Part shown: positions 1 to 64,000 of the stretch, one piece after another
How positions within the stretch are numbered: position 1 is the stretch's first letter
Layout: every line of letters begins with the position of its first letter
From: Asaia bogorensis
GTDB taxonomy: Bacteria > Pseudomonadota > Alphaproteobacteria > CACIAM-22H2
DNA: 64,000 bases
Assembly (NCBI GenBank): GCA_945901855.1
Contig: CAMDLT010000020.1
Span: 2,066 to 66,065 of the forward strand
Reading direction: 5' to 3'
Notes under the pieces: generated by a model
Told to the model about the DNA's origin: nothing
Database searches by the model: none
Seen by the model: the letters and a program-made list of their open reading frames with translations, nothing else
Translations under genes and position numbers: made by a program

Positions 1-410
1 TTTCGGGAACCGTTTTCGACGGCGATGGCGTTGCGGTTGGCGACGCGCTGCTCGAATTCTGGCAGGCGGATTCGGCCGGGCGCATGCAGGCGTCGAGCGC
101 GCCGCTCCAGGGATTTGCGCGCGTCGCGACGTCCGCAGATGGTGTGTATAAATTGCGCACAGTGCTGCCCGGCGCGCTCGCAGATCAGGCGCCGCATCTG
201 AGCTTGAGCGTGCTGGGGCGCGGGCTGCTCAATCGGCTCCACACGCGGGTCTATTTCGCGGGACAAGTCGCCAACGAACGGGACGCGGTGCTCGCGTTGG
301 TGCCGGTCGAACGGCGCGGCACGCTGCTCGCCGCACTCGAAGCGCCGGGAAAATATCGCTTCGATATCCGTCTGCAAGGCGCTGCCGAAACCGTGTTCTT
401 CCAAGTCTAG
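1..410 (+). CDS. pcaG: protocatechuate 3,4-dioxygenase alpha subunit (5' end outside window)
   Basis: The frame is open from the window edge to TAG at 408-410. The translation (..LLEFWQADSAGR..HLSLSVLGRGLLNRLHTRVYF..) fits the intradiol dioxygenase PcaG pattern, and pcaB/pcaL/pobA lie in the same window. Confidence 0.8.
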   Translation, partial: SGTVFDGDGVAVGDALLEFWQADSAGRMQASSAPLQGFARVATSADGVYKLRTVLPGALADQAPHLSLSVLGRGLLNRLHTRVYFAGQVANERDAVLALVPVERRGTLLAALEAPGKYRFDIRLQGAAETVFFQV

Positions 411-411
411 A

Positions 412-1674
412 CTAGAAGCGCGGCCGTTTGGAGCTCCAGTCGGGTCGGTATTTGCGCATCTCCTTCGCATCGTCCCGGATGCGAATGCCGCAATCCAGAT
501 ATTGCCGGTGCAGCGTTGCCAGCGCCGCGCGGTCGAGCGTGACGCCGAGTCCAGGCCCCGGCGGCGGCGCGAGGCTGCCGCCCTCGAATTCCAGCTTGCC
601 GCCCGCGATCACCTCTTCGACCTGCCAAGGATAGTGCGTATCGCAGGCGTAGGCGAGATTGGGGATCGTCACGCCGACATGCGTCATAGCGGCAAGGCTG
701 ATGCCCATATGCGAATTCGAATGCATCGAAATGCCGAGCCCGAACACGCGCCCGATCTGGGCCAAATGCTGGGTCGCCCGCAACCCGCCCCAATAATGGT
801 GGTCGCTGAGGACAACTTGCACGGCGTCGAGCCGCACCGTCTTGGGGATATGGCCGAACGCGATCGTCACCATGTTGGTGGCCAGCGGCATCGTTGCGAA
901 TTTTGCAACTTCGCCCATCTCGTCGAGGCTGCCGACCGGATCTTCCAGATATTCGAGCAGCCCGTCGAGTGCGGGCATCAATCGACGCGTTGTTTCGACC
1001 GACCAGCCGCCGTTGGGATCGATCCGCAGCGGATGGTCGGGGAACGCGGCGCGCAGATGGCGCAGCGTTTCGATTTCAAAATCGGGCTCGAACACGCCGG
1101 CCTTCAGCTTGATCGATCCGAAGCCGCATTCCCGCACCATGCGCTGGGTCTGCGCGACGATCTGCTTGTGGTCGATTGCCTCGCCCCAATCGTCGGCGGG
1201 ATAGCCGGGATCGTCTTTGTGGCGCTCGAACTTGTAGAACAGATAGGCGCTGTAGGGCACGCGCTCGCGCACTTTGCCGCCCAGGATCTGCCAGAGGGGC
1301 AGGCCCGCGATCTGGCCCTGCAAATCCAAAAACGCGACTTCGAAGGCGCCGACGGCACTCGCCAGCGCCTTGTCTCCCGCAGAAGGGTAAGTCTGGCCTT
1401 CGAAGGAAGCGCCGGTCAGCGCCTCGTAGCCGCGCGCGGCAAGCCCATTCAGATCGAACGGACTGAGCCCGATCAATCGCGGCCCGATCTTGGCGAGATT
1501 CGCCAAAGTTTCGAGATCGCCGTAGCTCTCGCCAAGACCGATACGGCCGTCGTCCGTTTCGATCTCAAGGATGCTGCGCAGCGCCCAAGGCTCGTGCACG
1601 CCGACGACGTTTAAAAGCGGCGGATCGCGGAACGCGATCGGCGTGATGCGGAATGCTGCGATGCGCGGGCTCAT
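412..1674 (-). CDS. gudD: glucarate dehydratase (enolase superfamily)
   Basis: 420 aa. Motifs line up with E. coli GudD as I remember it: IDPNGGW, LEDPVG, ATNM, SDHHYW, HSNSHMGISLAAMTHV, DTHYPWQ and a C-terminal IRDDAKEMRKYRPDW. There is a 4-nt overlap with udh upstream. Confidence 0.85.
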   Translation of the reverse strand: MSPRIAAFRITPIAFRDPPLLNVVGVHEPWALRSILEIETDDGRIGLGESYGDLETLANLAKIGPRLIGLSPFDLNGLAARGYEALTGASFEGQTYPSAGDKALASAVGAFEVAFLDLQGQIAGLPLWQILGGKVRERVPYSAYLFYKFERHKDDPGYPADDWGEAIDHKQIVAQTQRMVRECGFGSIKLKAGVFEPDFEIETLRHLRAAFPDHPLRIDPNGGWSVETTRRLMPALDGLLEYLEDPVGSLDEMGEVAKFATMPLATNMVTIAFGHIPKTVRLDAVQVVLSDHHYWGGLRATQHLAQIGRVFGLGISMHSNSHMGISLAAMTHVGVTIPNLAYACDTHYPWQVEEVIAGGKLEFEGGSLAPPPGPGLGVTLDRAALATLHRQYLDCGIRIRDDAKEMRKYRPDWSSKRPRF

Positions 1675-2483
1675 CGGGCGCGCGCCGGACGCAAGGGGGT
1701 GGCATATTCGGCCGAGCAGAAGGGGCCGCCCTGGTAAAGCAGCGAAACCTCGTCTTGATTCGCCTTCTTCTCGCCTTCTTCGGCGGCTGCGACGTGGTCG
1801 TCAGACGTGTCTTGGGGCTTGTAGCCTAGGCGAAACGCGTTCGAATTGTCGTACCAGGCGCGTGCGTTGTTTGAAATTCCGTAGACGATTTCGCAGCGAA
1901 TCTCGGGATGTTCGAGGCCGATCGCGATCAGCTGGGCCAAATCGCGGCCGCTGATCCACAGCGACAAGGCACGCCTCGTTTCGGGAACAAACGCGGCATT
2001 GCCGATACGGACATTCAGCGTCTCGACGCCGAATTTGTCGGCGTAGAGCGCCGAAAGCGCCTCGCCCCAGCATTTGCTGAGTCCGTAGCGCGAGTCGGGG
2101 CGGATGTCGGCGCGATGGTCGATCTTTTCGCTGCGCGCATGGAACCCGACCGCGTGGTTCGAGCTGCCAAAGACGATCCGCTTGGTGCCCTGGCGACGCG
2201 CGGCTTCGTAAACATTGTAGGTGCCGACGATGTTTGCCTGAAGAATTTTGTCGAAATCGTATTCGACCGACAGCGCGCCCAAGTGGATGACCCTATCCAT
2301 ACCCGTCATCGCTTTTTCGACCGCAGCCATATCGGAAAGATCGCACGGCATGCTCTCTTCGCCGGGCGCAAGATCGCCGATCGGATTGAGGTCGCTCAAG
2401 CGGAGGGTTTCGAACCGTCCTGCAAACTCGCGGCGCAATCGTCCGCCGATATGGCCCGCTGCGCCGGTCATCAATACCTTCAT
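1671..2483 (-). CDS. udh: uronate dehydrogenase (NAD-dependent, SDR/epimerase fold)
   Basis: 270 aa. N-terminal TGAAGHIGG Rossmann motif and YGLSKCWGE (YxxxK). It is collinear with Pseudomonas/Agrobacterium Udh (..LRLSDL.., ..VHLGA.SVE..F..IL..NI.G.YN.YEAAR..). Confidence 0.85.
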   Translation of the reverse strand: MKVLMTGAAGHIGGRLRREFAGRFETLRLSDLNPIGDLAPGEESMPCDLSDMAAVEKAMTGMDRVIHLGALSVEYDFDKILQANIVGTYNVYEAARRQGTKRIVFGSSNHAVGFHARSEKIDHRADIRPDSRYGLSKCWGEALSALYADKFGVETLNVRIGNAAFVPETRRALSLWISGRDLAQLIAIGLEHPEIRCEIVYGISNNARAWYDNSNAFRLGYKPQDTSDDHVAAAEEGEKKANQDEVSLLYQGGPFCSAEYATPLRPARAR

Positions 2484-2537
2484 GCCGTTCCTCCCCGTGT
2501 TTGCGCGAAACTTTAGCCGGGATCCGAGCGGGGCGGA

Positions 2538-2557
2538 AGCGCTAATATATTAGCGCT
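2538..2557. promoter_or_regulatory. perfect 20-bp palindrome AGCGCTAATATATTAGCGCT in the udh/gntR divergent spacer; candidate GntR-family operator
   Basis: Read directly from the sequence. The reverse complement is identical. It sits midway between the udh start (2483, minus) and the regulator start (2583/2592, plus). It is an AT core within a GC-rich genome. Confidence 0.6.
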
Positions 2558-2582
2558 CGACGATACGGCCCGATCTGCTAGA

Positions 2583-3305
2583 GTGCGCGTCATGGCCGAA
2601 GCCCTCGTCCGCCCGCGCAGCGCCAGATTGCGTTCGCTCCGAAAAGCCGCAGTACCGCGCGCGTTCGAGCAATTGCGCGAAGCGATCGTATCGCTGACTT
2701 TGGCGCCGGGCACGGTACTGTCGCGGACAAAGCTCGCGCGCCAGCTCGGCGTGAGCCAGACGCCCGTCCGCGACGCGCTGATGCGGCTTGCTGCCGAAGG
2801 GCTTGTGGAGGTGTATCCCCAGCATGCCACGGTCGTCAGTCTCATCGACCTGACGGCGGCGCGTGCGGCCCATTTTCTGCGCCGCGCGATCGAGCTCGAA
2901 ATCGTTCGCGAACTTGCGATGTCGCCCGATTCCAAGGTCGTTGCCGAACTGCGCGCGTCGCTTGATCGCCAGCGGCGCATCGCAAAGGCCGGCGAGCTCG
3001 GCGCTTTCGCGCACGAAGACCAGGCATTCCATCGCCGCATGTACGAAGCGCGCCAAGTTTTAGACTTGTGGCATTTGGCACGCCGCCAAAGCGGCCAGAT
3101 CGACCGACTGCGGCGCTTGCATTTGCCGGCCCTTGGCAAGGTGCAGATCATTCTCGACGACCACCAGGCGATCGTCGACGCGATCGCCGAACGCCAGCCC
3201 GAAGTAGCGCAGGCATTCTTGCGAAAGCATCTTTCGGGCACGCTTGCCAAGATCGAAAGCCTGAGCGCGCGCTTTCCCGAGTACATCCGCAAAACGCCCG
3301 ATTGA
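2583..3305 (+). CDS. GntR-family transcriptional regulator (FadR/FCD-type C-terminal domain)
   Basis: 240 aa. The N-terminal winged-HTH pattern (..LREAIVSLTLAPGTVLSRTKLARQLGVSQTPVRDALMRLAAEGLV..) is followed by a helical effector domain. The start could be ATG 2592. Confidence 0.85.
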   Translation: MRVMAEALVRPRSARLRSLRKAAVPRAFEQLREAIVSLTLAPGTVLSRTKLARQLGVSQTPVRDALMRLAAEGLVEVYPQHATVVSLIDLTAARAAHFLRRAIELEIVRELAMSPDSKVVAELRASLDRQRRIAKAGELGAFAHEDQAFHRRMYEARQVLDLWHLARRQSGQIDRLRRLHLPALGKVQIILDDHQAIVDAIAERQPEVAQAFLRKHLSGTLAKIESLSARFPEYIRKTPD

Positions 3306-3379
3306 CACACTGATATATTACAGCCTAAATACAGTTCATTCGAAGCGTCGGAAAGGCGCTCGAGCAACGGGAGGAAACC

Positions 3380-5335
3380 ATGGCCGATATCGAAGACACC
3401 TCTTTCGAAAGCGCCGTTTCACGCCGCCATTTGCTGCAAGGTGCGGCAAGCGTCGCGGTACTGGCGGCCGCGCCGACGCTCGTCGCGGCACAGGCTGCGC
3501 CCAAGGAAGCGCCTGAACTCGCGCGCATGGTTGCCGAGGGACGCCTGCCGCCGCTCGCCCAGCGCCTGCCGCAAAGTCCGCTCGTGATCACGCCGCACGA
3601 AACCGTCGGCCGCTACGGCGGCACGCTTCGCCGCGGTCTGCGCGGTTCGGCAGACCATAATGGCATTCTGCGCATGGTCGGCAACCAGGGCCTGGTGCGC
3701 TGGAACTTGGAATTCACGCAAGTGATGCCGAACGTTGCCGAACGCTGGGAAGTCAATGCGGCCGCGACCGAATTCGTCTTCCATCTGCGCGCGGGCATGA
3801 AATGGTCGGACGGCAAGCCTTTCACCGCCGACGACATCGTTTTCGCCATCGAAGACTGCACCAAAAACTCCGAGCTTTATCGCTCGGTGCCCTCGGTGCT
3901 GACGATTGGCGGCAAGCCCGTCGTGGCTTCGAAGGTCAGCGACACGGCCGTCAAATTCACGTTTGAAGCGCCCTATGCGATGTTCCTTGAGAACCTCGCG
4001 ACGCCGCTTGGCCAGCATCCCACGCTGTTCGCTAAGCATTATTGCAGCCAGTTCCATCCTAAGTACAACACCGGGCTCGACGCGCAAGTGCGCGCCGCCA
4101 ACATGTCGGACTGGCCGACGCTGTTCCGCGCGCGCTGCGGGGACATCGAAATTCCTTCGCGCTGGAGCAACGCCGAAAAGCCCACGCTCGACCCGTGGAC
4201 GATCGCAGAGGCCTACACGGGCGGCGCCACCCGCGTGACGATGCGCCGCAATCCTTATTTCTGGCAGGTCGATACTTCGGGCGCGCAGTTGCCCTATGTT
4301 GACCAGCTGACGATGAACATCTCCCAGGACGTCGAGTCGCTGATGCTCGATACGATTTCGGGCCGTATCGACATCCAGGACCGCCACATCGACTCGCTGC
4401 AGAACAAGCCGACGCTGTCGCAGAACATGCAGCGCGGCGCTTACCGGCTCGTCGAACTGGTCGCCTCCGGCGCGCAGCAATGCATGATCTATCTGAACAT
4501 GACGCACAAAGATCCCGCGATGCGCGCCATGTTCGCCAACAAGGAATTCCGGCAGGCGCTGTCGCTCGGCATCGACCGCAAGGAAATCATCGAGCTGGTC
4601 TATCTGGGCCAGTCGGAGCCCTATCAGACTGGGCCGCGTCCGGGCCATCCCTGGTACCATGAAAAGCTCGCGCGCCAGTTCACGGCCCACGATCCGGCCC
4701 AGGCCAACGCAATCCTCGACCGGCTCGGCTATCGGCGCGGACCCGACGGCATGCGCGTGCGTCCCGACGGACAAAAAGTATTTTTCGGCATCGACGTGAT
4801 CCCGACGCTCTATCCCGACGCGGTCGATACGCTCGAACTCGTCAAGCGTCACTGGAACGTTCTTGGCGTCGATATCAAGGTCAACACGATCGAACGGGCG
4901 CTCTACTACACGCGCGGCGACAACAACGACCACGACGCCGCAACGTGGCCCGGTCCGGGCGGTCTCGATCCGATCCTCGACGCGCGCGACTATTTGGCCC
5001 AGCATCCGCAAGGCTCGCGCTACGCCATTCCGTGGACCCAGTGGTACGTTTCGGGCGGCAAAGAGGGCATCGAACCTCCCGAAAGCCAGAAGCGTCGCAT
5101 GAAGCTGTTTGACGATGCGCGCGCAACACCCGACATCGCCAAGCGCGGCGCCGTCGTCAAGGAACTGCTGGACCTTACTGCCGATGCGTTCGAGACGATC
5201 GGCGTGTGCCTGGCTGTGAATTCGTTCGGCATCGCCAAAAACAACTTGCGCAACGTGCCGCTGAAGATGCCGCAATCCTGGAGCTGGCCCAATCCCGGCC
5301 CGGCCTTGCCGCAGCAGTTCTTCTTCTCGAGCTAG
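3380..5335 (+). CDS. ABC transporter substrate-binding protein, family 5 (Dpp/Opp-type), Tat signal
   Basis: 651 aa. Twin-arginine leader SRRHLLQGAASVAVLAAAP..AQA. Typical family-5 SBP length and motifs, and it precedes two permeases and an ATPase. Confidence 0.85.
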   Translation: MADIEDTSFESAVSRRHLLQGAASVAVLAAAPTLVAAQAAPKEAPELARMVAEGRLPPLAQRLPQSPLVITPHETVGRYGGTLRRGLRGSADHNGILRMVGNQGLVRWNLEFTQVMPNVAERWEVNAAATEFVFHLRAGMKWSDGKPFTADDIVFAIEDCTKNSELYRSVPSVLTIGGKPVVASKVSDTAVKFTFEAPYAMFLENLATPLGQHPTLFAKHYCSQFHPKYNTGLDAQVRAANMSDWPTLFRARCGDIEIPSRWSNAEKPTLDPWTIAEAYTGGATRVTMRRNPYFWQVDTSGAQLPYVDQLTMNISQDVESLMLDTISGRIDIQDRHIDSLQNKPTLSQNMQRGAYRLVELVASGAQQCMIYLNMTHKDPAMRAMFANKEFRQALSLGIDRKEIIELVYLGQSEPYQTGPRPGHPWYHEKLARQFTAHDPAQANAILDRLGYRRGPDGMRVRPDGQKVFFGIDVIPTLYPDAVDTLELVKRHWNVLGVDIKVNTIERALYYTRGDNNDHDAATWPGPGGLDPILDARDYLAQHPQGSRYAIPWTQWYVSGGKEGIEPPESQKRRMKLFDDARATPDIAKRGAVVKELLDLTADAFETIGVCLAVNSFGIAKNNLRNVPLKMPQSWSWPNPGPALPQQFFFSS

Positions 5336-5409
5336 CGCCGACGATCGCGGCCGACTCTCGTGTGCGAGGGTCGGCCGCCTTTCCCCAGGAAAAGGAAACA
5401 GACGCGCCC

Positions 5410-6396
5410 ATGCTGCGTTTCATCGTGTCGCGCCTTTTGTGGATGATCCCGTCGCTTGTGGCGTTGAGCTTTCTATCGTTCGTTCTCATCCAACTGCCGC
5501 CGGGCGATTACGTGACGACCTATATCGCCACGCTCGCCGCGTCGAACGAAGTCGTCGACCAGAACACGGCAGCCGATTTGCGCTCGCGCTTCGGGCTCGA
5601 CCAGCCGATCTATGTCCAGTACTGGAAATGGATCTACGGAATTGTCACGGAAGGAAATTTCGGCCTGAGCTTCGAGTGGCAGCAGCCGGTGTCGGAGCTT
5701 ATTTGGGAGCGCATGACGCTCACGCTGTTGCTGACCGTCTCGACGCTGATTTTGACCTGGGGAATTGCACTGCCGATCGGCGTGTTTTCAGCCGTCAAAA
5801 AATATTCGATCGGCGACTACGTCGCCACTTTTTTCAGTTTTCTGGGCCTTGCCGTTCCGAGCTTCCTGCTCGCGCTCGTGCTGATGTACGTAGCGGCCGT
5901 CCAATTCGGCCAGGAAGTCGGCGGGCTGTTCTCGGAGCCGTACAAGACCGCCCCTTGGAGCTTCGGCAAAGTTGTCGATTTGGCGGCGCATTTGTGGGTG
6001 CCGGTCGTGATCCTGGCGGTGTCGGGCACCGCGAGCCTCATCCGCGTGATGCGGGCAAATATGCTCGACGAACTCAACAAGCCCTATGTGACGACCGCGC
6101 GGGCCAAAGGGCTTTCGGAGTTTGCTTTGTTGGTCAAATACCCGCTGCGCGTCGCGCTCAACCCTTTCATCTCGACGATCGCATGGCTACTGCCCAACCT
6201 CGTGTCGGGGTCGATCATCGTGGCGATCGTCCTCAGCCTGCCAACGGCGGGGCCGATGCTGCTGCAATCGCTGATGAGCCAGGACATGTATCTGGCGGGC
6301 GCGTTCGTGCTGCTGATTTGCGCGTTGACGCTGATGGGTTCGCTTGTCAGCGACATTTTGTTGGCCCTCGTCGATCCGCGCATTCGGTTGGAGTAG
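5410..6396 (+). CDS. ABC transporter permease (DppB/OppB-like)
   Basis: Trimmed from ORF 5206-6396 to ATG 5410 (MLRFIVSRLLWMIPSLVALSFLSF..), the typical N-terminus of this family. It is multi-TM and ends ..LVDPRIRLE. Confidence 0.85.
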   Translation: MLRFIVSRLLWMIPSLVALSFLSFVLIQLPPGDYVTTYIATLAASNEVVDQNTAADLRSRFGLDQPIYVQYWKWIYGIVTEGNFGLSFEWQQPVSELIWERMTLTLLLTVSTLILTWGIALPIGVFSAVKKYSIGDYVATFFSFLGLAVPSFLLALVLMYVAAVQFGQEVGGLFSEPYKTAPWSFGKVVDLAAHLWVPVVILAVSGTASLIRVMRANMLDELNKPYVTTARAKGLSEFALLVKYPLRVALNPFISTIAWLLPNLVSGSIIVAIVLSLPTAGPMLLQSLMSQDMYLAGAFVLLICALTLMGSLVSDILLALVDPRIRLE

Positions 6397-6399
6397 CCA

Positions 6400-7523
6400 A
6401 TGGCAGCGCTTGCAGAAGGTTCGGTCGATACCAAGCAGCTTGCGGTCGCCTCGCAATGGCAGCTTTTGTGGTGGGCGTTCCGTCGTCACCATCTGGCGAT
6501 GATTGGGCTGGTGGTGGTTGCCTTCCTGTATCTGATTGCCGCTATCCCGGGGTTTTTTACGACGAACGATCCGGCGCTCCAAAACGCGCGCGCCGCTTTC
6601 CATCCGCCGCAGTCGATTCACTTCTTCGATACAAGTGCGGACGGCAGTTTCGCGATTCGACCCTATATCCATCCCTACACGCTGCGCCGCGACCCAACGA
6701 CCTTGGCGGCGAACTATATCGAAGACCGCGAACGCAAAATCTATCTGGAGTTTTTCGGCAGAGGCTACGAATACAAATTGTTTGGTCTGTTCACGGCCGA
6801 CCGGCATCTGTTTGCGTCGAGCGATCCTCGCCAGCCTTTGTTTCTGCTCGGCGCAGACCGGCTTGGACGGTGCGTGTTCAGTCGTATCATGCAGGGCGCG
6901 CAGATATCGCTGTCGCTGGGTCTTGTCGGCGTATTTCTGTCGCTCGTGATCGGCGTGGTGCTGGGCGGAATTTCGGGCTATTTCGGCGGCAGATCGGATT
7001 TCGTGATCCAGCGGGTCATCGAATTCATTCTTTCGCTGCCCACGATTCCGATCTGGCTTGCCCTTGCCGCAGCGCTGCCGCAGGACTGGCCCGCGACGAC
7101 GCAGTATTTCATGATCACGCTGATCCTGTCGTTGACGAGCTGGGCGCAACTCGCGCGCGTCGTGCGCGGACGCTTCTTGAGCCTGCGCACCGAAGAGTTC
7201 GTGGTCGCGGCACGCCTGGACGGCGCTTCGGAAGGTCGCGTGATCTTCCGGCACATGCTGCCAAGTTTCATGAGCCACATCATCGCGAGCATTACGCTCG
7301 CGGTTCCTGCCATGATCCTGGCCGAAACTTCGCTCTCGTTTTTGGGTCTGGGGCTGCAGCCGCCGACAATTTCGTGGGGCGTGCTACTGCGCGAGGCGCA
7401 GAATATCCGTTCGATCGCGACGGCGCCGTGGCTGTTTGCGCCGGGCTTTGCCGTCGTCGTCGCGGTAATGGCGCTCAATTTTCTGGGCGACGGCTTGCGC
7501 GATGCGGCGGATCCTTACAACAA

Positions 7524-7527
<4 letters not shown>
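6400..7527 (+). CDS. ABC transporter permease (DppC/OppC-like)
   Basis: 375 aa. It has a long N-terminal periplasmic loop, then the EAA-type region (..AARLDGASEGRVIFRHMLP..) and the ending ..GDGLRDAADPY. Confidence 0.85.
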
Positions 7528-9218
<1,691 letters not shown>

Positions 9219-9234
9219 ACCGGGAGAACGAGAC

Positions 9235-10458
9235 GTGCGCATTGTCGATATCGAGACGTTTTTGATGCAAGTCGACGCGCCCAATCTGCGCGGCTGGGCA
9301 TCCGACGGGTCTTTCGGCACGGGCAAAATGAAGGCGGGCCTGGTCGGCACGCGCAATTGGCTGTTCGTCAAAATCCACACCGACGAAGGCATCACGGGCA
9401 TCGGCGAATGCAGCGGCTGGCCGCGCGTAATCCAGACGGCCGTGCAGGACCTGAAATCGATTTTGGTGGGCGAAGACCCGACGCATATCGAACGGCTGTG
9501 GCAGAAGATGATGAGCGCCATCATGGGTCACGGCATGACCGGTACCGTCGGCGCGGGGGCCATGACCGGCATCGACATGGCGCTGTGGGACATCAAGGGC
9601 AAGGCGCTGAACACGCCTGTATGGAATCTTCTTGGCGGAAAAATTCGCGACAAGATCCGCATCTATGCGCACGCCAACGCGCCTGAGGTCGCACTCGATC
9701 TCAAACGGCGCGGCATCAGCGCGATCAAATGCGGCGGCGTATCGGATCCCGTGCGCAAAGTTGCTGCGCTGCGCGAAGCCATCGGGGACGAGATGGATTT
9801 GATGATCGATCTGCATGGGCCGCCGTGGTTGACGCCTGCCGACGCAGCGCAAGTGGCGCGGGCGCTGGAACCCTACCGTCTGATGTTCGTTGAAGATCCG
9901 ATCGCGCCCGAAAATCTCGACGGCTTCCGGCGCATACGCGATGCCGCCAACGTGACTCTGGCAGCGGGAGAGCGTATGGCAACCGTCTACGGGCTGCGCG
10001 ATCTGATCGAAAAAGATCTGGTCGATATCGTGCAGCCCGATACGGGCCGGGCGGGCGGCATCACGCAGATGAAAAAGATCGCCGCAATGGCCGAAGCGCA
10101 TCACATCATGATGGCCCCGCATTCGGGATCGCTCGGGCCCGTCGCGGAATATGCGGCCCTCCATGTGATGGCGGCCATTCCCAACGCGTTGATTTTGGAA
10201 CGTATCGAAGACGATTGGGCGGGGCGTGCGCAAACCGTGGTTCCCCATCCGGTGCAGGAAAACGGCTTCCTCAAAGTGCCGGACGCGCCCGGTCTGGGCG
10301 TGGACATCAACGAGGAATTCGTCAAGCGCTTCCCCAGCGAATGCAACGTGTCGATTCCGGGCGCAATGAAAAGCGGCGCCTATGCCGAGGGCACTTATGA
10401 CGAGAGCGTCTATGTCCAGACGCGTCTCAAACGCGGCGTCTATTTTCCGAAAGGCTAG
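9235..10458 (+). CDS. enolase-superfamily enzyme (mandelate racemase/acid-sugar dehydratase subgroup), substrate unknown
   Basis: 407 aa with a GTG start after GGGAGA. Motifs GIGEC.., ..IDMALWDIKGKALNTPVWNLLGG.., ..DLHG.., ..FVEDP.., ..GER.., ..DIVQPD...GGIT. Confidence 0.85.
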   Translation: MRIVDIETFLMQVDAPNLRGWASDGSFGTGKMKAGLVGTRNWLFVKIHTDEGITGIGECSGWPRVIQTAVQDLKSILVGEDPTHIERLWQKMMSAIMGHGMTGTVGAGAMTGIDMALWDIKGKALNTPVWNLLGGKIRDKIRIYAHANAPEVALDLKRRGISAIKCGGVSDPVRKVAALREAIGDEMDLMIDLHGPPWLTPADAAQVARALEPYRLMFVEDPIAPENLDGFRRIRDAANVTLAAGERMATVYGLRDLIEKDLVDIVQPDTGRAGGITQMKKIAAMAEAHHIMMAPHSGSLGPVAEYAALHVMAAIPNALILERIEDDWAGRAQTVVPHPVQENGFLKVPDAPGLGVDINEEFVKRFPSECNVSIPGAMKSGAYAEGTYDESVYVQTRLKRGVYFPKG

Positions 10459-10461
10459 GCC

Positions 10462-11184
10462 ATGGCATCCACATATTCGGACGCGGTGCGCGAACAGCTG
10501 TTGGGCGTAAGCACCGCGACCTTGTGCACGGCCTTGTTCAAGCGCGGTCTGCGCAACCAGTTTGTCCAGGATGTGCGCCCGCTCGCATCCGATTTGCCCA
10601 ATATGGTCGGGCCTGCCTACACGCTGCGCTACATCCCCGCGCGCGAAGACTTGAACACCATCGCCGTGTTCCAGGATCGCGCGCACCCGCAGCGCAAGGC
10701 GGTCGAAGAATGTCCGCCCGGTTCCGTGCTGGTTATCGACAGTCGCAAGGATGCGCGCGCAGCGTCGGCGGGCGGAATTCTGGTCTCGCGCTTGATGAAG
10801 CGCGGCGTTGCCGGCGTCGTGACCGATGGCGGCTTTCGCGATTCGCCCGAGATCGCGGCGCTGCCTTTTCCTGCCTACCACCATCGTCCGTCCGCGCCGA
10901 CGAACCTGACGCTGCACCAGGCCGTCGATATCGGCCTGCCGATCGCCTGCGGCGATGCGGCCGTGTGGCCAGGCGACATAATTGTCGGCGATCGCGAGGG
11001 CGTGATCGTGATCCCCGCGCACCTCGCAGCGGAGATCGCCGCCGAGGCTGTCGAGATGACGGCGTTCGAGGATTTTGTGTTCGAAAAGATTCTCGAAGGC
11101 CGCTCGATTATCGGTCTCTATCCGCCGACCGACGACATTTCGAAAACCGATTTTGCGGCCTGGCGCATCGCCAAGAACCGCTAG
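10462..11184 (+). CDS. RraA-like / HMG-CHA aldolase family protein
   Basis: 240 aa. The family pattern ..TATLCTAL.., ..GSVLVID.., ..AGGILVSRLMKRGVAGVVTDGGFRD.., ..GDIIVGDREGVIVIP is recognised by eye. It starts 3 nt after the enolase gene stop. Confidence 0.75.
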   Translation: MASTYSDAVREQLLGVSTATLCTALFKRGLRNQFVQDVRPLASDLPNMVGPAYTLRYIPAREDLNTIAVFQDRAHPQRKAVEECPPGSVLVIDSRKDARAASAGGILVSRLMKRGVAGVVTDGGFRDSPEIAALPFPAYHHRPSAPTNLTLHQAVDIGLPIACGDAAVWPGDIIVGDREGVIVIPAHLAAEIAAEAVEMTAFEDFVFEKILEGRSIIGLYPPTDDISKTDFAAWRIAKNR

Positions 11185-12356
11185 ACGTAGCCCGTGCTGC
11201 CGTCGGGTTTGGTCGGTACCTTGCGCTCCCAGTGGACATATCCGTCGCTCTTCAGCACATCTTCGTCGATTTCGACGCCCCAGCCCGGCCGCGCGGGCCG
11301 CAATTCCAGGTGACCGTCTTTGGGCAGATACGGATCGCGAACATAGGGCGCGCCCGCGGAAGGATCGGCGACTTTGTCGTAGTTCGAGCCATGCGGCAGG
11401 CGGTATTCCAGAATTTTGAAATTCGGCAAAGCCGCGCAGAAATGCAGGTTGACCGCAGTGGCAAGCGGACCCATCGGATTGTGGGGGGCTACCGTCACGT
11501 AGTGCGCTTCGGCCAGGGCTGCGATCTTGCGCATCTCCGACAAGCCGCCGACCACGCAGATATCGGGCTGCACGATGTCGGCGCCGCGCACCTGCAGCAG
11601 GCGCAGAAACTCGAAGCGATTATAGAGGCATTCGCCCGTGGCAAGCGGGCAATCGAGCCGCGCTTTCAGAGCACCCCATGCGTCGATGTTTTCCGGCCGG
11701 ATCGGTTCCTCGAAAAACAGCGGATCGTAGGGAGCGAGCGCGTTGCCAAGCTGCACGGCCTGGATCGGTTCGAAGATTTTGGCGTGCGCGTCGAACGCTA
11801 TTTCGTAGTCGGCGCGAACGGTCTCGCGCAGTTTCGAGAAATAAGCCGCGCTTTCGCGCACGACATCGCCCCAGCGCTGGCGGTGAATGTCGCCGCGATA
11901 GGGGCTGAGCTTGAATGCGGTGAGCCCCCAATCGCCGGCAAGCTGGTCGAACGTGTCGCGCGCGATCAGCGGGTCCGGGGCGGTATAGACCCCCGCATAG
12001 ACGCGTACGCGGTCGCGGACATGGCCGCCCAGCAGCTGGTAGACGGGCACACCCAGCGCCTTGGCCGAAACATCCCACAAGCAATGATCGATCGCCGAAA
12101 TCGCCGCCAGGCCCAAGGCGCCGGGCGGAAACCGGCTCTGTTGCAACAAATAGAGGTTCAGATACTCGATACGTCGCGGGTCTTGGCCCGCCAAAAAGAG
12201 CGCCAGATACTCAAGCAGCGGGATCAAGGCGCGATCGGGGCCGTGATTGTAGCACTCCCCCCATCCGGTGATGCCCTCGTCGGTGTCGATCGCAACCAGT
12301 ACGCGCGGCCGATCCTTGTCGCGTGTCATGAAGGCCCTGAGGCGTTGAATTTTCAT
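11181..12356 (-). CDS. enolase-superfamily enzyme (galactonate-dehydratase-like), substrate unknown
   Basis: Trimmed from the 821-aa ORF to ATG 12356 (MKIQRLRAFMTRDKDRPRVLVAIDTDEGITGWGEC..). Motifs ..AIDHCLWDVSAKALGVPVYQLLGG.., ..FDAH.., ..FFEEP.., ..GE.., ..DIVQPD. Confidence 0.85.
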   Translation of the reverse strand: MKIQRLRAFMTRDKDRPRVLVAIDTDEGITGWGECYNHGPDRALIPLLEYLALFLAGQDPRRIEYLNLYLLQQSRFPPGALGLAAISAIDHCLWDVSAKALGVPVYQLLGGHVRDRVRVYAGVYTAPDPLIARDTFDQLAGDWGLTAFKLSPYRGDIHRQRWGDVVRESAAYFSKLRETVRADYEIAFDAHAKIFEPIQAVQLGNALAPYDPLFFEEPIRPENIDAWGALKARLDCPLATGECLYNRFEFLRLLQVRGADIVQPDICVVGGLSEMRKIAALAEAHYVTVAPHNPMGPLATAVNLHFCAALPNFKILEYRLPHGSNYDKVADPSAGAPYVRDPYLPKDGHLELRPARPGWGVEIDEDVLKSDGYVHWERKVPTKPDGSTGYV

Positions 12357-12431
12357 AAATCGATTTTGCACCGCGCGCGGGCGGAAGGCAACTTCCCGCG
12401 CGCACAGGAACGGGATAATCTTTCTGCAGTC

Positions 12432-13796
12432 ATGCCGTTCTCGCCGCTCGATTCCCAGATCTTTGGCCCGCTTTTTGTGCCCGATGCGATGGTTGCCGTT
12501 TTCGGCGACGACGCTTTGCTGGCAGCGATGCTGCGCGCCGAAGCCGCGCTGGCAAAATGCCAGGCGCGTTTGGGACTTGTCCCGCCAAGTTTGGCAACCG
12601 CGATCGAGGCAATCGCGCCCGCCGCCTTTGACAAGGCGGCGCTGGGGGCCGCGACGGCGCTGGCGGGTGTGCCGACAATCCCCTTCGTGAAGGCGCTGCA
12701 AAAACTGCTGCCTGCCGACCTCGAACCCCATCTTCATCTTGGCGCAACTTCGCAGGACATTCTCGATACCGGCCTTGCGCTGCAGATGACGGTTGCGTTC
12801 GATCTGCTGGCGGCCGATCTGGCGGATTTGCTTGCGGCACTCGTGCGCCGCGCGCGCCGCCATGCGGATATGCCGTGCATCGCGCGCACCTACGGCCAAC
12901 ACGCCGCGCCGATCTCGTTCGGCTTCAAGGTTGCCGTGTGGCTCGACGGCATTTGCGATGCAGCCGCCGAGCTTGCGCATCGCCGCGAGATCACGTGCCG
13001 AGCTCAGCTCGGCGGGCCGGTCGGCACGCTTGCGGCTTTTGGCGACAAAGGTCCTGCGCTGTTGGCCGACTTCGCGGCCGAGCTTGGACTTGGCGTGCCG
13101 ACGATCGCGTGGCACGCCAGCCGCGTCAATTTGGTCGGGACCGCCCAGTGGCTTGCAGTTCTCGCGGGCACATGCGCCAAAATGGCGGGCGATGTCGTGG
13201 CGCTCGCCTCGAGCGAGGTCGGCGAGGCAAGTGAACCGCATGTGCCTGGGCGTGGCGGATCGTCGGCGATGCCGCACAAGCGCAACCCGATCGCTGCCGT
13301 TGCTATTTTGGCGAATGCGCAGGCGGCCGCTGGACTGGCTGCGGGATTGAGCGGCAGCTTGGTCGCGGCGCACGAGCGTCCGGCAGGCGCGTGGCATGCT
13401 GAGTGGCATGCGATCGCATCGCTTTTCGGGTGCGCTGCGGGTGCGCTTGCGCATGCGCGCGCGCTGGCCGAAGGGCTTGCCATCGATCCAGCAGCGATGG
13501 CCCGCAATGTGGATCTGACGCGCGGGCTCGTTTATGCCGACGCGGCAGCCGCGGCGCTGGCGCCGACGCTCGGTCGCAGCGCCGCACATGCTTGCGTCGA
13601 AGCAGCGGCAGACAGCGTTCGGCGGACGGGCACGACGCTGCAGCACGCATTGGCAGCCTCCCAGACGGTGCTTTCGTCCGCGGAACTTGCCGCGATTTTC
13701 GATCCGTCGGCAGCGGTAGCTGCTGCTGCCCGTTGGGTCGAGCCAGTCGCACGACGCGCTGATGCGCTTGCAGCCCGGCTGTGCGTGCGGGCATAG
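12432..13796 (+). CDS. pcaB: 3-carboxy-cis,cis-muconate cycloisomerase
   Basis: Trimmed from the 1090-aa ORF to ATG 12432. It carries the fumarate-lyase superfamily signature GSSAMPHKRNP and a PcaB-like N-terminus (..LHLGATSQDILDT..). It is followed by pcaL and pobA. Confidence 0.85.
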   Translation: MPFSPLDSQIFGPLFVPDAMVAVFGDDALLAAMLRAEAALAKCQARLGLVPPSLATAIEAIAPAAFDKAALGAATALAGVPTIPFVKALQKLLPADLEPHLHLGATSQDILDTGLALQMTVAFDLLAADLADLLAALVRRARRHADMPCIARTYGQHAAPISFGFKVAVWLDGICDAAAELAHRREITCRAQLGGPVGTLAAFGDKGPALLADFAAELGLGVPTIAWHASRVNLVGTAQWLAVLAGTCAKMAGDVVALASSEVGEASEPHVPGRGGSSAMPHKRNPIAAVAILANAQAAAGLAAGLSGSLVAAHERPAGAWHAEWHAIASLFGCAAGALAHARALAEGLAIDPAAMARNVDLTRGLVYADAAAAALAPTLGRSAAHACVEAAADSVRRTGTTLQHALAASQTVLSSAELAAIFDPSAAVAAAARWVEPVARRADALAARLCVRA

Positions 13797-13804
13797 TGCA
13801 AGCC

Positions 13805-14959
13805 ATGCCGATCTTGAAAATCGTCGCGCGTGAAATGTTTTACGACCTGACAGGTCCCGCTCAAGCGCCTGTCATTTTGTTTTCCAACTCTTTGGGCGCT
13901 ACCGTCGAAATGTGGGATGGGGTGGTTCGCCTCCTGGCGCCATTTTATCGCTGCCTGCGTTACGACACGCGCGGTCACGGGCGCTCGCCTGTGCAGCCGG
14001 GGGCTGCGACCATCGCCGATCTTGCCGACGATGTCATAGAACTGCTGGATGCGCTTGGAATCGACCGGGCGCATGTCGTCGGGCTGTCGATGGGCGGCAT
14101 GATCGCGCAATCGCTTGCCGGGCGTTATCCTGCGCGCGTCGATCATGTAGCGTTGCTGGCGACTGCGCCTTCGTTGCCGCCACCGGAGAATTGGTTCGCC
14201 CGCGCGCAGACGGTACGGGCGCAGGGTATTGGCGCCATTGTCGACGCCACGATGCTGCGCTGGTTTTCGCCAGATGCGGACCCGGCACTTGTTGCGATAT
14301 CGGCCGCACAATTCTCAAAAATCGACGGCGAGGGGTACGCGATCGCTTGCGAGGCGATTGCGCGCCTCGATCTGCATGCCAATTTGCCGGCCATCAAGGC
14401 GCCGACGCTTGTTGTGGCAGCGTCGTCCGATCCCGTCACGACCGTCGCGATGGGCCGGGAGATGGCAGCTTCGATTTCCAGTGCACGATTTGCCGAAATC
14501 GACAATGCCGCGCATCTTTTTGCGATCGAGCGGCCAGACGAGACGGCTGCAGTATTGCGCGAATTTCTGCCCGCCGCATCGCGCGCGGAAGATTCCGATT
14601 ACGCCGAAGGCCTTGCCAATCGCAAGGCCGTGCTGGGCGTCGATCACGTGCAACGCTCGCTCCAAAAAGCGGGCGCATTTGGCCAGCCCTGGCAGGAATT
14701 CATCACGCGTCTTGCATGGGGCGAAACTTGGGGCGATGCGACGTTACCGTTCAAAACGCGCTCGCTCGTCACGCTGGCGATGATGATCGCGCTCGGCCGC
14801 GAGGCCGAGTTCAAGCTGCATCTGCGCCCGGCGCTCAAAAATGGCGTAACGCCTGCGGAATTGCGCGCCTTGATGATGCATGCGGCCGTCTATGCGGGCG
14901 TGCCGGCCGTCAACGGTGCGTTTGCGGCCGTGCGCGAAGAATTGGGCGATCTCGTATGA
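13805..14959 (+). CDS. pcaL: bifunctional 3-oxoadipate enol-lactonase / 4-carboxymuconolactone decarboxylase (PcaD-PcaC fusion)
   Basis: The N-terminal alpha/beta hydrolase domain (..VILFSNSLG.., GLSMGG nucleophile elbow) is fused to a C-terminal carboxymuconolactone decarboxylase domain (..FKTRSLVTLAMMIALGREAEFKLHLRPALKNGVTPAELRALMMHAAVYAGVP..). The start could instead be 13781. Confidence 0.85.
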   Translation: MPILKIVAREMFYDLTGPAQAPVILFSNSLGATVEMWDGVVRLLAPFYRCLRYDTRGHGRSPVQPGAATIADLADDVIELLDALGIDRAHVVGLSMGGMIAQSLAGRYPARVDHVALLATAPSLPPPENWFARAQTVRAQGIGAIVDATMLRWFSPDADPALVAISAAQFSKIDGEGYAIACEAIARLDLHANLPAIKAPTLVVAASSDPVTTVAMGREMAASISSARFAEIDNAAHLFAIERPDETAAVLREFLPAASRAEDSDYAEGLANRKAVLGVDHVQRSLQKAGAFGQPWQEFITRLAWGETWGDATLPFKTRSLVTLAMMIALGREAEFKLHLRPALKNGVTPAELRALMMHAAVYAGVPAVNGAFAAVREELGDLV

Positions 14960-16143
14960 GCGTCCAACGCACCCAGGTCGGCATTGTCGGTGCCGGGCCT
15001 GCCGGCTTGCTGCTGTCGCATCTGCTGCATTTGAACGGGATCGCTTCGGTCGTGCTCGAAGACCGGTCGCGTAAATATGCCGAAGAACGCATCCGCGCGG
15101 GCGTGATCGAACAGGGTGTTGCCGATCTACTGGTCGATGCGGGCATCGGTGCGCGCCTGCAGCGCGAGGGGCTGCGCCATACTGGCGTCAAACTTCACTT
15201 CAAGGGTGCAAGCCACCGCATCGATCTGGCCGATCTGACGGGCGGCAAGGCGGTTACGGTCTATGGCCAGCACGAAGTCGTCAAAGACCTGATTGCGGCG
15301 CGCCTCGCAGTCGGCGGCGAAATCCGCTTCGAGGCCAAGGTGACGGCCGTGCGGGAATTTAAAACCGACGCGCCGCAGATCGACTATGTCGAAAACGGTA
15401 CCGCCCAAACGCTGCTTTGCGACTATGTCGCGGGCTGCGACGGTTTTCATGGGCTGTGCCGTCCGGCCGTGCCTGCGGGCGAGTTGCAATTCTTCGATCG
15501 GCAATATCCGTTCGGATGGCTGGGGATTCTGGCCAAAGTGCGGCCTGCGTCCGAGGAACTGGTTTATGCCCGCCACGAAGACGGCTTTGCGCTGCTCTCG
15601 ATGCGATCGAGCGAGATCAGTCGGCTCTATCTGCAGTGCGAACCCGACGACGAAATTGCCAACTGGCCCGAAGCGCGTATCTGGAGCGAGTTGCACCGGC
15701 GCTTGGGAAATGCGGGCGAGCACGCATTGGCGGAGGGGCCGACGCTGCAAAAAGGCATTACGGCGATGCGAAGCTTCGTGACCGAACCGATGCAAAGCGG
15801 GCGTCTGTTCCTGGCCGGCGATGCGGCCCATATCGTGCCGCCGACCGGTGCCAAAGGCATGAATCTGGCGATTTCCGACGTGCGCTTGTTGGCACGCGCG
15901 ATCGAAACGCATGCCAAACGGGGCGATGCGCAACGCCTCGAAGCCTATTCGCAGACGGCGTTGCGGCGTATCTGGAAAGCGCAGCGTTTTTCGTGGTGGA
16001 TGACGTCGCTCTTGCACAAATTCGGCGACGAGACCCCGTTCGACGAACGCCGTCAGTTTGCCGATCTCGACTATCTGGTGGCATCGAAAGCAGCTTTGAC
16101 CAGTTTGGCTGAAAATTATGTCGGTTTGCCTTTCGACGATTGA
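14956..16143 (+). CDS. pobA: 4-hydroxybenzoate 3-monooxygenase
   Basis: ATG 14956 overlaps the pcaL stop (ATGA). FAD motif VGIVGAGPAGLLLSHLL. It has a PobA-like length (395 aa) and is collinear with PobA (..LAGDAAHIVPPTGAKGMNLA..). Confidence 0.9.
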   Translation: MSVQRTQVGIVGAGPAGLLLSHLLHLNGIASVVLEDRSRKYAEERIRAGVIEQGVADLLVDAGIGARLQREGLRHTGVKLHFKGASHRIDLADLTGGKAVTVYGQHEVVKDLIAARLAVGGEIRFEAKVTAVREFKTDAPQIDYVENGTAQTLLCDYVAGCDGFHGLCRPAVPAGELQFFDRQYPFGWLGILAKVRPASEELVYARHEDGFALLSMRSSEISRLYLQCEPDDEIANWPEARIWSELHRRLGNAGEHALAEGPTLQKGITAMRSFVTEPMQSGRLFLAGDAAHIVPPTGAKGMNLAISDVRLLARAIETHAKRGDAQRLEAYSQTALRRIWKAQRFSWWMTSLLHKFGDETPFDERRQFADLDYLVASKAALTSLAENYVGLPFDD

Positions 16144-16996
16144 GCGTCTGCTAGTAGGGGCGGCCATGTGCATGCTTGCGGCGGGGGCGCACGCAAGCGA
16201 GATCACGGTCGATGTCCAATACGAAAGCGCGGCGCTCAAGCGCACGGCACAGTATTCGGTGGTACGGCCGGACAGCTCGAGCGACCCGCTGCCGGTCGTC
16301 TATCTTCTGCACGGACGCGACAGTTCCGCTGCCGAGTGGCTGCGATTGGGCAATGTTGCCGCCACGTTGGACCGGCTGATTGCCGAGCGCCGCATTCCCC
16401 CGCTGATGGTGGTGCTGCCCGATGCGGGCAATGGTTGGTATGTCGACGGCCCTGCGATGGCGATGGAGACGGCCGTTGTGCGCGATCTGGTCGCCGACGT
16501 CGAGCATCGCTACCGTGTGCGAGCGGACCGCGCTGGACGCGCGATCGCTGGCAATTCGATGGGCGGGTTCGGGGCCGTGCGCATCGCCCTTGGTTATCCC
16601 GAGCGCTATGCGGCTGCCGCATCGATGAGCGGCGCCTTCTGGATCCGAATCACGCGCGAAATGGCGATCGACGAGGCGATGGCGGGGCGCTTGACGCGCG
16701 TGTTTTCGGAATCGTTCGGCCAGCCCTTCGATCCGAACTTCTTCGTGTCGCAGTCGCCCGAAGAAATGGCACGAAAGAAGCCGCCGGACGCGCCGCATCC
16801 CGCGCTTTACCTGACCGCGAGCCGCGGCGACCGATTTCGTCTCAACGAAGAGCAGGATACGATGGCGGCCTTGCTGCGCAACCACGGGATCAAGGTTGCC
16901 ACCGAGACAACCGAAGGCGACCACGACTGGGGCACCTGGGCGGCGGCGCTGCCAGACGTGCTTGCATTTTTGGGGCGCAGCTTGGCGTCCAAATAG
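16118..16996 (+). CDS. secreted esterase (esterase D / putative-esterase family alpha/beta hydrolase)
   Basis: 292 aa. Signal-peptide-like N-terminus (..LLVGAAMCMLAAGAHA/SE) and a GNSMGG nucleophile elbow. It overlaps the pobA 3' end by 26 nt if the start is 16118. An alternative start is ATG 16166. Confidence 0.7.
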   Translation: MSVCLSTIERLLVGAAMCMLAAGAHASEITVDVQYESAALKRTAQYSVVRPDSSSDPLPVVYLLHGRDSSAAEWLRLGNVAATLDRLIAERRIPPLMVVLPDAGNGWYVDGPAMAMETAVVRDLVADVEHRYRVRADRAGRAIAGNSMGGFGAVRIALGYPERYAAAASMSGAFWIRITREMAIDEAMAGRLTRVFSESFGQPFDPNFFVSQSPEEMARKKPPDAPHPALYLTASRGDRFRLNEEQDTMAALLRNHGIKVATETTEGDHDWGTWAAALPDVLAFLGRSLASK

Positions 16997-17006
16997 CCCA
17001 ATCGGC

Positions 17007-17759
17007 TCAGTAAGTGCTGCGTCCGCCGGTGATGTCGAATACGCCCCCGGTCGTGAACGAGCAGTCGGCCGAGGCGAGCCACGCGACGAGGGCCGCGATC
17101 TCGTCGATTTTAACGAAGCGGCCCATCGGTATTTTGCCGAGCATGAAGGCGACGTGGGCCTCGCTCATTTGCTTCAGAATGTCGGTGTCGGCAACGGCAG
17201 GCGTCACGCAATTGACCAGCACGTTCGATTTTGCGAGCTCCTTGCCCAACGACTTGGTCAGCGCAATCAGACCCGCTTTGGCAGCCGAATAGGCGGGCGC
17301 GTTGGGGTTACCCTCTTTGCCAGCCACGGACGCGACATTGACGATGCGCCCGTAGCCGCCTTTGAGCATCGTGGGCACGACGGCGCGGCTGCACAAAAAC
17401 GGTCCGTTGAGATCGACATCGATAACGCGCTTCCAGTCCGCAACCGGGTACTCCCACGTCGTCGCATTGGGCCCGGTGATGCCCGCGTTGTTGACCAAAA
17501 TATCGATGCCGCCCATCGTCCCCAGCGTTGCCGAAACGCCGGTCGCGACATTGTTTTCGTCGGTCACATCGACGGCGACGCCGTGGACGCGCTTGCCCGC
17601 TGCAAGGCGTTTGGTGGCCGCATCGATCGCGCCTGGATCGCGGTCCCAGAGGGAGACTTCGGCGCCCGAGGCCAAAAATCGTTCGGCGACGGCAAGACCG
17701 ATGCCGCGTGCCGCGCCCGTAATGACGGCACGTTTTCCCTCAAGATCGATCTTGTTCAT
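17007..17759 (-). CDS. short-chain dehydrogenase/reductase (3-oxoacyl-ACP reductase-like)
   Basis: Trimmed to ATG 17759 (MNKIDLEGKRAVITGAARGIGLA..) after GGGAGGGG. Catalytic YSAAKAG (YxxxK) is present. 250 aa. Confidence 0.85.
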   Translation of the reverse strand: MNKIDLEGKRAVITGAARGIGLAVAERFLASGAEVSLWDRDPGAIDAATKRLAAGKRVHGVAVDVTDENNVATGVSATLGTMGGIDILVNNAGITGPNATTWEYPVADWKRVIDVDLNGPFLCSRAVVPTMLKGGYGRIVNVASVAGKEGNPNAPAYSAAKAGLIALTKSLGKELAKSNVLVNCVTPAVADTDILKQMSEAHVAFMLGKIPMGRFVKIDEIAALVAWLASADCSFTTGGVFDITGGRSTY

Positions 17760-18040
17760 GGCCCGCCCCTCCCGCTTGTTATATGTGGTGCCCCACTGAA
17801 GCAGGCGAGGGCATTGGCGCCAAGCGAAAAAGCACAACGATCTGTTTTGGCGGCTTGGATATCGGTTGCTAGGATCCGCGGGCTTGCCCCCGCGAAGGCG
17901 GGTGGTCGACGGTCGAGAAGAGCTTGTAAGGACCCTTGAGGTTCGGCACGTGCAGTTTGAAGCAGGGTTCGTGCGTTGTCGCTAAAGTGCGTTACGGCGC
18001 CGCCCAGCGCGATGGTATGCGGCGATTGAGGTGTGGGGCT

Positions 18041-19030
18041 CTATGTGTCCTTCGCAAAGTCCTTGCAGCCGGGATCAAAGTCATTCGCCTTATGCGGCCA
18101 GATCCGGTCGCTAGGTTTGTGTTTCTGCGGTGGGCGGTCGAGACCGTCGAAAAAAACCAAACCTGTCTGCGCCTCGATCCAGGCAACGCTTTCCAGGAAC
18201 CGCTCGGGGTTCTGCGCGCGTTTGGGATCGAGATAGCTATTGTCTTTTTGCGGAAATACAAAGGCGAGCGCTTGGTGGCTATTGCCGTCGTACCGCACGA
18301 CGACCTTGAACAGATAGTCGGGGATGGCGACAAGTGGCTGGCGCGCGCGTCCTTCGGCGGCGGTGCCGTTGTCCGCCCGATCGATCGGCGCAGCAAGTCG
18401 TTCGCGTGGAGCCCGGTTCGAAAAAATTGGTCCTGCGATCACCCAGAGATCGCCCGACTGGTTGGCCCAAGCTCCCGTCCGGCACTCGAGATCGAGCCAG
18501 CCGATACGATTGAACCGGCGACGTTGCGGAACCGCATTCACCGTATTATGCGTGAATTCGGCCGGTTCGGCGCCGGTCCGTTCGATTAGATTCTTGGCCG
18601 CCAGATGGCCGCGTTCGTACCAATCCGCGCGCGCGTGCGCGGCTTCGTCCTTGTCGGTGCGATAGCTGCCATGCGTCGCTGCCAAGCCCTCGCGGTAGAG
18701 CGTTTCGACGGTGTACCAATTGCGCGGGCGCTGATTGCCCAGGACGTGGTTCTCGTTCGAGGCGACGATACGGTGGGCAACAAAGGTTGGGATACGCCAC
18801 GGCTCTCCCGCAGGCGGCGCGCTTTTGAGGCTGACGACAAACGAGTCAAAACAGATTTGGATGTCGTAGGGCGCCACAAGTTTTGGATTATGGCTTTCGG
18901 GGTCCGCTGTATTGCAGTCACGCACGCCCGCTTTTTGATCGGCTTCGGCTGGTTTGAACACCCGCGTCTGGGCTTGGCCAGCCGACACCGCCCAGAAAAG
19001 AACCAGGGCTAAGCATAATTTCGAAACCAT
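18041..19030 (-). CDS. secreted DNA/RNA non-specific endonuclease (Serratia NucA-type beta-beta-alpha-Me)
   Basis: 329 aa. Signal peptide MVSKLCLALVLFWAVSAGQA/Q. Active-site-like ..YERGHLAAKN.. (xRGH) followed by ..HNTVNAVPQ...FN.., the family pattern. Confidence 0.75.
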   Translation of the reverse strand: MVSKLCLALVLFWAVSAGQAQTRVFKPAEADQKAGVRDCNTADPESHNPKLVAPYDIQICFDSFVVSLKSAPPAGEPWRIPTFVAHRIVASNENHVLGNQRPRNWYTVETLYREGLAATHGSYRTDKDEAAHARADWYERGHLAAKNLIERTGAEPAEFTHNTVNAVPQRRRFNRIGWLDLECRTGAWANQSGDLWVIAGPIFSNRAPRERLAAPIDRADNGTAAEGRARQPLVAIPDYLFKVVVRYDGNSHQALAFVFPQKDNSYLDPKRAQNPERFLESVAWIEAQTGLVFFDGLDRPPQKHKPSDRIWPHKANDFDPGCKDFAKDT

Positions 19031-19094
19031 AAATAAATAAAAACATACTTTTTTTAGATAGTCAAATTACGCGATTTATTATATCATTTTTCAA

Positions 19095-19132
19095 TAAAAA
19101 AGGGCACGACGCTCGCTGCGACCGTGCCCTTT
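19095..19132 (-). terminator. rho-independent terminator downstream of fccB
   Basis: On the minus strand the sequence reads GGGCACG-(14 nt loop)-CGTGCCC followed by TTTTTTATT. The stems lie at 19102-19108 and 19123-19129, and the T tract is the complement of the A run 19095-19101. Confidence 0.8.
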
Positions 19133-19163
19133 ATCTCGGGATAATCGGGATCTGAGGGTTGGG

Positions 19164-20468
19164 TTAGCTGCCCCAAGTCTCGGCGGTCGTCGAGGCGTAC
19201 CAGCCTTCGGCATAGTGGGCTTCCTGCAAGCGGAACTGTACGGCATTGGCGGGCGCACGCGGGCTCACGCCGCCGGCCCCTTGCACAGCGACGATGCCTT
19301 GGATTGTTGGACGATATACGTCTGCAACCGAAATTCCATAGTCCGGCGCGATCAGCGAGTAGCAGGTATTGGCAAAAACAGCTCCCGGCGTCGGCTGGCC
19401 GTTGAGAGCGGCGGCGATCGCTTTGGCGACGAACTTGCCTTGGCTGGAGGCGGCAAAACCGGATTTGGGCATCGCGCCTGCGATCGCCGCATCGCCGATG
19501 ACGTACACGTCTTTGGCGCGTGTCGATTCGAACGTGAAAGGATCGACCGGGCACCAGCCGGCCATTGCGCCCTCGGTGGCAGCGAGCCCAGCATCGCGCG
19601 CGATGCTGCCCGCATATTGCGGCGGTACGATATTGGCGACCGACGCCTTGTGAACCTCGCCGAACTCGGAGGTTAGCGTGAGTTCGGCGGGATCGACGCG
19701 CACGACCTTGCCGTCTTTGCCAAGCGGAACCCATTCGATCATGGCGCCGTATTGGCTTTGCCAGCCGTCCTGGAACAGGCCCTGTTTGGAGAACGCGTCC
19801 TTGGAGTCGAGCGCCAGGATCTTGGAGCGCGGTTTATTTTGTTTCAGATAGTGCGCCACCATCGCGATGCGCTCGTAAGGGCCGGGCGGGCACCTGAACG
19901 GGTTGTTGGGAATCGACATCACGAATGTGCCGCCGTCGGGCATCGCTTCCAACTGGCGACGCAGCAGCACGGTTTGGGTACCTGCCTGCCAGGCGTGTGG
20001 CATGCGCTCAACTGCGGATTGCGTGTACCCTTCGAGGGCACCGAAGCGGATATCGATGCCCGGCGAAAGTACGAGCCGGTCGTAGCGCACGACATTGCCG
20101 CCGCTGGTACGGACGGTTTTCGCGCTCGTATCGATAGCGACCGCGCTTTCGCGGATATGGCGCACGCCATGTTTGCCCGTCAGGGCCGCATAATTGTGCG
20201 TGATATCGGTCATCTGTTTGAAGCCCGATAGCACATAGTTGGAAAATGGGCAGGTCTGGAACTCTGATTTGGGCTCGATCAAGGTAACGGAGAGGCTTGG
20301 GTCTTCGAGGCGCAAAAATTTAGCGGTCGTGGCTCCGCCAAAGCCGCCGCCGACGACAACAACGCGCGCTTTGCCTGCCGGCTCCGATTGGATGGCGCAG
20401 GCCGACAGAGCCGTCGTGGCGAGTACGGAACCTGCAAAGGCGCGACGCGAGAGCATTAATTTGGCCAT
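19164..20468 (-). CDS. fccB: flavocytochrome c sulfide dehydrogenase, flavoprotein subunit (FccB/SoxF-like)
   Basis: Trimmed to ATG 20468 (MAKLMLSRRAFAGSVLATTALSA.., Tat-type leader) after GGGGAGA. FAD motif VVVVGGGFGGATTAKFL, and FccB-like throughout (..NPFRCPPGPYERI..). Confidence 0.85.
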   Translation of the reverse strand: MAKLMLSRRAFAGSVLATTALSACAIQSEPAGKARVVVVGGGFGGATTAKFLRLEDPSLSVTLIEPKSEFQTCPFSNYVLSGFKQMTDITHNYAALTGKHGVRHIRESAVAIDTSAKTVRTSGGNVVRYDRLVLSPGIDIRFGALEGYTQSAVERMPHAWQAGTQTVLLRRQLEAMPDGGTFVMSIPNNPFRCPPGPYERIAMVAHYLKQNKPRSKILALDSKDAFSKQGLFQDGWQSQYGAMIEWVPLGKDGKVVRVDPAELTLTSEFGEVHKASVANIVPPQYAGSIARDAGLAATEGAMAGWCPVDPFTFESTRAKDVYVIGDAAIAGAMPKSGFAASSQGKFVAKAIAAALNGQPTPGAVFANTCYSLIAPDYGISVADVYRPTIQGIVAVQGAGGVSPRAPANAVQFRLQEAHYAEGWYASTTAETWGS

Positions 20469-20482
20469 TTGATTGTCTCCCC

Positions 20483-20803
20483 TCAGCGCCACTTTGCGGC
20501 GATTTCGCGCGCCATGGCTGCAATTTCGTCGTCGCCAAAACCCTTGGCATGGCGATTCATGATTGTGCCCATGCGCCGGTCATTTTTGAAATCGAGCATC
20601 GCTTGGCGCAACGTCGCTTCGTCCTGACCCGCGAGGGCAGGGATGGCGCCTGTTGACCGGCCATTTTGGCCATGGCAGCCCGAACAAGTGGCAATCAACA
20701 CATCGGGCGCAACGGACGATGCGGTTTGAGCAGCGGCCGGGAGCGCGAGGTTCGAGCCAGTCAAAGCGACAAAAAGCGTTGCAATTTTGAGCGCGTGTTT
20801 CAT
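20483..20803 (-). CDS. fccA: monoheme cytochrome c subunit (FccA/SoxE-like)
   Basis: 106 aa with a signal peptide and a single CSGCH heme-binding motif. It lies immediately upstream of fccB, with a 14-nt gap. Confidence 0.8.
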   Translation of the reverse strand: MKHALKIATLFVALTGSNLALPAAAQTASSVAPDVLIATCSGCHGQNGRSTGAIPALAGQDEATLRQAMLDFKNDRRMGTIMNRHAKGFGDDEIAAMAREIAAKWR

Positions 20804-20878
20804 GGGGGGACCCTATCGCATTGGTTTTGTTATTGGGTAAAAGGGTACACTATGCCGACATTGCAGGGCAAGTACGCC

Positions 20879-21385
20879 TTAACTGAACCATTCGACCAGC
20901 CAAAAACCCAAACCTGCATAGCTTCCGTTTGCCACGAGCGCGCCTGCGATCAAAAGCAAAATTCCATCGACAGGGTGTTTAGAAAAACTTAACCGGACGA
21001 AATACACGACCAGGGCAAGCGCCAAGGCTGCCGGCGTCGCAAGCGCCATCGCAACGCCGTTTGGAATTGGCGCTGCGCCGAATGCAGCGCAAAATCCGAG
21101 GACCAGGGCAACCCATAGCGGCCGCAGGCGCCGTGGCCCGAATGCGCCAGTTGCGAGCAGCCCTGCACCGGCCAAGCACATTCCCGCTGCCAGCGTGATC
21201 CAGCCGGACGCTCGCGGCCAGTGCGCGCCGACAGTATCGAGAACGACAAAGGCTGCGCCGAAGCCAAAGGCAAGTGTCCCTGCAGTAACGGCCAATCGTC
21301 GGCTGCCTTGCGGATCAAGCGCCTGCAAGATCAAAAAAAAGAGCGGAACAAGTGGCAACGAGATTATGCCGAAATGCATCGACAA
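20879..21385 (-). CDS. hypothetical polytopic membrane protein
   Basis: 168 aa, almost entirely hydrophobic with about 5 predicted helices and no recognisable family. It is on the same strand as fccAB and upstream of it. Confidence 0.5.
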   Translation of the reverse strand: MSMHFGIISLPLVPLFFLILQALDPQGSRRLAVTAGTLAFGFGAAFVVLDTVGAHWPRASGWITLAAGMCLAGAGLLATGAFGPRRLRPLWVALVLGFCAAFGAAPIPNGVAMALATPAALALALVVYFVRLSFSKHPVDGILLLIAGALVANGSYAGLGFWLVEWFS

Positions 21386-21496
21386 GCACTAGCCGGTGCC
21401 AGCGCAGGGCGCAAGACCGGTTCCGCGCGTTGACGGGTTGCCTGCGCAATGCCAGTGTCGCAACGTCAGTTTTTTGCTCACGAAGGGAGTCTTGAA

Positions 21497-22519
21497 ATGA
21501 TTAGAGTTGCACATTTGGCCGTGGCCGCGGCTTCGTTTGCGATGTTCGCGTCGAGTGCGGTTGCACAAGCGCCGACACCCGTCAAATTTGCGCTCGATTG
21601 GGCTCTTCAGGGCAACCATGCGGTTTTCACGATGGCGCTCGACAAAGGCCACTATAGCCGCGAAGGGCTCGCCGTTACGATGGATCGCGGCTTCGGTTCG
21701 GGCGATACGGTTACCAAGGTCGCGTCCGGGGCCTACGATATCGGTTATGCCGACCTCAACACCGTCATTCCGTTCAATGCCAATCCCGCCAATACGAACA
21801 AGATTACAGGCGTGCTGTTGGTGATGGACCAGTCGCTGGCCGCCGTCATTCTGCGCAAAGGCACGGTTGCCAATCCCAAAGGGCTCGAGGGGCTGAAGCT
21901 TGCGGCACCCGAAGCCGATGCCGGGCGCATGCTGTTTCCGGCATTTGCGCGCGCGCAGGGCATCGATCCCGCGCGCATCAATTGGCAGACCGTTACGCCG
22001 CAATTGCGCGAAACGCTGCTCGTCCAGCGCCAGGTCGATGGCGTGACCGGGTTCATCTCCACCAGCGTGTTCAACATCAAGATGGCGGGCGTGCAGCCGT
22101 CGGATCTGATGGTCTATCGCTACAACGATTTTGGCGTCGATCTGCTGGGCTCGGCGCTGATCGTCAGCCAATCCTTCGCCGAGCGCAATCCCGAGACGGT
22201 TCGCCGTTTTGTGCGCGCGTCGCTTGCGGGTGTCCGCGACGCGTTGGCCGACCCAAAAGGCGGCATGGCGCAGTTGAAGCAGCGCGACCCGCTGTTCAAT
22301 GAAGCCATTGAACTCGAGCGCTTCGAAATGGTGCGCGATCTGACGATGCTGACCGACAACGTGAAGCGCAATGGTCTGTCGGCCGTGCCGGCCGCGCGCT
22401 TGGCGGCGTCGGTGGCCACGGTCGCGGAAGCCTACAACGTCGCGGGCCGCGTCAAGCCGGAAGAGGTCTATACCGAGCGTTTCTTGCCGTCGGCGCCCGA
22501 ACGTCGCATCTCACCCTGA
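21497..22519 (+). CDS. periplasmic substrate-binding protein, NMT1/THI5 (nitrate/sulfonate/bicarbonate) type, orphan
   Basis: Trimmed to ATG 21497 after GGGAG. The signal peptide is MIRVAHLAVAAASFAMFASSAVAQA. The pattern ..VKFALDW.LQGNHA.F..A..KG.Y..EGL.V.. is typical of this SBP family. There is no adjacent permease or ATPase. Confidence 0.75.
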   Translation: MIRVAHLAVAAASFAMFASSAVAQAPTPVKFALDWALQGNHAVFTMALDKGHYSREGLAVTMDRGFGSGDTVTKVASGAYDIGYADLNTVIPFNANPANTNKITGVLLVMDQSLAAVILRKGTVANPKGLEGLKLAAPEADAGRMLFPAFARAQGIDPARINWQTVTPQLRETLLVQRQVDGVTGFISTSVFNIKMAGVQPSDLMVYRYNDFGVDLLGSALIVSQSFAERNPETVRRFVRASLAGVRDALADPKGGMAQLKQRDPLFNEAIELERFEMVRDLTMLTDNVKRNGLSAVPAARLAASVATVAEAYNVAGRVKPEEVYTERFLPSAPERRISP

Positions 22520-22563
22520 TCGGTTGGGCGGTTCCCCAAGATACTGCCGGATCGAACTGTTGT

Positions 22564-22602
22564 AACCCTGCGGCGTCGCAAGTGCGGCGATGTCGCAGGG
22601 TT
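22564..22602. terminator. 9-bp-stem hairpin between convergent genes (possible bidirectional terminator)
   Basis: AACCCTGCG (22564-22572) pairs with CGCAGGGTT (22594-22602) across a 21-nt loop. There is no clear U-tract on either strand, so the call is weak. Confidence 0.3.
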
Positions 22603-22645
22603 CGAGCGGACCAGTCGCCGCCGCCGTAGATAGCTGCCGCATATT

Positions 22646-23749
22646 TCACGTGCGTGCGGCAAGTGCCTTGAAGGCGGGAACGAATGCGCCGTGTTCGAGA
22701 TACTTCATCCCGAACAAGCCGCCGCAGACGATCGATCCAAACGCCAGCAGCGAGCCCAGCGCCAGCGTGGAGAGGCCGGTGACGCCTTGGCCAATCGTGC
22801 AGCCAAGGGCCAGTACGCCGCCCGTTCCCATCAAGGCTGCACCCGCCAGATGGCGCAGCATATCGTCGGTACCGGCAAAACTCTCGATCCGAAATTCGCG
22901 TGCCGTCTTGGCGGCGACAAATGCGCCGAACACGACACCAAATACGCTAGCCACGCCAAACCCGATTTTGGCCCCGGTCCAGGTCATCAGATAGATTAGC
23001 GTATCGCCGATCGGCGCGACAAAGGTGAACGAGGCAAGGGGTGACGGTTCGAAATCGTCGTTGCCCGCAATGCCGGTCGCGTACCAGCCCGCGACAGTCA
23101 GCAGACCGATGCCGATTCCGGCCGCAATGTTGCGCGGGCTCTTGCAAAAACTTGAATCCTTGAAGCAAACCCAAGCGAGGAAGGCGATGACAAGAACGCT
23201 TGCCGTGCGTTGTGCAAATTGAGTTTCCAGGCCGGTCGCGGTTACGATCAGCGCGGGCAAGAGTTGGGTCTGGGCACCCAGCGTTCGGAGATCGAGATTG
23301 GTCGGCTCGATCGTCGCAATTCGGCCCGCCGCGATCAAACCGCGTAAGGTCATGTAGGCGAAGAGCCCGAGCACGATCATCACCAGCAGACTTTTGAGAT
23401 TCCCCGCCCCCAATCGGACGAGCGTCTTGCTGCCGCAACCGCCTGCCAGCGTCATGCCGAAGCCGAACATGAGGCCGCCGACAATGGCGCCAAGCCAGCC
23501 GAAATTCGGCGTGGCATAGATCGTCTTGCCAAGATCGACAAGGCCAAGGGCGCCGAACGTTTGCGTGCCTGCGACGGCGACGGCGATCGCCAGCAGCCAG
23601 GCACGAAAGCGCCTGAAATCTCCCAAGAGGGCGATGTCGGAAATTGCGCCCATGGTGCAGAAGTTTGTCCGATGGGCAAGAACGCCAAACCCGATCCCGA
23701 GCCCGAAGCCCCACATCGCAACAATTTGGTGGACAGGAAGGTCGGACAT
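22646..23749 (-). CDS. YeeE/YedE-family sulfur-compound (thiosulfate) transporter
   Basis: 367 aa and polytopic. The three conserved Cys-containing motifs of the family are present (NFCTMGA, LAGGCGSK, LGCTIGQG). Confidence 0.85.
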   Translation of the reverse strand: MSDLPVHQIVAMWGFGLGIGFGVLAHRTNFCTMGAISDIALLGDFRRFRAWLLAIAVAVAGTQTFGALGLVDLGKTIYATPNFGWLGAIVGGLMFGFGMTLAGGCGSKTLVRLGAGNLKSLLVMIVLGLFAYMTLRGLIAAGRIATIEPTNLDLRTLGAQTQLLPALIVTATGLETQFAQRTASVLVIAFLAWVCFKDSSFCKSPRNIAAGIGIGLLTVAGWYATGIAGNDDFEPSPLASFTFVAPIGDTLIYLMTWTGAKIGFGVASVFGVVFGAFVAAKTAREFRIESFAGTDDMLRHLAGAALMGTGGVLALGCTIGQGVTGLSTLALGSLLAFGSIVCGGLFGMKYLEHGAFVPAFKALAART

Positions 23750-23875
23750 TTGGGGTTTTCCAGCTTGGGTTCGACGGGTCTTTAGAAAAGCTCAGGGGTA
23801 TCCTGAAAATGTAGCGCTTGCTTGGTCGAGGGCTCAACTCGTAGGGTCTGCTCCTTCAACAAGGATGCATCACAT

Positions 23876-24103
23876 ATGTCGGTTACCGTTCTCGATCTCA
23901 AGGGTCTCAATTGTCCGCTGCCGGTTTTGCGGACGAAAAAAGCGATGGCGAGCCTGCCTGCGGGCGCGGCGCTGCAAGTGCTGGCAACAGACCCTGGCGC
24001 CGTCAAGGATTTTGAAGCCCTGTGCCTGACGATCGGTGCTAAACTTTCGAATGTCGCTGAACAGGACGGCGTCTACGTGTTCGATATTCAAAAGAGCGCC
24101 TGA
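23876..24103 (+). CDS. tusA: TusA-family sulfurtransferase (YeeD-like)
   Basis: Trimmed to ATG 23876. 75 aa with the LKGLNCPLPVLRTKKAM motif (CPxP active-site Cys). It is divergent from the YeeE gene. Confidence 0.85.
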   Translation: MSVTVLDLKGLNCPLPVLRTKKAMASLPAGAALQVLATDPGAVKDFEALCLTIGAKLSNVAEQDGVYVFDIQKSA

Positions 24104-24117
24104 AACCGGTTCGTGGA

Positions 24118-25020
24118 TTGATCGACAGGAAATCGCACAACGAAGGCATCTGGTTGCTCGCTGCGTTGGCGCTCCTTTGGGGCGCCAATTGGCCTGCGAT
24201 GAAACTTGCCGTTGGCGAGATCGGCCCGTGGACCTTTCGTACAATTTGTCTTTATGTCGGCGCTGGCGGCCTATTTGCCGTGGCGCTTGTCCGACGCATT
24301 CCCATGGGATTGCCGCGGGGGCGTATCGCGGTTTTTGCCGCGACGTCGTTTTTGAACGTGACGGTGTGGCATGTGACATCGGCTTATGGCCTTACGTTGC
24401 TCGCGGCAGGGCGCGCTGTTTTGGTGGCATTCACAATGCCGCTTTGGGCCGCCTTGTTCGGCGCGTTGTTCTTCGGCGACAAGTTTACACAGCGCAAGGT
24501 CGTGGCCTTGAGCTTGGGGCTCGTGGGGTTAGGTTTTTTGGCGCTGCCCGCAAGCGATACGCTGGGCAGTTCGCCTGCCGGACTGGGGCTGATGCTGGCG
24601 GCTGCGGTCGGCTGGGGCGCGGGAACCGTGTGGCTCAAGGCCTCGCGCTTTGAAATGTCGGCCGTGACGCTGACTGCCTGGCAACTGGCCCTCGGCGGCG
24701 TACCGGTCATCGTTGGCATGCTGGCGCTCGAGGTTGCGGGTATCGGCGGCGGAACCGTGCTTAAAAACGACTCTCCGTCGCTGGCGGGCTTGGTTGGTTT
24801 GATCTATGCCGCGACTGTGCCCATGGTTTTCTGCAATTGGGCATGGTTCCGGGCACTGGAGATTTTGCCGGCGTCTCTGGCCTCGATCGGCACGCTGGCG
24901 GTCCCGGTCGTCGGCGTTCTGGCGTCGGCGCTGTTGCTGGGGGAGACGGTCGGCTGGTCGGAAATGATGGCGCTTGTGTGCGTCGTTGCAGCCCTTGCTT
25001 TGGCGTTGCTGCAGTTCTGA
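24118..25020 (+). CDS. EamA/DMT-family transporter
   Basis: 300 aa with about 10 TM helices and duplicated EamA-like halves. The TTG start at 24118 is uncertain. Confidence 0.75.
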   Translation: MIDRKSHNEGIWLLAALALLWGANWPAMKLAVGEIGPWTFRTICLYVGAGGLFAVALVRRIPMGLPRGRIAVFAATSFLNVTVWHVTSAYGLTLLAAGRAVLVAFTMPLWAALFGALFFGDKFTQRKVVALSLGLVGLGFLALPASDTLGSSPAGLGLMLAAAVGWGAGTVWLKASRFEMSAVTLTAWQLALGGVPVIVGMLALEVAGIGGGTVLKNDSPSLAGLVGLIYAATVPMVFCNWAWFRALEILPASLASIGTLAVPVVGVLASALLLGETVGWSEMMALVCVVAALALALLQF

Positions 25021-25022
25021 CC

Positions 25023-25631
25023 TTAGTCGGCGACCACGGCAGCTTTGCGGGCGGCTTTCCGGGTTTGGTGCCGATGCACGAGGAAAACCAAGCCCGTTGA
25101 AACCACGAAGACGCCCAACATGACATAGAGGAAGGAATGGACGATATCGCCGATCATGGCGTCGAGCGCGCGTCCAAACAGATAACCGAAACCCGCAAAC
25201 GTGGATGCCCAGACGAATGCCGCGACGAAATTGAGGGCGGCAAATCGCAGCGGGTTGATGCGCGCGACGCCCATCGCAAATGACGCAAGGTTCCGTACGC
25301 CATAAATGAACCGGAACGACAGGATGAACCACGTATCGTAGCGCTTGAGCAGGTCGAGTGCGCCGTCAACGCCCGCGCGCCATTTGGGACGCTTTTCGAG
25401 CAGAGCGCTGCCGTATCGCCGACCGATCCAGAACCACATTTGGTCGCCGGAGAAACTTCCGAACCAAGCCGTGAGCAGCAAAACCCAAATATTCAGCGTA
25501 TCTTGGGCGGCAGCCGCACCGGCAAAAATGACGAAGGTTTCGCCTTCCAAAAACGTCCAAACAAAAATTACCGCGTAAATCAGGACGCCGTATTGTGCAA
25601 CGAGGCTTTGAACATCGGTCGAGGGTTCCAA
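25023..25631 (-). CDS. DedA-family (VTT domain) membrane protein
   Basis: 202 aa. Family pattern ..FLEGETFVIFAG......W..GSFSGDQMWFWIGRRYG.. Confidence 0.8.
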   Translation of the reverse strand: MEPSTDVQSLVAQYGVLIYAVIFVWTFLEGETFVIFAGAAAAQDTLNIWVLLLTAWFGSFSGDQMWFWIGRRYGSALLEKRPKWRAGVDGALDLLKRYDTWFILSFRFIYGVRNLASFAMGVARINPLRFAALNFVAAFVWASTFAGFGYLFGRALDAMIGDIVHSFLYVMLGVFVVSTGLVFLVHRHQTRKAARKAAVVAD

Positions 25632-25745
25632 GCGACTGTCCTTACATCGAGATTGTCGGTCGTTTTTATGCTACAAATGGGCTATGACGCTATCATGTTC
25701 CGGTCTCGAAAAAAGATGCACGAACGCGATTTTCGGAGATTTGCG

Positions 25746-25994
25746 ATGAACGGTTATTCGGTTTTTGTTGCAATAGTGGCGCTTGGCTTGGGTATCGGAA
25801 TAGGTGCGCCGCCCGCACTGGCGGCCGACGATCCGCGCTCCAACAATGCGCCGCCAAAGGTCAATAAAGAGGCCGAAGAGCTCAATACCCGCAATCCGCG
25901 CGTGTTTCATGCGGGTCCCGGAAAGCCAATGGCAGGTGGAGTATGGGTTGCGCCGTCAAGCATACCCAAGAAACCCGCGGCTGACGCCAAATAA
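25746..25994 (+). CDS. hypothetical small secreted protein
   Basis: 82 aa from ATG 25746. The signal peptide is MNGYSVFVAIVALGLGIGIGAPPALA/ADD and the mature part is Pro/Lys-rich. The start is uncertain because the ORF is open from 25440. Confidence 0.45.
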   Translation: MNGYSVFVAIVALGLGIGIGAPPALAADDPRSNNAPPKVNKEAEELNTRNPRVFHAGPGKPMAGGVWVAPSSIPKKPAADAK

Positions 25995-25999
25995 TAGGC

Positions 26000-26413
26000 T
26001 TACGGCGAAGATTTAACCGGTACGGCGCTGAATGCAGGCGCCTCGGAGCACTCGGTCACGCCGCCCAGCGTGCGGATGCATCGATAGCGCGCATTGGGAT
26101 CGATTTTGGCGACCGGAAACTCGGGTTCGTTGAAGCGCGCCATTTGTTCGCAGATCAGACGTCGGTCGCCGGTTAAGAACATACCGTCGCAGCGTCCCGG
26201 CAAAAAATTCGGTCCGACTAAAATCGCGGCGCCAACCACGCCCGGCGTCACGATGCTTTGCACGTAAGGGGCAGCAAACGTGCTGACTTTGTCAGGTACC
26301 TTCGATAGCGGAGGGCTGCCGTGAACCGAAGGCAGTTTGGTGCAAGCCGCCGCGAATAGGGCAGCGCCAGCGACTAAACAAACGATCCGAATGGAGCGAT
26401 TTATCTTCAACAT
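26000..26413 (-). CDS. hypothetical lipoprotein
   Basis: 137 aa. Lipobox-like LFAAAC after a hydrophobic leader, with four further Cys in the mature part. No recognisable family. Confidence 0.55.
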   Translation of the reverse strand: MLKINRSIRIVCLVAGAALFAAACTKLPSVHGSPPLSKVPDKVSTFAAPYVQSIVTPGVVGAAILVGPNFLPGRCDGMFLTGDRRLICEQMARFNEPEFPVAKIDPNARYRCIRTLGGVTECSEAPAFSAVPVKSSP

Positions 26414-26466
26414 TTCTAAAATTTATCCCAAATATATTAATGAATGATGAACATACGCTTGAGATT

Positions 26467-27246
26467 TCAAGATTCCCGTCGATAATCATCCAAATCTCTG
26501 AAGAATCTGGAAAAAGCCGATGCCGGTGTCACACCGGTAGCAGCCTCGAAGCGCACAACTTCTTGGAGCGTAAGCCGCTTCACGGGGGCAAAAAGCGTAT
26601 CGAAGATCGCCAAGAAATCGCTTTTGGCGAACTGAGCAACATCGAGACCATCGCCGATTTGGACATATTTGTTGGGGGCAAGGCCGATCGATGTCTGCTT
26701 GTGCTGCATGATGCGAAAGAACCATTCGCGGCGCGTGTCGAAGCGCTGGAACGATTGCGCAATCCGCACGAGCGTCAACCAGAAAATCGTCTGGGCGCGC
26801 GGATCCGAATAAAACGCGTCCCAACCAAAATCGTCGCCGCCTTTGTCGCGCGTTTCCTCCAGCACTTGCGCACAGGCGGCGTTCCATTCGCCTTCTCTCT
26901 CGCCGACCAATGCCTGGACGAAGAAAAAGAAATTGTGGAGCAGACTGCGGTCGAGCTGCGCGGACGCAAAAAAATCGTCAAGCGGATGCACGATCAAACG
27001 GCCGAACGCATTGACGCGACGATGCTGGTTCTGCGACTGGGCAATTGCCGCAACGATTTGGACGAAGACGGCGCGGTAGAAATTTTCGACTTCGCCGGCG
27101 TTTTTCATCGCATCGCCGATACGCGCGAGCTCGTCGTGGCCGACAGTACCGCCGTTTTTTGCGGCGGTTTCCTGGGCGGTCTTCACGAATGCGTCGAGCA
27201 TCGTGGTTGCCGCATGTCGGATCAGTTGGGGGCCTTTTGAAAACAT
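26467..27246 (-). CDS. hypothetical cytoplasmic protein (259 aa), no recognisable domain
   Basis: Codon third positions on the minus frame are strongly G/C-biased when read by hand, unlike the antisense 266-aa ORF. There is no signal peptide or TM segment. It is aromatic-rich (..HNFFFFVQALVGEREGEW..). Confidence 0.6.
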   Translation of the reverse strand: MFSKGPQLIRHAATTMLDAFVKTAQETAAKNGGTVGHDELARIGDAMKNAGEVENFYRAVFVQIVAAIAQSQNQHRRVNAFGRLIVHPLDDFFASAQLDRSLLHNFFFFVQALVGEREGEWNAACAQVLEETRDKGGDDFGWDAFYSDPRAQTIFWLTLVRIAQSFQRFDTRREWFFRIMQHKQTSIGLAPNKYVQIGDGLDVAQFAKSDFLAIFDTLFAPVKRLTLQEVVRFEAATGVTPASAFSRFFRDLDDYRRES

Positions 27247-27351
27247 TCGGACAAGTCTAGACCACTTGGCGCCTCGGGGGGAAATGCTGCGAGGCTTCTA
27301 TCGGACGGATTTCTTGGCTAACATAAGGTTATCTCGGACGAGGATCAAAAA

Positions 27352-28026
27352 ATGTTGGAAATCAAACCAGTCGAAACGTCGGGTGGAATCGCTGTTCTGG
27401 ATGTCGGCGGCGACAAAGCGGGCCAAGCGACTCTTATTTGGGCCGACGACAATTTCTGCGAGGCGTTCGAAGGCGCGACCGTCGGCGCCGCCCCGTTCGG
27501 TGCGGACGCTGACCCGCAAGTGACGGCGGCCTTGGAGGGGTTGAAGCAGGGGGCTGTGGCACGTTTCGATGCGCCGACGGGCACGCTGTTTGGGCATCGT
27601 CTGGAAAGCGCCATCGGCATTGTCGGGCTGGGCGGCAAGCGTGTGCTGCTGGCGCTGGCAACCGCCCCGCAGATGCTGGGCCACACGGCCGATGCGCGTC
27701 TGGCCGAAACGCTCGACGCCGTGCCGGTCGCCGCGAGCATGATCAAAACGAGCGACGGGACGATTTTGTGGCTCAACGAAAATTTTCGGGAGTTGCTGGA
27801 CGGCAGCGAGTTCGATCTTCTGGGAACGTCGTTGGCCGACCATTTTGTGCTGCCCGGCGTATTTGCAACGCTGATGTCGGCAACAGACGCGATTGCGCCC
27901 TCCACGCCTGTCCCAACGCCCCTAAAGACGCTGTCCGGCATCATGACGCCGGTCGTTGCGACTGCAAAACGTATACGGTTTCGCGGTCACGACGCGGCGC
28001 TGGTGTGCCTGGCCAGCGGGTTTTAG
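27352..28026 (+). CDS. hypothetical protein with two PAS-like repeats, no output domain
   Basis: 224 aa. Two internally similar segments (..ATLIWADDNFCEAFEG.. and ..GTILWLNENFRELLDGSEFDLLGTSLADH..) resemble the N-terminal strands of PAS folds. The G/C third-position bias supports coding. Confidence 0.55.
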   Translation: MLEIKPVETSGGIAVLDVGGDKAGQATLIWADDNFCEAFEGATVGAAPFGADADPQVTAALEGLKQGAVARFDAPTGTLFGHRLESAIGIVGLGGKRVLLALATAPQMLGHTADARLAETLDAVPVAASMIKTSDGTILWLNENFRELLDGSEFDLLGTSLADHFVLPGVFATLMSATDAIAPSTPVPTPLKTLSGIMTPVVATAKRIRFRGHDAALVCLASGF

Positions 28027-28034
28027 CGCGGGTT

Positions 28035-29105
28035 CTAGATCCCGGATTTGCGCGCGGCTTCTTCGAGTTCGTCGATCATCTGCATGCCCGGGACGACCTC
28101 CGAGCGCACGAACTCGAGGCGCTTGTTGGGGCCGCCGCTGGCGGTTGGAAACCGGTCGCGCCATAGCTGCATTTTGACCGACAGCCCGCAGAGCACGCCG
28201 CCGATCGAGCGGTGGTTCGAGAACACCATATCCTTCATGCGGCTGAAGCTGTCGGCGTTGATATCTTTCCAGAAATCGGCGCTCTTGCGGTTAAAAGCTT
28301 CGAACCGGCCCGTCAACGAGATGATCACGCCCGACATCGAATCTCGGGTCTTGTCCAGCATCTGCTTGGACATGCGATCGCCCTTGATCATCTGGTTGTC
28401 GTCGAGCGGCTTGACCCAGTCGAGAAAACTTTGGACCTGGGGCACGACCTTGTCGAGGCACGAGCGGAAATAGGCCAGCGACAAAAACGTATCGCCGTAA
28501 TCTTCGAGGAAGCGCGGAATTTCGGTCAGCGGCACGTTCAGCTTTTGGGACATCATGCGCAGATTCTTGAGCGCATCGTCGCGATTGGGCGCGGTGAGCA
28601 GCTTCATGATGTCCGAAACGTCGTTCACCTCGAAATCCGCCGTGCCGTAGATCTGCTGTATCAACGGATGGGTAAACACCTTCATGTGTTGCGTAAGTTC
28701 TTGGCGTTTGCCTTCCGAAAGCTGCAATTCCTTGTTGACGTCGATATTGAGAGAGAGCGAACGCAGCGCAACGCGCAGCGTGTAGACGTCGAAAGACGGA
28801 ATGGCGCTCAGATTTTGCAGCAGCGGCATGTCCTTGCGCAGTTCGGTCGCACAGCTTTGGAAAACGCTGTGCAATGCGTCGAGGGGAACTTGCGCCGATT
28901 TGTGGCCTTGGTATTTGTAGAGTTCGACAACCGAATCGAGCCGCACGTTCTTTATGAGACGCAGCCTGCGCAACCCCGGCGTTTCGAGCGGGATAATGCT
29001 GAGGGGCAAGATATGAAGCGCATCTTGACCCTCCGCATCGTATTCGGCATTGGCAGCTTCGCCTGAAGCAGGCGTCGGACCATCGATCTTGGTGCTTTGT
29101 TCCAT
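28035..29105 (-). CDS. hypothetical cytoplasmic protein (356 aa), no recognisable domain
   Basis: Long protein-like ORF 77 nt downstream of the CheZ-like gene on the same strand. It has an acidic N-terminus, no TM segment or signal peptide, and is largely helical-looking. Confidence 0.6.
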   Translation of the reverse strand: MEQSTKIDGPTPASGEAANAEYDAEGQDALHILPLSIIPLETPGLRRLRLIKNVRLDSVVELYKYQGHKSAQVPLDALHSVFQSCATELRKDMPLLQNLSAIPSFDVYTLRVALRSLSLNIDVNKELQLSEGKRQELTQHMKVFTHPLIQQIYGTADFEVNDVSDIMKLLTAPNRDDALKNLRMMSQKLNVPLTEIPRFLEDYGDTFLSLAYFRSCLDKVVPQVQSFLDWVKPLDDNQMIKGDRMSKQMLDKTRDSMSGVIISLTGRFEAFNRKSADFWKDINADSFSRMKDMVFSNHRSIGGVLCGLSVKMQLWRDRFPTASGGPNKRLEFVRSEVVPGMQMIDELEEAARKSGI

Positions 29106-29182
29106 GTTGAGCGCTTTTTACGCCGTAAGAGCCGTCAATACCAGCCCCGATCTTGGTCTGCGGTTGTTGGCGCGTCCGCGCA

Positions 29183-30076
29183 TCAGTCGAAAAGCTTGTC
29201 AATATCCGCCTGCGACGCCGTCGCGCCAGCAGTGGCGGGCGCGGGAGAGGGCGGCGCTGGCGGCGGCGTAGCTTGTTTGGCAGCTGCCGGGGGCGGGGCG
29301 GGCGCTGGGGCGGGTGTCGGCGGTGCTATGGGTGCGGGTGCGTCAAACCCTGCACCGGCCAACAGCGCGTCGATCTCATCTTGCGTGCGGCCTTGGCCGG
29401 GCATAGCCGGTCCATTCAACAGATGCGCATCGCCGCGGGTGTCGGCATTTGCATCGCGTTTTGCAACGCCGCCCGGCAGATTCTCGGCGCCCCAAATTTC
29501 GACCATCGCGTTGACGCGCTGGTCGATATAGCGAAGCGTGCTGACGACTTTGGAGATGCGCTGGCCGGTAATATCTTGGAACGAGCAGGCCGTAAAAATC
29601 TCGGTTGCTTGGTCGCTCAGCACCTGGCCTGCTTCGGCGCATTCGGTCGGAAGATTTCCGGCAACTTCCATAATGCGCTCGGCTGCATTGAGAATATCCG
29701 AGGTCGCGCGCTCGGTCGAAGCCACGATCATGTCGAGCTCGCTGGTCGCGCTGTTGATGCGGTTGTCGGTAACGGCGAGTTTCGGGTCCTTGTTGTAGAT
29801 CGAAGCGATTTCGGATTTTGCGGCCTGGATATGGGCGGCCATGCTTTGCAATTCGGCACGCAGCACATCGATGCTCTGGGTTTCCTTGGCACTCGACATT
29901 TGCTTGATCGTCCACTCGCGGAACGAGGCGGCGATGCGCCGCGCTTCGTCGAGCGCCACTACGCGCGAGCGCACGTCGCGGGCGCGCAAGAAGGCGCGGC
30001 CGCGCGTGCTGTTCAACAGCGCGTCCTCGATGGCGAAATATTCTTCGTCCGAAAGTTCGATCTTCGTCATTGGCAA
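29183..30076 (-). CDS. cheZ: CheZ-family phospho-aspartate phosphatase with C-terminal Pro/Ala-rich extension
   Basis: 297 aa. ..ACSFQDITGQRISKV.. matches the CheZ catalytic signature (E. coli AQDFQDLTGQVIKRM). ..LLNGP.. is also conserved. ..QDEIDALLAGAGFD resembles the E. coli C-terminal CheY-binding peptide QDQVDDLLDSLGF. Confidence 0.8.
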   Translation of the reverse strand: MPMTKIELSDEEYFAIEDALLNSTRGRAFLRARDVRSRVVALDEARRIAASFREWTIKQMSSAKETQSIDVLRAELQSMAAHIQAAKSEIASIYNKDPKLAVTDNRINSATSELDMIVASTERATSDILNAAERIMEVAGNLPTECAEAGQVLSDQATEIFTACSFQDITGQRISKVVSTLRYIDQRVNAMVEIWGAENLPGGVAKRDANADTRGDAHLLNGPAMPGQGRTQDEIDALLAGAGFDAPAPIAPPTPAPAPAPPPAAAKQATPPPAPPSPAPATAGATASQADIDKLFD

Positions 30077-30134
30077 CCTGCAGATAAAAGATGTGGCGTG
30101 ACGCGCAAGCTAGTCGGAATTGGCTAAGAACGGG

Positions 30135-31277
30135 TTAAAGTTTGCCCTCGATGGCGGCTCTGAAAATTCGCTCAAGGTCGCCATGCTCGACTTTGCAGGG
30201 ATTGCCGCCTGCCGACGGATCGGCCGCCGCCATCGCCCCGATTTCGGCCGCCCGCGACGTATCGATCCCCAGCATGGCGAGCGTGGGGGGAATTTTCAAC
30301 AGGTCGCGAAACTGCAAGACCCAAGCAAAGACCGTATCGAAATCGGCGCGCGGCAAATCGAGGGAACGCGACAAGTTCGGCATACGCGCGGCGATCGCAG
30401 CGCGATTGTGGCGCATGACATAAGGCAGCAAAATAGCGTTGGTCAGACCGTGATGCGTGTCGTAGACGGCACCGATCGGATGGGCAAGCGCGTGGACGGC
30501 GCCAAGCCCCTTTTGGAAGGCGACGGCACCCATGCTGGCGGCGGCCAGCATCTGCGCGCGCGCTTCGATGTCGGCGCCGTTGGCGACAGCGCGTGGCAGA
30601 AACTCTTTCACCAGGCGCATGCCTTCGAGCGCGATGCCATCGGCCATGGGATGGAATCCGGGCGCGCAATAGGCCTCGAAGCAATGCACGAACGCGTCGA
30701 CGCCCGTCGCGGCCGTCATATGCGCAGGCAGGCCAATGCTCAGTTCCGGATCGGCGATCACGATGCCGGGCATCATTTGTGGGTGAAAAATGATTTTTTT
30801 GACGTGCGCCGCCTCGTCGGTAATGACCGAAGCACGTCCGACTTCGGAGCCCGTGCCGGCGGTTGTCGGCACCGCGACGACCGGCACCATCGCGGCCGGA
30901 TCGACGCGCTTGAAATTATCGCCGACATCCTCGAAGTCCCAGAGCGGCCGCGTCTGGCGGGCCATCAGCGCGATGGCCTTCGCCGCATCGAGGCCCGATC
31001 CGCCGCCAAACGCGATAACGCCGTCATGCGCGCCCGCGCGCAAGGCCGCGACGCCGTCGGCAACGTTGGTACCCGTCGGGTTGCCGCGGACTTTGGCAAA
31101 AAGCGTCGCGCCCGAGAGGGCCAGCGCTTTTGCTACCATCGGCGTCGATGCAAGTCCTGCATCCGTGACCAGCAGCGCATTGGCAATGTGCAGGCGCTTG
31201 AGCGCTGCGGGCAATTCGTCCAACCGACCTGGCCCCGACCAGATTGTCGTGGGGTAGTTCCAATTGCCCTTTACCAT
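30135..31277 (-). CDS. iron-containing (group III) alcohol dehydrogenase
   Basis: 380 aa. Motif GGGSGLDAAKAI and metal-ligand His pattern (..AHPIGAVYDTHHG..). Confidence 0.85.
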   Translation of the reverse strand: MVKGNWNYPTTIWSGPGRLDELPAALKRLHIANALLVTDAGLASTPMVAKALALSGATLFAKVRGNPTGTNVADGVAALRAGAHDGVIAFGGGSGLDAAKAIALMARQTRPLWDFEDVGDNFKRVDPAAMVPVVAVPTTAGTGSEVGRASVITDEAAHVKKIIFHPQMMPGIVIADPELSIGLPAHMTAATGVDAFVHCFEAYCAPGFHPMADGIALEGMRLVKEFLPRAVANGADIEARAQMLAAASMGAVAFQKGLGAVHALAHPIGAVYDTHHGLTNAILLPYVMRHNRAAIAARMPNLSRSLDLPRADFDTVFAWVLQFRDLLKIPPTLAMLGIDTSRAAEIGAMAAADPSAGGNPCKVEHGDLERIFRAAIEGKL

Positions 31278-31291
31278 CGCAGCCGCCCGCC

Positions 31292-32722
31292 TCAGATGAT
31301 TTCGAAATAGCGCTGCAGCTGCCAGTCGCTGATCGCTTTATTCGCCTCACGCTGTTCCCAGTCGCGGCTGGCGGCATAATGCGCGACGAATGGTTCGCCG
31401 AACAGGTCTTTGGCGACCGACGAGGCGGCCAATCGCGTCGCAGCTTCGCCCAACGTGCGCGGCAACTGCAATTCGGGCGGCGGAACCAGATCGTAGGCGT
31501 TGCCGACGACCGGGGCCGTCGGTTCGATCTTGTGCTCGATACCCCACAGTCCGGACCCAAGGGCCGCAGCAAGTGCGATGTAGGGATTGATATCGGCCGC
31601 GGCGACCCGGTATTCGACGCGCTGCGACTTCGGCGCGCCGGGGATTGCGCGTAGCGCCGTGGTGCGATTGTCGATGCCCCACAGCGCCGCTGTCGGGGCC
31701 CAGAAACCGGGGACAAGTCGCGTGTAGGAATTTACCGTGCAGGCCACCATGGCGAGCAACTCGGGCATCAGCTTTTGCTGGCCGCCGATGAAGTGGCGCA
31801 TCGTATCTGAAATGCCATGCGGCTTGGTTTCGTCGTGAAAGACGGGCCCACCGGCCGCGTTCTGCAGCGACAAATGCAGATGGCCCGACTGGCCCGGCCA
31901 GTCGTGCGACCATTTCGCCATGAATGTTGCCATACGATTTTGGCGTTGGGCGAAAACCTTGGCGAAGGTTTTGAACAAAGCGGCTTTGTCTGCGGCGGCG
32001 ACGATATCGTCGTAGAGCAGCGCCGCCTCGAGCACGCCCGCGCCCGTCTCGGTGTGCAGGCCTTCGATCGGCACGTCCATCGCGCGCATCGTGTCGAGCA
32101 GCGCGTGATAGAATTCCGCATGCACGGAACTGCGCAGCATCGAATAGCCAAAAGACCCGGGCGTAAGAGTCTTCAGGCCGCGATAGTTTTTCTCGCGCAC
32201 CGATACGGGCGTTTCCTCGAACACAAAGAATTCGAATTCCGCGGCTGCTTTGGCAGCAAGCCCCATGTCGGCCGCGCGCTGGACGACGCGCCGCAACGTG
32301 CCGCGCGGACAAACGGTTTCAGCCCGACCCGCAAATTCGGCCAGAAAAAGCAAGGTTGACGGCTCGAACGGGACCGCGCGGCAAGTCTCGGGCAGCACGC
32401 GAACCGGCGCGTCGGGATAGGCGGTGTGCCAGCCCGTGTATGTCGCGCAATCGTAAAGCTGGTCGTTCGAATCCCAGCCAAGCACAACGTCGCAAAATCC
32501 GAATCCGGTCTGCAGCACGGAGCGGAATTTCTCGCGCGACAGATATTTGCCGCGCATGACTCCGTCGATATCGAACAGACCGACTTTCACATTGTCGATT
32601 TTGCGCGCGTCCAGCAGGGCGGCGGCTTGTTCGGCAGTTTTGACGTCGCGGGGTCCGGTTGCGGGCTCCCGGTCGCCGGCCAGATCAGGCGGCACGGCGC
32701 AGATCCAGTCGGCTCCAGACAT
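31292..32722 (-). CDS. glutamine synthetase-family ligase (gamma-glutamyl-amine synthetase, PuuA/IpuC-like)
   Basis: About 476 aa. GS catalytic-domain collinearity (..[13 protein letters not shown].., ..[17 protein letters not shown].., ..NSYTRL.., ..WG.DNRT.ALR.., ..R.EYR....D.NPY..). The start is uncertain (32740, 32722 or GTG 32695), and all three options overlap the hemA 3' end. Confidence 0.8.
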
Positions 32723-33902
32723 CAACCAGCGCCTCGACAAGCTGATCCATCAGCCCATCGTCGTGGAAGGGGGTGGCGGTCAAACGCAGCCGTTGCGTGC
32801 CGCGCGGCACGGTCGGGAAATTGATCGGCTGGACATAGATCGATTTTCGCATCAGCAGTTCGTCGCTCGCCTGTTTGGCGAGGCGCGCGTCGCCGACGAG
32901 CAACGGCACGATGTGCGTGGCCGACGGCATCACCGGCAGTCCTGCTTGGACCAGCAACCGCTTGAGGCGTTCGGCGCGTTCGGCCAGTTTGGCGCGCGCG
33001 GCTTGGTCGCTTTTGAGATGGCGGATGGCGGCACGCGCACCGGCTGCCACGACCGGCGGCATCGAGCTCGAGAAAATGAAGCCGGGGGCCGTGCTGCGGA
33101 CAGCATCGCACAAAGCCGTCGAAGCCGCGATATAGCCGCCGACCACGCCAAAGCCCTTGGCGAGCGTGCCTTGCACAATGTCGAGGCGCGCTTGCGCGCC
33201 ATCGCGTTCGGCAATGCCGGCGCCGCGCGCGCCGTAAAGACCGACCGCATGCACTTCGTCGAGATACGTCATCGCATCGTATTTTTCGGCGAGGTCGCAA
33301 AACGCGTGGATCGGCGAAACGTCGCCGTCCATCGAATAGACGCTCTCGAACGCGATCAGCTTTGGGCGCGACGGTTCGATCGATTGGAGCTGGGCTTCGA
33401 GATCGGCCGCATCGTTGTGGCGAAAGACGAGTTTGTCCGCGCCCGAATGGCGAATGCCTTCGATCATCGAGGCGTGGTTGAGCGCATCGGACAAGATCAC
33501 GACGCCTGGCAGCAGCCGCCCGATCGCCGACAAAGCCGCCTCGTTGGCGTTGTAGCCGGAACTGAACACCAAGGCCGCCGGCTTGGCATGCAGATCGGCC
33601 AGTTCGCGCTCGAGCAAAACATGCTGGTGGTTGGTACCGGAGATGTTGCGCGTTCCGCCCGCACCGGCCCCGTTCGCGACGAGCGCCGCCTGCATGGCGG
33701 CAAGCGTGTCGGGATGCTGGCCCATGCCCAGATAGTCGTTCGAGCACCATACGACGATGTCGCGCGGTCCCTCCGGCGAATGCCAAGTCGCATGCGGAAA
33801 GGCGCCGCATTTGCGCTCGAGATCCGCAAACACGCGGTAGCGGCCTTCGGCCTTCAAAGCGCCGATGGTGTCGGAAAAATAGCGTTCATAGTCGCGTCGC
33901 AT
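32685..33902 (-). CDS. hemA: 5-aminolevulinate synthase
   Basis: 405 aa. Classic ALAS N-terminus (..[17 protein letters not shown]......[15 protein letters not shown]..) and PLP-Lys region ..[13 protein letters not shown].., collinear with alphaproteobacterial HemA. Confidence 0.9.
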
Positions 33903-33922
33903 CGCCCCAGTCCCCCGAAATG

Positions 33923-35320
33923 TCAGTCAAAAAAACCTTTGGCGCGCGCAACTTCTGCACCCTCGGCAAGGCCCTTGGCAAAGCGCGCGAACAATTCATC
34001 TATCCCCGCCTCGTCGATAATCAATGGCGGGCACACCGCCACGCGATTGTCGAAGAGGCCGCGCACCATCAGCCCGTTGGCTTCGCAGGCTTTGGCGATC
34101 AAGGGGGCGACGGCTTGGCTTGGCTCGAACATCGTCTTGGTCGTTTTGTCTTTGGCAAGCTGCAGGCTGCCAATCAGCCCCACACCCGTGGCATGACCGA
34201 CGATCGGATGGTCGGCGAGTTTTTGGAGCGCGGCTTGGAAGCGCGGCGCTACGCGCCGGACATGGCCGACGATGTCGCGCTCTTCGTAGATGGCCAGCGT
34301 TTCGAGCGCGACAGCGGCAGGCACAGGGTGAGCCGTATAGGTGTAACCGTGCCCGAAAGTACCGATCTTCGCGCTGTTGGCCTGCATGGCCGCATAGATC
34401 GGCTCTGAAATCAGCACGGCCGAGATCGGCAAGTACGCCGACGACAGCGCTTTGGCGCAGGTCAAAATATCGGGCACGATGCCGTAAGTCTGGCTGCCCC
34501 ACATGTTGCCAGTGCGCCCGAAGCCGCAAATGACCTCGTCGGCGACCAGCAAGATGCCGTATTTTTTGAGTACGGCTTGGATCTTCGGGAAATAGCCCGC
34601 GGGCGGCACGATGACGCCGCCGGCCCCCATGACGGGCTCGGCAAACATCGCAATGATGGTTTCGGGATCTTCGGCCAAAATCAGTTTTTCGAGATTTTCG
34701 GCGAGCCGCGTCGAATACTGTTCCTCGGTTTCGCCCGGCAATCCGCCGCGATAGAAATCCGGCGTTTCCGCGTAAGCGACCGGGAAGATTGGTAGGTCAA
34801 AGTCTTTTTGATTTGCCGGAAGTTTGGTGAGCGATGCGGCCGCGATCGTCACGCCGTGATATGCCTTCTCTCGGCTCAAGATTTTTTTGCGCCTGGGCGT
34901 GCCCGCCGCGTTCGCGATGTACCAAAGAATCTTGATTGCCGTGTCGTTGGCTTCCGATCCCGAGTTGGCGAAGAAGACCTTCGACATGGGCACGGGCGCA
35001 AGTTCTTTGAGCTTTTCGGCAAGTGCGATGCCCGGCTCGTGCGACTTGCCGGCGAAGATATGGTAAAACGGCAATTGCCGCATTTGCTTGTGCGCAGCAT
35101 CCGCCAGGCGCGCCTCGTCGAAGCCAAGAGAAGCGCACCACAGGCCCGCCAAGCCCTCGATATAGGTCTTGCCATTGTCGTCGACGACATAGATGCCATG
35201 GCCCTTCGCCATGATGACTGGCCCATCGCTCTCGTGGGCGCGGAGATTCGTGTAGGGATGCACGAGCGCTGCAATGTCGCGCGCTGCCAGCGAGTTGCCG
35301 CGTGGGCGTAAGTCGTTCAT
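33923..35320 (-). CDS. class-III (omega) aminotransferase
   Basis: 465 aa. Motifs ..[13 protein letters not shown].., ..[11 protein letters not shown].., ..[10 protein letters not shown].. (PLP Lys). It resembles beta-alanine/putrescine-pyruvate transaminases. Confidence 0.85.
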
Positions 35321-35586
35321 CGGTTTGATCCCCCTTGGATACCAACTCTAGCGCAGCGAATACGAAGCTGTCGCGCGTAACAATGTTCTGATATTGTTCT
35401 ATCTATTGCCTATTTGATCGGCAAATATCGTTTGATTTGCCGGCCGAACACGCTACGTAGGACGTAATCCGGCGCTCCGACTTGGCACGAAAGGTGCGTG
35501 GTCAAAGACCGGTGTTCTCCGGTTTTCGGCCGGAGAGCCTTTGGACAGACCCCCTCCCGCATTCGCGGGTGTTCACTGGAGGAAAA

Positions 35587-37194
35587 ATGAAAACCAAATC
35601 TCGTCTCGCGCAGGTAGCGTTCGCTGCCGCTGCGACCGGCGCCGTCGCCTTGGGCCTGCTGCCCGCTGCGGCCGACGCAAAAACCTTCCGCATGTCGGTT
35701 TCGGGCGACGCCAACACGATGGACCCGCATTCGCAGAATGCCGGCAACGTCACGCTGGTGCTGCGCCAAATCTACGAACCGCTCGTGCAGCGCGGCAAGA
35801 CGATGGAACTCCAGCCATCCTTGGCCGTGCGCTGGACCTTGATGGAGCCCACGCGCTGGCGCTTCAATTTGCGCCCGGACGTCAAATTCTCGAACGGCAA
35901 CGCCTTCGATGCGGACGACGTCGTCTTCTCGATCCAGCGGTCGCTGCACGAATTCTCGAACTACGGCATCTTCACCGACACGATCGCCGAGGCGCGCAAG
36001 ATCGATGCGCTGACGGTCGACATCATCACGAAGGTTCCCGATCCGGTGCTGATCGACAAGCTCACCCAAGTCTACATGATGGACAAGGAGTGGAGCGAAG
36101 CCAACAACGCCACGCGACCGCAGAACGTGCGCGGACGCGAAGACAGCTTCACCGGCCGCAACACGATGGGCACGGGTCCGTTCGTGCAGCGCAGCCGCGA
36201 GCCCGACGTTCGCACGGTGATGGTGCAGAACCCGACCTGGTGGAACAACGCAGCGCGCGAAGGCAACGTGACCGAACTCGTGTTCCAGCCGATCGCGTCG
36301 GCTGCGACGCGCACGGCCGCACTGCGTTCGGGCGAGATCGACTTCGTGCTCGACCCGCCGGTGCAGGACATCGCCCAGCTTGGCGCCGCGCCCGGCCTCA
36401 AGATCGTCTCGGGGCCCGAAGTGCGCACCATCTTCATCGCGTTCGACACCAGCCGCGACGAGCTGCTCTATTCGTCGGTCAAGGGCCGCAATCCGTTCAA
36501 GGACGTGCGCGTGCGCCTGGCCATGTACCACGCGATGAACATCGACGCGATCCACACGCGCGTGATGCGCGGCCAGTCGGTCAATACGGGTGCCCTCTAT
36601 CCCGATACGGTCACCGGCTACACCAAGACTTGGGACAAGCGCTATCCGTTCAACGTCGCCGAAGCGCGCAATCTGATGCGCCAGGCGGGATATCCGGACG
36701 GTTTCGAAATCACCTTCGACTGCCCGAACAACCGCTACATCAACGACGAGGCGATCTGCCAAGCGCTCGTCGCGATGTGGGTGCAGATCGGCGTCAAGGC
36801 GAACCTGAACGCGATGCCGCTTGCCACCTACTTCCCCAAGGTCCAGCGCGACGACACGTCGCTCTATCTGCTGGGCTGGGGCGTGCCCACGCTCGATGCG
36901 CTCTATTCGCTGCAGTCGCTGATCCGCACGCGCGACGGCCAGCCGGGCAACGGCATCTGGAACCATGGCCGCTTCTCGGATCCGGATTTCGACCGCGTCA
37001 TCGACGCGGTGAAGCTCGAAACGAACGTCGCCGCGCGCAACAAGCTTATCGACGAGTTCAACAAACTCTACCACGAGCGCGTGCCGCATCTGCCGCTGCA
37101 TCACCAGGTGATTCCGTGGGCGATGCGCTCGAACGTCGATCTCGTGCACAGCCCGCTCAACCAGCTCGAAGTCAAGTGGGTCAAGGTCAACTAG
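35587..37194 (+). CDS. ABC transporter substrate-binding protein, family 5
   Basis: Trimmed to ATG 35587 after GGAGG. It has a signal peptide (MKTKSRLAQVAFAAAATGAVALGLLPAAADA) and is collinear with family-5 SBPs. Confidence 0.85.
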   Translation: MKTKSRLAQVAFAAAATGAVALGLLPAAADAKTFRMSVSGDANTMDPHSQNAGNVTLVLRQIYEPLVQRGKTMELQPSLAVRWTLMEPTRWRFNLRPDVKFSNGNAFDADDVVFSIQRSLHEFSNYGIFTDTIAEARKIDALTVDIITKVPDPVLIDKLTQVYMMDKEWSEANNATRPQNVRGREDSFTGRNTMGTGPFVQRSREPDVRTVMVQNPTWWNNAAREGNVTELVFQPIASAATRTAALRSGEIDFVLDPPVQDIAQLGAAPGLKIVSGPEVRTIFIAFDTSRDELLYSSVKGRNPFKDVRVRLAMYHAMNIDAIHTRVMRGQSVNTGALYPDTVTGYTKTWDKRYPFNVAEARNLMRQAGYPDGFEITFDCPNNRYINDEAICQALVAMWVQIGVKANLNAMPLATYFPKVQRDDTSLYLLGWGVPTLDALYSLQSLIRTRDGQPGNGIWNHGRFSDPDFDRVIDAVKLETNVAARNKLIDEFNKLYHERVPHLPLHHQVIPWAMRSNVDLVHSPLNQLEVKWVKVN

Positions 37195-37272
37195 GATGAT
37201 CCGACCCGCCTCGGGCGCCAAGCGCGGCGCTCGAGGCGTCGTCGCCCTCGAACGCAAAACGGCATCTTCGAC

Positions 37273-38259
37273 ATGATCGCATTCATCATCCAACGTTTGC
37301 TGCAGGCCGTACTGGTCATGATGGCGGTCGGCTTCGTAGCTTTTTCGTTGTTCGCCTATGTCGGCGATCCCGTGTCAATCATGTTGGGCCAGGATTTCAC
37401 CGAAGAGGCGCGCATCCGCCTCGTGCGCGATCTTGGCCTCGATCAGCCGTTTTTCGTCCAGTATTTCAATTTTCTCGGCAAGGCGGTGCAGGGCGAATTC
37501 GGCATTTCGTACCGCTTGGCGCGCCCGGTCTCGGATTTGCTGATGGAACGCCTGCCGGCCACGCTCGAACTGTCGCTTTGCGCTGCGGTTCTGGCCTTGG
37601 CGGTCGGCGTGCCGATGGGCGTCTATACCGGCCTCAACCGCGACACTTGGTTGTCGCGGCTGATGCTGACGGTGAGCCTGGTGGGCGTGTCGTTGCCCAC
37701 CTTTCTGATCGGTATTTTGCTGATTCTGGTCTTCTCGGTGCTGCTCGGGTGGCTGCCGTCGTTCGGGCGCGGGACGACCGTGGCACTCGGCTGGTGGACA
37801 ACGGGCTTCCTGACGCCCACCGGGATCCGCGCCCTGATCCTGCCGTCGATTACGCTCGCCTTGTTCCAGATGACGCTGATCATGCGGCTGGTGCGCTCGG
37901 AGATGCTCGAGGTGCTGCGAACGGATTACATCAAATTCGCGCGGGCGCGCGGGCTATCGAACCGCGCCATCAATTTCGGCCACGCGCTCAAGAACACGCT
38001 GGTGCCTGTCATCACGATCACGGGCTTGCAGCTCGGCGGCATCATCGCCTTCGCGATCGTGACCGAAACCGTGTTCCAGTGGCCCGGCATGGGCTTCTTG
38101 TTCATCCAGTCGGTGTCGGCCGCCGACGTGCCTGTGATGGCTGCCTATCTGATTCTGATCGCGTTCTTCTTCGTTCTTATCAACCTGATTGTCGATCTGC
38201 TGTACTACGCCGTCGATCCGCGCTTGCGCATCGATCGCGGAACGGCGGGCGGCCATTGA
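37273..38259 (+). CDS. ABC transporter permease (DppB-like)
   Basis: 328 aa. Typical N-terminus MIAFIIQRLLQAVLVMMAV.. and ending ..AVDPRLRI. Confidence 0.85.
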   Translation: MIAFIIQRLLQAVLVMMAVGFVAFSLFAYVGDPVSIMLGQDFTEEARIRLVRDLGLDQPFFVQYFNFLGKAVQGEFGISYRLARPVSDLLMERLPATLELSLCAAVLALAVGVPMGVYTGLNRDTWLSRLMLTVSLVGVSLPTFLIGILLILVFSVLLGWLPSFGRGTTVALGWWTTGFLTPTGIRALILPSITLALFQMTLIMRLVRSEMLEVLRTDYIKFARARGLSNRAINFGHALKNTLVPVITITGLQLGGIIAFAIVTETVFQWPGMGFLFIQSVSAADVPVMAAYLILIAFFFVLINLIVDLLYYAVDPRLRIDRGTAGGH

Positions 38260-38276
38260 TCGGGAAGGAACCTGCA

Positions 38277-39188
38277 ATGGACGCCATTCGCCGCTTGGTC
38301 GACAGCGACATCTTCTACAGCTTCAGCAAATCGCCTGTCATCATCGTGGCGGCGATCGTGACGGTCGTCTTTTTTGCAGGCGCCGTGTTTGCGCCCTTTT
38401 TGGCGCCTCAAAACCCTTTCGATCTGCGTCAGCTCAATTTGATGGACTCCTCGCTGCCGCCCGCGTGGACCGCCGAGGGTGTCGCCAAATATCCGCTCGG
38501 CACCGACACCCAAGGGCGCGATGTTTTCTCCACCATCCTGTTCGGCAGCCGCATATCTTTGCTGGTTGGCATTCTGTCGGTCGTATTTGCGATGGTGCTT
38601 GGCATCGCGCTTGGACTGCTCGCGGGCTACATGGGCGGCACGGTTGATGCCCTGATCATGCGGGTGGCCGACGTGCAACTCTCGTTTCCCGCCATTCTGA
38701 TCGCGTTGTTGATCGACGGCGTGGCGCGCGTGGTTATCCCGCGCGAGATGCACCACGAGATAGCAATCTACGTGCTGATTTTGGCGATCGGATTTTCGGG
38801 CTGGGTTCAGTACGCGCGCACGGTGCGCGGTTCCTGCATGGTCGAGAAAAGCAAGGAATACGTGCAAGCCGCGCGCGTGATCGGCCGCCATCCGGTGGCG
38901 ATCATGCTCAAACACGTGCTGCCCAACGTGCTGGGGCCCGTGCTGGTCATTGCCACGATCCATCTGGCGCTTGCGATCATCACGGAAGCAACGCTCTCGT
39001 TCCTGGGCGTGGGCGTGCCGCCGACGGAGCCGTCGCTCGGAACGCTGATCCGCATCGGTAACAACTATCTGTTTTCGGGCGAATGGTGGATCACCGTTTT
39101 TCCGGGTCTTGCCCTCGTGATTATGGTTCTTGCGGTGAATCTGCTGGGCGACTGGCTGCGCGACGCTCTCAACCCGAAACTGCGCTAG
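38277..39188 (+). CDS. ABC transporter permease (DppC-like)
   Basis: Trimmed from ORF 37578-39188 to ATG 38277. Motifs ..PLGTDTQGRDVFS.. and the ending ..GDWLRDALNPKLR. Confidence 0.85.
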   Translation: MDAIRRLVDSDIFYSFSKSPVIIVAAIVTVVFFAGAVFAPFLAPQNPFDLRQLNLMDSSLPPAWTAEGVAKYPLGTDTQGRDVFSTILFGSRISLLVGILSVVFAMVLGIALGLLAGYMGGTVDALIMRVADVQLSFPAILIALLIDGVARVVIPREMHHEIAIYVLILAIGFSGWVQYARTVRGSCMVEKSKEYVQAARVIGRHPVAIMLKHVLPNVLGPVLVIATIHLALAIITEATLSFLGVGVPPTEPSLGTLIRIGNNYLFSGEWWITVFPGLALVIMVLAVNLLGDWLRDALNPKLR

Positions 39189-39196
39189 AGGTGGGC

Positions 39197-40195
39197 ATGC
39201 AAACGCGTTCCGATAGGCCGCTGCTGGAAGTCAAAAATCTGCGCGTCGAGTTCCCGACGCGCCGCGGCACGCTCGTGGCAGTCGACGATATCTCGTTTTC
39301 GATCGCGCCCGGCGAAGTGCTCGGCGTTGTCGGCGAATCGGGTGCCGGCAAGTCGCTGACCGGTGCCGCAATCATCGGCTTGCTCGAGCCGCCGGGCCGG
39401 ATTGCGGGCGGAGAAATTCTGCTCGACGGCCAGCGTATCGACAATCTGCCGTACGAGAAGATGCGCCGCATTCGCGGAAAAGAGATCGGTGCGGTGTTCC
39501 AGGACCCGCTGACATCGCTCAATCCGCTTTACACGGTCGGCCGCCAGATCGTCGAAACGATCATGACGCATCTCGATATGTCGGAATCTCAGGCGCGCGA
39601 TCGCGCGATCGGCCTGTTGCAAGACGTCGGCATTCCGGCCCCCGATCGCCGCATCGACCACTATCCGCATCAGTTTTCGGGCGGCATGCGCCAGCGCGTG
39701 GTGATTGCGCTGGCGTTGTGCGCCAATCCGCGCTTGATCGTCGCCGACGAGCCCACCACGGCGCTCGACGTGTCCATCCAGGCGCAGATCATCACGCTGA
39801 TCAAGCGGCTGTGCCGCGAAAACGGCACGGCGGTGATGCTGGTCACGCACGACATGGGTGTAATTGCCGAAACGGCGGACCGCGTGGCAGTCATGTATGC
39901 GGGCCGTATCGCCGAAATTGGCCCGGTGCGCGACGTGATCCAGCGCGCCAAGCATCCCTATACCGACGGGCTTATGGGCTCCATCCCGAAGCTTGGCAAT
40001 GCGCCTGCGCGCCTCGCGCAGATTGACGGCGCCATGCCGCGTTTGACGGCGATCCCCAAAGGCTGCGCGTTCAATCCGCGCTGCGCGAAAAAATTCGAAC
40101 CCTGCACGCAACTGCGCCCTGATCCGATCTCGGTCGAGGGCACCGATGTTGCGTGCTGGCTTTACGACCGGACCAAAAAGGCGGCTGCCGAATGA
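39197..40195 (+). CDS. ABC transporter ATP-binding protein (DppD/OppD-like)
   Basis: Trimmed to ATG 39197. Walker A GESGAGKS, signature FSGGMRQR, and a C-terminal oligopeptide-type extension with a Cys pattern. Confidence 0.9.
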   Translation: MQTRSDRPLLEVKNLRVEFPTRRGTLVAVDDISFSIAPGEVLGVVGESGAGKSLTGAAIIGLLEPPGRIAGGEILLDGQRIDNLPYEKMRRIRGKEIGAVFQDPLTSLNPLYTVGRQIVETIMTHLDMSESQARDRAIGLLQDVGIPAPDRRIDHYPHQFSGGMRQRVVIALALCANPRLIVADEPTTALDVSIQAQIITLIKRLCRENGTAVMLVTHDMGVIAETADRVAVMYAGRIAEIGPVRDVIQRAKHPYTDGLMGSIPKLGNAPARLAQIDGAMPRLTAIPKGCAFNPRCAKKFEPCTQLRPDPISVEGTDVACWLYDRTKKAAAE

Positions 40196-41256
40196 ACGAC
40201 CAATCCGCAAAGTCGTCGCAGACGTTGGTCGTCGCCAAGGGGCTGGCGCGCTATTTCGACGTCTCGAAGCCGTTATTGAATCGCCTGCTTGAAAAATTGC
40301 CGCGCCAGACGCTGCGCGCGGTCGACGGTGTGGATTTCACGATCGACAAAGGCGAAACGCTGTCTTTCGTGGGCGAGTCTGGCTGCGGGAAATCCACGCT
40401 GGCGCGCCTTGTCGTCGGGCTTTATCCGCCGTCGCGCGGCACGATGGAGTTCGACGGCACGGACATGGCGAAGCTCGGTTCGGCGGCGGATGCTGGCCTC
40501 ATCCGCAAGCGCTTCCAGATGATCTTTCAGGACCCCTATGCCAGCCTCAATCCGCGCTGGCGCGTCGGAAAAATTATCGCCGAACCCATCGTCGTGCACG
40601 GGCTGATGCGCGATCGGACGGAGATCCGCAAGCGTGTGGACGAGCTGTTGCGTCAGGTCGGTCTGGCGCCGGCCGACCAGGAGAAATTTCCGCACGAATT
40701 TTCCGGCGGCCAGCGCCAACGCATTTCCATCGCGCGCGCTTTGTCGTCGAACCCCGAATTCTTGGTCTGCGATGAGCCGACCTCGGCGCTCGACGTGTCG
40801 GTACAGGCGCAGATTCTGAATTTGATGAAGGATCTGCAGCGCGAGTTGGGCCTGACCTACTTGTTCATCAGCCACAATCTGGCGGTCGTCTATTACATCT
40901 CCGACCGCGTGGGCGTCATGTATCTTGGCAAGCTTGTCGAGATCGCAGACGTCAAGACGCTGTTCTCGCGCCCGGTACATCCCTACACGCGCATGCTGCT
41001 GGACGCGATTCCCGATCTCGACATGTCGGGGCGGCCGCGCACGCCGGTGGCAGGCGAAGTGCCCAACCCGATCAATCCGCCATCGGGTTGCACGTTCCAT
41101 CCGCGCTGTCCGCACGCAAACGACCGTTGCCGCGCGGAAGCGCCGGTTGCCAAACGCGTCATGACCGGTGCGGTTGTGGCGTGCCACGCGGCCGAAGAAG
41201 GGCGTTTGCCGGACGTCGTGCGCAGCGCCGCAGCGCCGCCAAACCCGCTGCAATAA
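40192..41256 (+). CDS. ABC transporter ATP-binding protein (DppF/OppF-like)
   Basis: ATG 40192 overlaps the upstream stop (ATGA). Walker A GESGCGKST and signature FSGGQRQR. Confidence 0.9.
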   Translation: MNDQSAKSSQTLVVAKGLARYFDVSKPLLNRLLEKLPRQTLRAVDGVDFTIDKGETLSFVGESGCGKSTLARLVVGLYPPSRGTMEFDGTDMAKLGSAADAGLIRKRFQMIFQDPYASLNPRWRVGKIIAEPIVVHGLMRDRTEIRKRVDELLRQVGLAPADQEKFPHEFSGGQRQRISIARALSSNPEFLVCDEPTSALDVSVQAQILNLMKDLQRELGLTYLFISHNLAVVYYISDRVGVMYLGKLVEIADVKTLFSRPVHPYTRMLLDAIPDLDMSGRPRTPVAGEVPNPINPPSGCTFHPRCPHANDRCRAEAPVAKRVMTGAVVACHAAEEGRLPDVVRSAAAPPNPLQ

Positions 41257-41294
41257 AGCTGTCGCGTTTTGCAGTTGCTGCGCAGCGGCGACGC

Positions 41295-42497
41295 TCAGAC
41301 GGGGCGGGTCGGAAAGCCTGCTCCGTTGAGCGCTTCGATCAGCCGCGTGCCGTGCGTGCGCTCGATGACTTCGACCGTCGTTTCGATCACGACGCTTTTG
41401 GCGGATTTTTCGTTGAAGATCCGCTGATGCTCGATTTCGATGATGTTGCCCCCGCCGTCGCCGATCCGGCGTGCCACTTCCGCCAAAGCGCCAGGACGGT
41501 CGGCAATGTCGACTTCCAGGCGCAGCAAACGCCCGTCGCGCGCAAGGCCGCGCAGCAGTACGCTTGAGAGCACGCGCGTGTCGATATTGCCGCCGCAGAG
41601 CACCATGCCGATGCGTCGGCCCTTGAAGCGGTCGCGATGCGCCAAAATTGCCGCCAAGCCGGCGGCGCCCGCCCCTTCGGCAACGGTTTTTTCGATTTCA
41701 ATCAGCAGCACGATCGCGCGCTCGACCTCAAGTTCGTCGACGACGAGCACTTCGCGAACGTCGCGTTCGATCGTGGGCCAGCATTCGGCGCCGATTTCGG
41801 CAACCGCAATCCCTTCGGCAATGGTTGTCCCGCCGGTGCGCGCGGGTTGGCCCGCTTTGCGCTGGGCCGCCGCCGCAAATGACGCGACCTCGACGCCGTA
41901 GATATCGATGCTCGGCTTGATCGACTTGGCGGCAATGGTACAGCCCGCGATCATGCCGCCGCCGCCGACCGGGATCACCAAAGCGTCGAGATCGGGCCAG
42001 TCGGCGAGCATTTCCAAAGCGAGCGTTCCTTGGCCCGCGATGATGGCTGCATCGTCGTACGGATGGACAAAGACGAGCCCTTCGCGTTTGGCGAGGTCGC
42101 GGGCAAAGGCGGCGGCTTCGGCTAATGTCTCGCCCTCGAGCACGACTTTGGCGCCGTGATGGCGCGTTGCGGCGATCTTCGCGTTGGGCGTTATCTTGGG
42201 CATCACGATCGTGGCCGCAATGCCGAGACGCTTGGCATGGTACGCGACCGCTTGCGCGTGGTTTCCTGCCGACATGGCGATAACGCCGCGCTCGCGTTCG
42301 CCCGCATCGAGCTGCAGCAGTTTGTTGAGCGCACCCCGTTCTTTGAAGGACGAAATGAACTGCAGATTTTCGAATTTGATCCAGAGCTCGCAACCCGCGA
42401 TCTTCGACAGCGTGCCGCTATAGATCGTGGGCGTGCGCAGCACTTGGCCTTCGATGCGGGCCGCAGCTGTACGAATGTCGGCAGCGCTCACGGACAT
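41295..42497 (-). CDS. threonine ammonia-lyase (PLP-dependent, single ACT-like C-terminal domain)
   Basis: 400 aa. PLP-Lys motif ..FISSFKERGA.. and ..SAGNHAQAVA... The C-terminal regulatory domain is about 80 aa. Confidence 0.8.
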   Translation of the reverse strand: MSVSAADIRTAAARIEGQVLRTPTIYSGTLSKIAGCELWIKFENLQFISSFKERGALNKLLQLDAGERERGVIAMSAGNHAQAVAYHAKRLGIAATIVMPKITPNAKIAATRHHGAKVVLEGETLAEAAAFARDLAKREGLVFVHPYDDAAIIAGQGTLALEMLADWPDLDALVIPVGGGGMIAGCTIAAKSIKPSIDIYGVEVASFAAAAQRKAGQPARTGGTTIAEGIAVAEIGAECWPTIERDVREVLVVDELEVERAIVLLIEIEKTVAEGAGAAGLAAILAHRDRFKGRRIGMVLCGGNIDTRVLSSVLLRGLARDGRLLRLEVDIADRPGALAEVARRIGDGGGNIIEIEHQRIFNEKSAKSVVIETTVEVIERTHGTRLIEALNGAGFPTRPV

Positions 42498-42499
42498 GG

Positions 42500-43933
42500 C
42501 TATTTGCGCCCGTAGCTGTCTTCAAGGCGCACGATATCGTCCTCGCCCAAATAGCCGCCCGACTGCACTTCGATGATATGCAGTATTTCGGTACCCGGGT
42601 TCTCCAGCCGGTGCACGCAGCCGACCGGAATGTAGGTGGACATGTTCTCGCGCAGGACAAGCGTATCGTCGTCGCGCGTGACGCGCGCAACGCCGCTTAC
42701 CACCACCCAGTGTTCCGCGCGCTGGGCATGCTTCTGCAGCGAAATTTTGGCGCCCGGTTTTACGGTCAGGCGCTTGACCTGGAAGCGCGGTCCCATGTCG
42801 ATGCTTTGGTAGCTGCCCCAGGGGCGGTGGACCACGACATGCGATGTCGCTTCGCTGCGCTGGTCGGCCTTCAGCCGATCGACGATCTTTTTGACGTCTT
42901 GGGCGCGGTCGCGGTTGGCGACCATGACGACGTCGCGCGTCGCGATCACGACCAGATCCTCGACCCCGACGGCCGTCAGCAGTTTGTATTCGCTGCGCAG
43001 ATAGGAATTGCGCGTGTCGTTGGCAACGACGTCGCCGACCAGCACGTTGCCGTCGGAATCGCGCGGGCCCAAATCCCACAGCGCATTCCAAGCGCCCACG
43101 TCCGACCAGCCCAGCGCTGCCGGAACGACCGCCGACAGGCGCGTGCGTTCCATGACGGCATAGTCGATCGACTTGGACGGAGCGGCCGCAAAAATCTCCT
43201 TGTCCAGCCGCACGAAATCCAAATCGCGCGCGGCTTGTTCCACCGACTTTGCGGCGGCGGCGGCGATGGCGGGTTCGAACTGGGCAAGTTCGGTAAGGAA
43301 CGTGCGCGCCGAAAACAGAAACATGCCCGAATTCCAGCTCCATCCGCCTTCCGCGAGATAGGCTTTGGCCGTTGCCAGGTCGGGCTTTTCAACGAAGCGC
43401 GCGACGGCGTATGCGCCGACCGGTGCGGCCATTGCAGCGCCCCGTTTGATGTAGCCATACCCTGTTTCGGGAGCGGACGGATCGATCCCGAAGGTCACCA
43501 AGCGGCCCGCAGCGACAGCCTGCTGCGCGGTCGCTACGGCCGCCGCGAACGCCGCGACATCGCCGACAACGTGGTCCGAGGGCAGCAGCATCATCGTCTC
43601 GTCCGGCTGCAGCAAGGCGGCCGCCGCGGCTGCCGCCGGTGCCGTGTTGCGGCCGACAGGTTCGAGGACGATCGCGCGCGGCACGATGCCAATCTCGCGC
43701 AGCTGTTCGGCGATGATAAATCGATGCTCTTCGTTGCACACCACGATGGGCGCGCCGAATGGACCCCCGCTGGCGCGCAGGGCCGTTTCCTGGATCATCG
43801 TCTTGGTGCCAGTCAGCGGCAGTAGCTGCTTGGGGTAAAGTTCGCGCGACAAAGGCCACAGGCGCGTTCCGGCACCGCCCGAAAGGATAATGGGAACGAT
43901 CGGTTGGAACATCGATAAAACCTCTTGCTGCAA
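42500..43933 (-). CDS. manC: mannose-1-phosphate guanylyltransferase / mannose-6-phosphate isomerase (type II PMI-GMP)
   Basis: The N-terminal nucleotidyltransferase motif ILSGGAGTRLWPLSR is combined with a C-terminal cupin (..KPGAKISLQKHAQRAEHWVVVSG..). The start could be ATG 43912. Confidence 0.85.
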   Translation of the reverse strand: MQQEVLSMFQPIVPIILSGGAGTRLWPLSRELYPKQLLPLTGTKTMIQETALRASGGPFGAPIVVCNEEHRFIIAEQLREIGIVPRAIVLEPVGRNTAPAAAAAAALLQPDETMMLLPSDHVVGDVAAFAAAVATAQQAVAAGRLVTFGIDPSAPETGYGYIKRGAAMAAPVGAYAVARFVEKPDLATAKAYLAEGGWSWNSGMFLFSARTFLTELAQFEPAIAAAAAKSVEQAARDLDFVRLDKEIFAAAPSKSIDYAVMERTRLSAVVPAALGWSDVGAWNALWDLGPRDSDGNVLVGDVVANDTRNSYLRSEYKLLTAVGVEDLVVIATRDVVMVANRDRAQDVKKIVDRLKADQRSEATSHVVVHRPWGSYQSIDMGPRFQVKRLTVKPGAKISLQKHAQRAEHWVVVSGVARVTRDDDTLVLRENMSTYIPVGCVHRLENPGTEILHIIEVQSGGYLGEDDIVRLEDSYGRK

Positions 43934-43966
43934 GATTGCCTAGCTAGCGCATTTGGGCGGCGCGGG

Positions 43967-44791
43967 CTAGGGGCGCCGTGCCAACCGTGTCTGCAAGGCG
44001 TCGGCGAGCAAGTTTATTGCCGAAACCGTAATCAAGATGGCCAAGCCCGGCCATAGCGCCAGCCAAGGCGCCTGCCAGATCGTCTCCTGGGCATTGGTCA
44101 GCATATTGCCCCAACTGGCCGCGGGCGGCTGAGTTCCGAGTCCGAGGAACGATAGCACGCTCTCGTACAGGATGGTGCCGCCTGCCGACAGGGCCGTTGC
44201 AACCAGCAGCGGCCCGGCACAACTGGGCAAAATATGAAGCACCATGATACGCGTAGGCCGTGCGCCAAGTGCCGTGGCGGCGCGCACAAAATCGCGATTG
44301 ACGAGTGCCAGCGCCGTTGCGCGCACAAGGCGCGCGACCTTTGGCCAGCCAAATAGGGCCACGATCGCGACAATTCGCCATATACCGCCTTCGCCCGCCG
44401 ATACGATGCCGAGTTTGCCAAGATCGATGGCCGCGAGCACAATCAGCACCGGCAAAACAGGCAACGACAGTACCGCGTCGGTTGCGCGCATCAAGACGTC
44501 GTCGACCGCGCCGCCCAACGTGCCTGCGACCAGCCCGACCAGCGTGCCAACGGCCGCCGCCGCGAGGGCTGCCGCAATGCCGACCAGCAGCGAGACCCGC
44601 GCGCCATAGACCAGCCGCAGCGCCACGTCGCGGCCAAGCTCGTCGGTGCCAAGCGGATGCAGGAGGCTCGGTGCCGCATAGCGTTTGGCAAGATCGATCG
44701 CATCCGGGTCGGCATCGGCGAGCGGCACCAAGGCGGCTGCGGCGACCAGCATCGCCAGCAGGATTGCAGCGACGGCCGTTTGGACCTTCAT
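43967..44791 (-). CDS. ABC transporter permease (DppC-like)
   Basis: Trimmed from the 613-aa ORF to ATG 44791, which overlaps the upstream stop. Motif ..PLGTDELGRDV.. and the EAA-like region ..AATALGARPTRIMVLHILP.. Confidence 0.85.
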   Translation of the reverse strand: MKVQTAVAAILLAMLVAAAALVPLADADPDAIDLAKRYAAPSLLHPLGTDELGRDVALRLVYGARVSLLVGIAAALAAAAVGTLVGLVAGTLGGAVDDVLMRATDAVLSLPVLPVLIVLAAIDLGKLGIVSAGEGGIWRIVAIVALFGWPKVARLVRATALALVNRDFVRAATALGARPTRIMVLHILPSCAGPLLVATALSAGGTILYESVLSFLGLGTQPPAASWGNMLTNAQETIWQAPWLALWPGLAILITVSAINLLADALQTRLARRP

Positions 44792-45741
44792 CGCAGACTG
44801 ACGCGCGGATCGAGGAGCGCACAGACAAGATCGGCCGCAAAATTCGCGACCACGACAAGGGCGGCGGCCATCAACAAGCAGACGAGCGCGAGGTTGAAAT
44901 CGCTGCCTAGAATGGCGTCGTAGATCAGCTTGCCCATGCCGGGATACGCAAAGATCGTCTCCGTCACCAGAGCGCCCGAAAACAGCCCGCCAAAGCCGAG
45001 GGCCGCAACGGTTGCGACTGGAATCGTGGCGTTGCGAAACACATGCCCCCACAGCACGCGGGCGGGCGAAGCGCCTTTTGCCCGTGCGGTGCGCACCCAA
45101 TCCTGGGCAAGCGCCTCGCTGGCCGCTGCGCGCATATGGCGCGCATATTCGCCGACTTCCACCAGGGCCAAGGTCGCGACCGGCAAAATCAGTCCGAGCG
45201 CGCGTGCCGCAAACCCGGATTCGCCGGGCGGCGGAAGCGCGCTCGCCGGCAGCCAGCCAAGCACTACGGCAAACACGATAATCAGCATCAGTCCGAGCCA
45301 AAAAGACGGGGTTGCAGCCGATACGAACGCAAAGCTGTTGATGGCGCTGTCGATTGCGGTGCCGCGGCGGGCCGCCGCCGCGAGACCCAATGGAATGCCG
45401 AGCAGCAAGGCGAATGCGAATGCGACGAGCATCAGCAAGGCCGTGTTTGCAAATGCCGACGCAAGTGCCGCCAAAACGGGCTTCGAGTAAAGGCGGCTGT
45501 AGCCAAAATCGCCCTGCATTGCCGCCAGCGCCCAATCGGCATAGCGCGACAGGATCGGCCGGTCGATGCCGTAGAGTTCGCGCAGGCGCTTGATGTCGTC
45601 CGGCGTGATCTGCGGATTGCCGGACGCCATCAGATCGATCGGATCGCCCGGCATCAGACCCAACAAAACATAGATTGCAAAACTCGCGGCAACCAGCACG
45701 AGCAGTCCTTGCAGTGCGCGCGCGAGCGCAAAACGCATCAT
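44788..45741 (-). CDS. ABC transporter permease (DppB-like)
   Basis: Trimmed from the 641-aa ORF to ATG 45741 (MMRFALARALQGLLVLVAASF..), which overlaps the SBP stop. It ends ..LLDPRVSLR. Confidence 0.85.
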   Translation of the reverse strand: MMRFALARALQGLLVLVAASFAIYVLLGLMPGDPIDLMASGNPQITPDDIKRLRELYGIDRPILSRYADWALAAMQGDFGYSRLYSKPVLAALASAFANTALLMLVAFAFALLLGIPLGLAAAARRGTAIDSAINSFAFVSAATPSFWLGLMLIIVFAVVLGWLPASALPPPGESGFAARALGLILPVATLALVEVGEYARHMRAAASEALAQDWVRTARAKGASPARVLWGHVFRNATIPVATVAALGFGGLFSGALVTETIFAYPGMGKLIYDAILGSDFNLALVCLLMAAALVVVANFAADLVCALLDPRVSLR

Positions 45742-47390
45742 TTCGAATGCCAGTGCTCGACGCGCATGCTGGACTGGTACTGGTGCCCGGTCGGCTCGAT
45801 ACCGCCAAGCCATTTGGGAATCACGAACGCGTCGGCGCGGAAGAACAGCGGCATGACCCAGGCTTCGGCCGCATAAATCTCTTGCATGCGCGCCCACATG
45901 CCGACGCGTTTTGCCGGATCGAGCTCGCGCTCGATCGCGTCGATCAGCCGGTCCATCTCGTCGCTGCGAATGCCGGGCTGATTCTGCCCGGCCCAATTGT
46001 TTGCGGCTGTCGGAATGCTTTCCGAGTGCAGTGTGGTGCGCGGCACCGATTGGGGGGCGGATATCCAAGCATACATCGCCAGCTGGAACTTCCGCTGGCG
46101 AATCGTTTCGCCGAAGAATACGCGCGCCGGCTCGTTTTTGATGCGCACTTCGATGCCCGCGCGACGCCATTGCGCCTGCAGCACTTGCTGGACGGTCTCG
46201 CGGATTCGGTTGCCCGAAGTCGTGCCGAATTCGAACGACAGGCGCTCGCCCGCCGCATTTTGGCGCACGCCGTTGACGATGCGGTCGTAGCCTGCCGCCG
46301 CCAGCAGCGCTTGCGCTTGGGCAAGATCGAACGGGTAGGCGGCGATGCTTGCGGCATAGCCCGCGTCTTTGGGGTTGAGGAAGGAGGCGGCAACCGGCTG
46401 CTTCCCCTCGAAAAGCTGGCGCACCAGCGTTTCGCGGTCGCTTGCAAGAATGAGGGCGCGACGGACGCGCCGGTCTTTGAAGGGCGGCAGATCGAGATTG
46501 AGATCGATATGCTCGTAGATCAGGCTCGGCAGATACTGAAAATCGTAGCGCGCCGCATGGCGTTTTTCGAGCGCTAGCGCCTGGTCGAGCGTGAAGCCGA
46601 GTTCGCCAGCGACATAGTCGACGCTGCCCGACAGGAGATTCGCTTCGAGAGCGGCCGTATTTTCGATCGTGCGGACGACGATACGTTTGAAGTGCGGCGC
46701 CTTGCCATGCCACTGCCCGTTGGGCACCAGCATGACCGCAGCCCCTTGCTGCACCTCGGCAATGCGGTAGGGGCCATTGAACAAGGCGGGGTTGGTCGGC
46801 TCCGTATCGAACAGCGTGCGGCGCCGGTAGGTTTCGGGATCGCTGTCGAAGAGCGCGCGTTCGAGATGGTCGGGCAGGAATTCGAACTGGTTGAATTCGT
46901 TGTAGTTGAAGGCGACGCGGTCCTGGGTAAACACGGCCGTGCGTTCGTCGCGCGCTTCGACCTTCAAGATGCGCCGATAGGCTTCACCCGACGCGGCACC
47001 CGAGCGCGGATGTTTGCCCACATCCCACGCCAGGATCGCGTCGCGCGGCGTGACGGGCATGCCGTCGCCCCATTTGACGCCTTCGACAAGCCGAAACGCG
47101 ATCTCGACGCCTTCTTTGCCGTCGGGCAGCGGCACGCGTTTGGCTCCGCCATTTTCGAATGTCGGCAGCGTCTCGCACAAAACGCAGACGAGCCGCCAAT
47201 CCTTGTCGTAGGTCGTCAAGGGCCGCCTCGCCATGTTCAGCACATAGGATTTGGCGGCCATCGAATCGAACATCGGATGCAGCGTGGAGGGGAACTGCGT
47301 GATGCCAATATTGAGCGTGTCGCGCGGCTGGGCGCCAACTTGGCCCATCGCCGCCAGCGCCAAAACGGCTCCCAGCAGGAGTCCCCGCAT
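45738..47390 (-). CDS. ABC transporter substrate-binding protein, family 5
   Basis: Trimmed from the 653-aa ORF to ATG 47390. It has a signal peptide (MRGLLLGAVLALAAMGQVGAQ) and is collinear with family-5 SBPs. Confidence 0.85.
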   Translation of the reverse strand: MRGLLLGAVLALAAMGQVGAQPRDTLNIGITQFPSTLHPMFDSMAAKSYVLNMARRPLTTYDKDWRLVCVLCETLPTFENGGAKRVPLPDGKEGVEIAFRLVEGVKWGDGMPVTPRDAILAWDVGKHPRSGAASGEAYRRILKVEARDERTAVFTQDRVAFNYNEFNQFEFLPDHLERALFDSDPETYRRRTLFDTEPTNPALFNGPYRIAEVQQGAAVMLVPNGQWHGKAPHFKRIVVRTIENTAALEANLLSGSVDYVAGELGFTLDQALALEKRHAARYDFQYLPSLIYEHIDLNLDLPPFKDRRVRRALILASDRETLVRQLFEGKQPVAASFLNPKDAGYAASIAAYPFDLAQAQALLAAAGYDRIVNGVRQNAAGERLSFEFGTTSGNRIRETVQQVLQAQWRRAGIEVRIKNEPARVFFGETIRQRKFQLAMYAWISAPQSVPRTTLHSESIPTAANNWAGQNQPGIRSDEMDRLIDAIERELDPAKRVGMWARMQEIYAAEAWVMPLFFRADAFVIPKWLGGIEPTGHQYQSSMRVEHWHSK

Positions 47391-47394
47391 GGCG

Positions 47395-48084
47395 TTAACT
47401 GTCTTTCTTGGTGCCGTCGGGACCGATGCCGCCATGGGCATAGGACCACACGGCAGGCGCTTCGAGGAACTTGCGGACCTCGGCCAAGTCGGCATCGCTG
47501 TAGGCCTGTTGGGCTTGGGCTTCTTTGAGAACGTCCCACCACGTGGCGAGCGCGTGCAGATCGACGCCCTCGGCTTTGAGCGTTGCGACGCTTTCGGGAA
47601 AAATGCCGTAGTGGAAGACGACGAAGCTGTGCGCGACTTTGGCGCCCGCTTCGCGCAGGCCGTTGACGAAATGCATTTTGGATTTGCCGTCGGTCGCAAG
47701 ATCCTCGACCAGCAGCACGCGCTGGCCTTCGCGCAAATCGCCTTCGATCAGGGCGTTTCGCCCGAACCCTTTGGGCTTTTTGCGCACGTACAGCATGGGC
47801 AGTTCCAGTCGCTCGGCAATCCATGCGGCATAGGGAATGCCGGCCGTCTCGCCGCCCGCGACCGCATCGATTCCCGCAAACCCGATTTTGTTTTCGATGA
47901 CCGTTACGGCCATGTCCATCAGCTTGTTGCGCGCGCGCGGAAAGCCGATCAGCTTGCGGCAATCGCAATAGGTCGGGCTCGCCCAGCCCGACGTGAAGAT
48001 GTAGGGCGTTGCCGGGTTGAAGTGGATCGCCTTGGTCTCGATCAGAATGCGGGCGGTCGTCTGGGCGATCTCGTCTGGCGTCAT
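47395..48084 (-). CDS. pyrE: orotate phosphoribosyltransferase
   Basis: Trimmed to ATG 48084. 229 aa with the PRPP-binding motif VLLVEDLATDGKS and a PyrE-like N-terminus (..IHFNPATPYIFTSGWASPTYCDCR..). Confidence 0.85.
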   Translation of the reverse strand: MTPDEIAQTTARILIETKAIHFNPATPYIFTSGWASPTYCDCRKLIGFPRARNKLMDMAVTVIENKIGFAGIDAVAGGETAGIPYAAWIAERLELPMLYVRKKPKGFGRNALIEGDLREGQRVLLVEDLATDGKSKMHFVNGLREAGAKVAHSFVVFHYGIFPESVATLKAEGVDLHALATWWDVLKEAQAQQAYSDADLAEVRKFLEAPAVWSYAHGGIGPDGTKKDS

Positions 48085-48235
48085 GTCGGGTCCTTTGCCG
48101 ATGCGGGAGAGCGTCTTTTTTAGGCCTGCCTGCGCACTGCCCGCAAGGGGAACGCCGCGAAAACGGTCCATTTTGGGGCTTTGCAAGACTTGGCCCGCAT
48201 CGCCTAAGCTCCTGATCCCACGAGGAGGGAACGCG

Positions 48236-49063
48236 ATGGCTGCCAAACGCTCGAAACTTTACCAATCCGCCGCGAACGATCCAGTTTTGGTCGACCGGGC
48301 GGTCGCTGGGGATCCGCGCATTGTGACCGTAATTTTGAATCGCCCGGAAAAGCTCAACGCGATTTCCTCGGCGATGTGGGCGAAGTTGGGCGAAACGATG
48401 CGGGCCCTGAATGCCGAGCCGGACATCGGCTGCATCGTGCTGCGCGGTGCGGGCGACAAGGCTTTCGGCCCCGGAGCGGACATCTCCGAATTCGAGAAGA
48501 CGCGCAAAACGACCAAGCTTGCGATCGCGTACGGACGCACGATGCACGCGACGCTCGCGGCGGTCGGCGAATGCCGTCACCCTGTCGTGGCGCTGATCAA
48601 GGGGCTTTGCGTCGGCGGGTCGCTCGAAATTGCGAGCATGTGCGATCTGCGCATTGCGGGCGAAAGCGCGCGCTTCGGCGTGCCGATCAACCGCATCGGC
48701 GTGATCATGGCCTATCCCGAACTTTCCGCCCTGGTCGGTTTGGTGGGCGAGGCGGTCGCCAAAGAAATCCTGCTCGAGGCGCGCGTATTCGGCGCTGCGG
48801 AAGCCAAAGACAAGGGCCTGGTCACGCGCGTGGTCGCGGATGCGAATGTCGAGGAAGAAGCGTATCTGGCGGCCGGGCGGATCGCTGCGGGCGCGCCGCT
48901 GTCGAACCGCTGGCACAAAAAATTTGCGCGTCGGCTGCGCTCGCCCAAACCCCTGACGCGCGCCGAGTATCTCGAAGGATTCGCGAACTGCGATACCAAG
49001 GACTATCTCGAAGGCTACCGCGCGTTCCTTGAGAAGCGGCGCCCGAAGTTCGAGGGCCGCTAG
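48236..49063 (+). CDS. enoyl-CoA hydratase/isomerase (crotonase) family protein
   Basis: Trimmed to ATG 48236 after GGAGGGA. Motifs ..RPEKLNA.., ..LRGAGDKAFGPGADISEF.., ..G.C.GGSLE.A..CD.R.A. Confidence 0.85.
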   Translation: MAAKRSKLYQSAANDPVLVDRAVAGDPRIVTVILNRPEKLNAISSAMWAKLGETMRALNAEPDIGCIVLRGAGDKAFGPGADISEFEKTRKTTKLAIAYGRTMHATLAAVGECRHPVVALIKGLCVGGSLEIASMCDLRIAGESARFGVPINRIGVIMAYPELSALVGLVGEAVAKEILLEARVFGAAEAKDKGLVTRVVADANVEEEAYLAAGRIAAGAPLSNRWHKKFARRLRSPKPLTRAEYLEGFANCDTKDYLEGYRAFLEKRRPKFEGR

Positions 49064-49064
49064 G

Positions 49065-50258
49065 GTGCCGGGCGCGCTTGCAGGTCTGCGCATCGTCGAG
49101 CTTGCGCATATCATGGCCGGACCCGTCGCAGGCTTGATGCTGGCCGACATGGGGGCCGAAATCGTCAAGGTTGAAAAGCTGCCGGGCGGCGACGACACGC
49201 GCCGCATGGTGCCGCCGCGCGTCGGCGCGGAAAGCGCCGCCTATCTGATGATGAATCGCAACAAGCGCGGTATTGCTCTCGATCTCAAAACGCCGGGCGG
49301 CAAAGCGGCGTTGCGCCGTCTGATCGAGCGCGCCGACGTGCTGATCGAAAACTACCGTGCGGGCACGCTCGAAAAACTCGGGTTCGGCTATGCGCAGGTG
49401 CGCGCATGGGCTCCGCGGCTTGTTTATTGTTCGCTGTCCGGCTTCGGGCGCACGGGACCGTACGCTGGACGCGGCGGGTTCGATTTGGTCGCGCAGGGAA
49501 TGTCGGGCTTGATGAGCGTTACCGGCGAGGGGCCGGGACGCGCGCCCGTTAAAGTTGGCGCGCCGGTCACCGACATCACATCCGGGATTCTCGCCGCGAT
49601 GGGAATCCTTGGGGCCCTGCAGGCGCGCGCGCGGACGGGGCAGGGGCAGCTTGTCGAAACCTCGCTGTTTGAAGCGGGGATCGTGCAGACATATTGGCAG
49701 TCGGCTATCGCCCTTGCGACGGGCACGTCGCCCGGACCCCTTGGTTCCGCGCATCCGTTGAACGCGCCCTACCAAGCCTTCGAAACGGCCGACGGGTGGA
49801 TCAATGTGGGCGCCTCGAACCAAGCGACGTGGTTGAAATTGGTCGCAGCGCTCGAGGCTCCCGCGTTGGACGACGATCCGCGCTTTGCGAGCAATGCCGC
49901 GCGCATGGCCAATCTGCCGGCCCTTGTCGAAATTCTAGCGCCGCTATTCAAAGGGCGGACGACATCCGCGTGGCTGGATATCTTCGACGCCGTCAACATG
50001 CCGGCCGGTCCGGTGCTGTCGATCGGCGAGATGCTGGCCGATCCGCAGACCCTCGCGCGTGCGATGGTCGTGGAAACCGACCATGCAACGCTCGGCCCTG
50101 TCAAAACGCTGGGCGCACCCGTCAAGTTTTCGGATACGCCCAGTGCGATAACGCGCGCCGCCCCCGTGCTGGGCCAGCATACAAACGACGTGCTGGTGGA
50201 GCTTGGCTATTCCAACGCGGAAATCGAGGACTTGCGCGCGAGCGGTGCGGTGGGTTAG
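49065..50258 (+). CDS. class III CoA-transferase (CaiB/BaiF/Frc family)
   Basis: The N-terminus ..LAGLRIVELAHIMAGPVAGLMLADMGAEIVKVE.. is typical of the family. The start is assigned to GTG 49065, just after the upstream stop, and is uncertain (the ORF is open from 49029). Confidence 0.8.
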   Translation: MPGALAGLRIVELAHIMAGPVAGLMLADMGAEIVKVEKLPGGDDTRRMVPPRVGAESAAYLMMNRNKRGIALDLKTPGGKAALRRLIERADVLIENYRAGTLEKLGFGYAQVRAWAPRLVYCSLSGFGRTGPYAGRGGFDLVAQGMSGLMSVTGEGPGRAPVKVGAPVTDITSGILAAMGILGALQARARTGQGQLVETSLFEAGIVQTYWQSAIALATGTSPGPLGSAHPLNAPYQAFETADGWINVGASNQATWLKLVAALEAPALDDDPRFASNAARMANLPALVEILAPLFKGRTTSAWLDIFDAVNMPAGPVLSIGEMLADPQTLARAMVVETDHATLGPVKTLGAPVKFSDTPSAITRAAPVLGQHTNDVLVELGYSNAEIEDLRASGAVG

Positions 50259-51406
50259 CGCACGACCAGATCGATCGGGCGCGACGAAATCCGCTCGTTT
50301 CCGGTTTGCGTGACAATCACCGACTCGCCGGGGCACATCGCCGTGCCGGTCTCGCTGTCCATCAAGATCATGTGCAGGAAAAACACCATGTTCGGAGCCA
50401 CGATCGCCGGATTGCCCGCATAGAACATCGGCCAGTCCATCCAGTTTGGCGCGAATGTGGTGCCGAGCGAATATCCGCACGCATTCAAACGATGGGCCGA
50501 CATGCCCGCTTTGTCGCACACGCGCGCATACGCGTCGAACACCGCACCGACGGGCTCGCCTGGCCGCAGCGCTTCCCGGCAGGCCGCAAGGGCGTCCACG
50601 CATATCGCGTGCATGCGTCGATGGAGATCGCTGGCCTTCCCGACCGGGATCGTGCGCATCAAGCACGCATGGTAGTGCCGATACGCGCCTGCAAATTCCA
50701 GCGTGATCTGGTCCTGCGGTCCCAGGCTTTTGCGGCCGCTGAAATAGCGGCAGAGCAGCGCGTCTTTTCCCGATCCGATGATGAATTCGTTGGCCGGATC
50801 GTCGCCGCCGCCGCGATAGATGGCGCTGTGCATCGCTGCCAGAACGTCGCCTTCGAACGCGCCGGGGGCTATTGTCGCATGCGCCGCGTCGAGTGCGGCA
50901 TCGGCCAGTTCGCCAGCCTTGCGAACGTAAACAAGCTCGGCCGGGCTTTTGACGACGCGCAAGCGCGTGACCAAATCCGAGGCCTCAACGAGCGTAGCAA
51001 AGCCGTCCAGCGCAGCCTCAAGCTTGCGCCCGTTGGCGTGGGTCAGGCCGTAGGCATCAAACTCCGCCCCGAAGGTTTTTCCTGCAAGACCGAACTCGGC
51101 CAGGATTTGGCGCAGTTCCAAGGCCGGGTCGGCGCCGTCGCGATCGGTCCAAACGCGGATATCGTCGAGAATCGATGTATGCCGCGCTTGGCGCAAATCG
51201 GGCGCGCGCGTGAGCAGCATCGTGCGCCCGTCCGCGCCCAGATACAGGCATTGGAAGAACACGTACCCGAACGTGTCGTAGCCGGTCAGGTAGTACATGC
51301 TTTCTTGACGGAAAATCAGAATCCCGTCGAGGCCGCGCGACGCCATTGCGGCGACCGCAGCGCTGCGACGGGCTTCAAACTCGCTTCGTTCGAAATGCAG
51401 CGCCAT
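50255..51406 (-). CDS. M24-family hydrolase (creatinase / Xaa-Pro peptidase / ectoine-hydrolase-like)
   Basis: Trimmed to ATG 51406, a 1-nt overlap with the upstream stop. 383 aa with a creatinase-N-like N-terminus (..GLDGILIFRQESMYYLTGYDT..) and a pita-bread C-terminal domain. Confidence 0.7.
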   Translation of the reverse strand: MALHFERSEFEARRSAAVAAMASRGLDGILIFRQESMYYLTGYDTFGYVFFQCLYLGADGRTMLLTRAPDLRQARHTSILDDIRVWTDRDGADPALELRQILAEFGLAGKTFGAEFDAYGLTHANGRKLEAALDGFATLVEASDLVTRLRVVKSPAELVYVRKAGELADAALDAAHATIAPGAFEGDVLAAMHSAIYRGGGDDPANEFIIGSGKDALLCRYFSGRKSLGPQDQITLEFAGAYRHYHACLMRTIPVGKASDLHRRMHAICVDALAACREALRPGEPVGAVFDAYARVCDKAGMSAHRLNACGYSLGTTFAPNWMDWPMFYAGNPAIVAPNMVFFLHMILMDSETGTAMCPGESVIVTQTGNERISSRPIDLVVR

Positions 51407-53148
51407 CAGTGGCTTTCGCGGCCCACGGGCGCGCCCGAATTGCCGACCAAGAAGTCCAGATCCACGCCCTTGTCGGCTTGGTTGACCGTTTCGACATAGA
51501 GTTTGGCATAGCCGCGCGTTTCGTGCTGCGGCGGGCCTTTCCACTTCTTGCGGCGCTCGGCTAACACGGCATCGCTGACATCGAGGTGCAGCTTGCGCTT
51601 GGATACATCGAGTTCGATCACGTCGCCGGTTTGCACGAGCGCCAAAGGCCCGCCGGCCGCAGCTTCAGGCGCTGTGTGCAGCACGACTGTGCCATAGGCG
51701 GTACCGGACATGCGTGCGTCGGAAATGCGCACCATGTCCTTGATGCCTTTTTTCAGCAGCTTGGCGGGCAGCGCGAAATTGCCGACCTCGGGGAATCCCG
51801 GATAGCCTTTGGGCCCGCAATTCTTGAGTACCAAGATGCAGTTCGCGTCGACATCGAGCTTTGGATCGTCGACGCGTTTGTTGTAGTCGTCGATATCCTC
51901 GAATGCGACCGCGCGTCCTTTGTGTTTCATCAAGGACGGCGTTGCGGCCGAAGGCTTCAGCACGGCGCCGTCGGGCGCCAGATTGCCGCGCAAGACAGCG
52001 ATGCCGCCTTGTTTCTTGAACGGTTTGGCGAGCGGCGTGATGACCGCCTGGTTCCAGTTTTTGGCGTCCTTGACGTTGTCCCAGATCGTCCGGCCGTTCA
52101 CGGTCAACGCATTCTTGTGCAGCATGCTGCCGACTTCCTTCAGCACCGTCGGCAACCCGCCCGCGTAGTAGAAATCTTCCATCAGATACTTGCCCGACGG
52201 CATCAGATTGACGAGGCAAGGGACCTTGCGTCCCAAGCGGTCCCAGTCGTCGAGCGTGAGTTCCACGCCCATGCGCCCGGCGATCGCGAGCAGATGCACG
52301 ACCGCATTGGTCGAGCCGCCGATGGCGCCGTTGGCGACGATCGCGTTCTTGAAAGCCTGCTTTGTGAGGATCTTCGACATTTTAAGATTTTCGCGCACCA
52401 TCTCGACCGCGCGCTTGCCGGCCATGTAGGCGAGGGTCTTGCGGCGGCTGTCGGCGGCGGGGATGGCAGCGTTGGTCGGCAGCCCCATGCCAAGCGCTTC
52501 CACCATCGATGCCATCGTGGAGGCAGTACCCATGGTCATGCAATGGCCGATCGAGCGCGACATGCAAGCTTCGGCCTCGTTGACGTCGGCTTGCGTAAGC
52601 TCGCCGGTCTTGAGCATTTCCGTGAATTTCCACACATGCGTGCCCGAGCCGATTTCCTGATCGCGCCAGCGTCCGTTGAGCATCGGGCCGCCCGACACGG
52701 CGATGGTCGGCAAGTCGCAGCTGGCAGCGCCCATCAGCAAGGCGGGCGTGGTCTTGTCGCAGCCCACCAGCAGGACGACGCCGTCCATCGGATTGGCGCG
52801 GATCGATTCTTCGACATCCATGCTGGCCAAATTGCGGAAAAGCATGGTGGTCGGCCGCATCAAGGATTCGCCAAGGCTCATGACCGGAAATTCGAGCGGG
52901 AATCCGCCCATTTCGATCACGCCTTTTTTGACCATCTCGGCCAACTCGCGAAAATGGCCGTTGCAGGGGGTCAGTTCCGACCAAGTATTGCAAATGCCGA
53001 CGACGGGGCGGCCGTCGAACATATGGGCGGGCGTGCCTTGATTTTTCATCCACGAGCGGTGCACCAGACCGTCGCGGTCCTGGCGTCCGAACCACTGCTT
53101 GGAACGCAGTTCGCCCTTTTTGAAATGGCGCTTCTTTTTGTTGGCCAT
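51406..53148 (-). CDS. IlvD/Edd-family dehydratase (sugar-acid dehydratase-like)
   Basis: 580 aa. Motifs ..GICNTWSELTPCN.., ..VGCDKTTPALLMGA.., ..GTASTM... The long-form N-terminus (..SKQWFG..D...HRSW.KNQG) resembles arabonate/xylonate dehydratases more than IlvD. Confidence 0.8.
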   Translation of the reverse strand: MANKKKRHFKKGELRSKQWFGRQDRDGLVHRSWMKNQGTPAHMFDGRPVVGICNTWSELTPCNGHFRELAEMVKKGVIEMGGFPLEFPVMSLGESLMRPTTMLFRNLASMDVEESIRANPMDGVVLLVGCDKTTPALLMGAASCDLPTIAVSGGPMLNGRWRDQEIGSGTHVWKFTEMLKTGELTQADVNEAEACMSRSIGHCMTMGTASTMASMVEALGMGLPTNAAIPAADSRRKTLAYMAGKRAVEMVRENLKMSKILTKQAFKNAIVANGAIGGSTNAVVHLLAIAGRMGVELTLDDWDRLGRKVPCLVNLMPSGKYLMEDFYYAGGLPTVLKEVGSMLHKNALTVNGRTIWDNVKDAKNWNQAVITPLAKPFKKQGGIAVLRGNLAPDGAVLKPSAATPSLMKHKGRAVAFEDIDDYNKRVDDPKLDVDANCILVLKNCGPKGYPGFPEVGNFALPAKLLKKGIKDMVRISDARMSGTAYGTVVLHTAPEAAAGGPLALVQTGDVIELDVSKRKLHLDVSDAVLAERRKKWKGPPQHETRGYAKLYVETVNQADKGVDLDFLVGNSGAPVGRESH

Positions 53149-53226
53149 CGCTTCTTTTTCCTCGATTTGGACAAAACCTTACAATCGAGCTATTTCAATT
53201 GCCATGGCCATTTTGTGCAACATCCC

Positions 53227-54360
53227 ATGAAGCTCGCCTTCGTCAATCCGAACTTGGCGCACGACTACAACGTCGAGACGCCGTTTGCCGCCCCTTTGCC
53301 GGGATCGGAATCCGCGCAAGTTTATCTGGCGCTGGCAATGGCGCGGCGCGGGCACGAAGTTGGGCTCTTCACGGGCACGACGCGCACGGCAGGCCGCCTG
53401 CGCGGCGTGGCCCAAGCGCGCTGGTCCGGCGCGCTCGAGGGCGAGTTCGACGCGGTATTCGTAACCTCGGCCGTCGATCTTTTGGCGCCGCTGCGCGCGC
53501 AAGGTTTTGCGGGACCGATCTATGCCTGGCAGCACAATGTCATCGTCCCGGGCACCGAAGAAGCCGCATTGCTGGCAGAACTTACGCACCCGCGCGACCG
53601 CATCTTGTGCGTGAGCGACTGGCACAAGGCGAACTACGCCGCCAACGGCGTTGCTGCGGCGCGCATCGATGTTTTGCGCAACGCGATCGGCCCGCGTTTC
53701 GAAACGTTGTTCGCAGCCGGCGAATCCATCCTTGCCGCCAAAGCGCCGCGTGCGGCATTCACGTCCGTGCCGTACAAGGGCCTCAAACAGGCGCTGGCCT
53801 TTTTCAAGGATCTGCATGCGTTGCGGCCCGAACTGACGCTCGACGTGTTCTCCAGTTTCGATTTTTATCCGGCCAACAATCTCTTTCGCCGCCAGCCGAG
53901 TTGGCTGTTGCTGGCGGCGGAGGCCAAGTCAGCGGCCGGAGTCGCCTATCACGGCAACGTGGCGCAACCGGCGTTGGCCGAGGCCCTCAAGCGGGCCGTG
54001 CTGCTGTTCTATCCGAACGTCGCGGCGGAAACCTCGTCGATCGCGGTCATGGAGGCGATGGCGGCGGGGTGCGTCGTGGTGACGACGGCACTGGGAGCGT
54101 TGCCCGAAACAGTCGGCGATTTTGGTATTCTTGCCCCGGTTGTTGGGGGCAATATCGATCCGCAAGCCTATGTTTCGTCCGCCGCCGCCATAGCGGAGGC
54201 CTTTGCCGCAGGCAATTCGGCGCTGGAAGCGCGGTTGCAGATGCAGGTCGCGCACGTTACCGCAACGTGCCGCTGGGACATCCGCGCTGTGGAAGCCGAG
54301 CGGCTGCTGGCGGGACAGTTCGGTACGGACCGAAGTATCGGCACGTCTTCTCGGCTATAA
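53227..54360 (+). CDS. glycosyltransferase (GT-B fold, GT4-like)
   Basis: Trimmed from the 924-aa ORF to ATG 53227. 377 aa with a C-terminal E-x7-E motif (ETSSIAVMEAMAAG). Confidence 0.7.
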   Translation: MKLAFVNPNLAHDYNVETPFAAPLPGSESAQVYLALAMARRGHEVGLFTGTTRTAGRLRGVAQARWSGALEGEFDAVFVTSAVDLLAPLRAQGFAGPIYAWQHNVIVPGTEEAALLAELTHPRDRILCVSDWHKANYAANGVAAARIDVLRNAIGPRFETLFAAGESILAAKAPRAAFTSVPYKGLKQALAFFKDLHALRPELTLDVFSSFDFYPANNLFRRQPSWLLLAAEAKSAAGVAYHGNVAQPALAEALKRAVLLFYPNVAAETSSIAVMEAMAAGCVVVTTALGALPETVGDFGILAPVVGGNIDPQAYVSSAAAIAEAFAAGNSALEARLQMQVAHVTATCRWDIRAVEAERLLAGQFGTDRSIGTSSRL

Positions 54361-54368
54361 TCTCGGAC

Positions 54369-55100
54369 ATGAAAAACGGTCCGACGATCGCGGGCGTGGC
54401 GTCGTTGCTGGGCGATCCTGCGCGCGCCAACATGATGGCGGCGCTGATGGCAGGCAAAGCGCTTACGGCAGGCGAACTGGCGCAGGAAGCCCGCGTGACG
54501 CCGCAGACCGCAAGCGGCCATCTGGCCCGGCTGGTCGATGCAGGGCTGCTTTTGGTCGAGGTGCAGGGGCGCCATCGCTATTTTCGTATCGCCGGGGCGG
54601 AGGTTGCCGAAGCGATCGAGACGCTGGAGGTATTGGCTGCGCGCACCGGCCATCTGCGCACGCGGCCGGGGCCGCGCGATCCGTCGCTGCGTGCCGCCCG
54701 ACGCTGCTACGACCATCTTGCCGGGGCGGCGGGCGTCGAACTCTTCGACGCGCTGCTCGAACAAGCGGTGCTGACGGTCGGCCCCGATGGGCTTGCCCTC
54801 AGCGTTGCGGGCCGCGCGCGTTTTTGCGTCGCAGGCATCGACCTTGCCGCGATGGACAAGCGCAGCCGTCCGCTTTGTCGGGCCTGCCTCGATTGGTCGG
54901 AGCGGCGCCCGCATCTTGCCGGATCGCTCGGCGCGGCGTTGCTTTCAATGTTTTTGGCGCGCAAATGGCTGCGCCGCGATCCGGGCAGCCGCGCGCTTTT
55001 GTTTTCGCCGGACGGACGCAAAGCGTTCGAGGCATTTTTGGGCCGGACGCCGGTTCATGCCGCGTTGTCTGGCCAGCTTTCGGCCGTCAACGAAACATAG
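54369..55100 (+). CDS. ArsR/SmtB-family HTH transcriptional regulator with long C-terminal domain
   Basis: Trimmed to ATG 54369. The N-terminal ..LGDPARANMMAALMAGKALTAGELAQEARVTPQTASGHLARLVDAGLL.. is a winged HTH. A Cys-containing C-terminal extension follows (..RCYDHLAG.., ..CRACLDW..). Confidence 0.8.
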   Translation: MKNGPTIAGVASLLGDPARANMMAALMAGKALTAGELAQEARVTPQTASGHLARLVDAGLLLVEVQGRHRYFRIAGAEVAEAIETLEVLAARTGHLRTRPGPRDPSLRAARRCYDHLAGAAGVELFDALLEQAVLTVGPDGLALSVAGRARFCVAGIDLAAMDKRSRPLCRACLDWSERRPHLAGSLGAALLSMFLARKWLRRDPGSRALLFSPDGRKAFEAFLGRTPVHAALSGQLSAVNET

Positions 55101-55153
55101 CGCACCTTCGCAGAGCTACCGTCTTGCCTTTCCCGGTTCGGAGGATTGGCGCG

Positions 55154-55318
55154 ATGAAAGCGGTTTTGCGAGGTTTGATGCAGTTGCTGTATGTTTGGCA
55201 CGCGCGCGTGCGTTCGCGTGCGCACCTGGCCGAACTCGACGCATATCTGCTTGCCGACATGGGGCTTTCGCAAGCCGATATTCGCTGCGAATGCGCCAAA
55301 CCCTTCTGGAGACCGTGA
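55154..55318 (+). CDS. DUF1127-family small protein
   Basis: 54 aa. The sequence ..ARVRSRAHLAELDAYLLADMGLSQADIRCECAKPFWRP matches the DUF1127 pattern (Arg-rich, LxDIGLSR-like, KPFW ending). Confidence 0.7.
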   Translation: MKAVLRGLMQLLYVWHARVRSRAHLAELDAYLLADMGLSQADIRCECAKPFWRP

Positions 55319-55678
55319 ATGATCGCCGTGATTTTCGAGGTTCGCCCGGCCGAGGGCCGCAAATCGGCCTATCTCGAACATGCGGCGGCCTTGCGCGCCG
55401 AATTGGAGACCGTCGACGGGTTCGTGTCGGTCGAACGGTTCCAGAGCCTTTCCGACGACGGCAAAATGCTGTCGCTGTCGTTTTGGCGCGACGAGGCGTC
55501 GATCTTCAATTGGCGCAACCGTCCCTGCCATCGCGACGCGCAAAGCGCCGGACGGGGCGGTGTTTTTGCCGATTACCGGCTGCGCGTGGTTGGCGTGATC
55601 CGCGATTACGGCATGTTCGAGCGCACGCAAGCGCCAGCCGACAGTCGCGTGCAGCACGATCCGGGTTTTACGATCTAG
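55319..55678 (+). CDS. antibiotic-biosynthesis-monooxygenase (ABM) domain protein
   Basis: 119 aa. ABM-like ferredoxin-fold pattern (MIAVIFEVRP....YLE.A..L...L...DGF.S.ERF.S....GK.LSLSFW.DE.S...WRN). It starts directly after the DUF1127 stop. Confidence 0.7.
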   Translation: MIAVIFEVRPAEGRKSAYLEHAAALRAELETVDGFVSVERFQSLSDDGKMLSLSFWRDEASIFNWRNRPCHRDAQSAGRGGVFADYRLRVVGVIRDYGMFERTQAPADSRVQHDPGFTI

Positions 55679-56519
55679 CGGCCCGACGCATCGAAACGAT
55701 GCCGCACGCCACCACCACGGCGGCCCCCAGCCACGTCCATAGACCGGGGACATCGCCGAAGAAAATCATGCCGAACAAGGTCGCAAACAGCAGCAGCGTA
55801 TAATTGTAAGGCTGTAGCGCGCTGGCAGGGGCGAGCGCGATGGCGCGGACGATCAAAATATGCGCGCCCGCCCCGCTAATGCCGCCGACAATCAGCCAGA
55901 ACCAGCCCGATGGATCCGGCGGATGCCAGTCGAACGAAGCGATCGTCCCGAGCACGATCAGGCCGACCAGCGGCGTGTGCAGCGTCGTGATGTCGGTGCT
56001 GTCTTTGGCCGACACGATGCGCGTGACCACTTGGTAGAGCGCCCAAAGCAGGGTGGCCGCGACCGCAATCCACATGGCGGCGCCAAGTTGCTCGAAGGAC
56101 GGGCCAACGATCATCGTCGCGCCGGCCATTCCGGCGGCGACGAGCATCCAGCCGAGCGCATCGACCTTTTCGCGCAAAAAGAAAAACGATAGGGCCGTCA
56201 CCAGCAACGGCGCGGCCGCCGCGACGGCATGCACGTCGGCCAACGGCAATGTGCGGAACGCCGTGACAAAGCACAGCATTTCGAGCAGCAAGATCGCCGT
56301 CCGCGCGGCTTGCCACCACGGCGCCTTTGTCTTGAGCACGATCCAGGGACCGGCACCCGCAAGCCAGCAGCCGATCGCGACGAACAGCGCGAAGCGGATC
56401 GCCATGATTTGCGGGATCGGATAAATCTGCGTGAGCGACTTGTTGATCGCGTCCATCGATGCGAACAGCGCCATGGACGCGACGGCCATCAAAATGGGCT
56501 TGAGCCCGATTTTCTCCAC
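55668..56519 (-). CDS. EamA/DMT-family transporter
   Basis: 283 aa with 10 predicted TM helices and duplicated EamA halves. Confidence 0.75.
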   Translation of the reverse strand: MEKIGLKPILMAVASMALFASMDAINKSLTQIYPIPQIMAIRFALFVAIGCWLAGAGPWIVLKTKAPWWQAARTAILLLEMLCFVTAFRTLPLADVHAVAAAAPLLVTALSFFFLREKVDALGWMLVAAGMAGATMIVGPSFEQLGAAMWIAVAATLLWALYQVVTRIVSAKDSTDITTLHTPLVGLIVLGTIASFDWHPPDPSGWFWLIVGGISGAGAHILIVRAIALAPASALQPYNYTLLLFATLFGMIFFGDVPGLWTWLGAAVVVACGIVSMRRAARS

Positions 56520-56520
56520 G

Positions 56521-58179
56521 TCAAAAAATTCCGTCGATTTCGCCCGCTGGCGTCAGGCCGATGGCTTCGGCGGCGGGGATGCGCGGCAGGCCCGGCATGG
56601 TCATCACATCGCCTGCAAGCGCCACGATGAATCCCGCACCGGCCGATAGACGGATTTCGCGTACCGGCAAATCGTGGCCGGTGGGAGCGCCCTTCAACTC
56701 GGGATCGGCGGCAAACGAGTACTGGGTCTTGGCCATGCAGATAGGCAGATGCCCGAAACCCGCTTTTTCGAGCGCGGCCAGACGCTTTGCCGCAGCACCC
56801 GAAAAACTGACGGTGCCGGCACGATAGATCTCGCGTGCGATCGTCTCGATTTTTGCCTTCAGCGGCATCGCATCGGGATAGAGCGGCGCGTATTTTCCTG
56901 CACCTGCGTCGATCGCGGCGACGGCTGCGCGCGCGAGATCTTCCGCACCCGCGCCGCCCTTCGCCCAATGCTGCGCGCGAATGGCTTTTGTGCCGACTGT
57001 TGCGCACGCGGCTTCGATGGCGCGCCATTCGGCATCGGTATCGCTTGTGAAGGCGTTGATCGCGACCAAAACCGGCAAGCCGAATTTCTTCAAGTTTTCG
57101 ACGTGGCGCAAAAGATTGCCGAGGCCCCGTTCGACGGCCGCGACATCTTCGACGCCGAGCGCTTTTGAATCCGCGCCGCCCTGGAGCTTGAGCGCGCGCA
57201 CGGTCGCCACGACGACGGCCAGATCCGGCGACAGCCCGGCCTGACGGCATTTGATGTCGAGGAACTTCTCGGCGCCCAAATCGGCGCCGAAGCCCGCCTC
57301 GGTGACCGTGTAATCGGCGAGCCCGAGCGCCATTGTCGTTGCAATGGCGGAGTTGCAGCCGTGCGCGATGTTCGCAAACGGCCCGCCATGCACGAACACG
57401 GGATTGTTTTCGAGCGTTTGGACGAGATTGGGTTTGATCGCGTCTTTCAGCAACGCAGCCATTGCGCCCGCAGCTTTGAGGTCTGCGACCGTCACGAAGC
57501 TGCCGTCTTTGTTGTCGGCCACGACGATCCTGGCGAGACGCGCTTCAAGGTCCGCGGCGTCTTTGGCCAAGCACAAGATCGCCATCACTTCGGAGGCCGT
57601 CGTGATGTCGAAGCGCGTTTGGCGCGCGGCCCCGTTGCCGGTCCCGAGCCCTGCGACGATATCGCGCAAGGCGCGGTCGTTCATGTCCAGCACGCGCGGC
57701 CACGTCACGCGCTTGGGATCGATAGCTGGCGCCTTCGCCCAGTAGACATGGTTGTCGATCAACGCCGCGAGCAGATTGTGCGCCGAGCCGATTGCGTGGA
57801 TGTCGCCGGTGAAATGCAAGTTGATGTCGGCCATCGGCACGATCTGCGCGTAGCCGCCGCCGGTGGCTCCGCCTTTTTGGCCAAAGCAAGGGCCCAGCGA
57901 CGGTTCGCGCAGACAGATCGCGGTGCGCTTGCCGAGCCGGTTGAGCGCGTCGCCAAGCCCGATGGTCGTCGTCGTTTTGCCTTCCCCGGCTTTGGTGGGG
58001 TTGATCGCGGTGACGAGGATCAGCTTGCCGCGTTTTTTGGCGGCGGGAAGCGCCGCCAAATCGATTTTGGCTTTTGTCTTGCCGTAAAATTCGAGCGCCG
58101 CCTCGGGGATATCGAGTTTGGCGGCGACTGTTGCGAGCGGTGCGAGGGCGGCTTTGCGGGCAATCTCGATATCCGACAT
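56521..58179 (-). CDS. fhs: formate--tetrahydrofolate ligase
   Basis: 552 aa. Motif ..[20 protein letters not shown].. and collinear with FTHFS throughout. Confidence 0.9.
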
Positions 58180-58180
58180 G

Positions 58181-59869
58181 TCAGCTTCCTTTGGCGGCCT
58201 GCCGCTTCAATGCGGCTTCGCGAATGGCGGTGATGGTCGTACGCGTCGTGATCATTTCGGGGTCGGTCTTGAGCTCGATGACGGCGGGAAGGTTGGACGC
58301 GAGCGCGCGCCGAAAGGCGGGCAAAAACGCTTCGCTCGTCTCGACCGTTTCGCCGTGGCATCCAAGCGCGCGTGCGAACGCGGCAAAGTCCGGGTTGACG
58401 AGGTCGGTGCCCACCACGCGGCCCGGATGTTCGCGTTCCTGGTGCATGCGGATGGTGCCGTAGGTGCGGTTGTTGAACACCAGCACGATGGGCGTTCCGC
58501 CGTGCTGACGCGCGGTCGCGATTTCCTGGCCCGCCATCATGAAGCCGCCGTCGCCCACGCATGCGACGACGATACGCCCCGGATGCACAAGCGAGGCTGC
58601 AACGGCGGCAGGCACCGAATAGCCCATCGCCCCCGAGGTGGGGCCGACGAGCCGCGCAGGGCGTTTGAACGTCAAATAGCGCTGCGGCCAGCCCGTGTGG
58701 TTGCCGGCATCGACAGTCACCGTGAAAGCCTCGGGCAATTCGCCCGCCAGGGCGCGCATGGCACGCCCCATATCGAGTGCGCCGTTATAGGGCGTGGGCT
58801 CGAGCGTGGCGACATAGTCGGCACGCGCCTGCGCGGTCCATGCGCTCCAAACCGGATTGGCGATCGGCTTGGCTGCGGCAGCGGCAAGCGCAAACGCCGA
58901 GCCGCTGGCCTGGATCGCCATGTCGGCATTGTAGACGCGACCGGTTTCTTCAGCCGATGGGTGGATATGGATCAGCTTCTGGCGCGTGCGGGGCGCATCG
59001 ACGATCGAATAGCCTTGCGTCGTCATTTCGCCGAGCCTCGCGCCGATGACAAGCAGCAGATCGGCATCCTTCGCGCGTTTGGCAAGCGCAGGCGAGGTGA
59101 CGGTGCCGTATTCGCCGACATAGGAGGCGCTGTCGTTGGCGCACGCATCCATGCGCCGGAAGCTGACGGCAACGGGCAGGGCGTTGGCCTCGGCGAATTT
59201 CTGCAAGGCAAGGCACCCTTCGTCGCTCCAGCACGAGCCGCCCGCGATAATCATCGGCCGCTCGGCGGTTGCCAGCAGCTTGAGCGCGTCTTGCACGGCC
59301 AATGTCGTCGGCGCGGCTTGCAGCGGGCGGTAGCGTGCGGCATCGGGCACGCTCGCGATTTCCGTCAGCATGTCTTCGGGCAAGGCCAGCACGACGGGGC
59401 CCGGCCTGCCCGAGGTCGCGACATGGAAGGCGCGCGCCATGTATTCGGGGATGCGGTCGGTGCGGTCGATCTGGGCCGCCCATTTTGCGACGGGGCCGAA
59501 CATCTGGCGGTAGTCGATTTCCTGGAAGGCCTCGCGGTCGGTTGCATCGCGCCCAACTTGGCCGACCAGCAAGATCATCGGCGTCGAATCTTGGAAGGCC
59601 GTGTGGACGCCAACGGCGGCGTGGCAGGCACCGGGACCGCGCGTCACCATCGCGATGCCGGGGCGGCCCGTAAGCTTGCCGTAGGCGTCGGCCATGTTGG
59701 CCGCGCCTGCCTCGTGGCGCGCATTGACGAGTTTGACTTGGCGGCTGTCGTGCAGCGCGTCGAGAACATCGAGGTAGCTTTCGCCGGGCACGCAAAACGC
59801 CATGTCTGTGCCGTGCAAAAGCAGTTGGTCGACCAAAATCCGGCCGCCGGAGCGCGCAACCAATTTCAT
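58181..59869 (-). CDS. thiamine-diphosphate-dependent enzyme (acetolactate-synthase-like large subunit family), specificity unknown
   Basis: 562 aa. The N-terminal Pyr domain (..[27 protein letters not shown]..) is combined with the C-terminal TPP motif GDGGFMM...NN. It ends 1 nt before the fhs start. Confidence 0.8.
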
Positions 59870-59935
59870 TTTTGTATCCCTACCGCCTTGGACGTTTCCT
59901 CGTGCGCAGTTAACGGCGGTACGGCGTTTGCGTCA

Positions 59936-60424
59936 ATGGACGAAGCCCGCGCCAAGGGCTATTCTTCGGGCATGAGCGATGTCCCGGACTGGATGTGGAA
60001 CGACGATCACAGCGCCTTTCGCGATTTGGTCGGTTACGGACCCATCGCATGGCGCGAGTTTTACGTCGAATTGGCGCTGACATTGGACGAGCGGCATCGC
60101 AATCGCTCGGGCGTGGCGCATGGGGGCGTCATCGCGACCTTGGCCGATGCGGCGGGCGGGTTTGCAGGCTGTTGGTGCCCGCATCCCGGGCGCATCCGGC
60201 GCGCGTCGACTTTGTCGCTGACCACGCATTTCGTGTCGGTTGCGCGCATGGGTCGGCGCTTGATCGCCAAGGGCTCGGCCAACCGCGGCGGCAAATCGAT
60301 TTTCTTCGCGACGATCGAGATGATCGACGATACGGGGCAACTTATCGCGACAGGCACGGGCGTCTACAAATACCGGCCCGGCAGCGAGTCCGCCGAAGGC
60401 GTGCCGCGCGATACGCCGGTCTAG
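59936..60424 (+). CDS. PaaI-family hotdog-fold thioesterase
   Basis: Trimmed from the 768-aa ORF to ATG 59936 (an alternative is 59972). Motif ..NRSGVAHGGVIATLADAAGG.. Confidence 0.7.
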   Translation: MDEARAKGYSSGMSDVPDWMWNDDHSAFRDLVGYGPIAWREFYVELALTLDERHRNRSGVAHGGVIATLADAAGGFAGCWCPHPGRIRRASTLSLTTHFVSVARMGRRLIAKGSANRGGKSIFFATIEMIDDTGQLIATGTGVYKYRPGSESAEGVPRDTPV

Positions 60425-60490
60425 CTGGCGTCTGGCGGGCGGGCGTATTTGCCCCTATAACGGTGTCGAATTTTGCCTCTTGGAGTGACC

Positions 60491-61648
60491 ATGGCCTTGC
60501 CGCTTGCGTTGCGCGAAAACTCGAAAAATCTGCTGGGTTCTTTGATCCGCGAAGTCTCCAAAGACGCGATGGAAAAACCGGGGCTGATCCCGCTATGGTT
60601 CGGCGAAGGCATCCGCACGGCTCCTGCGGCCGTCGTGGCGGCGGCCCACCAGGCGATCGACGCGGGCTACCAGCATTACGCCTCCAGCCTGGGCCGCCAG
60701 GAACTGCGCGTGGCGATCGCAAAATACGTCTCGCGCTTGCGTGGGGTTGCCGTCGATGCCGATCGCATCTGCGTGACCGCATCGGGCAATTCGGCGATCC
60801 AAATGGCGATGCAGCTGATCGTCGATCCGGGCGACAACGTCGTGTTTGCCGTGCCGCTGTGGCCCAATGCTGCCGACATGGTCCAGCATTTGAACGGCGA
60901 GGTTCGGCGCGTGGCGTTGGCGCACGACGATCGCGGATGGTCGCTCGATCTTGACCGACTGTTTGCCGCTTGCGACGCGCGCACGAAAGCTATCTTCCTC
61001 AACTCGCCCGGCAACCCGACCGGTTGGCTCGCGACGGCAGACGAACTCAAGGCCGTGGTCGAATTCTGCCGCAAGCGCGGCATTTGGGCGATCGGCGACG
61101 ACGTTTACGAGCGCATCGTTTATGATGGCGAAAAATCGCCCTCGTTGCTCGATTTTGCCGGCCCCGAAGACCCGGTGATGATCGTCAATTCGTTTTCGAA
61201 GGGCTGGTGCATGACCGGCTGGCGTTTGGGCTGGCTCGTCGCGCCGGCATCGGTCGTCGATACGCTCGGCAAGATCGTCGAATTCAATACGTCGGGTGCG
61301 ACGACCTTCGTGCAGCGCGCAGGGCTCGTCGCGCTCGAACAAGAAGACTTCGTGAAGACCATCAGAGCCGAATATGCGCAAGCCCGCGATATCGCGTTCC
61401 AGCGTTTGTCGGCGATGGGCCGCGTGCGGTTGACGCGCCCGAAGGCCGCATTCTATGCGTTCTTCTCGGTCGACGGCATGACCGACTCGGTCGCGATGTG
61501 CAAACGCTTCGTGCATGAAGCAAATGTTGGCTTGGCGCCCGGCCGTGCCTTTGGTGCCGAGGGCGAGGGCTATATCCGTCTGTGTTTTGCAACCGATCCG
61601 GGCAAGCTCAGCGAAGCCCTCGATCGAATCGAACCGATGCTGCGTTGA
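60491..61648 (+). CDS. class I/II PLP-dependent aminotransferase (aspartate aminotransferase-like)
   Basis: About 385 aa. Motifs ..Y....G...LR.AIA.., ..NSPGNPTG.., ..SFSKGWCMTGWRLG.. (PLP Lys). The start could be 60473. Confidence 0.85.
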   Translation: MALPLALRENSKNLLGSLIREVSKDAMEKPGLIPLWFGEGIRTAPAAVVAAAHQAIDAGYQHYASSLGRQELRVAIAKYVSRLRGVAVDADRICVTASGNSAIQMAMQLIVDPGDNVVFAVPLWPNAADMVQHLNGEVRRVALAHDDRGWSLDLDRLFAACDARTKAIFLNSPGNPTGWLATADELKAVVEFCRKRGIWAIGDDVYERIVYDGEKSPSLLDFAGPEDPVMIVNSFSKGWCMTGWRLGWLVAPASVVDTLGKIVEFNTSGATTFVQRAGLVALEQEDFVKTIRAEYAQARDIAFQRLSAMGRVRLTRPKAAFYAFFSVDGMTDSVAMCKRFVHEANVGLAPGRAFGAEGEGYIRLCFATDPGKLSEALDRIEPMLR

Positions 61649-61652
61649 GGGA

Positions 61653-62558
61653 ATGGCCATGACGGCGTTTGTCGGAATCGATTGGGGCACGACCAACTGC
61701 CGTGCCTACCGGTTGGACCAGGCCGGCTTCGTGCTGGAGCGGCGCACCGACGGCGCCGGCATCCTGACCGTGCGGAACAGCGATTTTTCGGCCGCCCTCA
61801 CGCGCATTGCGGGCGACTGGATCGAGGCAGCCGGCGATGCTGCCATTCTGATGTGCGGCATGATCGGGTCCGCGCAAGGCTGGGTCGAGGCGCCGTATTT
61901 GCCGGTGCCGACGACCGCTAAAGACATCGCGTCAAAACTTGCGGCAGTTGCCGACCCGCGGCGCCGCATCCTAATCGTGCCGGGTTTGCACGGGCGCGGC
62001 CCGGCCGGGCCGGATGTGATGCGGGGCGAGGAAACCCAGATCCTGGGCAGCGGCATTGCGGACGGCATCGTGTGTCTGCCCGGCACCCATTCGAAATGGG
62101 CCGTGATCGAGGGGGGGCGCATCGTGCGCTTCGCCACGTTCATGACCGGCGAAGTGTTCGGCGTCATGCGCCGCAATTCGATTTTGGGCCGTTTGATGAA
62201 CGACGCGCCGCACGATGCGGCAGCCTTTGCGGGCGGACTTGTGCGCGCGCAGACACCCGGCGGGCTGCTGCACCAGCTTTTTACGGTGCGCACGGCCGGG
62301 CTGTTGGAAGGTCTTGATCGCGATGCGGGCGCCAGTTTTCTGTCGGGCGTGCTCGTGGGCCAGGAAATCGAGGCTGCCAAGGCGCAGTTTGCTCCGGCCA
62401 GCGTGACGGTTGTCGGCAGCCACCCGCTGGCGCAGCATTACACGATCGCTCTCAATATCGCGGGCATTGCGGCGCATGCGGTGTCGGGCGACGACGCCGC
62501 CGCGCGCGGCCTCTACATTATTGCGCGCGAAGCCGGACTGGTGTCGTGCGGGTCCTGA
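61653..62558 (+). CDS. dgoK: 2-dehydro-3-deoxygalactonokinase
   Basis: Trimmed to ATG 61653. The N-terminal FVGIDWGTTNCRAY and PGTHSKW motifs are characteristic of DgoK. Confidence 0.8.
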   Translation: MAMTAFVGIDWGTTNCRAYRLDQAGFVLERRTDGAGILTVRNSDFSAALTRIAGDWIEAAGDAAILMCGMIGSAQGWVEAPYLPVPTTAKDIASKLAAVADPRRRILIVPGLHGRGPAGPDVMRGEETQILGSGIADGIVCLPGTHSKWAVIEGGRIVRFATFMTGEVFGVMRRNSILGRLMNDAPHDAAAFAGGLVRAQTPGGLLHQLFTVRTAGLLEGLDRDAGASFLSGVLVGQEIEAAKAQFAPASVTVVGSHPLAQHYTIALNIAGIAAHAVSGDDAAARGLYIIAREAGLVSCGS

Positions 62559-63586
62559 TCCCCGACGCGCAGTATCCGGGCTTGCCGGATATCGAAGCCG
62601 AAGCGCTGCCGGATGCGGAGTTCGTCGTGCATCGCGCGCGCGATCCCTTGCAGATACCCGACAGCGTTTGGTCGCGCGCCGACGGCGTGCTGCTGTGGCA
62701 GGACATGCCGATCGACCGCGCGGTCGTGGAGAAGCTCGCGCGCGCGCGCATCGTCGTGCGCCACGGCGTGGGTTTCGATCGCGTCGATCTGGCCGCGTGC
62801 GCGGATCGCGGCATTGTCGTGTGCAACACGCCCGACTACGGGACCGAAGAAGTGGCCAACCACGCAATGGCATTCGCGCTTGCGCTGCGCCGTGGCCTTG
62901 CAACGTATGGCGAGATGCTCGGCCTCGATCCGCAAGCGGGCTGGCGGTGGGACGCGCCGCCTTTGATGCGTCGGCTGTCGGGGCAAACCTTCGGCATCGT
63001 CGGCATGGGGCGCATCGGACGGGCCTGTGCCGCGCGGGCCGCCGCATTCGGCTTCAAGGTCGTCTATGTCGATCCGCTGCTGCGCGCGGACGCAGCCGCC
63101 AAGATTCCCTATCGCCGGGTCGAGGCGCTGTTCGACATGCTGGGCGAGGCCGACATCGTATCGATCCACTGCCCGCTGACCGCCGACACGCACGGTCTAT
63201 TCGGGCAGGGCGCTTTCGCGCGCATCAAAAAAGGTGCGATCCTGATCAACACGGCGCGCGGACCCATTGTCGATACGTCCGCGTTGCTTGCGGCCATCGA
63301 AGCGGGCCAGGTCGGCGGGGCGGGGCTCGATGTGCTGCCGCAAGAGCCGCCCGACCCCGACGATCCCTTGATCGCCGCCTATCGGTTGGCGCCGTCGTGG
63401 CTTGCGGGGCGGCTGCTGCTGAGCCCGCATGCGGCGTTCTACAGTCCCGAAAGCTGGCGCGATCTGCGTTTCAAGGCGGCGAGGACATTGGGCGAATATC
63501 TCAAGGAAAACCGGCTGCGAAATTGCGTGAACCGCCATTTTTTCGCGCAAGGCGCGTTGCCGGACGAAGCAGAAACCGAGATCTGA
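62546..63586 (+). CDS. D-isomer-specific 2-hydroxyacid dehydrogenase (CtBP-like)
   Basis: 346 aa with a GTG start that overlaps the dgoK 3' end by 13 nt. NAD motif GIVGMGRIGRA, then ..NTARGPIVD.. and ..SPHAAFYS.. (catalytic His). Confidence 0.85.
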   Translation: MRVLIPDAQYPGLPDIEAEALPDAEFVVHRARDPLQIPDSVWSRADGVLLWQDMPIDRAVVEKLARARIVVRHGVGFDRVDLAACADRGIVVCNTPDYGTEEVANHAMAFALALRRGLATYGEMLGLDPQAGWRWDAPPLMRRLSGQTFGIVGMGRIGRACAARAAAFGFKVVYVDPLLRADAAAKIPYRRVEALFDMLGEADIVSIHCPLTADTHGLFGQGAFARIKKGAILINTARGPIVDTSALLAAIEAGQVGGAGLDVLPQEPPDPDDPLIAAYRLAPSWLAGRLLLSPHAAFYSPESWRDLRFKAARTLGEYLKENRLRNCVNRHFFAQGALPDEAETEI

Positions 63587-63599
63587 GGGAGAAGTCTTC

Positions 63600-64000
63600 A
63601 TGCGAGTCGTGATTACGGGCGGAACAGGAATGCTCGGCAAAAAGCTTGCGGCGGCGCTTTTGAAGCGCGGCACGCTGATCGATCGCGCCGGGCAACCGCG
63701 CGACATTTCGAAGATCGTCTTGTTCGACGTGGCCGAGGCGCCGGGCATTCCGGTCGACAAGCGTATCGAGGTCGTCCTCGGCGCGGTGGACGACCGCAAA
63801 CAGATCGACGCGCTGATTGCGCCCGACACGGGCGCCGTCTTCCATCTGGCCGGCGTGGTGAGTTCGGGCGCCGAACGCGATTTCGATTTGGGCTACCGCG
63901 TCAATCTCGACGGCACGCGCGAAGTGCTCGAAGCCGCGCGGCGACTGCCGCAACCGATCAAACTTGTGTTCGCATCGTCGCTCGCATGCTACGGCGGCGA
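63600..64000 (+). CDS. NAD-dependent epimerase/dehydratase family protein (3' end outside window)
   Basis: ATG 63600. The N-terminus is MRVVITGGTGMLGKKLAAALLKRG.. (Rossmann). The frame is open to the window end and is absent from the ORF track because it has no stop. Confidence 0.75.
   Translation, partial: MRVVITGGTGMLGKKLAAALLKRGTLIDRAGQPRDISKIVLFDVAEAPGIPVDKRIEVVLGAVDDRKQIDALIAPDTGAVFHLAGVVSSGAERDFDLGYRVNLDGTREVLEAARRLPQPIKLVFASSLACYGG

Follow-up and report, generated by a model that had tools for sequence, protein, structure and literature searches.

A conserved candidate hexuronate locus with a FlDet-type RraA-fold gene lying between two enolase-superfamily genes

Closest described systems and the three genes

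The nearest characterised homologue of the RraA-fold protein analysed here is FlDet from Flavobacterium sp. UMI-01, for which the conversion of KDGR to alpha-KGSA by dehydration and decarboxylation was measured, and which was inactive on KDG, KDPG, DEHU and 4-hydroxy-2-oxoglutarate (Nishiyama et al. 2021; PMC8563752). FlDet belongs to an alginate/DEHU pathway in a member of the Bacteroidota, in which an oxidoreductase supplies its substrate and the alpha-KGSA dehydrogenase is encoded next to it. The same reaction and pathway position that we propose below are occupied by KdgD in the Udh-GudD/GarD-KdgD pathway, although KdgD is a TIM barrel of the DHDPS family with a Schiff-base lysine, unrelated to the metal-dependent RraA alpha-beta-beta-alpha fold. 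An RraA-like fold is also found in the HMG/CHA aldolase (LigK/PcmE; PDB 3NOJ), in which Arg123 is essential and Asp124 and Glu199 are metal ligands (PMC5065237). On the side of uptake, SPH1118 of Sphingomonas sp. A1 is a galacturonide/pectin-binding protein whose ligand contacts are known from crystal complexes (PMC9314435).

Within the 64-kb stretch of DNA that was analysed (the window), the list of open reading frames and their translations bear out three genes with the positions and lengths given in the original prediction. These encode an enolase-superfamily protein of the MR subgroup, ENO407 (407 aa; 9235-10458, + strand; Pfam MR_MLE_N 1.3e-22, MR_MLE_C 6e-62), a FlDet-type RraA-fold protein (240 aa; 10462-11184, + strand; Pfam RraA-like 3.2e-33) and a second MR-subgroup protein, ENO391 (391 aa; 11181-12356, - strand; Pfam MR_MLE_N 1.6e-17, MR_MLE_C 1.1e-55). 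ENO407 begins 16 nt past the stop of a fused ABC ATPase gene; its start codon is GTG, closely preceded by a Shine-Dalgarno-like GGGAGA, and the ATG of the RraA-like gene lies exactly 3 nt past the TAG of ENO407, as predicted. ENO391 and the RraA-like gene are convergent, their stops overlapping in a common CTAG. As a mechanical ORF, ENO391 would extend to 13646 (821 aa), but alignment with PDB 4JN7 from residue 1 onwards shows the start of the 391-aa version to be correct. In agreement with the claim that the two enolase members differ clearly, they are 36% identical to each other. We think it rather likely that the three genes form the distal end of a single conserved locus (412-12356) that serves to take up plant-derived hexuronic acids and to break them down by an oxidative, non-phosphorylative route.

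Family and likely chemistry of the RraA-fold protein

The RraA-fold protein is 63% identical to FlDet across 236 aa without a gap (the FlDet sequence was taken from PMC8563752 Suppl. Fig. 8). Both pass the NCBIfam model NF006093 (PRK08245; cut-off 208), with 344 and 341 bits respectively, and both are far under the cut-offs for HMG/CHA aldolases and RraA. The two proteins share an R-D pair, a C-terminal Glu, a 'GLYPPT' tail and a length class (240 vs 237 aa), and each is positioned after a producer of 2-keto-3-deoxy-hexarate, here a proposed one. They differ at position 105, which is Gly in our protein and Asp in FlDet, and in their settings, since the present protein has an alphaproteobacterial host, an enolase-superfamily protein upstream and no aldehyde dehydrogenase nearby. 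These comparisons suggest that it is probably a 2-keto-3-deoxy-hexarate (5-keto-4-deoxyglucarate) dehydratase/decarboxylase that forms alpha-ketoglutarate semialdehyde, and not an aldolase.

The original prediction had assigned retro-aldol cleavage to this protein and hinged on its metal- and substrate-binding residues, which proved to be retained: R126, D127 and E203, the counterparts of Arg123, Asp124 and Glu199 of the HMG/CHA aldolase, are invariant among 80 aligned family members. A class-II pyruvate aldolase of the HMG/CHA type, splitting the ENO407 product into pyruvate and an aldehyde (e.g. tartronate semialdehyde) as an analogue of GarL, would use just such an Arg-Asp pair and C-terminal Glu for metal and pyruvate enolate. 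Furthermore, a close relative of ENO391 (78% identical) adjoins an HpcH/HpaI aldolase gene in one metagenome-assembled genome (MAG), so that nature does have a route in which an aldolase acts on the ENO391 product. We nevertheless regard an aldolase as unlikely here, as FlDet is itself no aldolase and did not cleave KDG, KDPG or 4-hydroxy-2-oxoglutarate, and as the protein reaches only 83 bits with NF006731 (cut-off 179) and 63 bits with TIGR02798 (cut-off 304.5), the two HMG/CHA aldolase models. In addition, its match to 3NOJ is partial and weak (57 bits), the counterpart of Asp102 is Gly and variable across the family, and the locus has no protocatechuate 4,5-cleavage or gallate pathway context. 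The recurrent neighbour families include aldehyde dehydrogenases but no tartronate-semialdehyde reductase or glycerate kinase. Thus, of the two-step module proposed earlier, the arrangement of a dehydratase gene followed by an RraA-fold gene is real and conserved, whereas retro-aldol cleavage is improbable as the second step.

Two further roles, regulator of RNase E or HMG/CHA aldolase serving the adjacent aromatic genes (pcaB, pcaD/C and pobA) in protocatechuate breakdown, appear very improbable. Identical or near-identical proteins are labelled 'regulator of RNase E activity RraA' in IMG, yet ours scores 47 bits with the RraA equivalog NF006875 (cut-off 136) and, at 240 aa, carries a conserved C-terminal extension, whereas RraA has about 160 aa. 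The pca/pob genes begin 76 nt beyond ENO391, and in one related locus (L007) they lie directly after the RraA gene on the same strand; however, these neighbours are of the beta-ketoadipate branch (3,4-cleavage), in which no aldolase is required. Moreover, translation of the RraA-fold gene is coupled to that of ENO407, and among 74 loci with FlDet-type genes no aromatic-catabolism family was found to recur beside them, the partners being sugar-acid dehydratases, regulators and binding proteins.

Catalytic residues and relatives of the two enolase members

As predicted, both enolase members belong to the MR subgroup, with MR_MLE_N and MR_MLE_C over cut-off, and their catalytic sets are complete. 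In the enolase superfamily, three carboxylate metal ligands stand at the ends of strands 3, 4 and 5, and a His-Asp dyad on strands 7 and 6; from this knowledge of the superfamily we assume the allotment of D192, E220, E246, D269 and H296 of ENO407 to these strands. The alignment also places K165 and H194 in ENO407, and the five allotted residues are invariant across ENO391, the orthologues and a TalrD/GalrD representative. ENO391 likewise has its D-x-H, E, E, D and H. This set (D-x-H, Glu, Glu, Asp, His) is that of DgoD, whereas the TalrD/GalrD representative has D-x-N and K-x-K. Because the D-x-H general-acid motif is present, both proteins may work like DgoD-type dehydratases, although neither is classed as DgoD: the galactonate dehydratase model NF010624 (cut-off 311) is the best NCBIfam model for both, and both miss it, with 281 bits for ENO407 and 264 bits for ENO391.

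Both are also far under the cut-offs of the equivalogs for L-talarate/galactarate dehydratase (NF047820), ManD and rhamnonate, arabinonate and glucarate dehydratases. Placement of both proteins in isofunctional clusters whose known substrates are unrelated to the neighbours had been named as a finding that would weigh against a new acid-sugar route, and neither falls into any curated isofunctional family. Both are related only distantly to 4GGB/4HPN of A. tumefaciens (E about 1e-45 to 1e-48). Solved structures match ENO407 only distantly, at 207 bits for the best. ENO391 matches PDB 4JN7 over its full length (662 bits, E 3.9e-198) and, judged by this similarity, almost certainly belongs to the same isofunctional family as 4JN7/4JN8. 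We take these entries to be a structural-genomics 'enolase' of Agrobacterium radiobacter K84, labelled as a putative galactarate dehydratase; no published function for them was found in the literature searched. By context, ENO407 and ENO391 may yield 2-keto-3-deoxy-hexarate as GalrD and Gci do, the substrate of ENO407, and likewise that of ENO391, presumably being an aldarate or an aldarolactone.

Importer, upstream genes and the proposed pathway

Upstream of ENO407 lie the genes of an ABC importer, all on the + strand. The 651-aa family-5 solute-binding protein (3380-5335; Pfam SBP_bac_5), present as predicted, is an SPH1118 homologue and matches PDB 7VER over its full length (611 bits, E 2e-182); like SPH1118, it is a member of the SBP-5 family with an Opp/Dpp-type transporter. 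Permease 1 (5362-6396; BPD_transp_1_N and BPD_transp_1) has an uncertain start (the mechanical ORF runs from 5206, and orthologues have 328 aa), and is followed by permease 2 (375 aa; 6400-7527; OppC_N and BPD_transp_1). The fused double ABC ATPase (about 564 aa; 7524-9218; two ABC_tran domains and oligo_HPY) has its start from a codon-position gene call; the source contig annotation also gives 564 aa, and orthologues have 575-576 aa.

The binding protein keeps six of the seven residues of the reducing-end GalUA subsite of SPH1118 (Asn53, Arg57, Glu216, Arg466, Arg496 and Trp594). In contrast, Asn324 has become Gly, Arg438 Pro, Asp483 Trp, Glu505 Gly and Phe592 Gln; of the residues at the subsites for the second and third sugars, N324, R438, D483 and F592 are thus changed, while S298 and R294 are kept. 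The preference of SPH1118 for oligomers and polymers is therefore unlikely to be common to both proteins, and the loss of contacts to sugars two and three makes the imported ligand uncertain, which weighs against the pathway proposed below. The earlier view that the substrate cannot be inferred was nonetheless too pessimistic, since the binding protein, Udh and the GudD-like gene all indicate hexuronates and aldarates.

Two genes sit divergently upstream of the transporter and the enolase/RraA genes. The first encodes an enolase-superfamily protein of the glucarate-dehydratase subgroup (420 aa; 412-1674, - strand; MR_MLE_N and MR_MLE_C). Previously called gudD, it is only GudD-like and not an equivalog, with 224 bits for TIGR03247 (cut-off 828.7). 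Its best solved structures are 4IT1 and 3VDG, each a 'putative glucarate dehydratase' (487 and 456 bits), and by sequence it groups with this uncharacterised set; it is 73% identical to its counterpart in the Alsobacter cluster. The second (270 aa; 1671-2483, - strand; Pfam Epimerase) encodes a short-chain dehydrogenase resembling uronate dehydrogenase (Udh), of which residues 2-255 align with the uronate dehydrogenase structure 3RFT/3RFV/3RFX (224 bits, E 2.5e-65), presumably that of the Agrobacterium tumefaciens enzyme. It also matches 3AY3 (227 bits), and no curated NCBIfam Udh model matched it. A GntR/FCD-family regulator (240 aa; 2583-3305, + strand; Pfam GntR and FCD) shares a sequence cluster with regulators that are divergent from IlvD/Edd-RraA operons in 26 loci.

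We favour, with moderate confidence, an explanation in which these genes import and oxidise uronates, with the RraA-fold protein acting as dehydratase-decarboxylase. The importer with its SPH1118-like binding protein would take up a uronate or short uronide, which Udh would oxidise to an aldarolactone that opens to the aldarate. Next, 2-keto-3-deoxy-hexarate would arise through dehydration of the aldarate(s), or through cycloisomerisation of the lactone, by the GudD-like protein, ENO407 and ENO391. The RraA-fold protein, with an Asp/Glu pair to bind Mg and an Arg to stabilise the enolate, would turn this product into alpha-ketoglutarate semialdehyde by elimination of the 4-OH and decarboxylation, and an aldehyde dehydrogenase encoded elsewhere would complete the conversion to alpha-ketoglutarate. 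So understood, the locus represents a variation on the established pathway of uronate oxidation, with two enolase-family enzymes outside the curated families. The analysis shows that the genes exist, which families they belong to, that their order is conserved and that the relationship to FlDet, SPH1118 and Udh is close; which sugar is imported, what each enolase member acts on and which stereoisomer the RraA-fold enzyme uses are what we infer. Several observations count against uronate breakdown: no aldehyde dehydrogenase gene was found within the 64-kb window, three enolase-superfamily proteins (GudD-like, ENO407 and ENO391) share one locus, and FlDet was assayed on the DEHU-derived erythro isomer only, not on the threo isomer that arises from glucarate or galactarate (PMC8563752).

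Conserved gene order in other genomes

The cluster is kept in Telmatospirillum-like and Rhodospirillaceae MAGs, Bosea, Alsobacter, Bradyrhizobium, Roseomonas and an uncultured betaproteobacterium. Elsewhere among Alpha- and Betaproteobacteria, this transporter is followed by the two enolase genes as a conserved pair. ENO407 comes after the transporter ATPase in each of the seven examined related loci that carries it, and ENO391 is 77% identical to the product of the 400-aa gene directly after ENO407 in Alsobacter. The description of the enolase genes as bracketing the RraA gene is less apt than that of a conserved pair of neighbours; an RraA-fold gene between them, with ENO391 on the opposite strand, is a trait of this lineage. 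Mutarotase and lactonase genes are frequent within the cluster.

In the 74 related loci surveyed, an acid-sugar dehydratase gene followed by an RraA-fold gene is conserved, as predicted, the upstream gene being IlvD/Edd in 58 and the same 407-aa enolase in four Rhodospirillales loci. Loci with FlDet-type genes also contain TctC-type carboxylate-binding proteins (39 loci), GntR regulators (26), L-talarate/galactarate dehydratase (seven) and aldehyde dehydrogenase (seven); the TctC/GntR pattern agrees with the GguR/TctC aldarate regulons described before (PMC5507952, PMC11705089). Further ties of FlDet-type genes to uronate and aldarate genes are seen in one locus (L066), where an IlvD/Edd-RraA pair adjoins GudD-like, mutarotase, ENO391, ENO407 and transporter genes, and in a Bosea MAG that carries an IlvD/Edd-Udh-RraA operon. 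Since the commonest partner, IlvD/Edd, passes the NCBIfam cut-off for 'L-arabinonate dehydratase', the FlDet-type family may act on 2-keto-3-deoxy-aldonates and not on aldarates. The ENO407/RraA pair itself could then act on an aldonate, as a galactonate-, arabinonate- or xylonate-type dehydratase with a Weimberg-type 2-keto-3-deoxy-aldonate dehydratase that forms alpha-KGSA but does not decarboxylate; in that case Udh and the GudD-like gene would make up a neighbouring module of their own. The galactonate dehydratase scores of both enolases fit this, as do SGL lactonases as neighbours, a GFO/IDH/MocA sugar dehydrogenase after the RraA gene in two loci (L004 and L005) and a GH51 arabinofuranosidase nearby in another (L041). 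We consider it improbable, however, because Udh and GudD-like genes accompany the transporter and the paired ENO407 and ENO391 genes in different orders of bacteria, the binding protein retains the carboxylate-binding Arg and Asn of the GalUA subsite, and the sole demonstrated substrate of FlDet is a hexarate.

Returning to uronate oxidation, the transporter-ENO391 cluster of Bradyrhizobium has a KdgD-like DHDPS-family gene in the place expected for the RraA-fold gene, the pattern expected for non-orthologous replacement. This gene is under the KdgD cut-offs (143 bits vs 278), which weighs against this reading, and a simple replacement is disfavoured because a DHDPS-family gene directly adjoins the RraA-fold gene in some Bosea loci. 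More broadly, and tentatively, FlDet-type RraA-fold enzymes may be a widespread, unrecognised third family for the formation of alpha-KGSA in oxidative sugar-acid pathways, with ENO407 and ENO391 as two new isofunctional enolase families. If so, the FlDet-type family would stand beside the DHDPS-type KdgD/L-KDA dehydratase and the FAH-type KDX dehydratase, its partners throughout Alpha- and Betaproteobacteria being dehydratases of the IlvD/Edd type or of the enolase superfamily, and ENO407/ENO391, as aldarate dehydratase or aldarolactone cycloisomerase, would be dedicated to a family-5 ABC uronate importer.

Organisation of the sugar-acid locus

We mapped the locus by combining codon-position gene calls with Pfam and NCBIfam scans. 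It opens on the minus strand with genes for a GudD-like enolase-superfamily protein (412-1674) and a Udh-like short-chain dehydrogenase (1671-2483), the latter scoring 224 bits against the solved uronate dehydrogenase (Udh) 3RFT. On the plus strand follow a GntR/FCD regulator (2583-3305), a family-5 binding protein of 651 aa (3380-5335), two permeases (5362-7527) and a fused double ATPase (7524-9218). The ABC ATPase stop lies 16 nt ahead of the gene for the 407-aa enolase-superfamily protein ENO407 (9235-10458, plus strand), which has a GTG start and a GGGAGA ribosome-binding-like motif close upstream. The ATG of the RraA-like gene (10462-11184, plus strand) lies 3 nt past the ENO407 stop, and its 240-aa product is convergently encoded with the 391-aa enolase-superfamily protein ENO391 (11181-12356, minus strand), the two stops overlapping in CTAG. 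ORF checks and translations located all three reading frames, and the 3-nt spacing, precisely where the original prediction had placed them. Its family calls were borne out as well, since MR_MLE_N and MR_MLE_C in both enolase proteins and RraA-like in the middle one score far over the Pfam cut-offs, and the enolase proteins are clearly different from each other, as it had said (36% identity). Its 'gudD', however, holds only at the level of a GudD-like enolase-superfamily protein: the TIGR GudD equivalog gives 224 bits against a cut-off of 829, and the protein clusters with 4IT1 and 3VDG, structures that are uncharacterised.

The ENO391 frame is open over 11181-13646 (minus strand, 821 aa), running through the antisense of pcaB. 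Our call set over-extended it, and so do public annotations of the same or of identical contigs, where the products are 686, 481 and 432 aa long. Because the 391-aa form aligns from residue 1 of PDB 4JN7, we set its start manually at 12356. A promoter and terminator scan of the locus gave no signal over shuffled expectation.

Beta-ketoadipate-branch genes adjoin the sugar-acid locus at 12432-16996 on the plus strand. Gene calls and Pfam/NCBIfam scans place three of them in 12432-16143, namely a pcaB-like gene (12432-13796), a PcaD-PcaC fusion (about 13805-14959) and a PobA-like flavoprotein (about 14956-16143), with an esterase behind them (16118-16996). The related metagenome-assembled genomes (MAGs) L007 and L008 have these genes in the same order.

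Homology and chemistry of the RraA-fold protein

Our literature search returned one characterised relative of the RraA-fold protein, FlDet from Flavobacterium sp. UMI-01, an enzyme of the alginate pathway published in 2021 (PMC8563752). Native FlDet was purified by tracking the loss of 2-keto-3-deoxy-hexarate (KDGR), and the mass of its product is that of alpha-ketoglutarate semialdehyde (alpha-KGSA); its activity is raised by Mg, Co and Ni, and it does not convert DEHU, KDG, KDPG or 4-hydroxy-2-oxoglutarate (PMC8563752). Aligned with the FlDet sequence in Supplementary Fig. 8 of that paper (PMC8563752), the RraA-fold protein shows 63% identity over 236 residues with zero gaps. The two proteins also score alike, at 344 and 341 bits, against NCBIfam NF006093 (cut-off 208), a model named just 'hypothetical protein'. 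Members of this FlDet-type family currently carry the names 'hypothetical protein' or 'regulator of RNase E'. We rejected the RNase E regulator identity (NF006875: 47 bits, FlDet 40, cut-off 136), and likewise the possibility that the protein serves the adjacent pca cluster as its HMG/CHA aldolase (NF006731: 83 bits, FlDet 90, cut-off 179; TIGR02798: 63 bits, FlDet 78, cut-off 304.5).

In HMG/CHA aldolase, Arg123 is essential and Asp124 and Glu199 are metal ligands (PMC5065237). The original prediction had made these metal and substrate residues a point of possible refutation, and they are present in the RraA-fold protein as R126, D127 and E203, which are invariant in 80 FlDet-type family members. 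The equivalent of Asp102, in turn, is Gly in the window protein and G, S, A or N elsewhere among the 80, with Asp in FlDet only. Because R126, D127 and E203 align with the aldolase residues and are invariant, the machinery for metal-assisted enolisation of an alpha-keto acid is, as judged from the alignment, retained. Such machinery suits retro-aldol cleavage and beta-elimination with subsequent decarboxylation equally. The class-II aldolase that the original prediction saw here, cleaving the product of a preceding dehydratase, draws on the kept Arg-Asp pair and Glu, which fit a retro-aldol reaction. Motifs cannot separate the two chemistries, but the nearest assayed relative can by analogy, and FlDet is not an aldolase; retro-aldol cleavage is thus the weaker of the two readings, and elimination with decarboxylation is the one that we adopt below.

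The enolase-superfamily pair and the importer

Both enolase proteins carry the full MR-subgroup residue set plus a His two residues past the first metal ligand (D192-x-H194 in ENO407, D188-x-H190 in ENO391), and both lack the second Lys of K-x-K. A D-x-H motif without this Lys is the acid/base arrangement of the D-galactonate-dehydratase type. The original prediction would have fallen had the two proteins belonged to isofunctional families with unrelated substrates; both lie under every NCBIfam equivalog cut-off, the best model for each being galactonate dehydratase (ENO407 281 bits, ENO391 264, cut-off 311). For ENO407 there is no close relative with a structure or a name; the best PDB match reaches 207 bits. 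ENO391 matches PDB 4JN7/4JN8 at 662 bits, which we take to have been deposited by the Enzyme Function Initiative for Agrobacterium radiobacter with the label putative galactarate dehydratase. A literature search on 4JN7 gave one unrelated paper and no publication on the structure. The relatives of ENO391 bear generic source names save for one 'galactarate dehydratase [soil metagenome]', which we did not count as evidence.

In Alsobacter and Bosea, ENO407 comes next after the transporter, and immediately behind it stands a 400-aa gene 77% identical to ENO391; a mutarotase gene lies upstream of the transporter, and Udh, GudD-like and IclR-SGL genes are divergent. The ENO391 orthologue stands alone after the transporter in Bradyrhizobium, where a KdgD-like DHDPS gene, not identifiable as the 5-dehydro-4-deoxyglucarate dehydratase KdgD (143 bits, cut-off 278), sits with a GntR regulator; in Roseomonas, it is found together with a transporter and a lactonase. 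In one MAG, a relative with 78% identity lies beside an HpcH/HpaI aldolase that could not be assigned to GarL. On account of the Alsobacter and Bosea order and of these further loci, the ENO407 and ENO391 genes are a conserved pair of the transporter operon. The bracketing of the RraA-fold gene described in the original prediction is the form that this pair takes in this lineage, where that gene lies between the two and ENO391 is on the opposite strand; in Alsobacter and Bosea the pair is adjacent. With one structure solved and a candidate substrate class at hand, this conserved pair offers function discovery in the enolase superfamily two well-defined targets.

Over its full length, the 651-aa binding protein aligns with Sphingomonas sp. 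A1 SPH1118 (611 bits). The ligands of SPH1118 are polygalacturonate, unsaturated trigalacturonate and, with weak binding, galacturonate; the contacts have been tabulated (PMC9314435). Transferring these contacts (PMC9314435) by alignment, we found that the residues contacting the reducing-end GalUA are kept (SPH1118 N53, R57, E216, R466, R496 and W594 correspond to N94, R98, E257, R506, R536 and W634), with E505 replaced by Gly as the sole loss, while several second- and third-sugar residues are replaced (N324 by G, R438 by P, D483 by W, F592 by Q). From this pattern of contacts, the importer probably recognises a uronate carboxylate-pyranose unit. The window has two more sets of ABC transporter genes of family 5 (Opp/Dpp type), at 35587-41256 and 43967-47390.

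Genomic context and a proposed oxidative uronate route

We then scanned a two-sequence alignment against a collection with one genome per species, which confirmed at least 505 loci; genes were called and proteins clustered in 80 of these, and the counts below cover the 74 in which the RraA-fold gene was called. An IlvD/Edd dehydratase lies within six genes in 58/74, nearly always immediately upstream, and passes the 'L-arabinonate dehydratase' model (1060 bits against 882). Also nearby are a TctC-type binding protein (39/74), a mostly divergent GntR regulator of the same cluster as that of the window (26/74), an L-talarate/galactarate dehydratase equivalog (7/74; 684 bits against 500), an IclR-SGL fusion (7/74), an SGL lactonase (3/74) and aldehyde dehydrogenases (7/74) not identifiable as alpha-KGSA dehydrogenase (355 bits, cut-off 770). 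The GntR-type regulator GguR, whose effector is 5-keto-4-deoxy-glucarate, and TctC transporters are a known aldarate-regulon signature (PMC5507952, PMC11705089). The IlvD/Edd pairing in 58/74 proteobacterial loci, usually with divergent GntR and TctC genes, suggests a family-wide alpha-KGSA-forming role, and the IlvD/Edd partners might suggest that the family acts more generally on 2-keto-3-deoxy-aldonates.

Three sets of arrangements tie the family directly to the genes of the window: an IlvD/Edd-Udh-RraA operon in a Bosea MAG (L058); an uncultured betaproteobacterium (L066) in which GntR, IlvD/Edd and RraA adjoin GudD-like, mutarotase, ENO391, ENO407, ATPase and permease genes; and four Rhodospirillales MAGs (L004, L005, L007 and L008) with the transporter-ENO407-RraA arrangement of the window. 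Of the named genomes among the matches listed, Telmatospirillum-like and Rhodospirillaceae MAGs (L007 and L008) come nearest. Over the genes of the locus, an ENA metagenome contig of 180.9 kb (ERZ27280227, k141_2550991) has the same sequence as the window.

The known oxidative hexuronate route runs through Udh, an aldarate dehydratase, KdgD and alpha-KGSA dehydrogenase. The locus has the same pathway logic, but with a family-5 (Opp/Dpp-type) importer instead of TRAP, TTT or MFS systems, with three non-canonical enolase-superfamily enzymes, and with an RraA-fold enzyme in the KdgD position. In the route that we propose, a uronate or short uronide would be imported and the uronate converted by Udh to an aldarolactone, which would open spontaneously or through a lactonase not in the locus. 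The enolase-superfamily enzymes would give KDGR, either by dehydrating the aldarate(s) or by cycloisomerising the lactone; the three might serve different uronates or aldarates, or divide lactone from free acid. The RraA-fold enzyme would then eliminate water and CO2 to give alpha-KGSA, and a dehydrogenase encoded outside the 64-kb window, within which tblastn found no aldehyde dehydrogenase gene, would complete the route to alpha-ketoglutarate. Import, oxidation by Udh and the RraA-fold step are proposed from close homology to characterised proteins, and the enolase step from context.

The single characterised member and the conserved gene neighbourhoods together indicate that the RraA-fold family carries out the KdgD-type step when uronates and aldarates are broken down oxidatively, and possibly also in the breakdown of arabinonate. 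In the literature searched, we found no report of an RraA-fold enzyme in proteobacterial uronate/aldarate loci or of its tight IlvD/Edd pairing, and the GapMind paper holds nothing on RraA or kdgD replacements. The family is common (at least 505 matches at one genome per species), and a corrected annotation would fill the 'missing kdgD' gap often met when pathways of soil and freshwater Proteobacteria are reconstructed.

In Bosea L047, L069 and L081, PdxA-like, TctC, TctB, TctA, DHDPS-family and RraA-fold genes follow one another in this order at around 4.5-10.7 kb; the DHDPS-family gene directly adjoins the RraA-fold gene, which is at odds with a simple KdgD replacement. The window itself encodes an IlvD/Edd paralogue (51406-53148, minus strand; 883.8 bits against the 'L-arabinonate dehydratase' cut-off of 882) from the sequence cluster to which the usual FlDet-type partner belongs; it lies 40 kb away, with an M24 peptidase and a CoA-transferase as neighbours. 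Elsewhere in the window, a flavocytochrome c sulfide dehydrogenase flavoprotein (19164-20492, minus strand) and a Sulf_transp membrane protein (22646-23749, minus strand) belong to sulfur oxidation and are unrelated to the uronate locus, and genes for a family-III CoA-transferase, a formate-tetrahydrofolate ligase and a TPP enzyme of oxalyl-CoA-decarboxylase size (49065-50258 and 56521-59869) may form an oxalate/formyl-CoA module.

Follow-up and report, generated by a model that had tools for sequence, protein, structure and literature searches.

We propose that the genes lying between those for a DedA protein and an iron-containing alcohol dehydrogenase (Fe-ADH) at positions 25632-30134 of the window, the 64,000-nt stretch of DNA analysed here, fall into two unrelated units that a lineage-specific rearrangement has brought together, the second preserving the core of a locus accessory to chemotaxis (a reading to which we give a probability of about 0.6). 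The first unit (25.0-27.2 kb) would run from the DedA gene to a gene for a 259-aa protein and hold envelope genes and genes of unknown function. The second (27.35-30.08 kb) would consist of cheZ and a gene for a 356-aa protein on one strand, converging on a gene for a PAS-like protein. We regard the locus as a variant, peculiar to this lineage, of a known kind of locus accessory to chemotaxis, and not as a self-contained new system.

Gene content of the block

ORF calling places six genes between the flanking genes (Table 1), one fewer than had been counted in the preliminary description. Their positions were otherwise as given there, as were the 77-nt gap between cheZ and the 356-aa gene, the 8-nt gap between the convergent 356-aa and 224-aa genes and the 105-nt spacer between the divergent 224-aa and 259-aa genes. 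Five of the proteins had been said to belong to no recognizable family. This holds for the 82-, 137-, 259- and 356-aa proteins, which gave zero matches in Pfam, NCBIfam, PADLOC and PHROGs; the C-terminal half of the 224-aa protein is weakly PAS-like. The reported lack of cheA, cheW, cheY, cheR, cheB, MCP and flagellar genes is borne out, since Pfam scans of the about 55 called genes of the window found no further che gene and no MCP, receiver or flagellar gene, and tblastn searches with CheA and CheW queries gave no match. With cheA, cheW, cheY and MCP genes all absent from these 64 kb, the presumed pathway partners are unseen, which counts against our preferred explanation.

Table 1. Features of the block and its flanking genes, numbered from the first nucleotide of the window.
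Feature	Position	Strand	Basis and remarks
DedA gene	25023-25631	-	Left flank; ORF call
82-aa secreted protein	25746-25994	+	ORF and translation; signal peptide ...PPALA/AD
137-aa Cys-containing lipoprotein	26000-26413	-	ORF; lipobox FAAAC
259-aa cytoplasmic all-helical protein	26467-27246	-	ORF; broad uncharacterized family
105-bp divergent spacer	27247-27351		Between 259-aa and 224-aa genes; putative rearrangement junction
224-aa cytoplasmic protein	27352-28026	+	ORF; PAS-like residues about 116-224 (nt 27697-28023)
356-aa cytoplasmic helical protein	28035-29105	-	ORF; 3' of cheZ
CheZ-family phospho-CheY phosphatase	29183-30076	-	PF04344; 297 aa from TTG start
Fe-ADH gene	30135-31277	-	Right flank; ORF call

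The CheZ homologue

The assignment to the CheZ family is secure, with PF04344 matching at 59 bits against a cut-off of 30.7 bits. The match covers residues 146-244, mainly the C-terminal half of the protein, and the NCBIfam equivalog models remain under their cut-offs (42 bits versus 257). An alternative start lies at the ATG at 30070. The AxxFQ and DxxxQ motifs defined for CheZ (PMC7750401) are intact in the catalytic sequence A163-C-S-F-Q-D168-I-T-G-Q172 (nt 29561-29590), and in a family alignment they do not vary among 13 clade members and Aerophototrophica. The same alignment shows conservation of two CheY-binding-type peptides, TQDEIDALLAGAGF (residues 231-244, nt 29345-29386) and, after a Pro/Ala linker, ASQADIDKLFD (residues 287-297, nt 29186-29218). 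There is nothing unusual about the protein as a member of this known family, and it would be an active phosphatase on a CheY or a CheA receiver domain, both encoded outside the window.

The window protein aligns with E. coli CheZ (1KMI, PF04344) over 1KMI residues 27-214, its FQDITGQ matching E. coli FQDLTGQ (D143, Q147) and its TQDEIDALLAGAGF peptide the E. coli C-terminal SQDQVDDLLDSLGF. However, similarity over the whole protein is weak (E 0.004), and the window protein carries an additional conserved segment at its N-terminus, LSDEEYFAIEDALLNS-RGRAFLR, and a 53-residue extension at its C-terminus.

Orphan cheZ genes of Alphaproteobacteria have been described before (PMC8563088, PMC7750401) and are known to be functional (PMC8563088). 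Within the accounts of the Azorhizobium caulinodans gene given there (Liu et al., in PMC8563088 and PMC7750401), several features resemble those of the window: cheZ stands apart from the main che cluster, AxxFQ precedes the DxxxQ site (ACSFQ-DITGQ in the window), and the protein has a C-terminal CheY-binding peptide, a long N-terminal helix region and no E. coli CheA-short binding motif. Since that motif is absent, localization of CheZ must, as far as these accounts go, use something else. There are also differences: the window protein carries a Pro/Ala-rich extension with a second binding-type peptide at its end, relatives of the window cheZ adjoin cheA-cheW, and the alphaproteobacterial cheZ genes described there adjoin an orphan cheY, whereas the window cheZ instead has the 356-aa gene downstream. 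No cheY adjoins cheZ here, its neighbours being the Fe-ADH and 356-aa genes, and the window encodes no receiver domain. In Rhodovastum, cheY and cheZ are adjacent, beside a hybrid cheA-cheW-cheB-cheR cluster.

Conserved gene order around cheZ

Gene order was compared in 17 related species of the Tagaea clade of Rhodospirillales (L013-L029) and in metagenome loci L004-L009; this clade is mostly uncultured and little studied, and the evidence for a link between the genes is their order. In all 17 species and in the metagenome loci, cheZ, the co-directional 356-aa gene and the convergent 224-aa PAS-like gene are contiguous. The spacer between cheZ and the 356-aa gene ranges from 42 to 93 nt across loci, and the convergent gap between the 356-aa and 224-aa genes, checked in six loci, is 6-12 nt in five of them (L004 and L006-L009) and 132 nt in L005. 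This triad has stayed intact while its flanks changed, subclade C having no Fe-ADH upstream and subclade A no cheA-cheW, which upholds the earlier claim of a conserved gene group around a genuine CheZ.

In 14 of the 17 species the PAS-like gene follows cheW, closing an operon that encodes a membrane SBP sensor, CheA and CheW, so that cheA and cheW adjoin the cheZ locus. In the other three, as in the window and metagenome locus L009, a group comprising the 259-aa, lipoprotein and DedA genes replaces cheW, cheA and the SBP gene beyond the PAS-like gene; the adjacency of the 259-aa gene to the triad, as in the window, recurs in L009, L013, L014 and L019. Pairwise identities resolve three subclades, and because outgroup C and subclade B both keep cheA-cheW adjacent, this adjacency is taken to be ancestral. 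The preliminary description had placed the genes outside a canonical chemotaxis operon, which is not so ancestrally.

The CheA of the Tagaea relatives has an Hpt domain, a dimerization domain, an ATPase, two CheW domains and a receiver, and the SBP protein encoded before it is membrane anchored, of NMT1_3/TAXI type, with a cytoplasmic tail. Two CheW stretches with a receiver are the F5-type architecture (PMC10782961), and the locus resembles F5-type operons (Azospirillum Che1 and the A. caulinodans che cluster; PMC10782961) in that this CheA, its receiver C-terminal, is followed by cheW. It differs in that the gene after cheW encodes the 224-aa PAS-like protein instead of CheY, in that the SBP gene precedes cheA, and in that no cheY, cheB, cheR or MCP gene lies within 10 kb; the window itself has no cheA-cheW. 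CheA-CheW pairs elsewhere, at 50-71% identity, continue with cheY, cheB and cheR, and it is cheY's place in these operons that the PAS-like gene occupies.

The PAS-like and 356-aa proteins

The 224-aa protein had been described as a double PAS protein, which our searches do not support. PAS likeness is confined to residues ∼116-224 and is weak: PF08448 scores 20.3 bits, under its cut-off of 23.1 bits, several family members have precomputed matches to PF13188, PF08448 or PF00989, and the family profile matches the PAS domains of PpsR and FixL with E values of 1e-4 to 8e-3. Neither the Pfam scan nor the family profile search gave a PAS match in residues 1-110, and profiles of the two halves are dissimilar (hhalign probability 2.6%). 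The protein also lacks an MCP signalling domain, which counts against our explanation, and its role in the pathway is putative.

The 356-aa protein belongs to a real, uncharacterized, helical family that has relatives in 530 genomes and is hypothetical but conserved among Azospirillaceae-like Rhodospirillales. For this protein and the 259-aa protein alike, Pfam and NCBIfam gave no family match, profile searches of the PDB no match below E 0.03 and Foldseek a best E value of 0.17. Outside Tagaea, the 356-aa gene lies near cheZ only in Aerophototrophica, where a cheZ homologue (43-46% identity; PF04344, 42 bits) is 1.3 kb away in another arrangement and orientation. Outside these two genera, at the other 61 of 63 further genome loci, there is no cheZ within 10 kb of the 356-aa gene, barring a weak match in L063; its neighbours there include genes for HSP20/DUF1150, a GAF histidine kinase and ornithine decarboxylase, among others. 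Since the gene mostly has no cheZ within 10 kb beyond Tagaea and Aerophototrophica, its function may be unrelated to chemotaxis, and this distribution also weighs against our preferred explanation.

The left unit and the divergent spacer

In related Tagaea-clade loci the four genes of the left unit, for DedA, the small secreted protein, the lipoprotein and the 259-aa protein, stay grouped. The lipoprotein gene is syntenic with the 259-aa and DedA genes in L006, L009, L010, L013, L014 and L019, and a small ORF occupies the position of the 82-aa gene in L006, L009 and L010. In the Tagaea chromosome OZ257249 this group lies ∼55 kb from the cheZ locus (L010 versus L020). In L010 and L012 (63-66% identity) and in L011 (33%), the gene for the 259-aa homologue stands apart from the triad, the contexts in L011 and L012 being unrelated. 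The family is real, helical and uncharacterized, with 353 clusters at 50% identity. These findings speak against the 259-aa protein as the signalling partner it had been proposed to be; the group appears to consist of envelope and unknown-function genes with no demonstrated signalling link.

The 105-bp spacer between the 259-aa and PAS-like genes is probably the junction of the rearrangement. The palindrome GTCTAGAC is present at 27255-27262 as previously noted; so is the GCCTCG/CGAGGC sequence at 27271-27295, but the hairpin drawn there has no support from covariation, none being found behind this pairing. An alignment of the five subclade-A loci shows three conserved motifs, AAGTCTAGACC (27253-27263), GGGAAATG (27279-27286) and TTCTTGGCTAACAT (27311-27324). 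The two motifs searched for, AAGTYTAGACC and TTCTTGGCTAACAT, are confined to these five loci; within the window TTCTTGGCTAACAT has one exact copy and one match at two mismatches (2 observed versus 0.13 expected).

Base composition

The block has a GC content of 0.580, compared with 0.622 over the whole window, and falls within the lowest 4% of 4.5-kb windows. The A/T-rich third positions and spacers previously described are evident in the spacer at 26414-26466 (GC 0.25) and in the left-hand genes, low GC3 (0.55-0.67) being found only in the DedA, small ORF, lipoprotein and 259-aa genes; they do not extend to the PAS-like, 356-aa and cheZ genes, which have normal GC3 (0.73, 0.76 and 0.71, respectively). 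In the 356-aa gene it is the second codon positions (GC2 0.36) that lower the GC content, an effect of amino-acid composition. The block is not a compositionally distinct island: its core genes are normal in GC3, and no tRNA, flanking repeat at its borders or mobility gene was found, Pfam scans of the window detecting neither integrase nor transposase.

Discussion

In the explanation we prefer, the ancestral state would have been an operon of SBP sensor, cheA, cheW and PAS-like genes abutting the cheZ-356-aa gene pair. In the subclade of the window the left unit would then have displaced cheA-cheW from the locus, and the PAS-like gene would have gained, or retained, a promoter of its own within the 105-bp spacer so created. 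The PAS-like protein would have a cytoplasmic accessory role, sensory or regulatory, in the CheA/CheW/CheZ pathway. The 356-aa protein, in what is the weakest step, might serve CheZ as a scaffold or partner, for instance in localizing it.

Synteny within one genus-level clade can last without a functional link, and the alternative that the neighbourhood has no functional meaning is one we consider rather unlikely. Here a stand-alone CheZ would serve a distant CheY beside a housekeeping-type 356-aa gene and an unrelated small PAS sensor, the gene order being simply inherited in one genus. The wide occurrence of the 356-aa family with variable neighbours and mostly no nearby cheZ would fit, as would cheZ-356-aa spacers long enough for separate promoters and the precedent of alphaproteobacterial CheZ working as an orphan gene (PMC8563088). 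The triad nevertheless outlasted rearrangements on both flanks, Aerophototrophica too has cheZ close to the 356-aa gene, in a different orientation, and in most of the species compared the PAS-like gene shares an operon with cheA-cheW. A bolder interpretation, which we regard as improbable, makes both proteins unrecognized chemotaxis components: the 356-aa protein would localize or regulate CheZ in a ChePep-like role, and the PAS-like protein, in cheY's operon position, would provide a non-MCP cytoplasmic input to a CheA(receiver)/CheW/CheZ circuit, the signal being intracellular, for example redox or energy status.

The preliminary description had instead proposed a self-contained module in which a PAS sensor, CheZ and the 356-aa and 259-aa proteins act on a response regulator independently of a chemotaxis operon. 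A conserved gene group around CheZ is upheld; the membership of the 259-aa protein and the independence from the cheA-cheW operon do not. The four genes stand side by side in the window and in four other loci, the spacer motifs between the 259-aa and PAS-like genes are conserved in all five, and the 64 kb lack other che genes, but 259-aa homologues occur off the triad, the two loci are well separated in OZ257249, and cheA-cheW, not the 259-aa gene, usually adjoins the PAS-like gene. Synteny largely refutes this module, which we judge very unlikely. Least credible of all is a horizontally acquired, lower-GC island bringing in foreign signalling genes: the reduced GC of the block and its AT-rich spacers are set against the normal GC3 of the triad, the synteny of both units across the clade, the lack of tRNA, flanking repeats, integrase or transposase, and the absence of PHROGs and PADLOC matches.

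For alphaproteobacterial CheZ, in which the CheA-short binding site is absent, the partner in positioning and regulation is an open question, raised for Azorhizobium CheZ (PMC7750401). In the part of that paper dealing with Helicobacter, CheZ(HP) relies for polar localization on ChePep, a lineage-specific and otherwise uncharacterized partner. The 356-aa gene is a candidate counterpart by functional analogy only, with no sequence or structural kinship claimed, and it differs from ChePep as portrayed there in that its family is widespread without an adjacent cheZ. Should the genes prove functionally linked, the triad would offer candidate genes for CheZ positioning and regulation in Alphaproteobacteria, together with an unusual type of cheA-cheW operon, one that has a PAS protein in CheY's place and a membrane-anchored SBP protein that may act as sensor. 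The analysis also defines two sizeable families that have no Pfam model, those of the 356-aa and 259-aa proteins.

A conserved three-gene unit around cheZ

Genome loci surrounding 356-aa homologues, 80 in all, were collected and searched by tblastn with the window proteins and with the CheA, CheW and membrane-anchored solute-binding protein (SBP) of a relative. The closest clade comprised 17 species, represented by MAGs labelled Tagaea, Telmatospirillum or Rhodospirillaceae (loci L013-L029), and in all 17 the cheZ and 356-aa genes were contiguous and converged on the 224-aa gene (cheZ→356→←224), as they were in metagenome loci L004-L009. These data showed that the block between DedA and Fe-ADH is composite, with the cheZ, 356-aa and 224-aa genes as its conserved unit, and that this triad stood ancestrally within a cheA-cheW neighbourhood. 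In 14 of the 17 species, SBP, cheA and cheW genes lie upstream of the 224-aa gene on the same strand, the encoded CheA carrying Hpt, dimerisation and ATPase domains, two CheW stretches and a receiver; in the other three, in the window and in metagenome locus L009, the 259-aa gene, lipoprotein gene and DedA occupy the cheA-cheW position. Pairwise identities of the three triad proteins gave subclade A, with the 259-aa arrangement, and subclades B and C, both of cheA-cheW type, with C outermost. Since cheA-cheW adjacency is found in B and in the outermost C, it is ancestral and the arrangement in the window is derived. Fe-ADH lies upstream of cheZ in subclades A and B, not C, and the triad is the sole part retained across rearrangements on both flanks.

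On its left side the block consists of a separate syntenic unit, as shown by the placement of that unit elsewhere in other genomes. On Tagaea chromosome OZ257249 the 259-aa, lipoprotein, small ORF and DedA genes are grouped with EamA, TusA and Sulf_transp genes at 2.25-2.27 Mb, apart from the CheZ locus at 2.18-2.20 Mb, and the neighbours of the 259-aa homologues in L012 and Ferrovibrio (L011) differ again. The preliminary description had proposed a self-contained module of four genes including that for the 259-aa protein. Its grouping of genes around CheZ holds for the triad, which is conserved, but not for the 259-aa gene, whose homologues lie away from the triad, nor for self-containment, given the cheA-cheW ancestry; the four-gene version is contradicted by both synteny and composition.

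Organisation and composition of the block

Features of the block and its borders, in window coordinates.
Feature	Position	Strand	Basis
DedA	25023-25631	-	ORF map
82-aa secreted ORF	25746-25994	+	ORF map
137-aa lipoprotein	26000-26413	-	ORF map
259-aa gene	26467-27246	-	ORF map
224-aa gene	27352-28026	+	ORF map
356-aa gene	28035-29105	-	ORF map
CheZ-like gene	29183-30076	-	ORF map
CheY-binding-type peptides of CheZ, TQDEIDALLAGAGF and ASQADIDKLFD	29186-29386	-	residues 231-297
Fe-ADH	30135-31277	-	ORF map

Our own ORF map reproduced the gene positions described previously, with six rather than seven ORFs between DedA and Fe-ADH; the quoted spacings of 77, 8 and 105 nt, and the palindrome and inverted repeat within the 105-bp spacer, were exact. 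Block GC content was 0.580 compared with 0.622 for the window, in the bottom 4% among 4.5-kb windows. The A/T-richer third codon positions ascribed to the whole block were evident in DedA, the small ORF, the lipoprotein and the 259-aa gene (GC3 0.55-0.67), but not in the 224-aa (0.73), 356-aa (0.76) and cheZ (0.71) genes, which are similar to the flanking genes; the low GC of the 356-aa gene comes from codon position 2 (0.36) and reflects amino-acid composition. We found neither a tRNA nor repeats at the borders nor mobility genes, and synteny and composition both contradict horizontal acquisition as an island. A defence-system or phage origin was likewise rejected, the unknown proteins of the block having no PADLOC or PHROGs match.

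About 56 window genes were called with a codon-usage model and scanned against Pfam, which identified transport and metabolic genes; apart from cheZ, chemotaxis genes were absent, as were genes for MCPs, receivers and flagella. The window likewise gave no tblastn match to CheA or CheW, in agreement with the earlier observation that the 64 kb hold no cheA/W/Y/R/B, MCP or flagellar gene.

CheZ and the proteins encoded beside it

The assignment of the CheZ homologue was sound (PF04344, 59 bits against a cut-off of 30.7). In phmmer alignments, residues 47-244 matched residues 27-214 of E. coli CheZ (1KMI), FQDITGQ falling on E. coli FQDLTGQ with catalytic D143 and Q147, and TQDEIDALLAGAGF on the C-terminal CheY-binding peptide. 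The ACSFQ preceding the FQDITGQ region fits the AxxFQ motif described for CheZ (PMC7750401). The protein holds every sequence feature required for activity. Beyond a Pro/Ala-rich linker of ~40 residues, a second peptide of CheY-binding type, ASQADIDKLFD, lies at the terminus, whereas E. coli CheZ has one. Both peptides are kept across the clade and in Aerophototrophica in the family alignment, as is the N-terminal segment LSDxEYFAIEDALLNS-RGRAFLR.

Searches detected 980 homologues of the 356-aa protein, all lacking a Pfam domain, and relatives are encoded in 530 species genomes. One homologue is named DUF3150 in an NCBI record, an identity that we reject since 51 family members scanned against Pfam gave no match. 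AlphaFold modelled the 356-aa protein with confidence (pLDDT 81.5, pTM 0.78), as long helices preceded by a small beta element at the N terminus.

The 224-aa family is small (31 clusters, all members ~224 aa). Resemblance to PAS is weak and lies in the C-terminal half, which includes a near-invariant H164: the window protein falls under the Pfam threshold, the family profile matches the PAS domains of PpsR and FixL (E 1e-4 to 8e-3), and some members have precomputed PAS matches. The N-terminal half has no domain assignment and shows no likeness to the C-terminal one (hhalign probability 2.6%), so the previous designation as a double PAS protein is not supported.

The 259-aa protein has 23 close clusters, and an exhaustive profile search yielded 353 clusters at 50% identity, placing it in a broad family. 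Conserved family motifs include NFFFF/PGFF, FxWD/ExxY and RREWF (P0175-P0323), and no member matched Pfam. N-terminal extensions that are long, disordered and rich in Pro/Ala/Lys occur in some members; a scan of ten long members found no informative fused domain, and the extensions of the five that were read were low-complexity Pro/Ala/Lys sequence.

Intergenic spacers

The divergent spacer between the 259-aa and 224-aa genes contains three non-coding motifs, AAGTCTAGACC, GGGAAATG and TTCTTGGCTAACAT (27253-27324), all conserved in 5/5 subclade-A loci, among which the 224-aa protein is only 57-73% identical. Among the loci searched for them, AAGTCTAGACC and TTCTTGGCTAACAT were present only in these five, and TTCTTGGCTAACAT occurs exactly once in the window. 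All three motifs probably serve as promoter or operator sequences that either arose at the rearrangement junction or were kept there. Loci of cheA-cheW type have a related conserved element, CCTTGGCTTGA-N17-GCTAAA, in the cheW/224 spacer (L007, 7935-8000; equivalents in L015-L024), together with a short inverted repeat, CTTCGCG...CGCGAAGGGG, that overlaps the ribosome-binding site; the two may act as an internal promoter and as a hairpin controlling translation. The relatedness of the spacer elements suggests that the 224-aa gene has a promoter of its own in both arrangements. The GCCTCG/CGAGGC repeat of the 105-bp spacer had been read as a hairpin; RNAalifold found no covariation for RNA structure there, and a consensus promoter and terminator scan gave counts not above shuffled-sequence expectation.

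Of six loci checked for the convergent gap between the 224-aa and 356-aa genes, five had 6-12 nt; the sixth, metagenome locus L005, had 132 nt. In the window the two stop codons are 8 nt apart (28027-28034), leaving no space for separate terminators, and the transcripts therefore probably overlap.

Candidate roles of the triad

Outside the closest clade, cheZ was absent within 10 kb of the 356-aa gene in 61 of the 63 further genome loci (Azospirillum, Niveispirillum, Nitrospirillum and others). Neighbours in Azospirillum are HSP20-DUF1150, with an MCP-PilZ gene too in a subset, and those in Nitrospirillum and Indioceanicola include a GAF histidine kinase or aminotransferase, with ornithine decarboxylase and CcmAB. 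A weak cheZ match lies near the 356-aa gene in L063. The exception is Aerophototrophica, which has a CheZ (PF04344 42 bits; 43-46% identical) near its 356-aa homologue; in A. crusticola (L003, 7078-9309, minus strand) the CheZ gene precedes one for a 415-aa pentapeptide-repeat protein, and the two together run convergently towards the 356-aa homologue, so that the third gene differs from the PAS-like gene of Tagaea. A tblastn search of plasmids with CheZ, which does not bear on chromosomes, found no copy on an Azospirillum chromid.

Alphaproteobacterial CheZ has no site for binding CheA-short, and no partner is known to localise it (PMC7750401, PMC8563088), which makes it attractive to suppose that the 356-aa protein may be a partner of CheZ, the evidence being adjacency in two genera. 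An argument against such a partnership is that the 356-aa family is widespread with no cheZ next to it. The main alternative is that the gene order was simply inherited and has no functional meaning; set beside the retention of the triad across rearrangements on both flanks, we consider this somewhat unlikely. We infer that CheZ dephosphorylates a CheY, or the CheA receiver, encoded beyond the window, and that the 224-aa protein probably assists this pathway as a sensory accessory in the cytoplasm. A bolder reading, in which chemotaxis has gained new components in both the 356-aa and the PAS-like protein, we regard as doubtful.

Orphan cheZ genes are known in Alphaproteobacteria and are usually paired with an orphan cheY (PMC8563088), whereas the window locus has no such pairing. 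Rhodovastum (Acetobacteraceae) shows the customary association for this CheZ type, its cheY-cheZ pair adjoining flagellar genes and a hybrid cheA-cheW-cheB-cheR cluster. The matches listed in a metagenome search with CheA were all at 71% identity or below; they included cheA-cheW pairs from other bacteria at 50-71%, none of which had the triad nearby. Where checked, related cheA-cheW operons continue with cheY, cheB and cheR, and the Tagaea 224-aa gene thus sits in the slot usually held by cheY. New here are a CheZ with tandem binding-type peptides, two sizeable protein families without a Pfam or NCBIfam model, and a conserved gene order in which cheZ-356 converges on a PAS-like gene standing in place of cheY behind cheA-cheW.

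Additional observations

The gene upstream of cheA in the relatives (L007, 3302-4579, plus strand; orthologues in L004, L008 and L015-L029) encodes an NMT1_3/TAXI-type solute-binding domain that lies between two transmembrane segments, the first of them N-terminal, with ~80 residues of cytoplasmic tail thereafter. As no MCP lies nearby, this SBP is a possible non-MCP sensor for the adjacent CheA. In L006, a subclade-A relative, a dCache_1-HisKA-HATPase sensor kinase (5232-6857, minus strand), absent from the window, lies between the lipoprotein and 259-aa genes.

Within the window, a 686-aa ORF call (11181-13241, minus strand) has enolase-superfamily (MR_MLE) domains only in residues 304-662; its ~300 N-terminal residues without a domain match may reflect an over-extended start call or a fusion. 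A same-strand run at 30135-35320 (minus strand) comprises a class-III aminotransferase, a class-I/II aminotransferase, a glutamine-synthetase-like gene and Fe-ADH, whose best NCBIfam match, under its cut-off, is 4-hydroxybutyrate dehydrogenase. In gene content it resembles an operon for amine or gamma-glutamyl catabolism; cheZ-356 lies at the 3' end of the run, and with only 58 nt between Fe-ADH and cheZ, read-through transcription is possible.

Follow-up and report, generated by a model that had tools for sequence, protein, structure and literature searches.

CheZ serves in textbooks as the example of a phosphatase capturing its substrate by one tethered peptide. The CheZ of E. coli (214 aa) stops at this peptide. 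In contrast, a CheZ-like protein encoded in the 64-kb stretch of DNA analyzed here (hereafter, the window) adds a 43-aa Pro/Ala spacer and a second peptide. The question raised by this locus is whether the second peptide is a working docking site and, if so, for which partner.

The cheZ gene and the core of its product

The open reading frame occupies positions 29183-30076 of the window, as the first-pass annotation had given it without naming a strand. It lies on the minus strand, encodes 297 aa when read from the TTG at 30076, and ends with the stop codon at 29183-29185. The real start is probably the ATG at 30070 (codon 3), which gives a protein of 295 aa, because a GCAGG sequence is located 6 nt upstream of this ATG and the closest homologue (P0001, 98% identity) is also 295 aa long. 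In all, 1275 homologues were retrieved. Scans for promoters and terminators flanking cheZ gave nothing exceeding the shuffled background, and searches of the window for Rfam families and tRNAs gave no matches. The strings quoted in the first-pass annotation are all present in the product, namely SFQDITGQ (residues 165-172), LLNGP (219-223), TQDEIDALLAGAGFD (231-245) and the terminal SQADIDKLFD (288-297).

The product had been taken for a CheZ homologue, and the family search agrees with this identity. The Pfam CheZ model PF04344 matched residues 146-244 with 59 bits (E=8e-16) against a gathering cut-off of 30.7, and D168, Q172 and G222-P223 are invariant. The scores against the NCBIfam equivalogs NF008368 (42.1 bits vs 257) and NF041271 (17.7 bits vs 350) were both far under the cut-off. 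The protein belongs to a divergent subfamily rather than being an equivalog of the E. coli protein.

The segment ACSFQDITGQ (residues 163-172; positions 29561-29590, minus strand) carries the AXXFQ motif described for CheZ (PMC7750401) together with the catalytic DxxxQ. It aligns to FQDLTGQ of E. coli CheZ (1KMI), with D168 and Q172 corresponding to D143 and Q147 of E. coli. In the alignment of 50 homologues, F166, Q167, D168, T170, G171 and Q172 were invariant; that is, the loss of the catalytic Asp or Gln, which had been named as an argument against the identification, did not occur. Downstream of it, LLNGP (residues 219-223; positions 29408-29422, minus strand) contains the Gly-Pro of the CheZ disordered linker and is also invariant among the homologues; in E. 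coli-type CheZ, G188-P189 is strictly conserved (bioRxiv 10.1101/607010).

The AF2 model predicts a long N-terminal helix (residues 24-94; positions 29795-30007, minus strand), as is likewise found in the CheZ of Azorhizobium caulinodans (PMC7750401), and a helical hairpin (residues 101-140 and 144-195; positions 29492-29776, minus strand) that is presumed to be half of a four-helix-bundle dimer. The hairpin is highly conserved, with a commonest-residue frequency of 0.75. When the AF2 monomer was compared with the PDB by Foldseek, only generic helical hairpins were obtained (best E=1.2), and 1KMI was not among them. The best reading, made by family, is that the protein would act as a CheY-P phosphatase.

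The protein shares with the CheZ of E. coli and Salmonella (1KMI, PF04344) the Asp/Gln of FQD(I/L)TGQ, the predicted helical hairpin and the disordered linker with LLNGP. Both also have, about 7-11 residues past the GP, an amphipathic peptide of the form SQxx(I/V)DxLL. The window protein differs from E. coli CheZ in that its N-terminal helix is longer, its hairpin is shorter and the CheA-short-binding D(D/E)WF feature is absent, a feature reported to be missing in alphaproteobacterial CheZ (PMC7750401). With the CheZ of A. caulinodans, the experimentally characterized alphaproteobacterial CheZ (PMC7750401), and with the short CheZ2 of Azospirillum, it has in common the long N-terminal helix, the short hairpin, ACxFQ-DxxxQ, and a C-terminal helix of the SQADIDALF type. 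The occurrence of a CheZ in an alphaproteobacterial genome had been considered noteworthy in itself, but alphaproteobacterial CheZ has already been published. The short CheZ2-type proteins (195-267 aa), which form the sister subfamily, possess exactly one terminal peptide in 120 of 120 cases, and their identity to the window protein is no more than about 35%.

Two peptides and a variable spacer in the tail

The first peptide of the tail, motif 1, is TQDEIDALLAGAGF (residues 231-244; positions 29345-29386, minus strand). It is a GP-proximal peptide of the EIDAL type and aligns to SQDQVDDLLDSLGF of 1KMI. Its core, TQDEIDALL, covers residues 231-239 and starts 7 residues past LLNGP. The alignment with 1KMI stops at residue 244, and residues 231-244 pair with residues 201-214 of E. 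coli CheZ; in position, motif 1 thus corresponds to the C-helix of the E. coli protein, in agreement with the earlier suggestion that a peptide here mirrors the C-terminal CheY-P-binding peptide of E. coli. Among 50 sequences, Q232 and D236 of motif 1 were invariant and the conservation of the whole motif was 0.78; AF2 predicts a helix at residues 232-241.

Motif 1 is followed by the Pro/Ala spacer (residues 245-287; positions 29216-29344, minus strand), which had been estimated at about 45 residues and counts 43, including 17 Pro and 16 Ala. AF2 gives it a pLDDT below 50, that is, it is predicted to be disordered. Its conservation was 0.48 and its length ranged from 21 to 145 aa among 50 homologues. 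The chain then ends with motif 2, SQADIDKLFD (residues 288-297; positions 29186-29215, minus strand), a second EIDAL-like peptide located strictly at the C-terminus and predicted to form a helix at residues 289-295 (block pLDDT 79). The conservation of motif 2 was 0.86, the highest value past LLNGP and a value exceeding that of the catalytic hairpin. Q289, D293 and F296 were invariant in 50 sequences, and these residues were unchanged even among sequences merely 45% identical overall. The two peptides fit one consensus, SQx(E/D)(I/V)DxL(L/F), as TQDEIDALL in motif 1 and SQADIDKLF in motif 2, in which Q and D never vary in either peptide and the I, L and F of such motifs are invariant or nearly so. 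The possibility raised in the first-pass annotation that the terminal DIDKLF segment would turn out not to be conserved is therefore at odds with the values obtained. Both peptides are under strong purifying selection while the spacer varies freely.

The two-peptide tail had been regarded as an unusual CheZ architecture. It is instead the rule in its own subfamily: at least two motif copies were found in 118 of the 120 closest homologues, the last copy was C-terminal in 117 of the 120, and extended tails occurred in about 124 of 132 representatives. The spacing between the first and last copies was 22-150 aa in the 120 homologues, and the tether length across the CheZ series ranged from 21 to more than 400 residues, with spacers of Pro/Ala, poly-Pro or acidic chemistry. 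Azospirillum and its relatives possess 4-8 copies, and the two internal Azospirillum repeats differ at 5 positions in 48 nt, all of them synonymous. In the six-frame translation of the window, the motif regex matched twice, both times in the cheZ tail; a wider set of 87 sequences with 3.06 million codons gave 185 matches, of which 184 fell inside CheZ ORFs and one in a frameshifted CheZ tail. The two-peptide layout is the standard one in a large subfamily of alphaproteobacterial CheZ proteins, in some of which the copy number reaches eight. We found no description of repeated or multi-peptide CheZ C-terminal tails in the full-text literature, an absence that is not proof.

The first and last copies are not the same. 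At residue +8, the terminal copy had Phe in 103 of 105 distinct pairs, and the proximal copy had Leu in 60, Phe in 35 and Met in 8; at residue +6, Lys/Arg was enriched in the terminal copy. The two copies co-varied at +4, but weakly (Fisher p=0.006, uncorrected for phylogeny). Such distinct consensus sequences could reflect different partners or binding modes rather than simple redundancy. The terminal peptide of the short alphaproteobacterial CheZ, SQADIDALFG, occupies the position of motif 1 but has a sequence like that of motif 2, with which the short CheZ2 peptide shares 8 of 9 residues. Motif 2 thus resembles a bona fide CheZ C-terminal peptide, and the question of which copy is extra has no simple answer. 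We considered the case in which motif 2 is ancestral and motif 1 was inserted; the position speaks for motif 1 as the counterpart of the E. coli peptide, while the sequence and the terminal location speak for motif 2.

Genomic context and possible partners

The EIDAL motif of FliM is bound by CheY, and several flagellar proteins contain motifs resembling it (PMC6946799). The invariant Q, I, D, L and F of motif 2 correspond to positions Q8, I11, D12, L14 and L15 of the FliM N-terminus. D12 of FliM, the Asp of its EID, forms a salt bridge with K119 of CheY, and K91 and Y106 lie on the same surface of CheY (10.1101/781468). Of 80 genomic loci with the multi-peptide cheZ type, 37 have a cheY immediately upstream (median gap, 33 nt), and in the cheZ-adjacent CheYs of the relatives D57, T87, K91, Y106, K109 and K119 were kept in 38 of 38.

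In contrast to E. coli, the window cheZ has no adjacent cheY within the 64 kb; a tblastn search of the window with CheY, CheA and CheW of E. coli and Azospirillum gave no matches. In the closest clade (Tagaea-like), cheZ lies beside a cheA-REC/cheW operon, without a stand-alone cheY within 10 kb. The sole receiver domain near cheZ in this clade is fused to CheA and does not have the equivalents of Y106 and K119; in locus L004, Phe stands at the Y106 position and, by ungapped extension of the alignment, Leu at the K119 position. Azospirillum-type genomes encode two CheZ paralogues (15 loci), and also several CheYs.

On the same strand as cheZ and 78 nt downstream of it lies the gene for a conserved, family-less protein, p356 (positions 28035-29105, minus strand), which is possibly co-transcribed with cheZ and is a tentative member of the system. 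It had no match in Pfam, NCBIfam or PDB, and its AF2 model was confident yet had no fold match. The gene adjoins cheZ in the window and in six related loci (L001 and L004-L008). Convergent with this pair is p224 (positions 27352-28026, plus strand), which encodes a weakly PAS-like protein (PAS_4, E=7e-4, under the cut-off); in Tagaea, synteny shows p224 as the final gene of a cheA-REC, cheW, p224 operon.

Explanations for the repeated peptide

We think it probable that the protein is a CheY-P phosphatase in which the classical single CheY-docking helix has been multiplied into tethered, multivalent peptides. Motif 1, starting 7 residues past LLNGP, would be at the canonical distance to deliver CheY-P to the Asp/Gln of the bundle. 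Motifs 1 and 2 would each fold as a short amphipathic helix on the alpha4-beta5-alpha5 face of CheY-P, which is also the face that binds the N-terminal EIDAL peptide of FliM. Per CheZ dimer this would amount to four sites for docking, rising to as many as 16 where a relative has eight copies in each chain. As for the distal peptide, it may serve as an extended capture arm by which CheY-P is captured faster and becomes locally more concentrated; it may also vie with FliM for CheY-P and pass the substrate to the proximal site. Both the binding of CheY-P by the terminal peptide and these kinetic consequences are what we infer from sequence.

Known systems offer partial likenesses. The motif is the same short linear one as the N-terminal EIDAL peptide of FliM and of FliY of B. 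subtilis: motif 1 contains EIDAL and motif 2 DIDKL, and in both the Asp equivalent to D12 of FliM is invariant. In FliY, a tethered EIDAL peptide and a CheY-P phosphatase domain are combined in one protein (PMC12826062). However, the motif of FliM/FliY is N-terminal, single and part of a motor protein, whereas that of the CheZ subfamily is C-terminal and occurs 2 to 8 times, and the phosphatase of FliY is of the CheC type whereas the window protein is of the CheZ type. The CheA P2 domain, a CheY-docking module that is duplicated in Borreliales (PMC10542144), and the C-terminal pentapeptide of receptors, a tether for CheR/CheB, resemble the tail as modules on a flexible linker that raise the local concentration of a partner. 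But P2 is a folded domain on a kinase, the pentapeptide brings enzymes to receptors, and neither is a repeated peptide of a phosphatase. The E2 components of 2-oxo-acid dehydrogenases have Ala/Pro-rich, extended, semi-flexible "swinging arm" linkers, which carry a small unit between sites. They belong to an unrelated family with other cargo, and the analogy applies to the physical role of the CheZ spacer only.

The asymmetry between the copies may be explained in another way, namely that motif 1 docks the CheY-P of the motor for catalysis and the terminal ...IDxLF-COOH docks another receiver (a CheY paralogue, CheV or a CheA-fused one), localizing CheZ at the array or widening its substrate range. 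We consider this division of partners unlikely, though it accounts for the persistent Phe at +8 and Lys/Arg at +6 of the terminal copy, and the paired CheZ paralogues of Azospirillum-type genomes and the cheA-REC/cheW neighborhood of the closest clade are in line with it. The CheZ of H. pylori, moreover, reportedly acts on CheY, CheAY2 and CheV2, as Lertsethtakarn and Ottemann are said to have found in 2010. The CheA-fused receiver, however, is downgraded as a target of the terminal peptide since it has no equivalents of Y106 and K119, and that of L004 is without the very Lys that pairs with the invariant Asp of the motif. Where cheY adjoins cheZ, one protein holds both motif types. In Azospirillum, the internal SQADIDSLFD is close to the proximal SQADVDSMFD, which argues for one partner, and the CheZ of A. 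caulinodans localizes via N-terminal regions, independently of CheA (PMC7750401).

Still less probable, and in our estimate very unlikely, is that the terminal peptide is a localization or regulatory tag for a partner without a receiver domain, such as FlhG, a motor or polar component, or p356. FlhG, the ATPase that sets flagellar number, also binds the EIDAL motifs of FliM/FliY. Motifs of this type are known from several flagellar proteins (PMC6946799), and p356 is kept directly downstream of cheZ in the clade of the window. Outside this clade, however, p356 homologues were found beside this CheZ type in 0 of 76 other genomic loci, and those of Azospirillum and Aerophototrophica lie in unrelated contexts; the terminal motif is conserved far past the clade with the p356 linkage, and its nearest sequence relatives are C-terminal peptides of CheZ. 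As for low-complexity drift, by which the likeness of the terminal segment to a CheY-binding peptide would be functionless, the spacer fits it in being non-conserved and highly variable in length, and in having GC-rich, repetitive, slippage-prone DNA with a frameshifted example in L012. But the terminal 9-10 residues outscore the catalytic hairpin (0.86 vs 0.75), their Q, D and F persist at 45% identity, repeat copies differ only synonymously, and the motif is missing from non-CheZ ORFs. With these conservation data, drift is in effect refuted.

Returning to the multiplied docking helix, we may tentatively extend it, although we consider the extension rather unlikely. In this extension the subfamily would be a multivalent "antenna" for CheY-P, whose 2-8 peptides mimicking FliM would withhold CheY-P from the motor and line it up for hydrolysis. 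The copy number and the length of the spacer would be evolvable dials for the gain and speed of signal termination and for its spatial reach, and the strictly C-terminal ...IDxLF-COOH copy may differ in role (CheY paralogue or binding mode).

In conclusion, the window cheZ is an ordinary member of its own subfamily, a subfamily whose multi-peptide tail is missed by current annotation: its proteins carry the label "CheZ" or "hypothetical", with a Pfam match that extends no further than motif 1. Peptide number (1, 2 or 4-8), tether length and tether chemistry have varied repeatedly around a constant catalytic core and a constant peptide. Nature thus provides a series in which to test what avidity, the length of the tether and competition from the motor peptide do to signal termination, and Azospirillum, a genetically tractable model for multi-CheY chemotaxis, has multi-peptide and single-peptide CheZ side by side. 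If the antenna reading is true, it would add a previously unrecognized layer to the tuning of chemotaxis.

Family assignment and predicted fold

The cheZ ORF was listed at 29183-30076 on the minus strand of the window, and all of the strings quoted from it in the first-pass annotation were found in its translation. The first start codon of the ORF is a TTG at 30076, which gives a protein of 297 aa and is used for the residue numbers here. An alternative ATG lies at 30070, two codons inside the ORF, and is preceded by GCAGG 6 nt upstream. Because of this GCAGG, and because the closest homologue (P0001, 98% identity) has the 295 aa that this ATG would give, the TTG is probably wrong and the ATG at 30070 is the more likely start.

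The window protein scored 59 bits against Pfam CheZ (PF04344; threshold 30.7 bits), and E. coli CheZ (1KMI) was its only match in a phmmer search of the PDB. In the alignment with 1KMI, FQDITGQ pairs with FQDLTGQ and LLNGP with LLNGP, and the alignment stops at residue 244, with TQDEIDALLAGAGF of the window protein facing SQDQVDDLLDSLGF of E. coli CheZ. Against the NCBIfam enteric CheZ equivalog models the score was 42, far under the cut-off of 257; the window CheZ therefore belongs to a divergent subfamily. In an alignment of 50 sequences, D168, Q172, L219-P223, Q232, D236, Q289, D293 and F296 were invariant. The catalytic Asp and Gln are among them.

The AF2 model (overall pLDDT 70.9) has a long N-terminal helix (residues 24-94) and a helical hairpin (101-140 and 144-195), after which the chain is disordered. 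Motif 1 is then modelled as a short helix (232-241), the spacer (245-287) stays below pLDDT 50, and the terminal motif is again helical (289-295, a short helix; pLDDT of the block 79). The spacer has 43 residues, 17 of them Pro and 16 Ala. The helix proportions published for A. caulinodans CheZ fit this model (PMC7750401). When the monomer model was compared with the PDB by Foldseek, the matches were generic helical hairpins (best E=1.2) that say nothing for or against the CheZ fold, and 1KMI was not among them.

Conservation and spread of the multi-peptide tail

A word-indexed search gave 1275 matches, and motif copies were counted in the 120 best. The matches that carry a name belong to the Rhodospirillales (Telmatospirillum, Tagaea, Azospirillum and Radicibacter). 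At least two copies followed LLNGP in 118 of the 120 best (two copies in 102 tails, three in 1, four in 11 and five in 4). The last copy ended no more than 2 residues from the C-terminus in 117 of the same 120, and the distance from first to last copy was 22-150 residues. Column conservation, taken as the frequency of the commonest residue, was 1.00 in LLNGP, 0.86 in motif 2 (SQADIDKLFD, 288-297), 0.78 in motif 1 (TQDEIDALL, from residue 231), 0.75 in the hairpin and only 0.48 in the spacer, whose 43 reference residues were spread over 197 columns. The terminal peptide is therefore second to LLNGP alone in conservation within the protein. In Azospirillum, comparison of the two internal repeat units over 48 nt shows 5 differences, all synonymous.

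When six-frame ORFs of at least 80 aa from 87 sequences (3.06 million codons) were scanned, 184 of the 185 motif matches lay inside CheZ ORFs, and the remaining one was an out-of-frame CheZ tail in a poly-Pro run of locus L012. The motif is thus almost exclusive to CheZ. Its conservation and near-exclusivity speak against drift of the terminal peptide, the catalytic Asp and Gln are kept, and the two-peptide tail is confirmed.

The core alone (residues 1-224) was also searched, blind to the tail, against 1.84 billion 50%-identity representatives. Among the 150 of 2754 matches listed, the tails form a spectrum: some are short with a single peptide (e.g. ...LLNGPQLENRGISQDDIDKLFG), others have a pair of peptides on Pro/Ala spacers or a tandem series of four to eight (8 in P0131, 7 in P0146), and still others are acidic, 200-440 residues long, with a degenerate ...ALF(S/T) end. 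In an NJ tree built from the cores of 132 complete representatives, only 8 were short forms, and these were scattered; Fitch parsimony on this midpoint-rooted distance tree gave the extended tail as the root state with 7 losses, a result that is indicative only. Strict counting in 80 named genomes, with 73 complete tails, gave no copy in 4, one in 14, two in 42, four in 6, five in 3, six in 3 and seven in 1. The taxa were Rhodospirillales (Tagaea, Azospirillum, Niveispirillum, Nitrospirillum, Skermanella, Arenibaculum and Stellaceae), Micropepsaceae, Parvibaculaceae with Tepidicaulis, and Hyphomicrobiales (Cohaesibacter and Roseibium).

Azospirillum and its relatives carry 4-8 near-identical SQ(A/S)DIDS(L/M)FD(S/A)PAPA units, followed by a distinct terminal LDQ(S/A)AIDALFG, and the gene that precedes this multi-peptide cheZ is cheY. 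Examples are L003 (cheZ at 8001-9119, short CheZ at 9321-10058), L013, L030, L035, L055, P0131 and P0146. Spacers of about 25-30 unbroken prolines occur in CheZ of L031, L063 and L081 (Niveispirillum / AAP38) and L043 (Skermanella); translation of such tracts should depend on EF-P, and the tracts themselves would be stiff rods of PPII type. In L012 (Nitrospirillum sp. BR 11164, about 10025-10870) the tail leaves frame in a poly-Pro-coding repeat and the terminal SQSAVDDMFP lies in another frame, owing either to a sequencing error or to a slippage-type frameshift in the GC-rich repeat. Very acidic, D/E-rich tails of 200-440 residues ending in ...(E/Q)xxALF(S/T) are found in many Hyphomicrobiales and marine relatives (L071, L077, L078, L082-L084; P0159-P0220, e.g. 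P0188 with 667 aa). In composition they resemble ChePep, the acidic partner of H. pylori CheZ.

The sister subfamily CheZ2, the short Azospirillum paralogue, shares some 35% identity with the window protein. In 120 of 120 members (195-267 aa) there is exactly one terminal peptide, and a CheZ2 paralogue was present in the same locus in 15 of 80 genomic loci, directly downstream in Azospirillum. In BLASTP, the CheZ2 terminal SQADIDALFG was colinear with motif 1, while a second HSP set it against motif 2 with 8 of 9 residues equal. Because of these two HSPs the assignment conflicts: position says that the canonical helix is motif 1, and sequence and terminal location say that it is motif 2.

The first-pass reading is thus partly supported: the protein is a CheZ with a second peptide, which proves conserved, but neither the architecture nor the presence of CheZ in an alphaproteobacterium is exceptional. 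The architecture that the first-pass annotation called unusual is typical of the subfamily, as the 118 of 120 best homologues show, and the window gene is an ordinary member. Alphaproteobacterial CheZ was already established, and thus is not new; the one studied experimentally has 236 aa and a single C-helix (PMC7750401). Full-text literature searches turned up no account of a CheZ whose C-terminal peptide is repeated. The architecture is widespread in sequence databases and apparently undescribed in the literature.

Genomic neighbourhood of cheZ

Neither cheY, cheA nor cheW was found anywhere in the 64-kb window. The nearest relatives are L001, a metagenome contig at 98% identity in which the neighbouring genes are the same, and Tagaea-like MAGs (L004-L008, L087; 70-78% identity). 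These MAGs have in common with the window the Opp transporter, aminotransferase, ALAS, GS-like gene, Fe-ADH, cheZ and p356, and have in addition a convergent operon of cheA-REC, cheW and p224. In the window and L001, p224 is kept but the cheW and cheA-REC beside it are missing (window about 26400-27350 versus L087 12776-15989), and therefore the window cheZ is left an orphan within 64 kb. For CheZ of the window type, cheY lies directly upstream of cheZ in 37 of 80 genomic loci (median gap 33 nt). All 38 adjacent CheYs keep D12, D13, D57, T87, K91, Y106, K109 and K119, and Azospirillum CheY aligns with enteric CheY without gaps (E=7e-43).

The product of p224 (27352-28026, plus strand, convergent with cheZ-p356) is a weakly PAS-like protein of 224 aa with no family assignment. 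Since p224 ends the cheA-REC, cheW operon in Tagaea-like genomes (L087 copy, 12036-12710), it may encode a chemotaxis accessory protein. The p356 gene (28035-29105, minus strand, 356 aa) lies 78 nt downstream of cheZ, an adjacency found in the window's clade only. Its family comprises about 980 "hypothetical" Rhodospirillales proteins with 76 invariant columns and motifs such as GGVLCGL and TGRF. In its confident AF2 model (pLDDT 82.5, pTM 0.79), long helices come after a small beta unit. Searches of Pfam, NCBIfam and the PDB gave no match, and a fold search gave generic helical bundles only. It is an unexplained, strongly conserved neighbour, not a demonstrated component.

Upstream of cheZ, the block common with Tagaea (30135-33902, minus strand) encodes a 405-aa aminotransferase of the ALAS type, a protein with a glutamine-synthetase C domain and an Fe-dependent alcohol dehydrogenase. 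The called ORFs for ALAS and the GS-like protein overlap by about 56 nt, and Tagaea has an additional aldehyde dehydrogenase in the matching block. Scans of the whole window found neither tRNA nor tmRNA genes, and no Rfam family reached the gathering threshold.

Possible roles of the two peptides

The N-terminal EIDAL motif of FliM binds CheY (PMC6946799), with a salt bridge between FliM D12 and CheY K119, and K91 and Y106 lie on the same CheY surface (10.1101/781468). EIDAL is present verbatim in motif 1, and motif 2 has the variant DIDKL. FliM Q8, I11, D12, L14 and L15 correspond to positions kept in both motifs, namely invariant Q and D together with I/V, L and L/F. The Gly-Pro in the CheZ linker is strictly conserved and functionally important (10.1101/607010).

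The two copies differ persistently in sequence, so that a second partner or another binding mode may exist. Among 105 distinct pairs, the residue at +8 was F in 103 terminal copies, and the proximal copies were divided between L (60), F (35) and M (8); K/R at +6 was also enriched in the terminal copy. Position +4 of the first and last motifs co-varied weakly (p=0.006 without phylogeny correction), which leans slightly toward a shared partner. In the closest clade, the receiver domain fused to CheA makes a poor candidate partner: the residue at its Y106 position is F, and the one at its K119 position, read by ungapped extension past the BLAST alignment, is L.

On the simplest reading, both motifs would be CheY-P docking helices. 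The proximal peptide would supply the active site from the position that it has in E. coli, and the distal one would be carried on the extended Pro/Ala arm, whose contour length we estimate at roughly 13-16 nm. There it may widen the capture of CheY-P, add avidity through four sites per CheZ dimer, compete with FliM and hand the substrate over. We think, with moderate confidence, that the window protein is best explained as a CheZ phosphatase that carries tethered peptides for multivalent docking of CheY.
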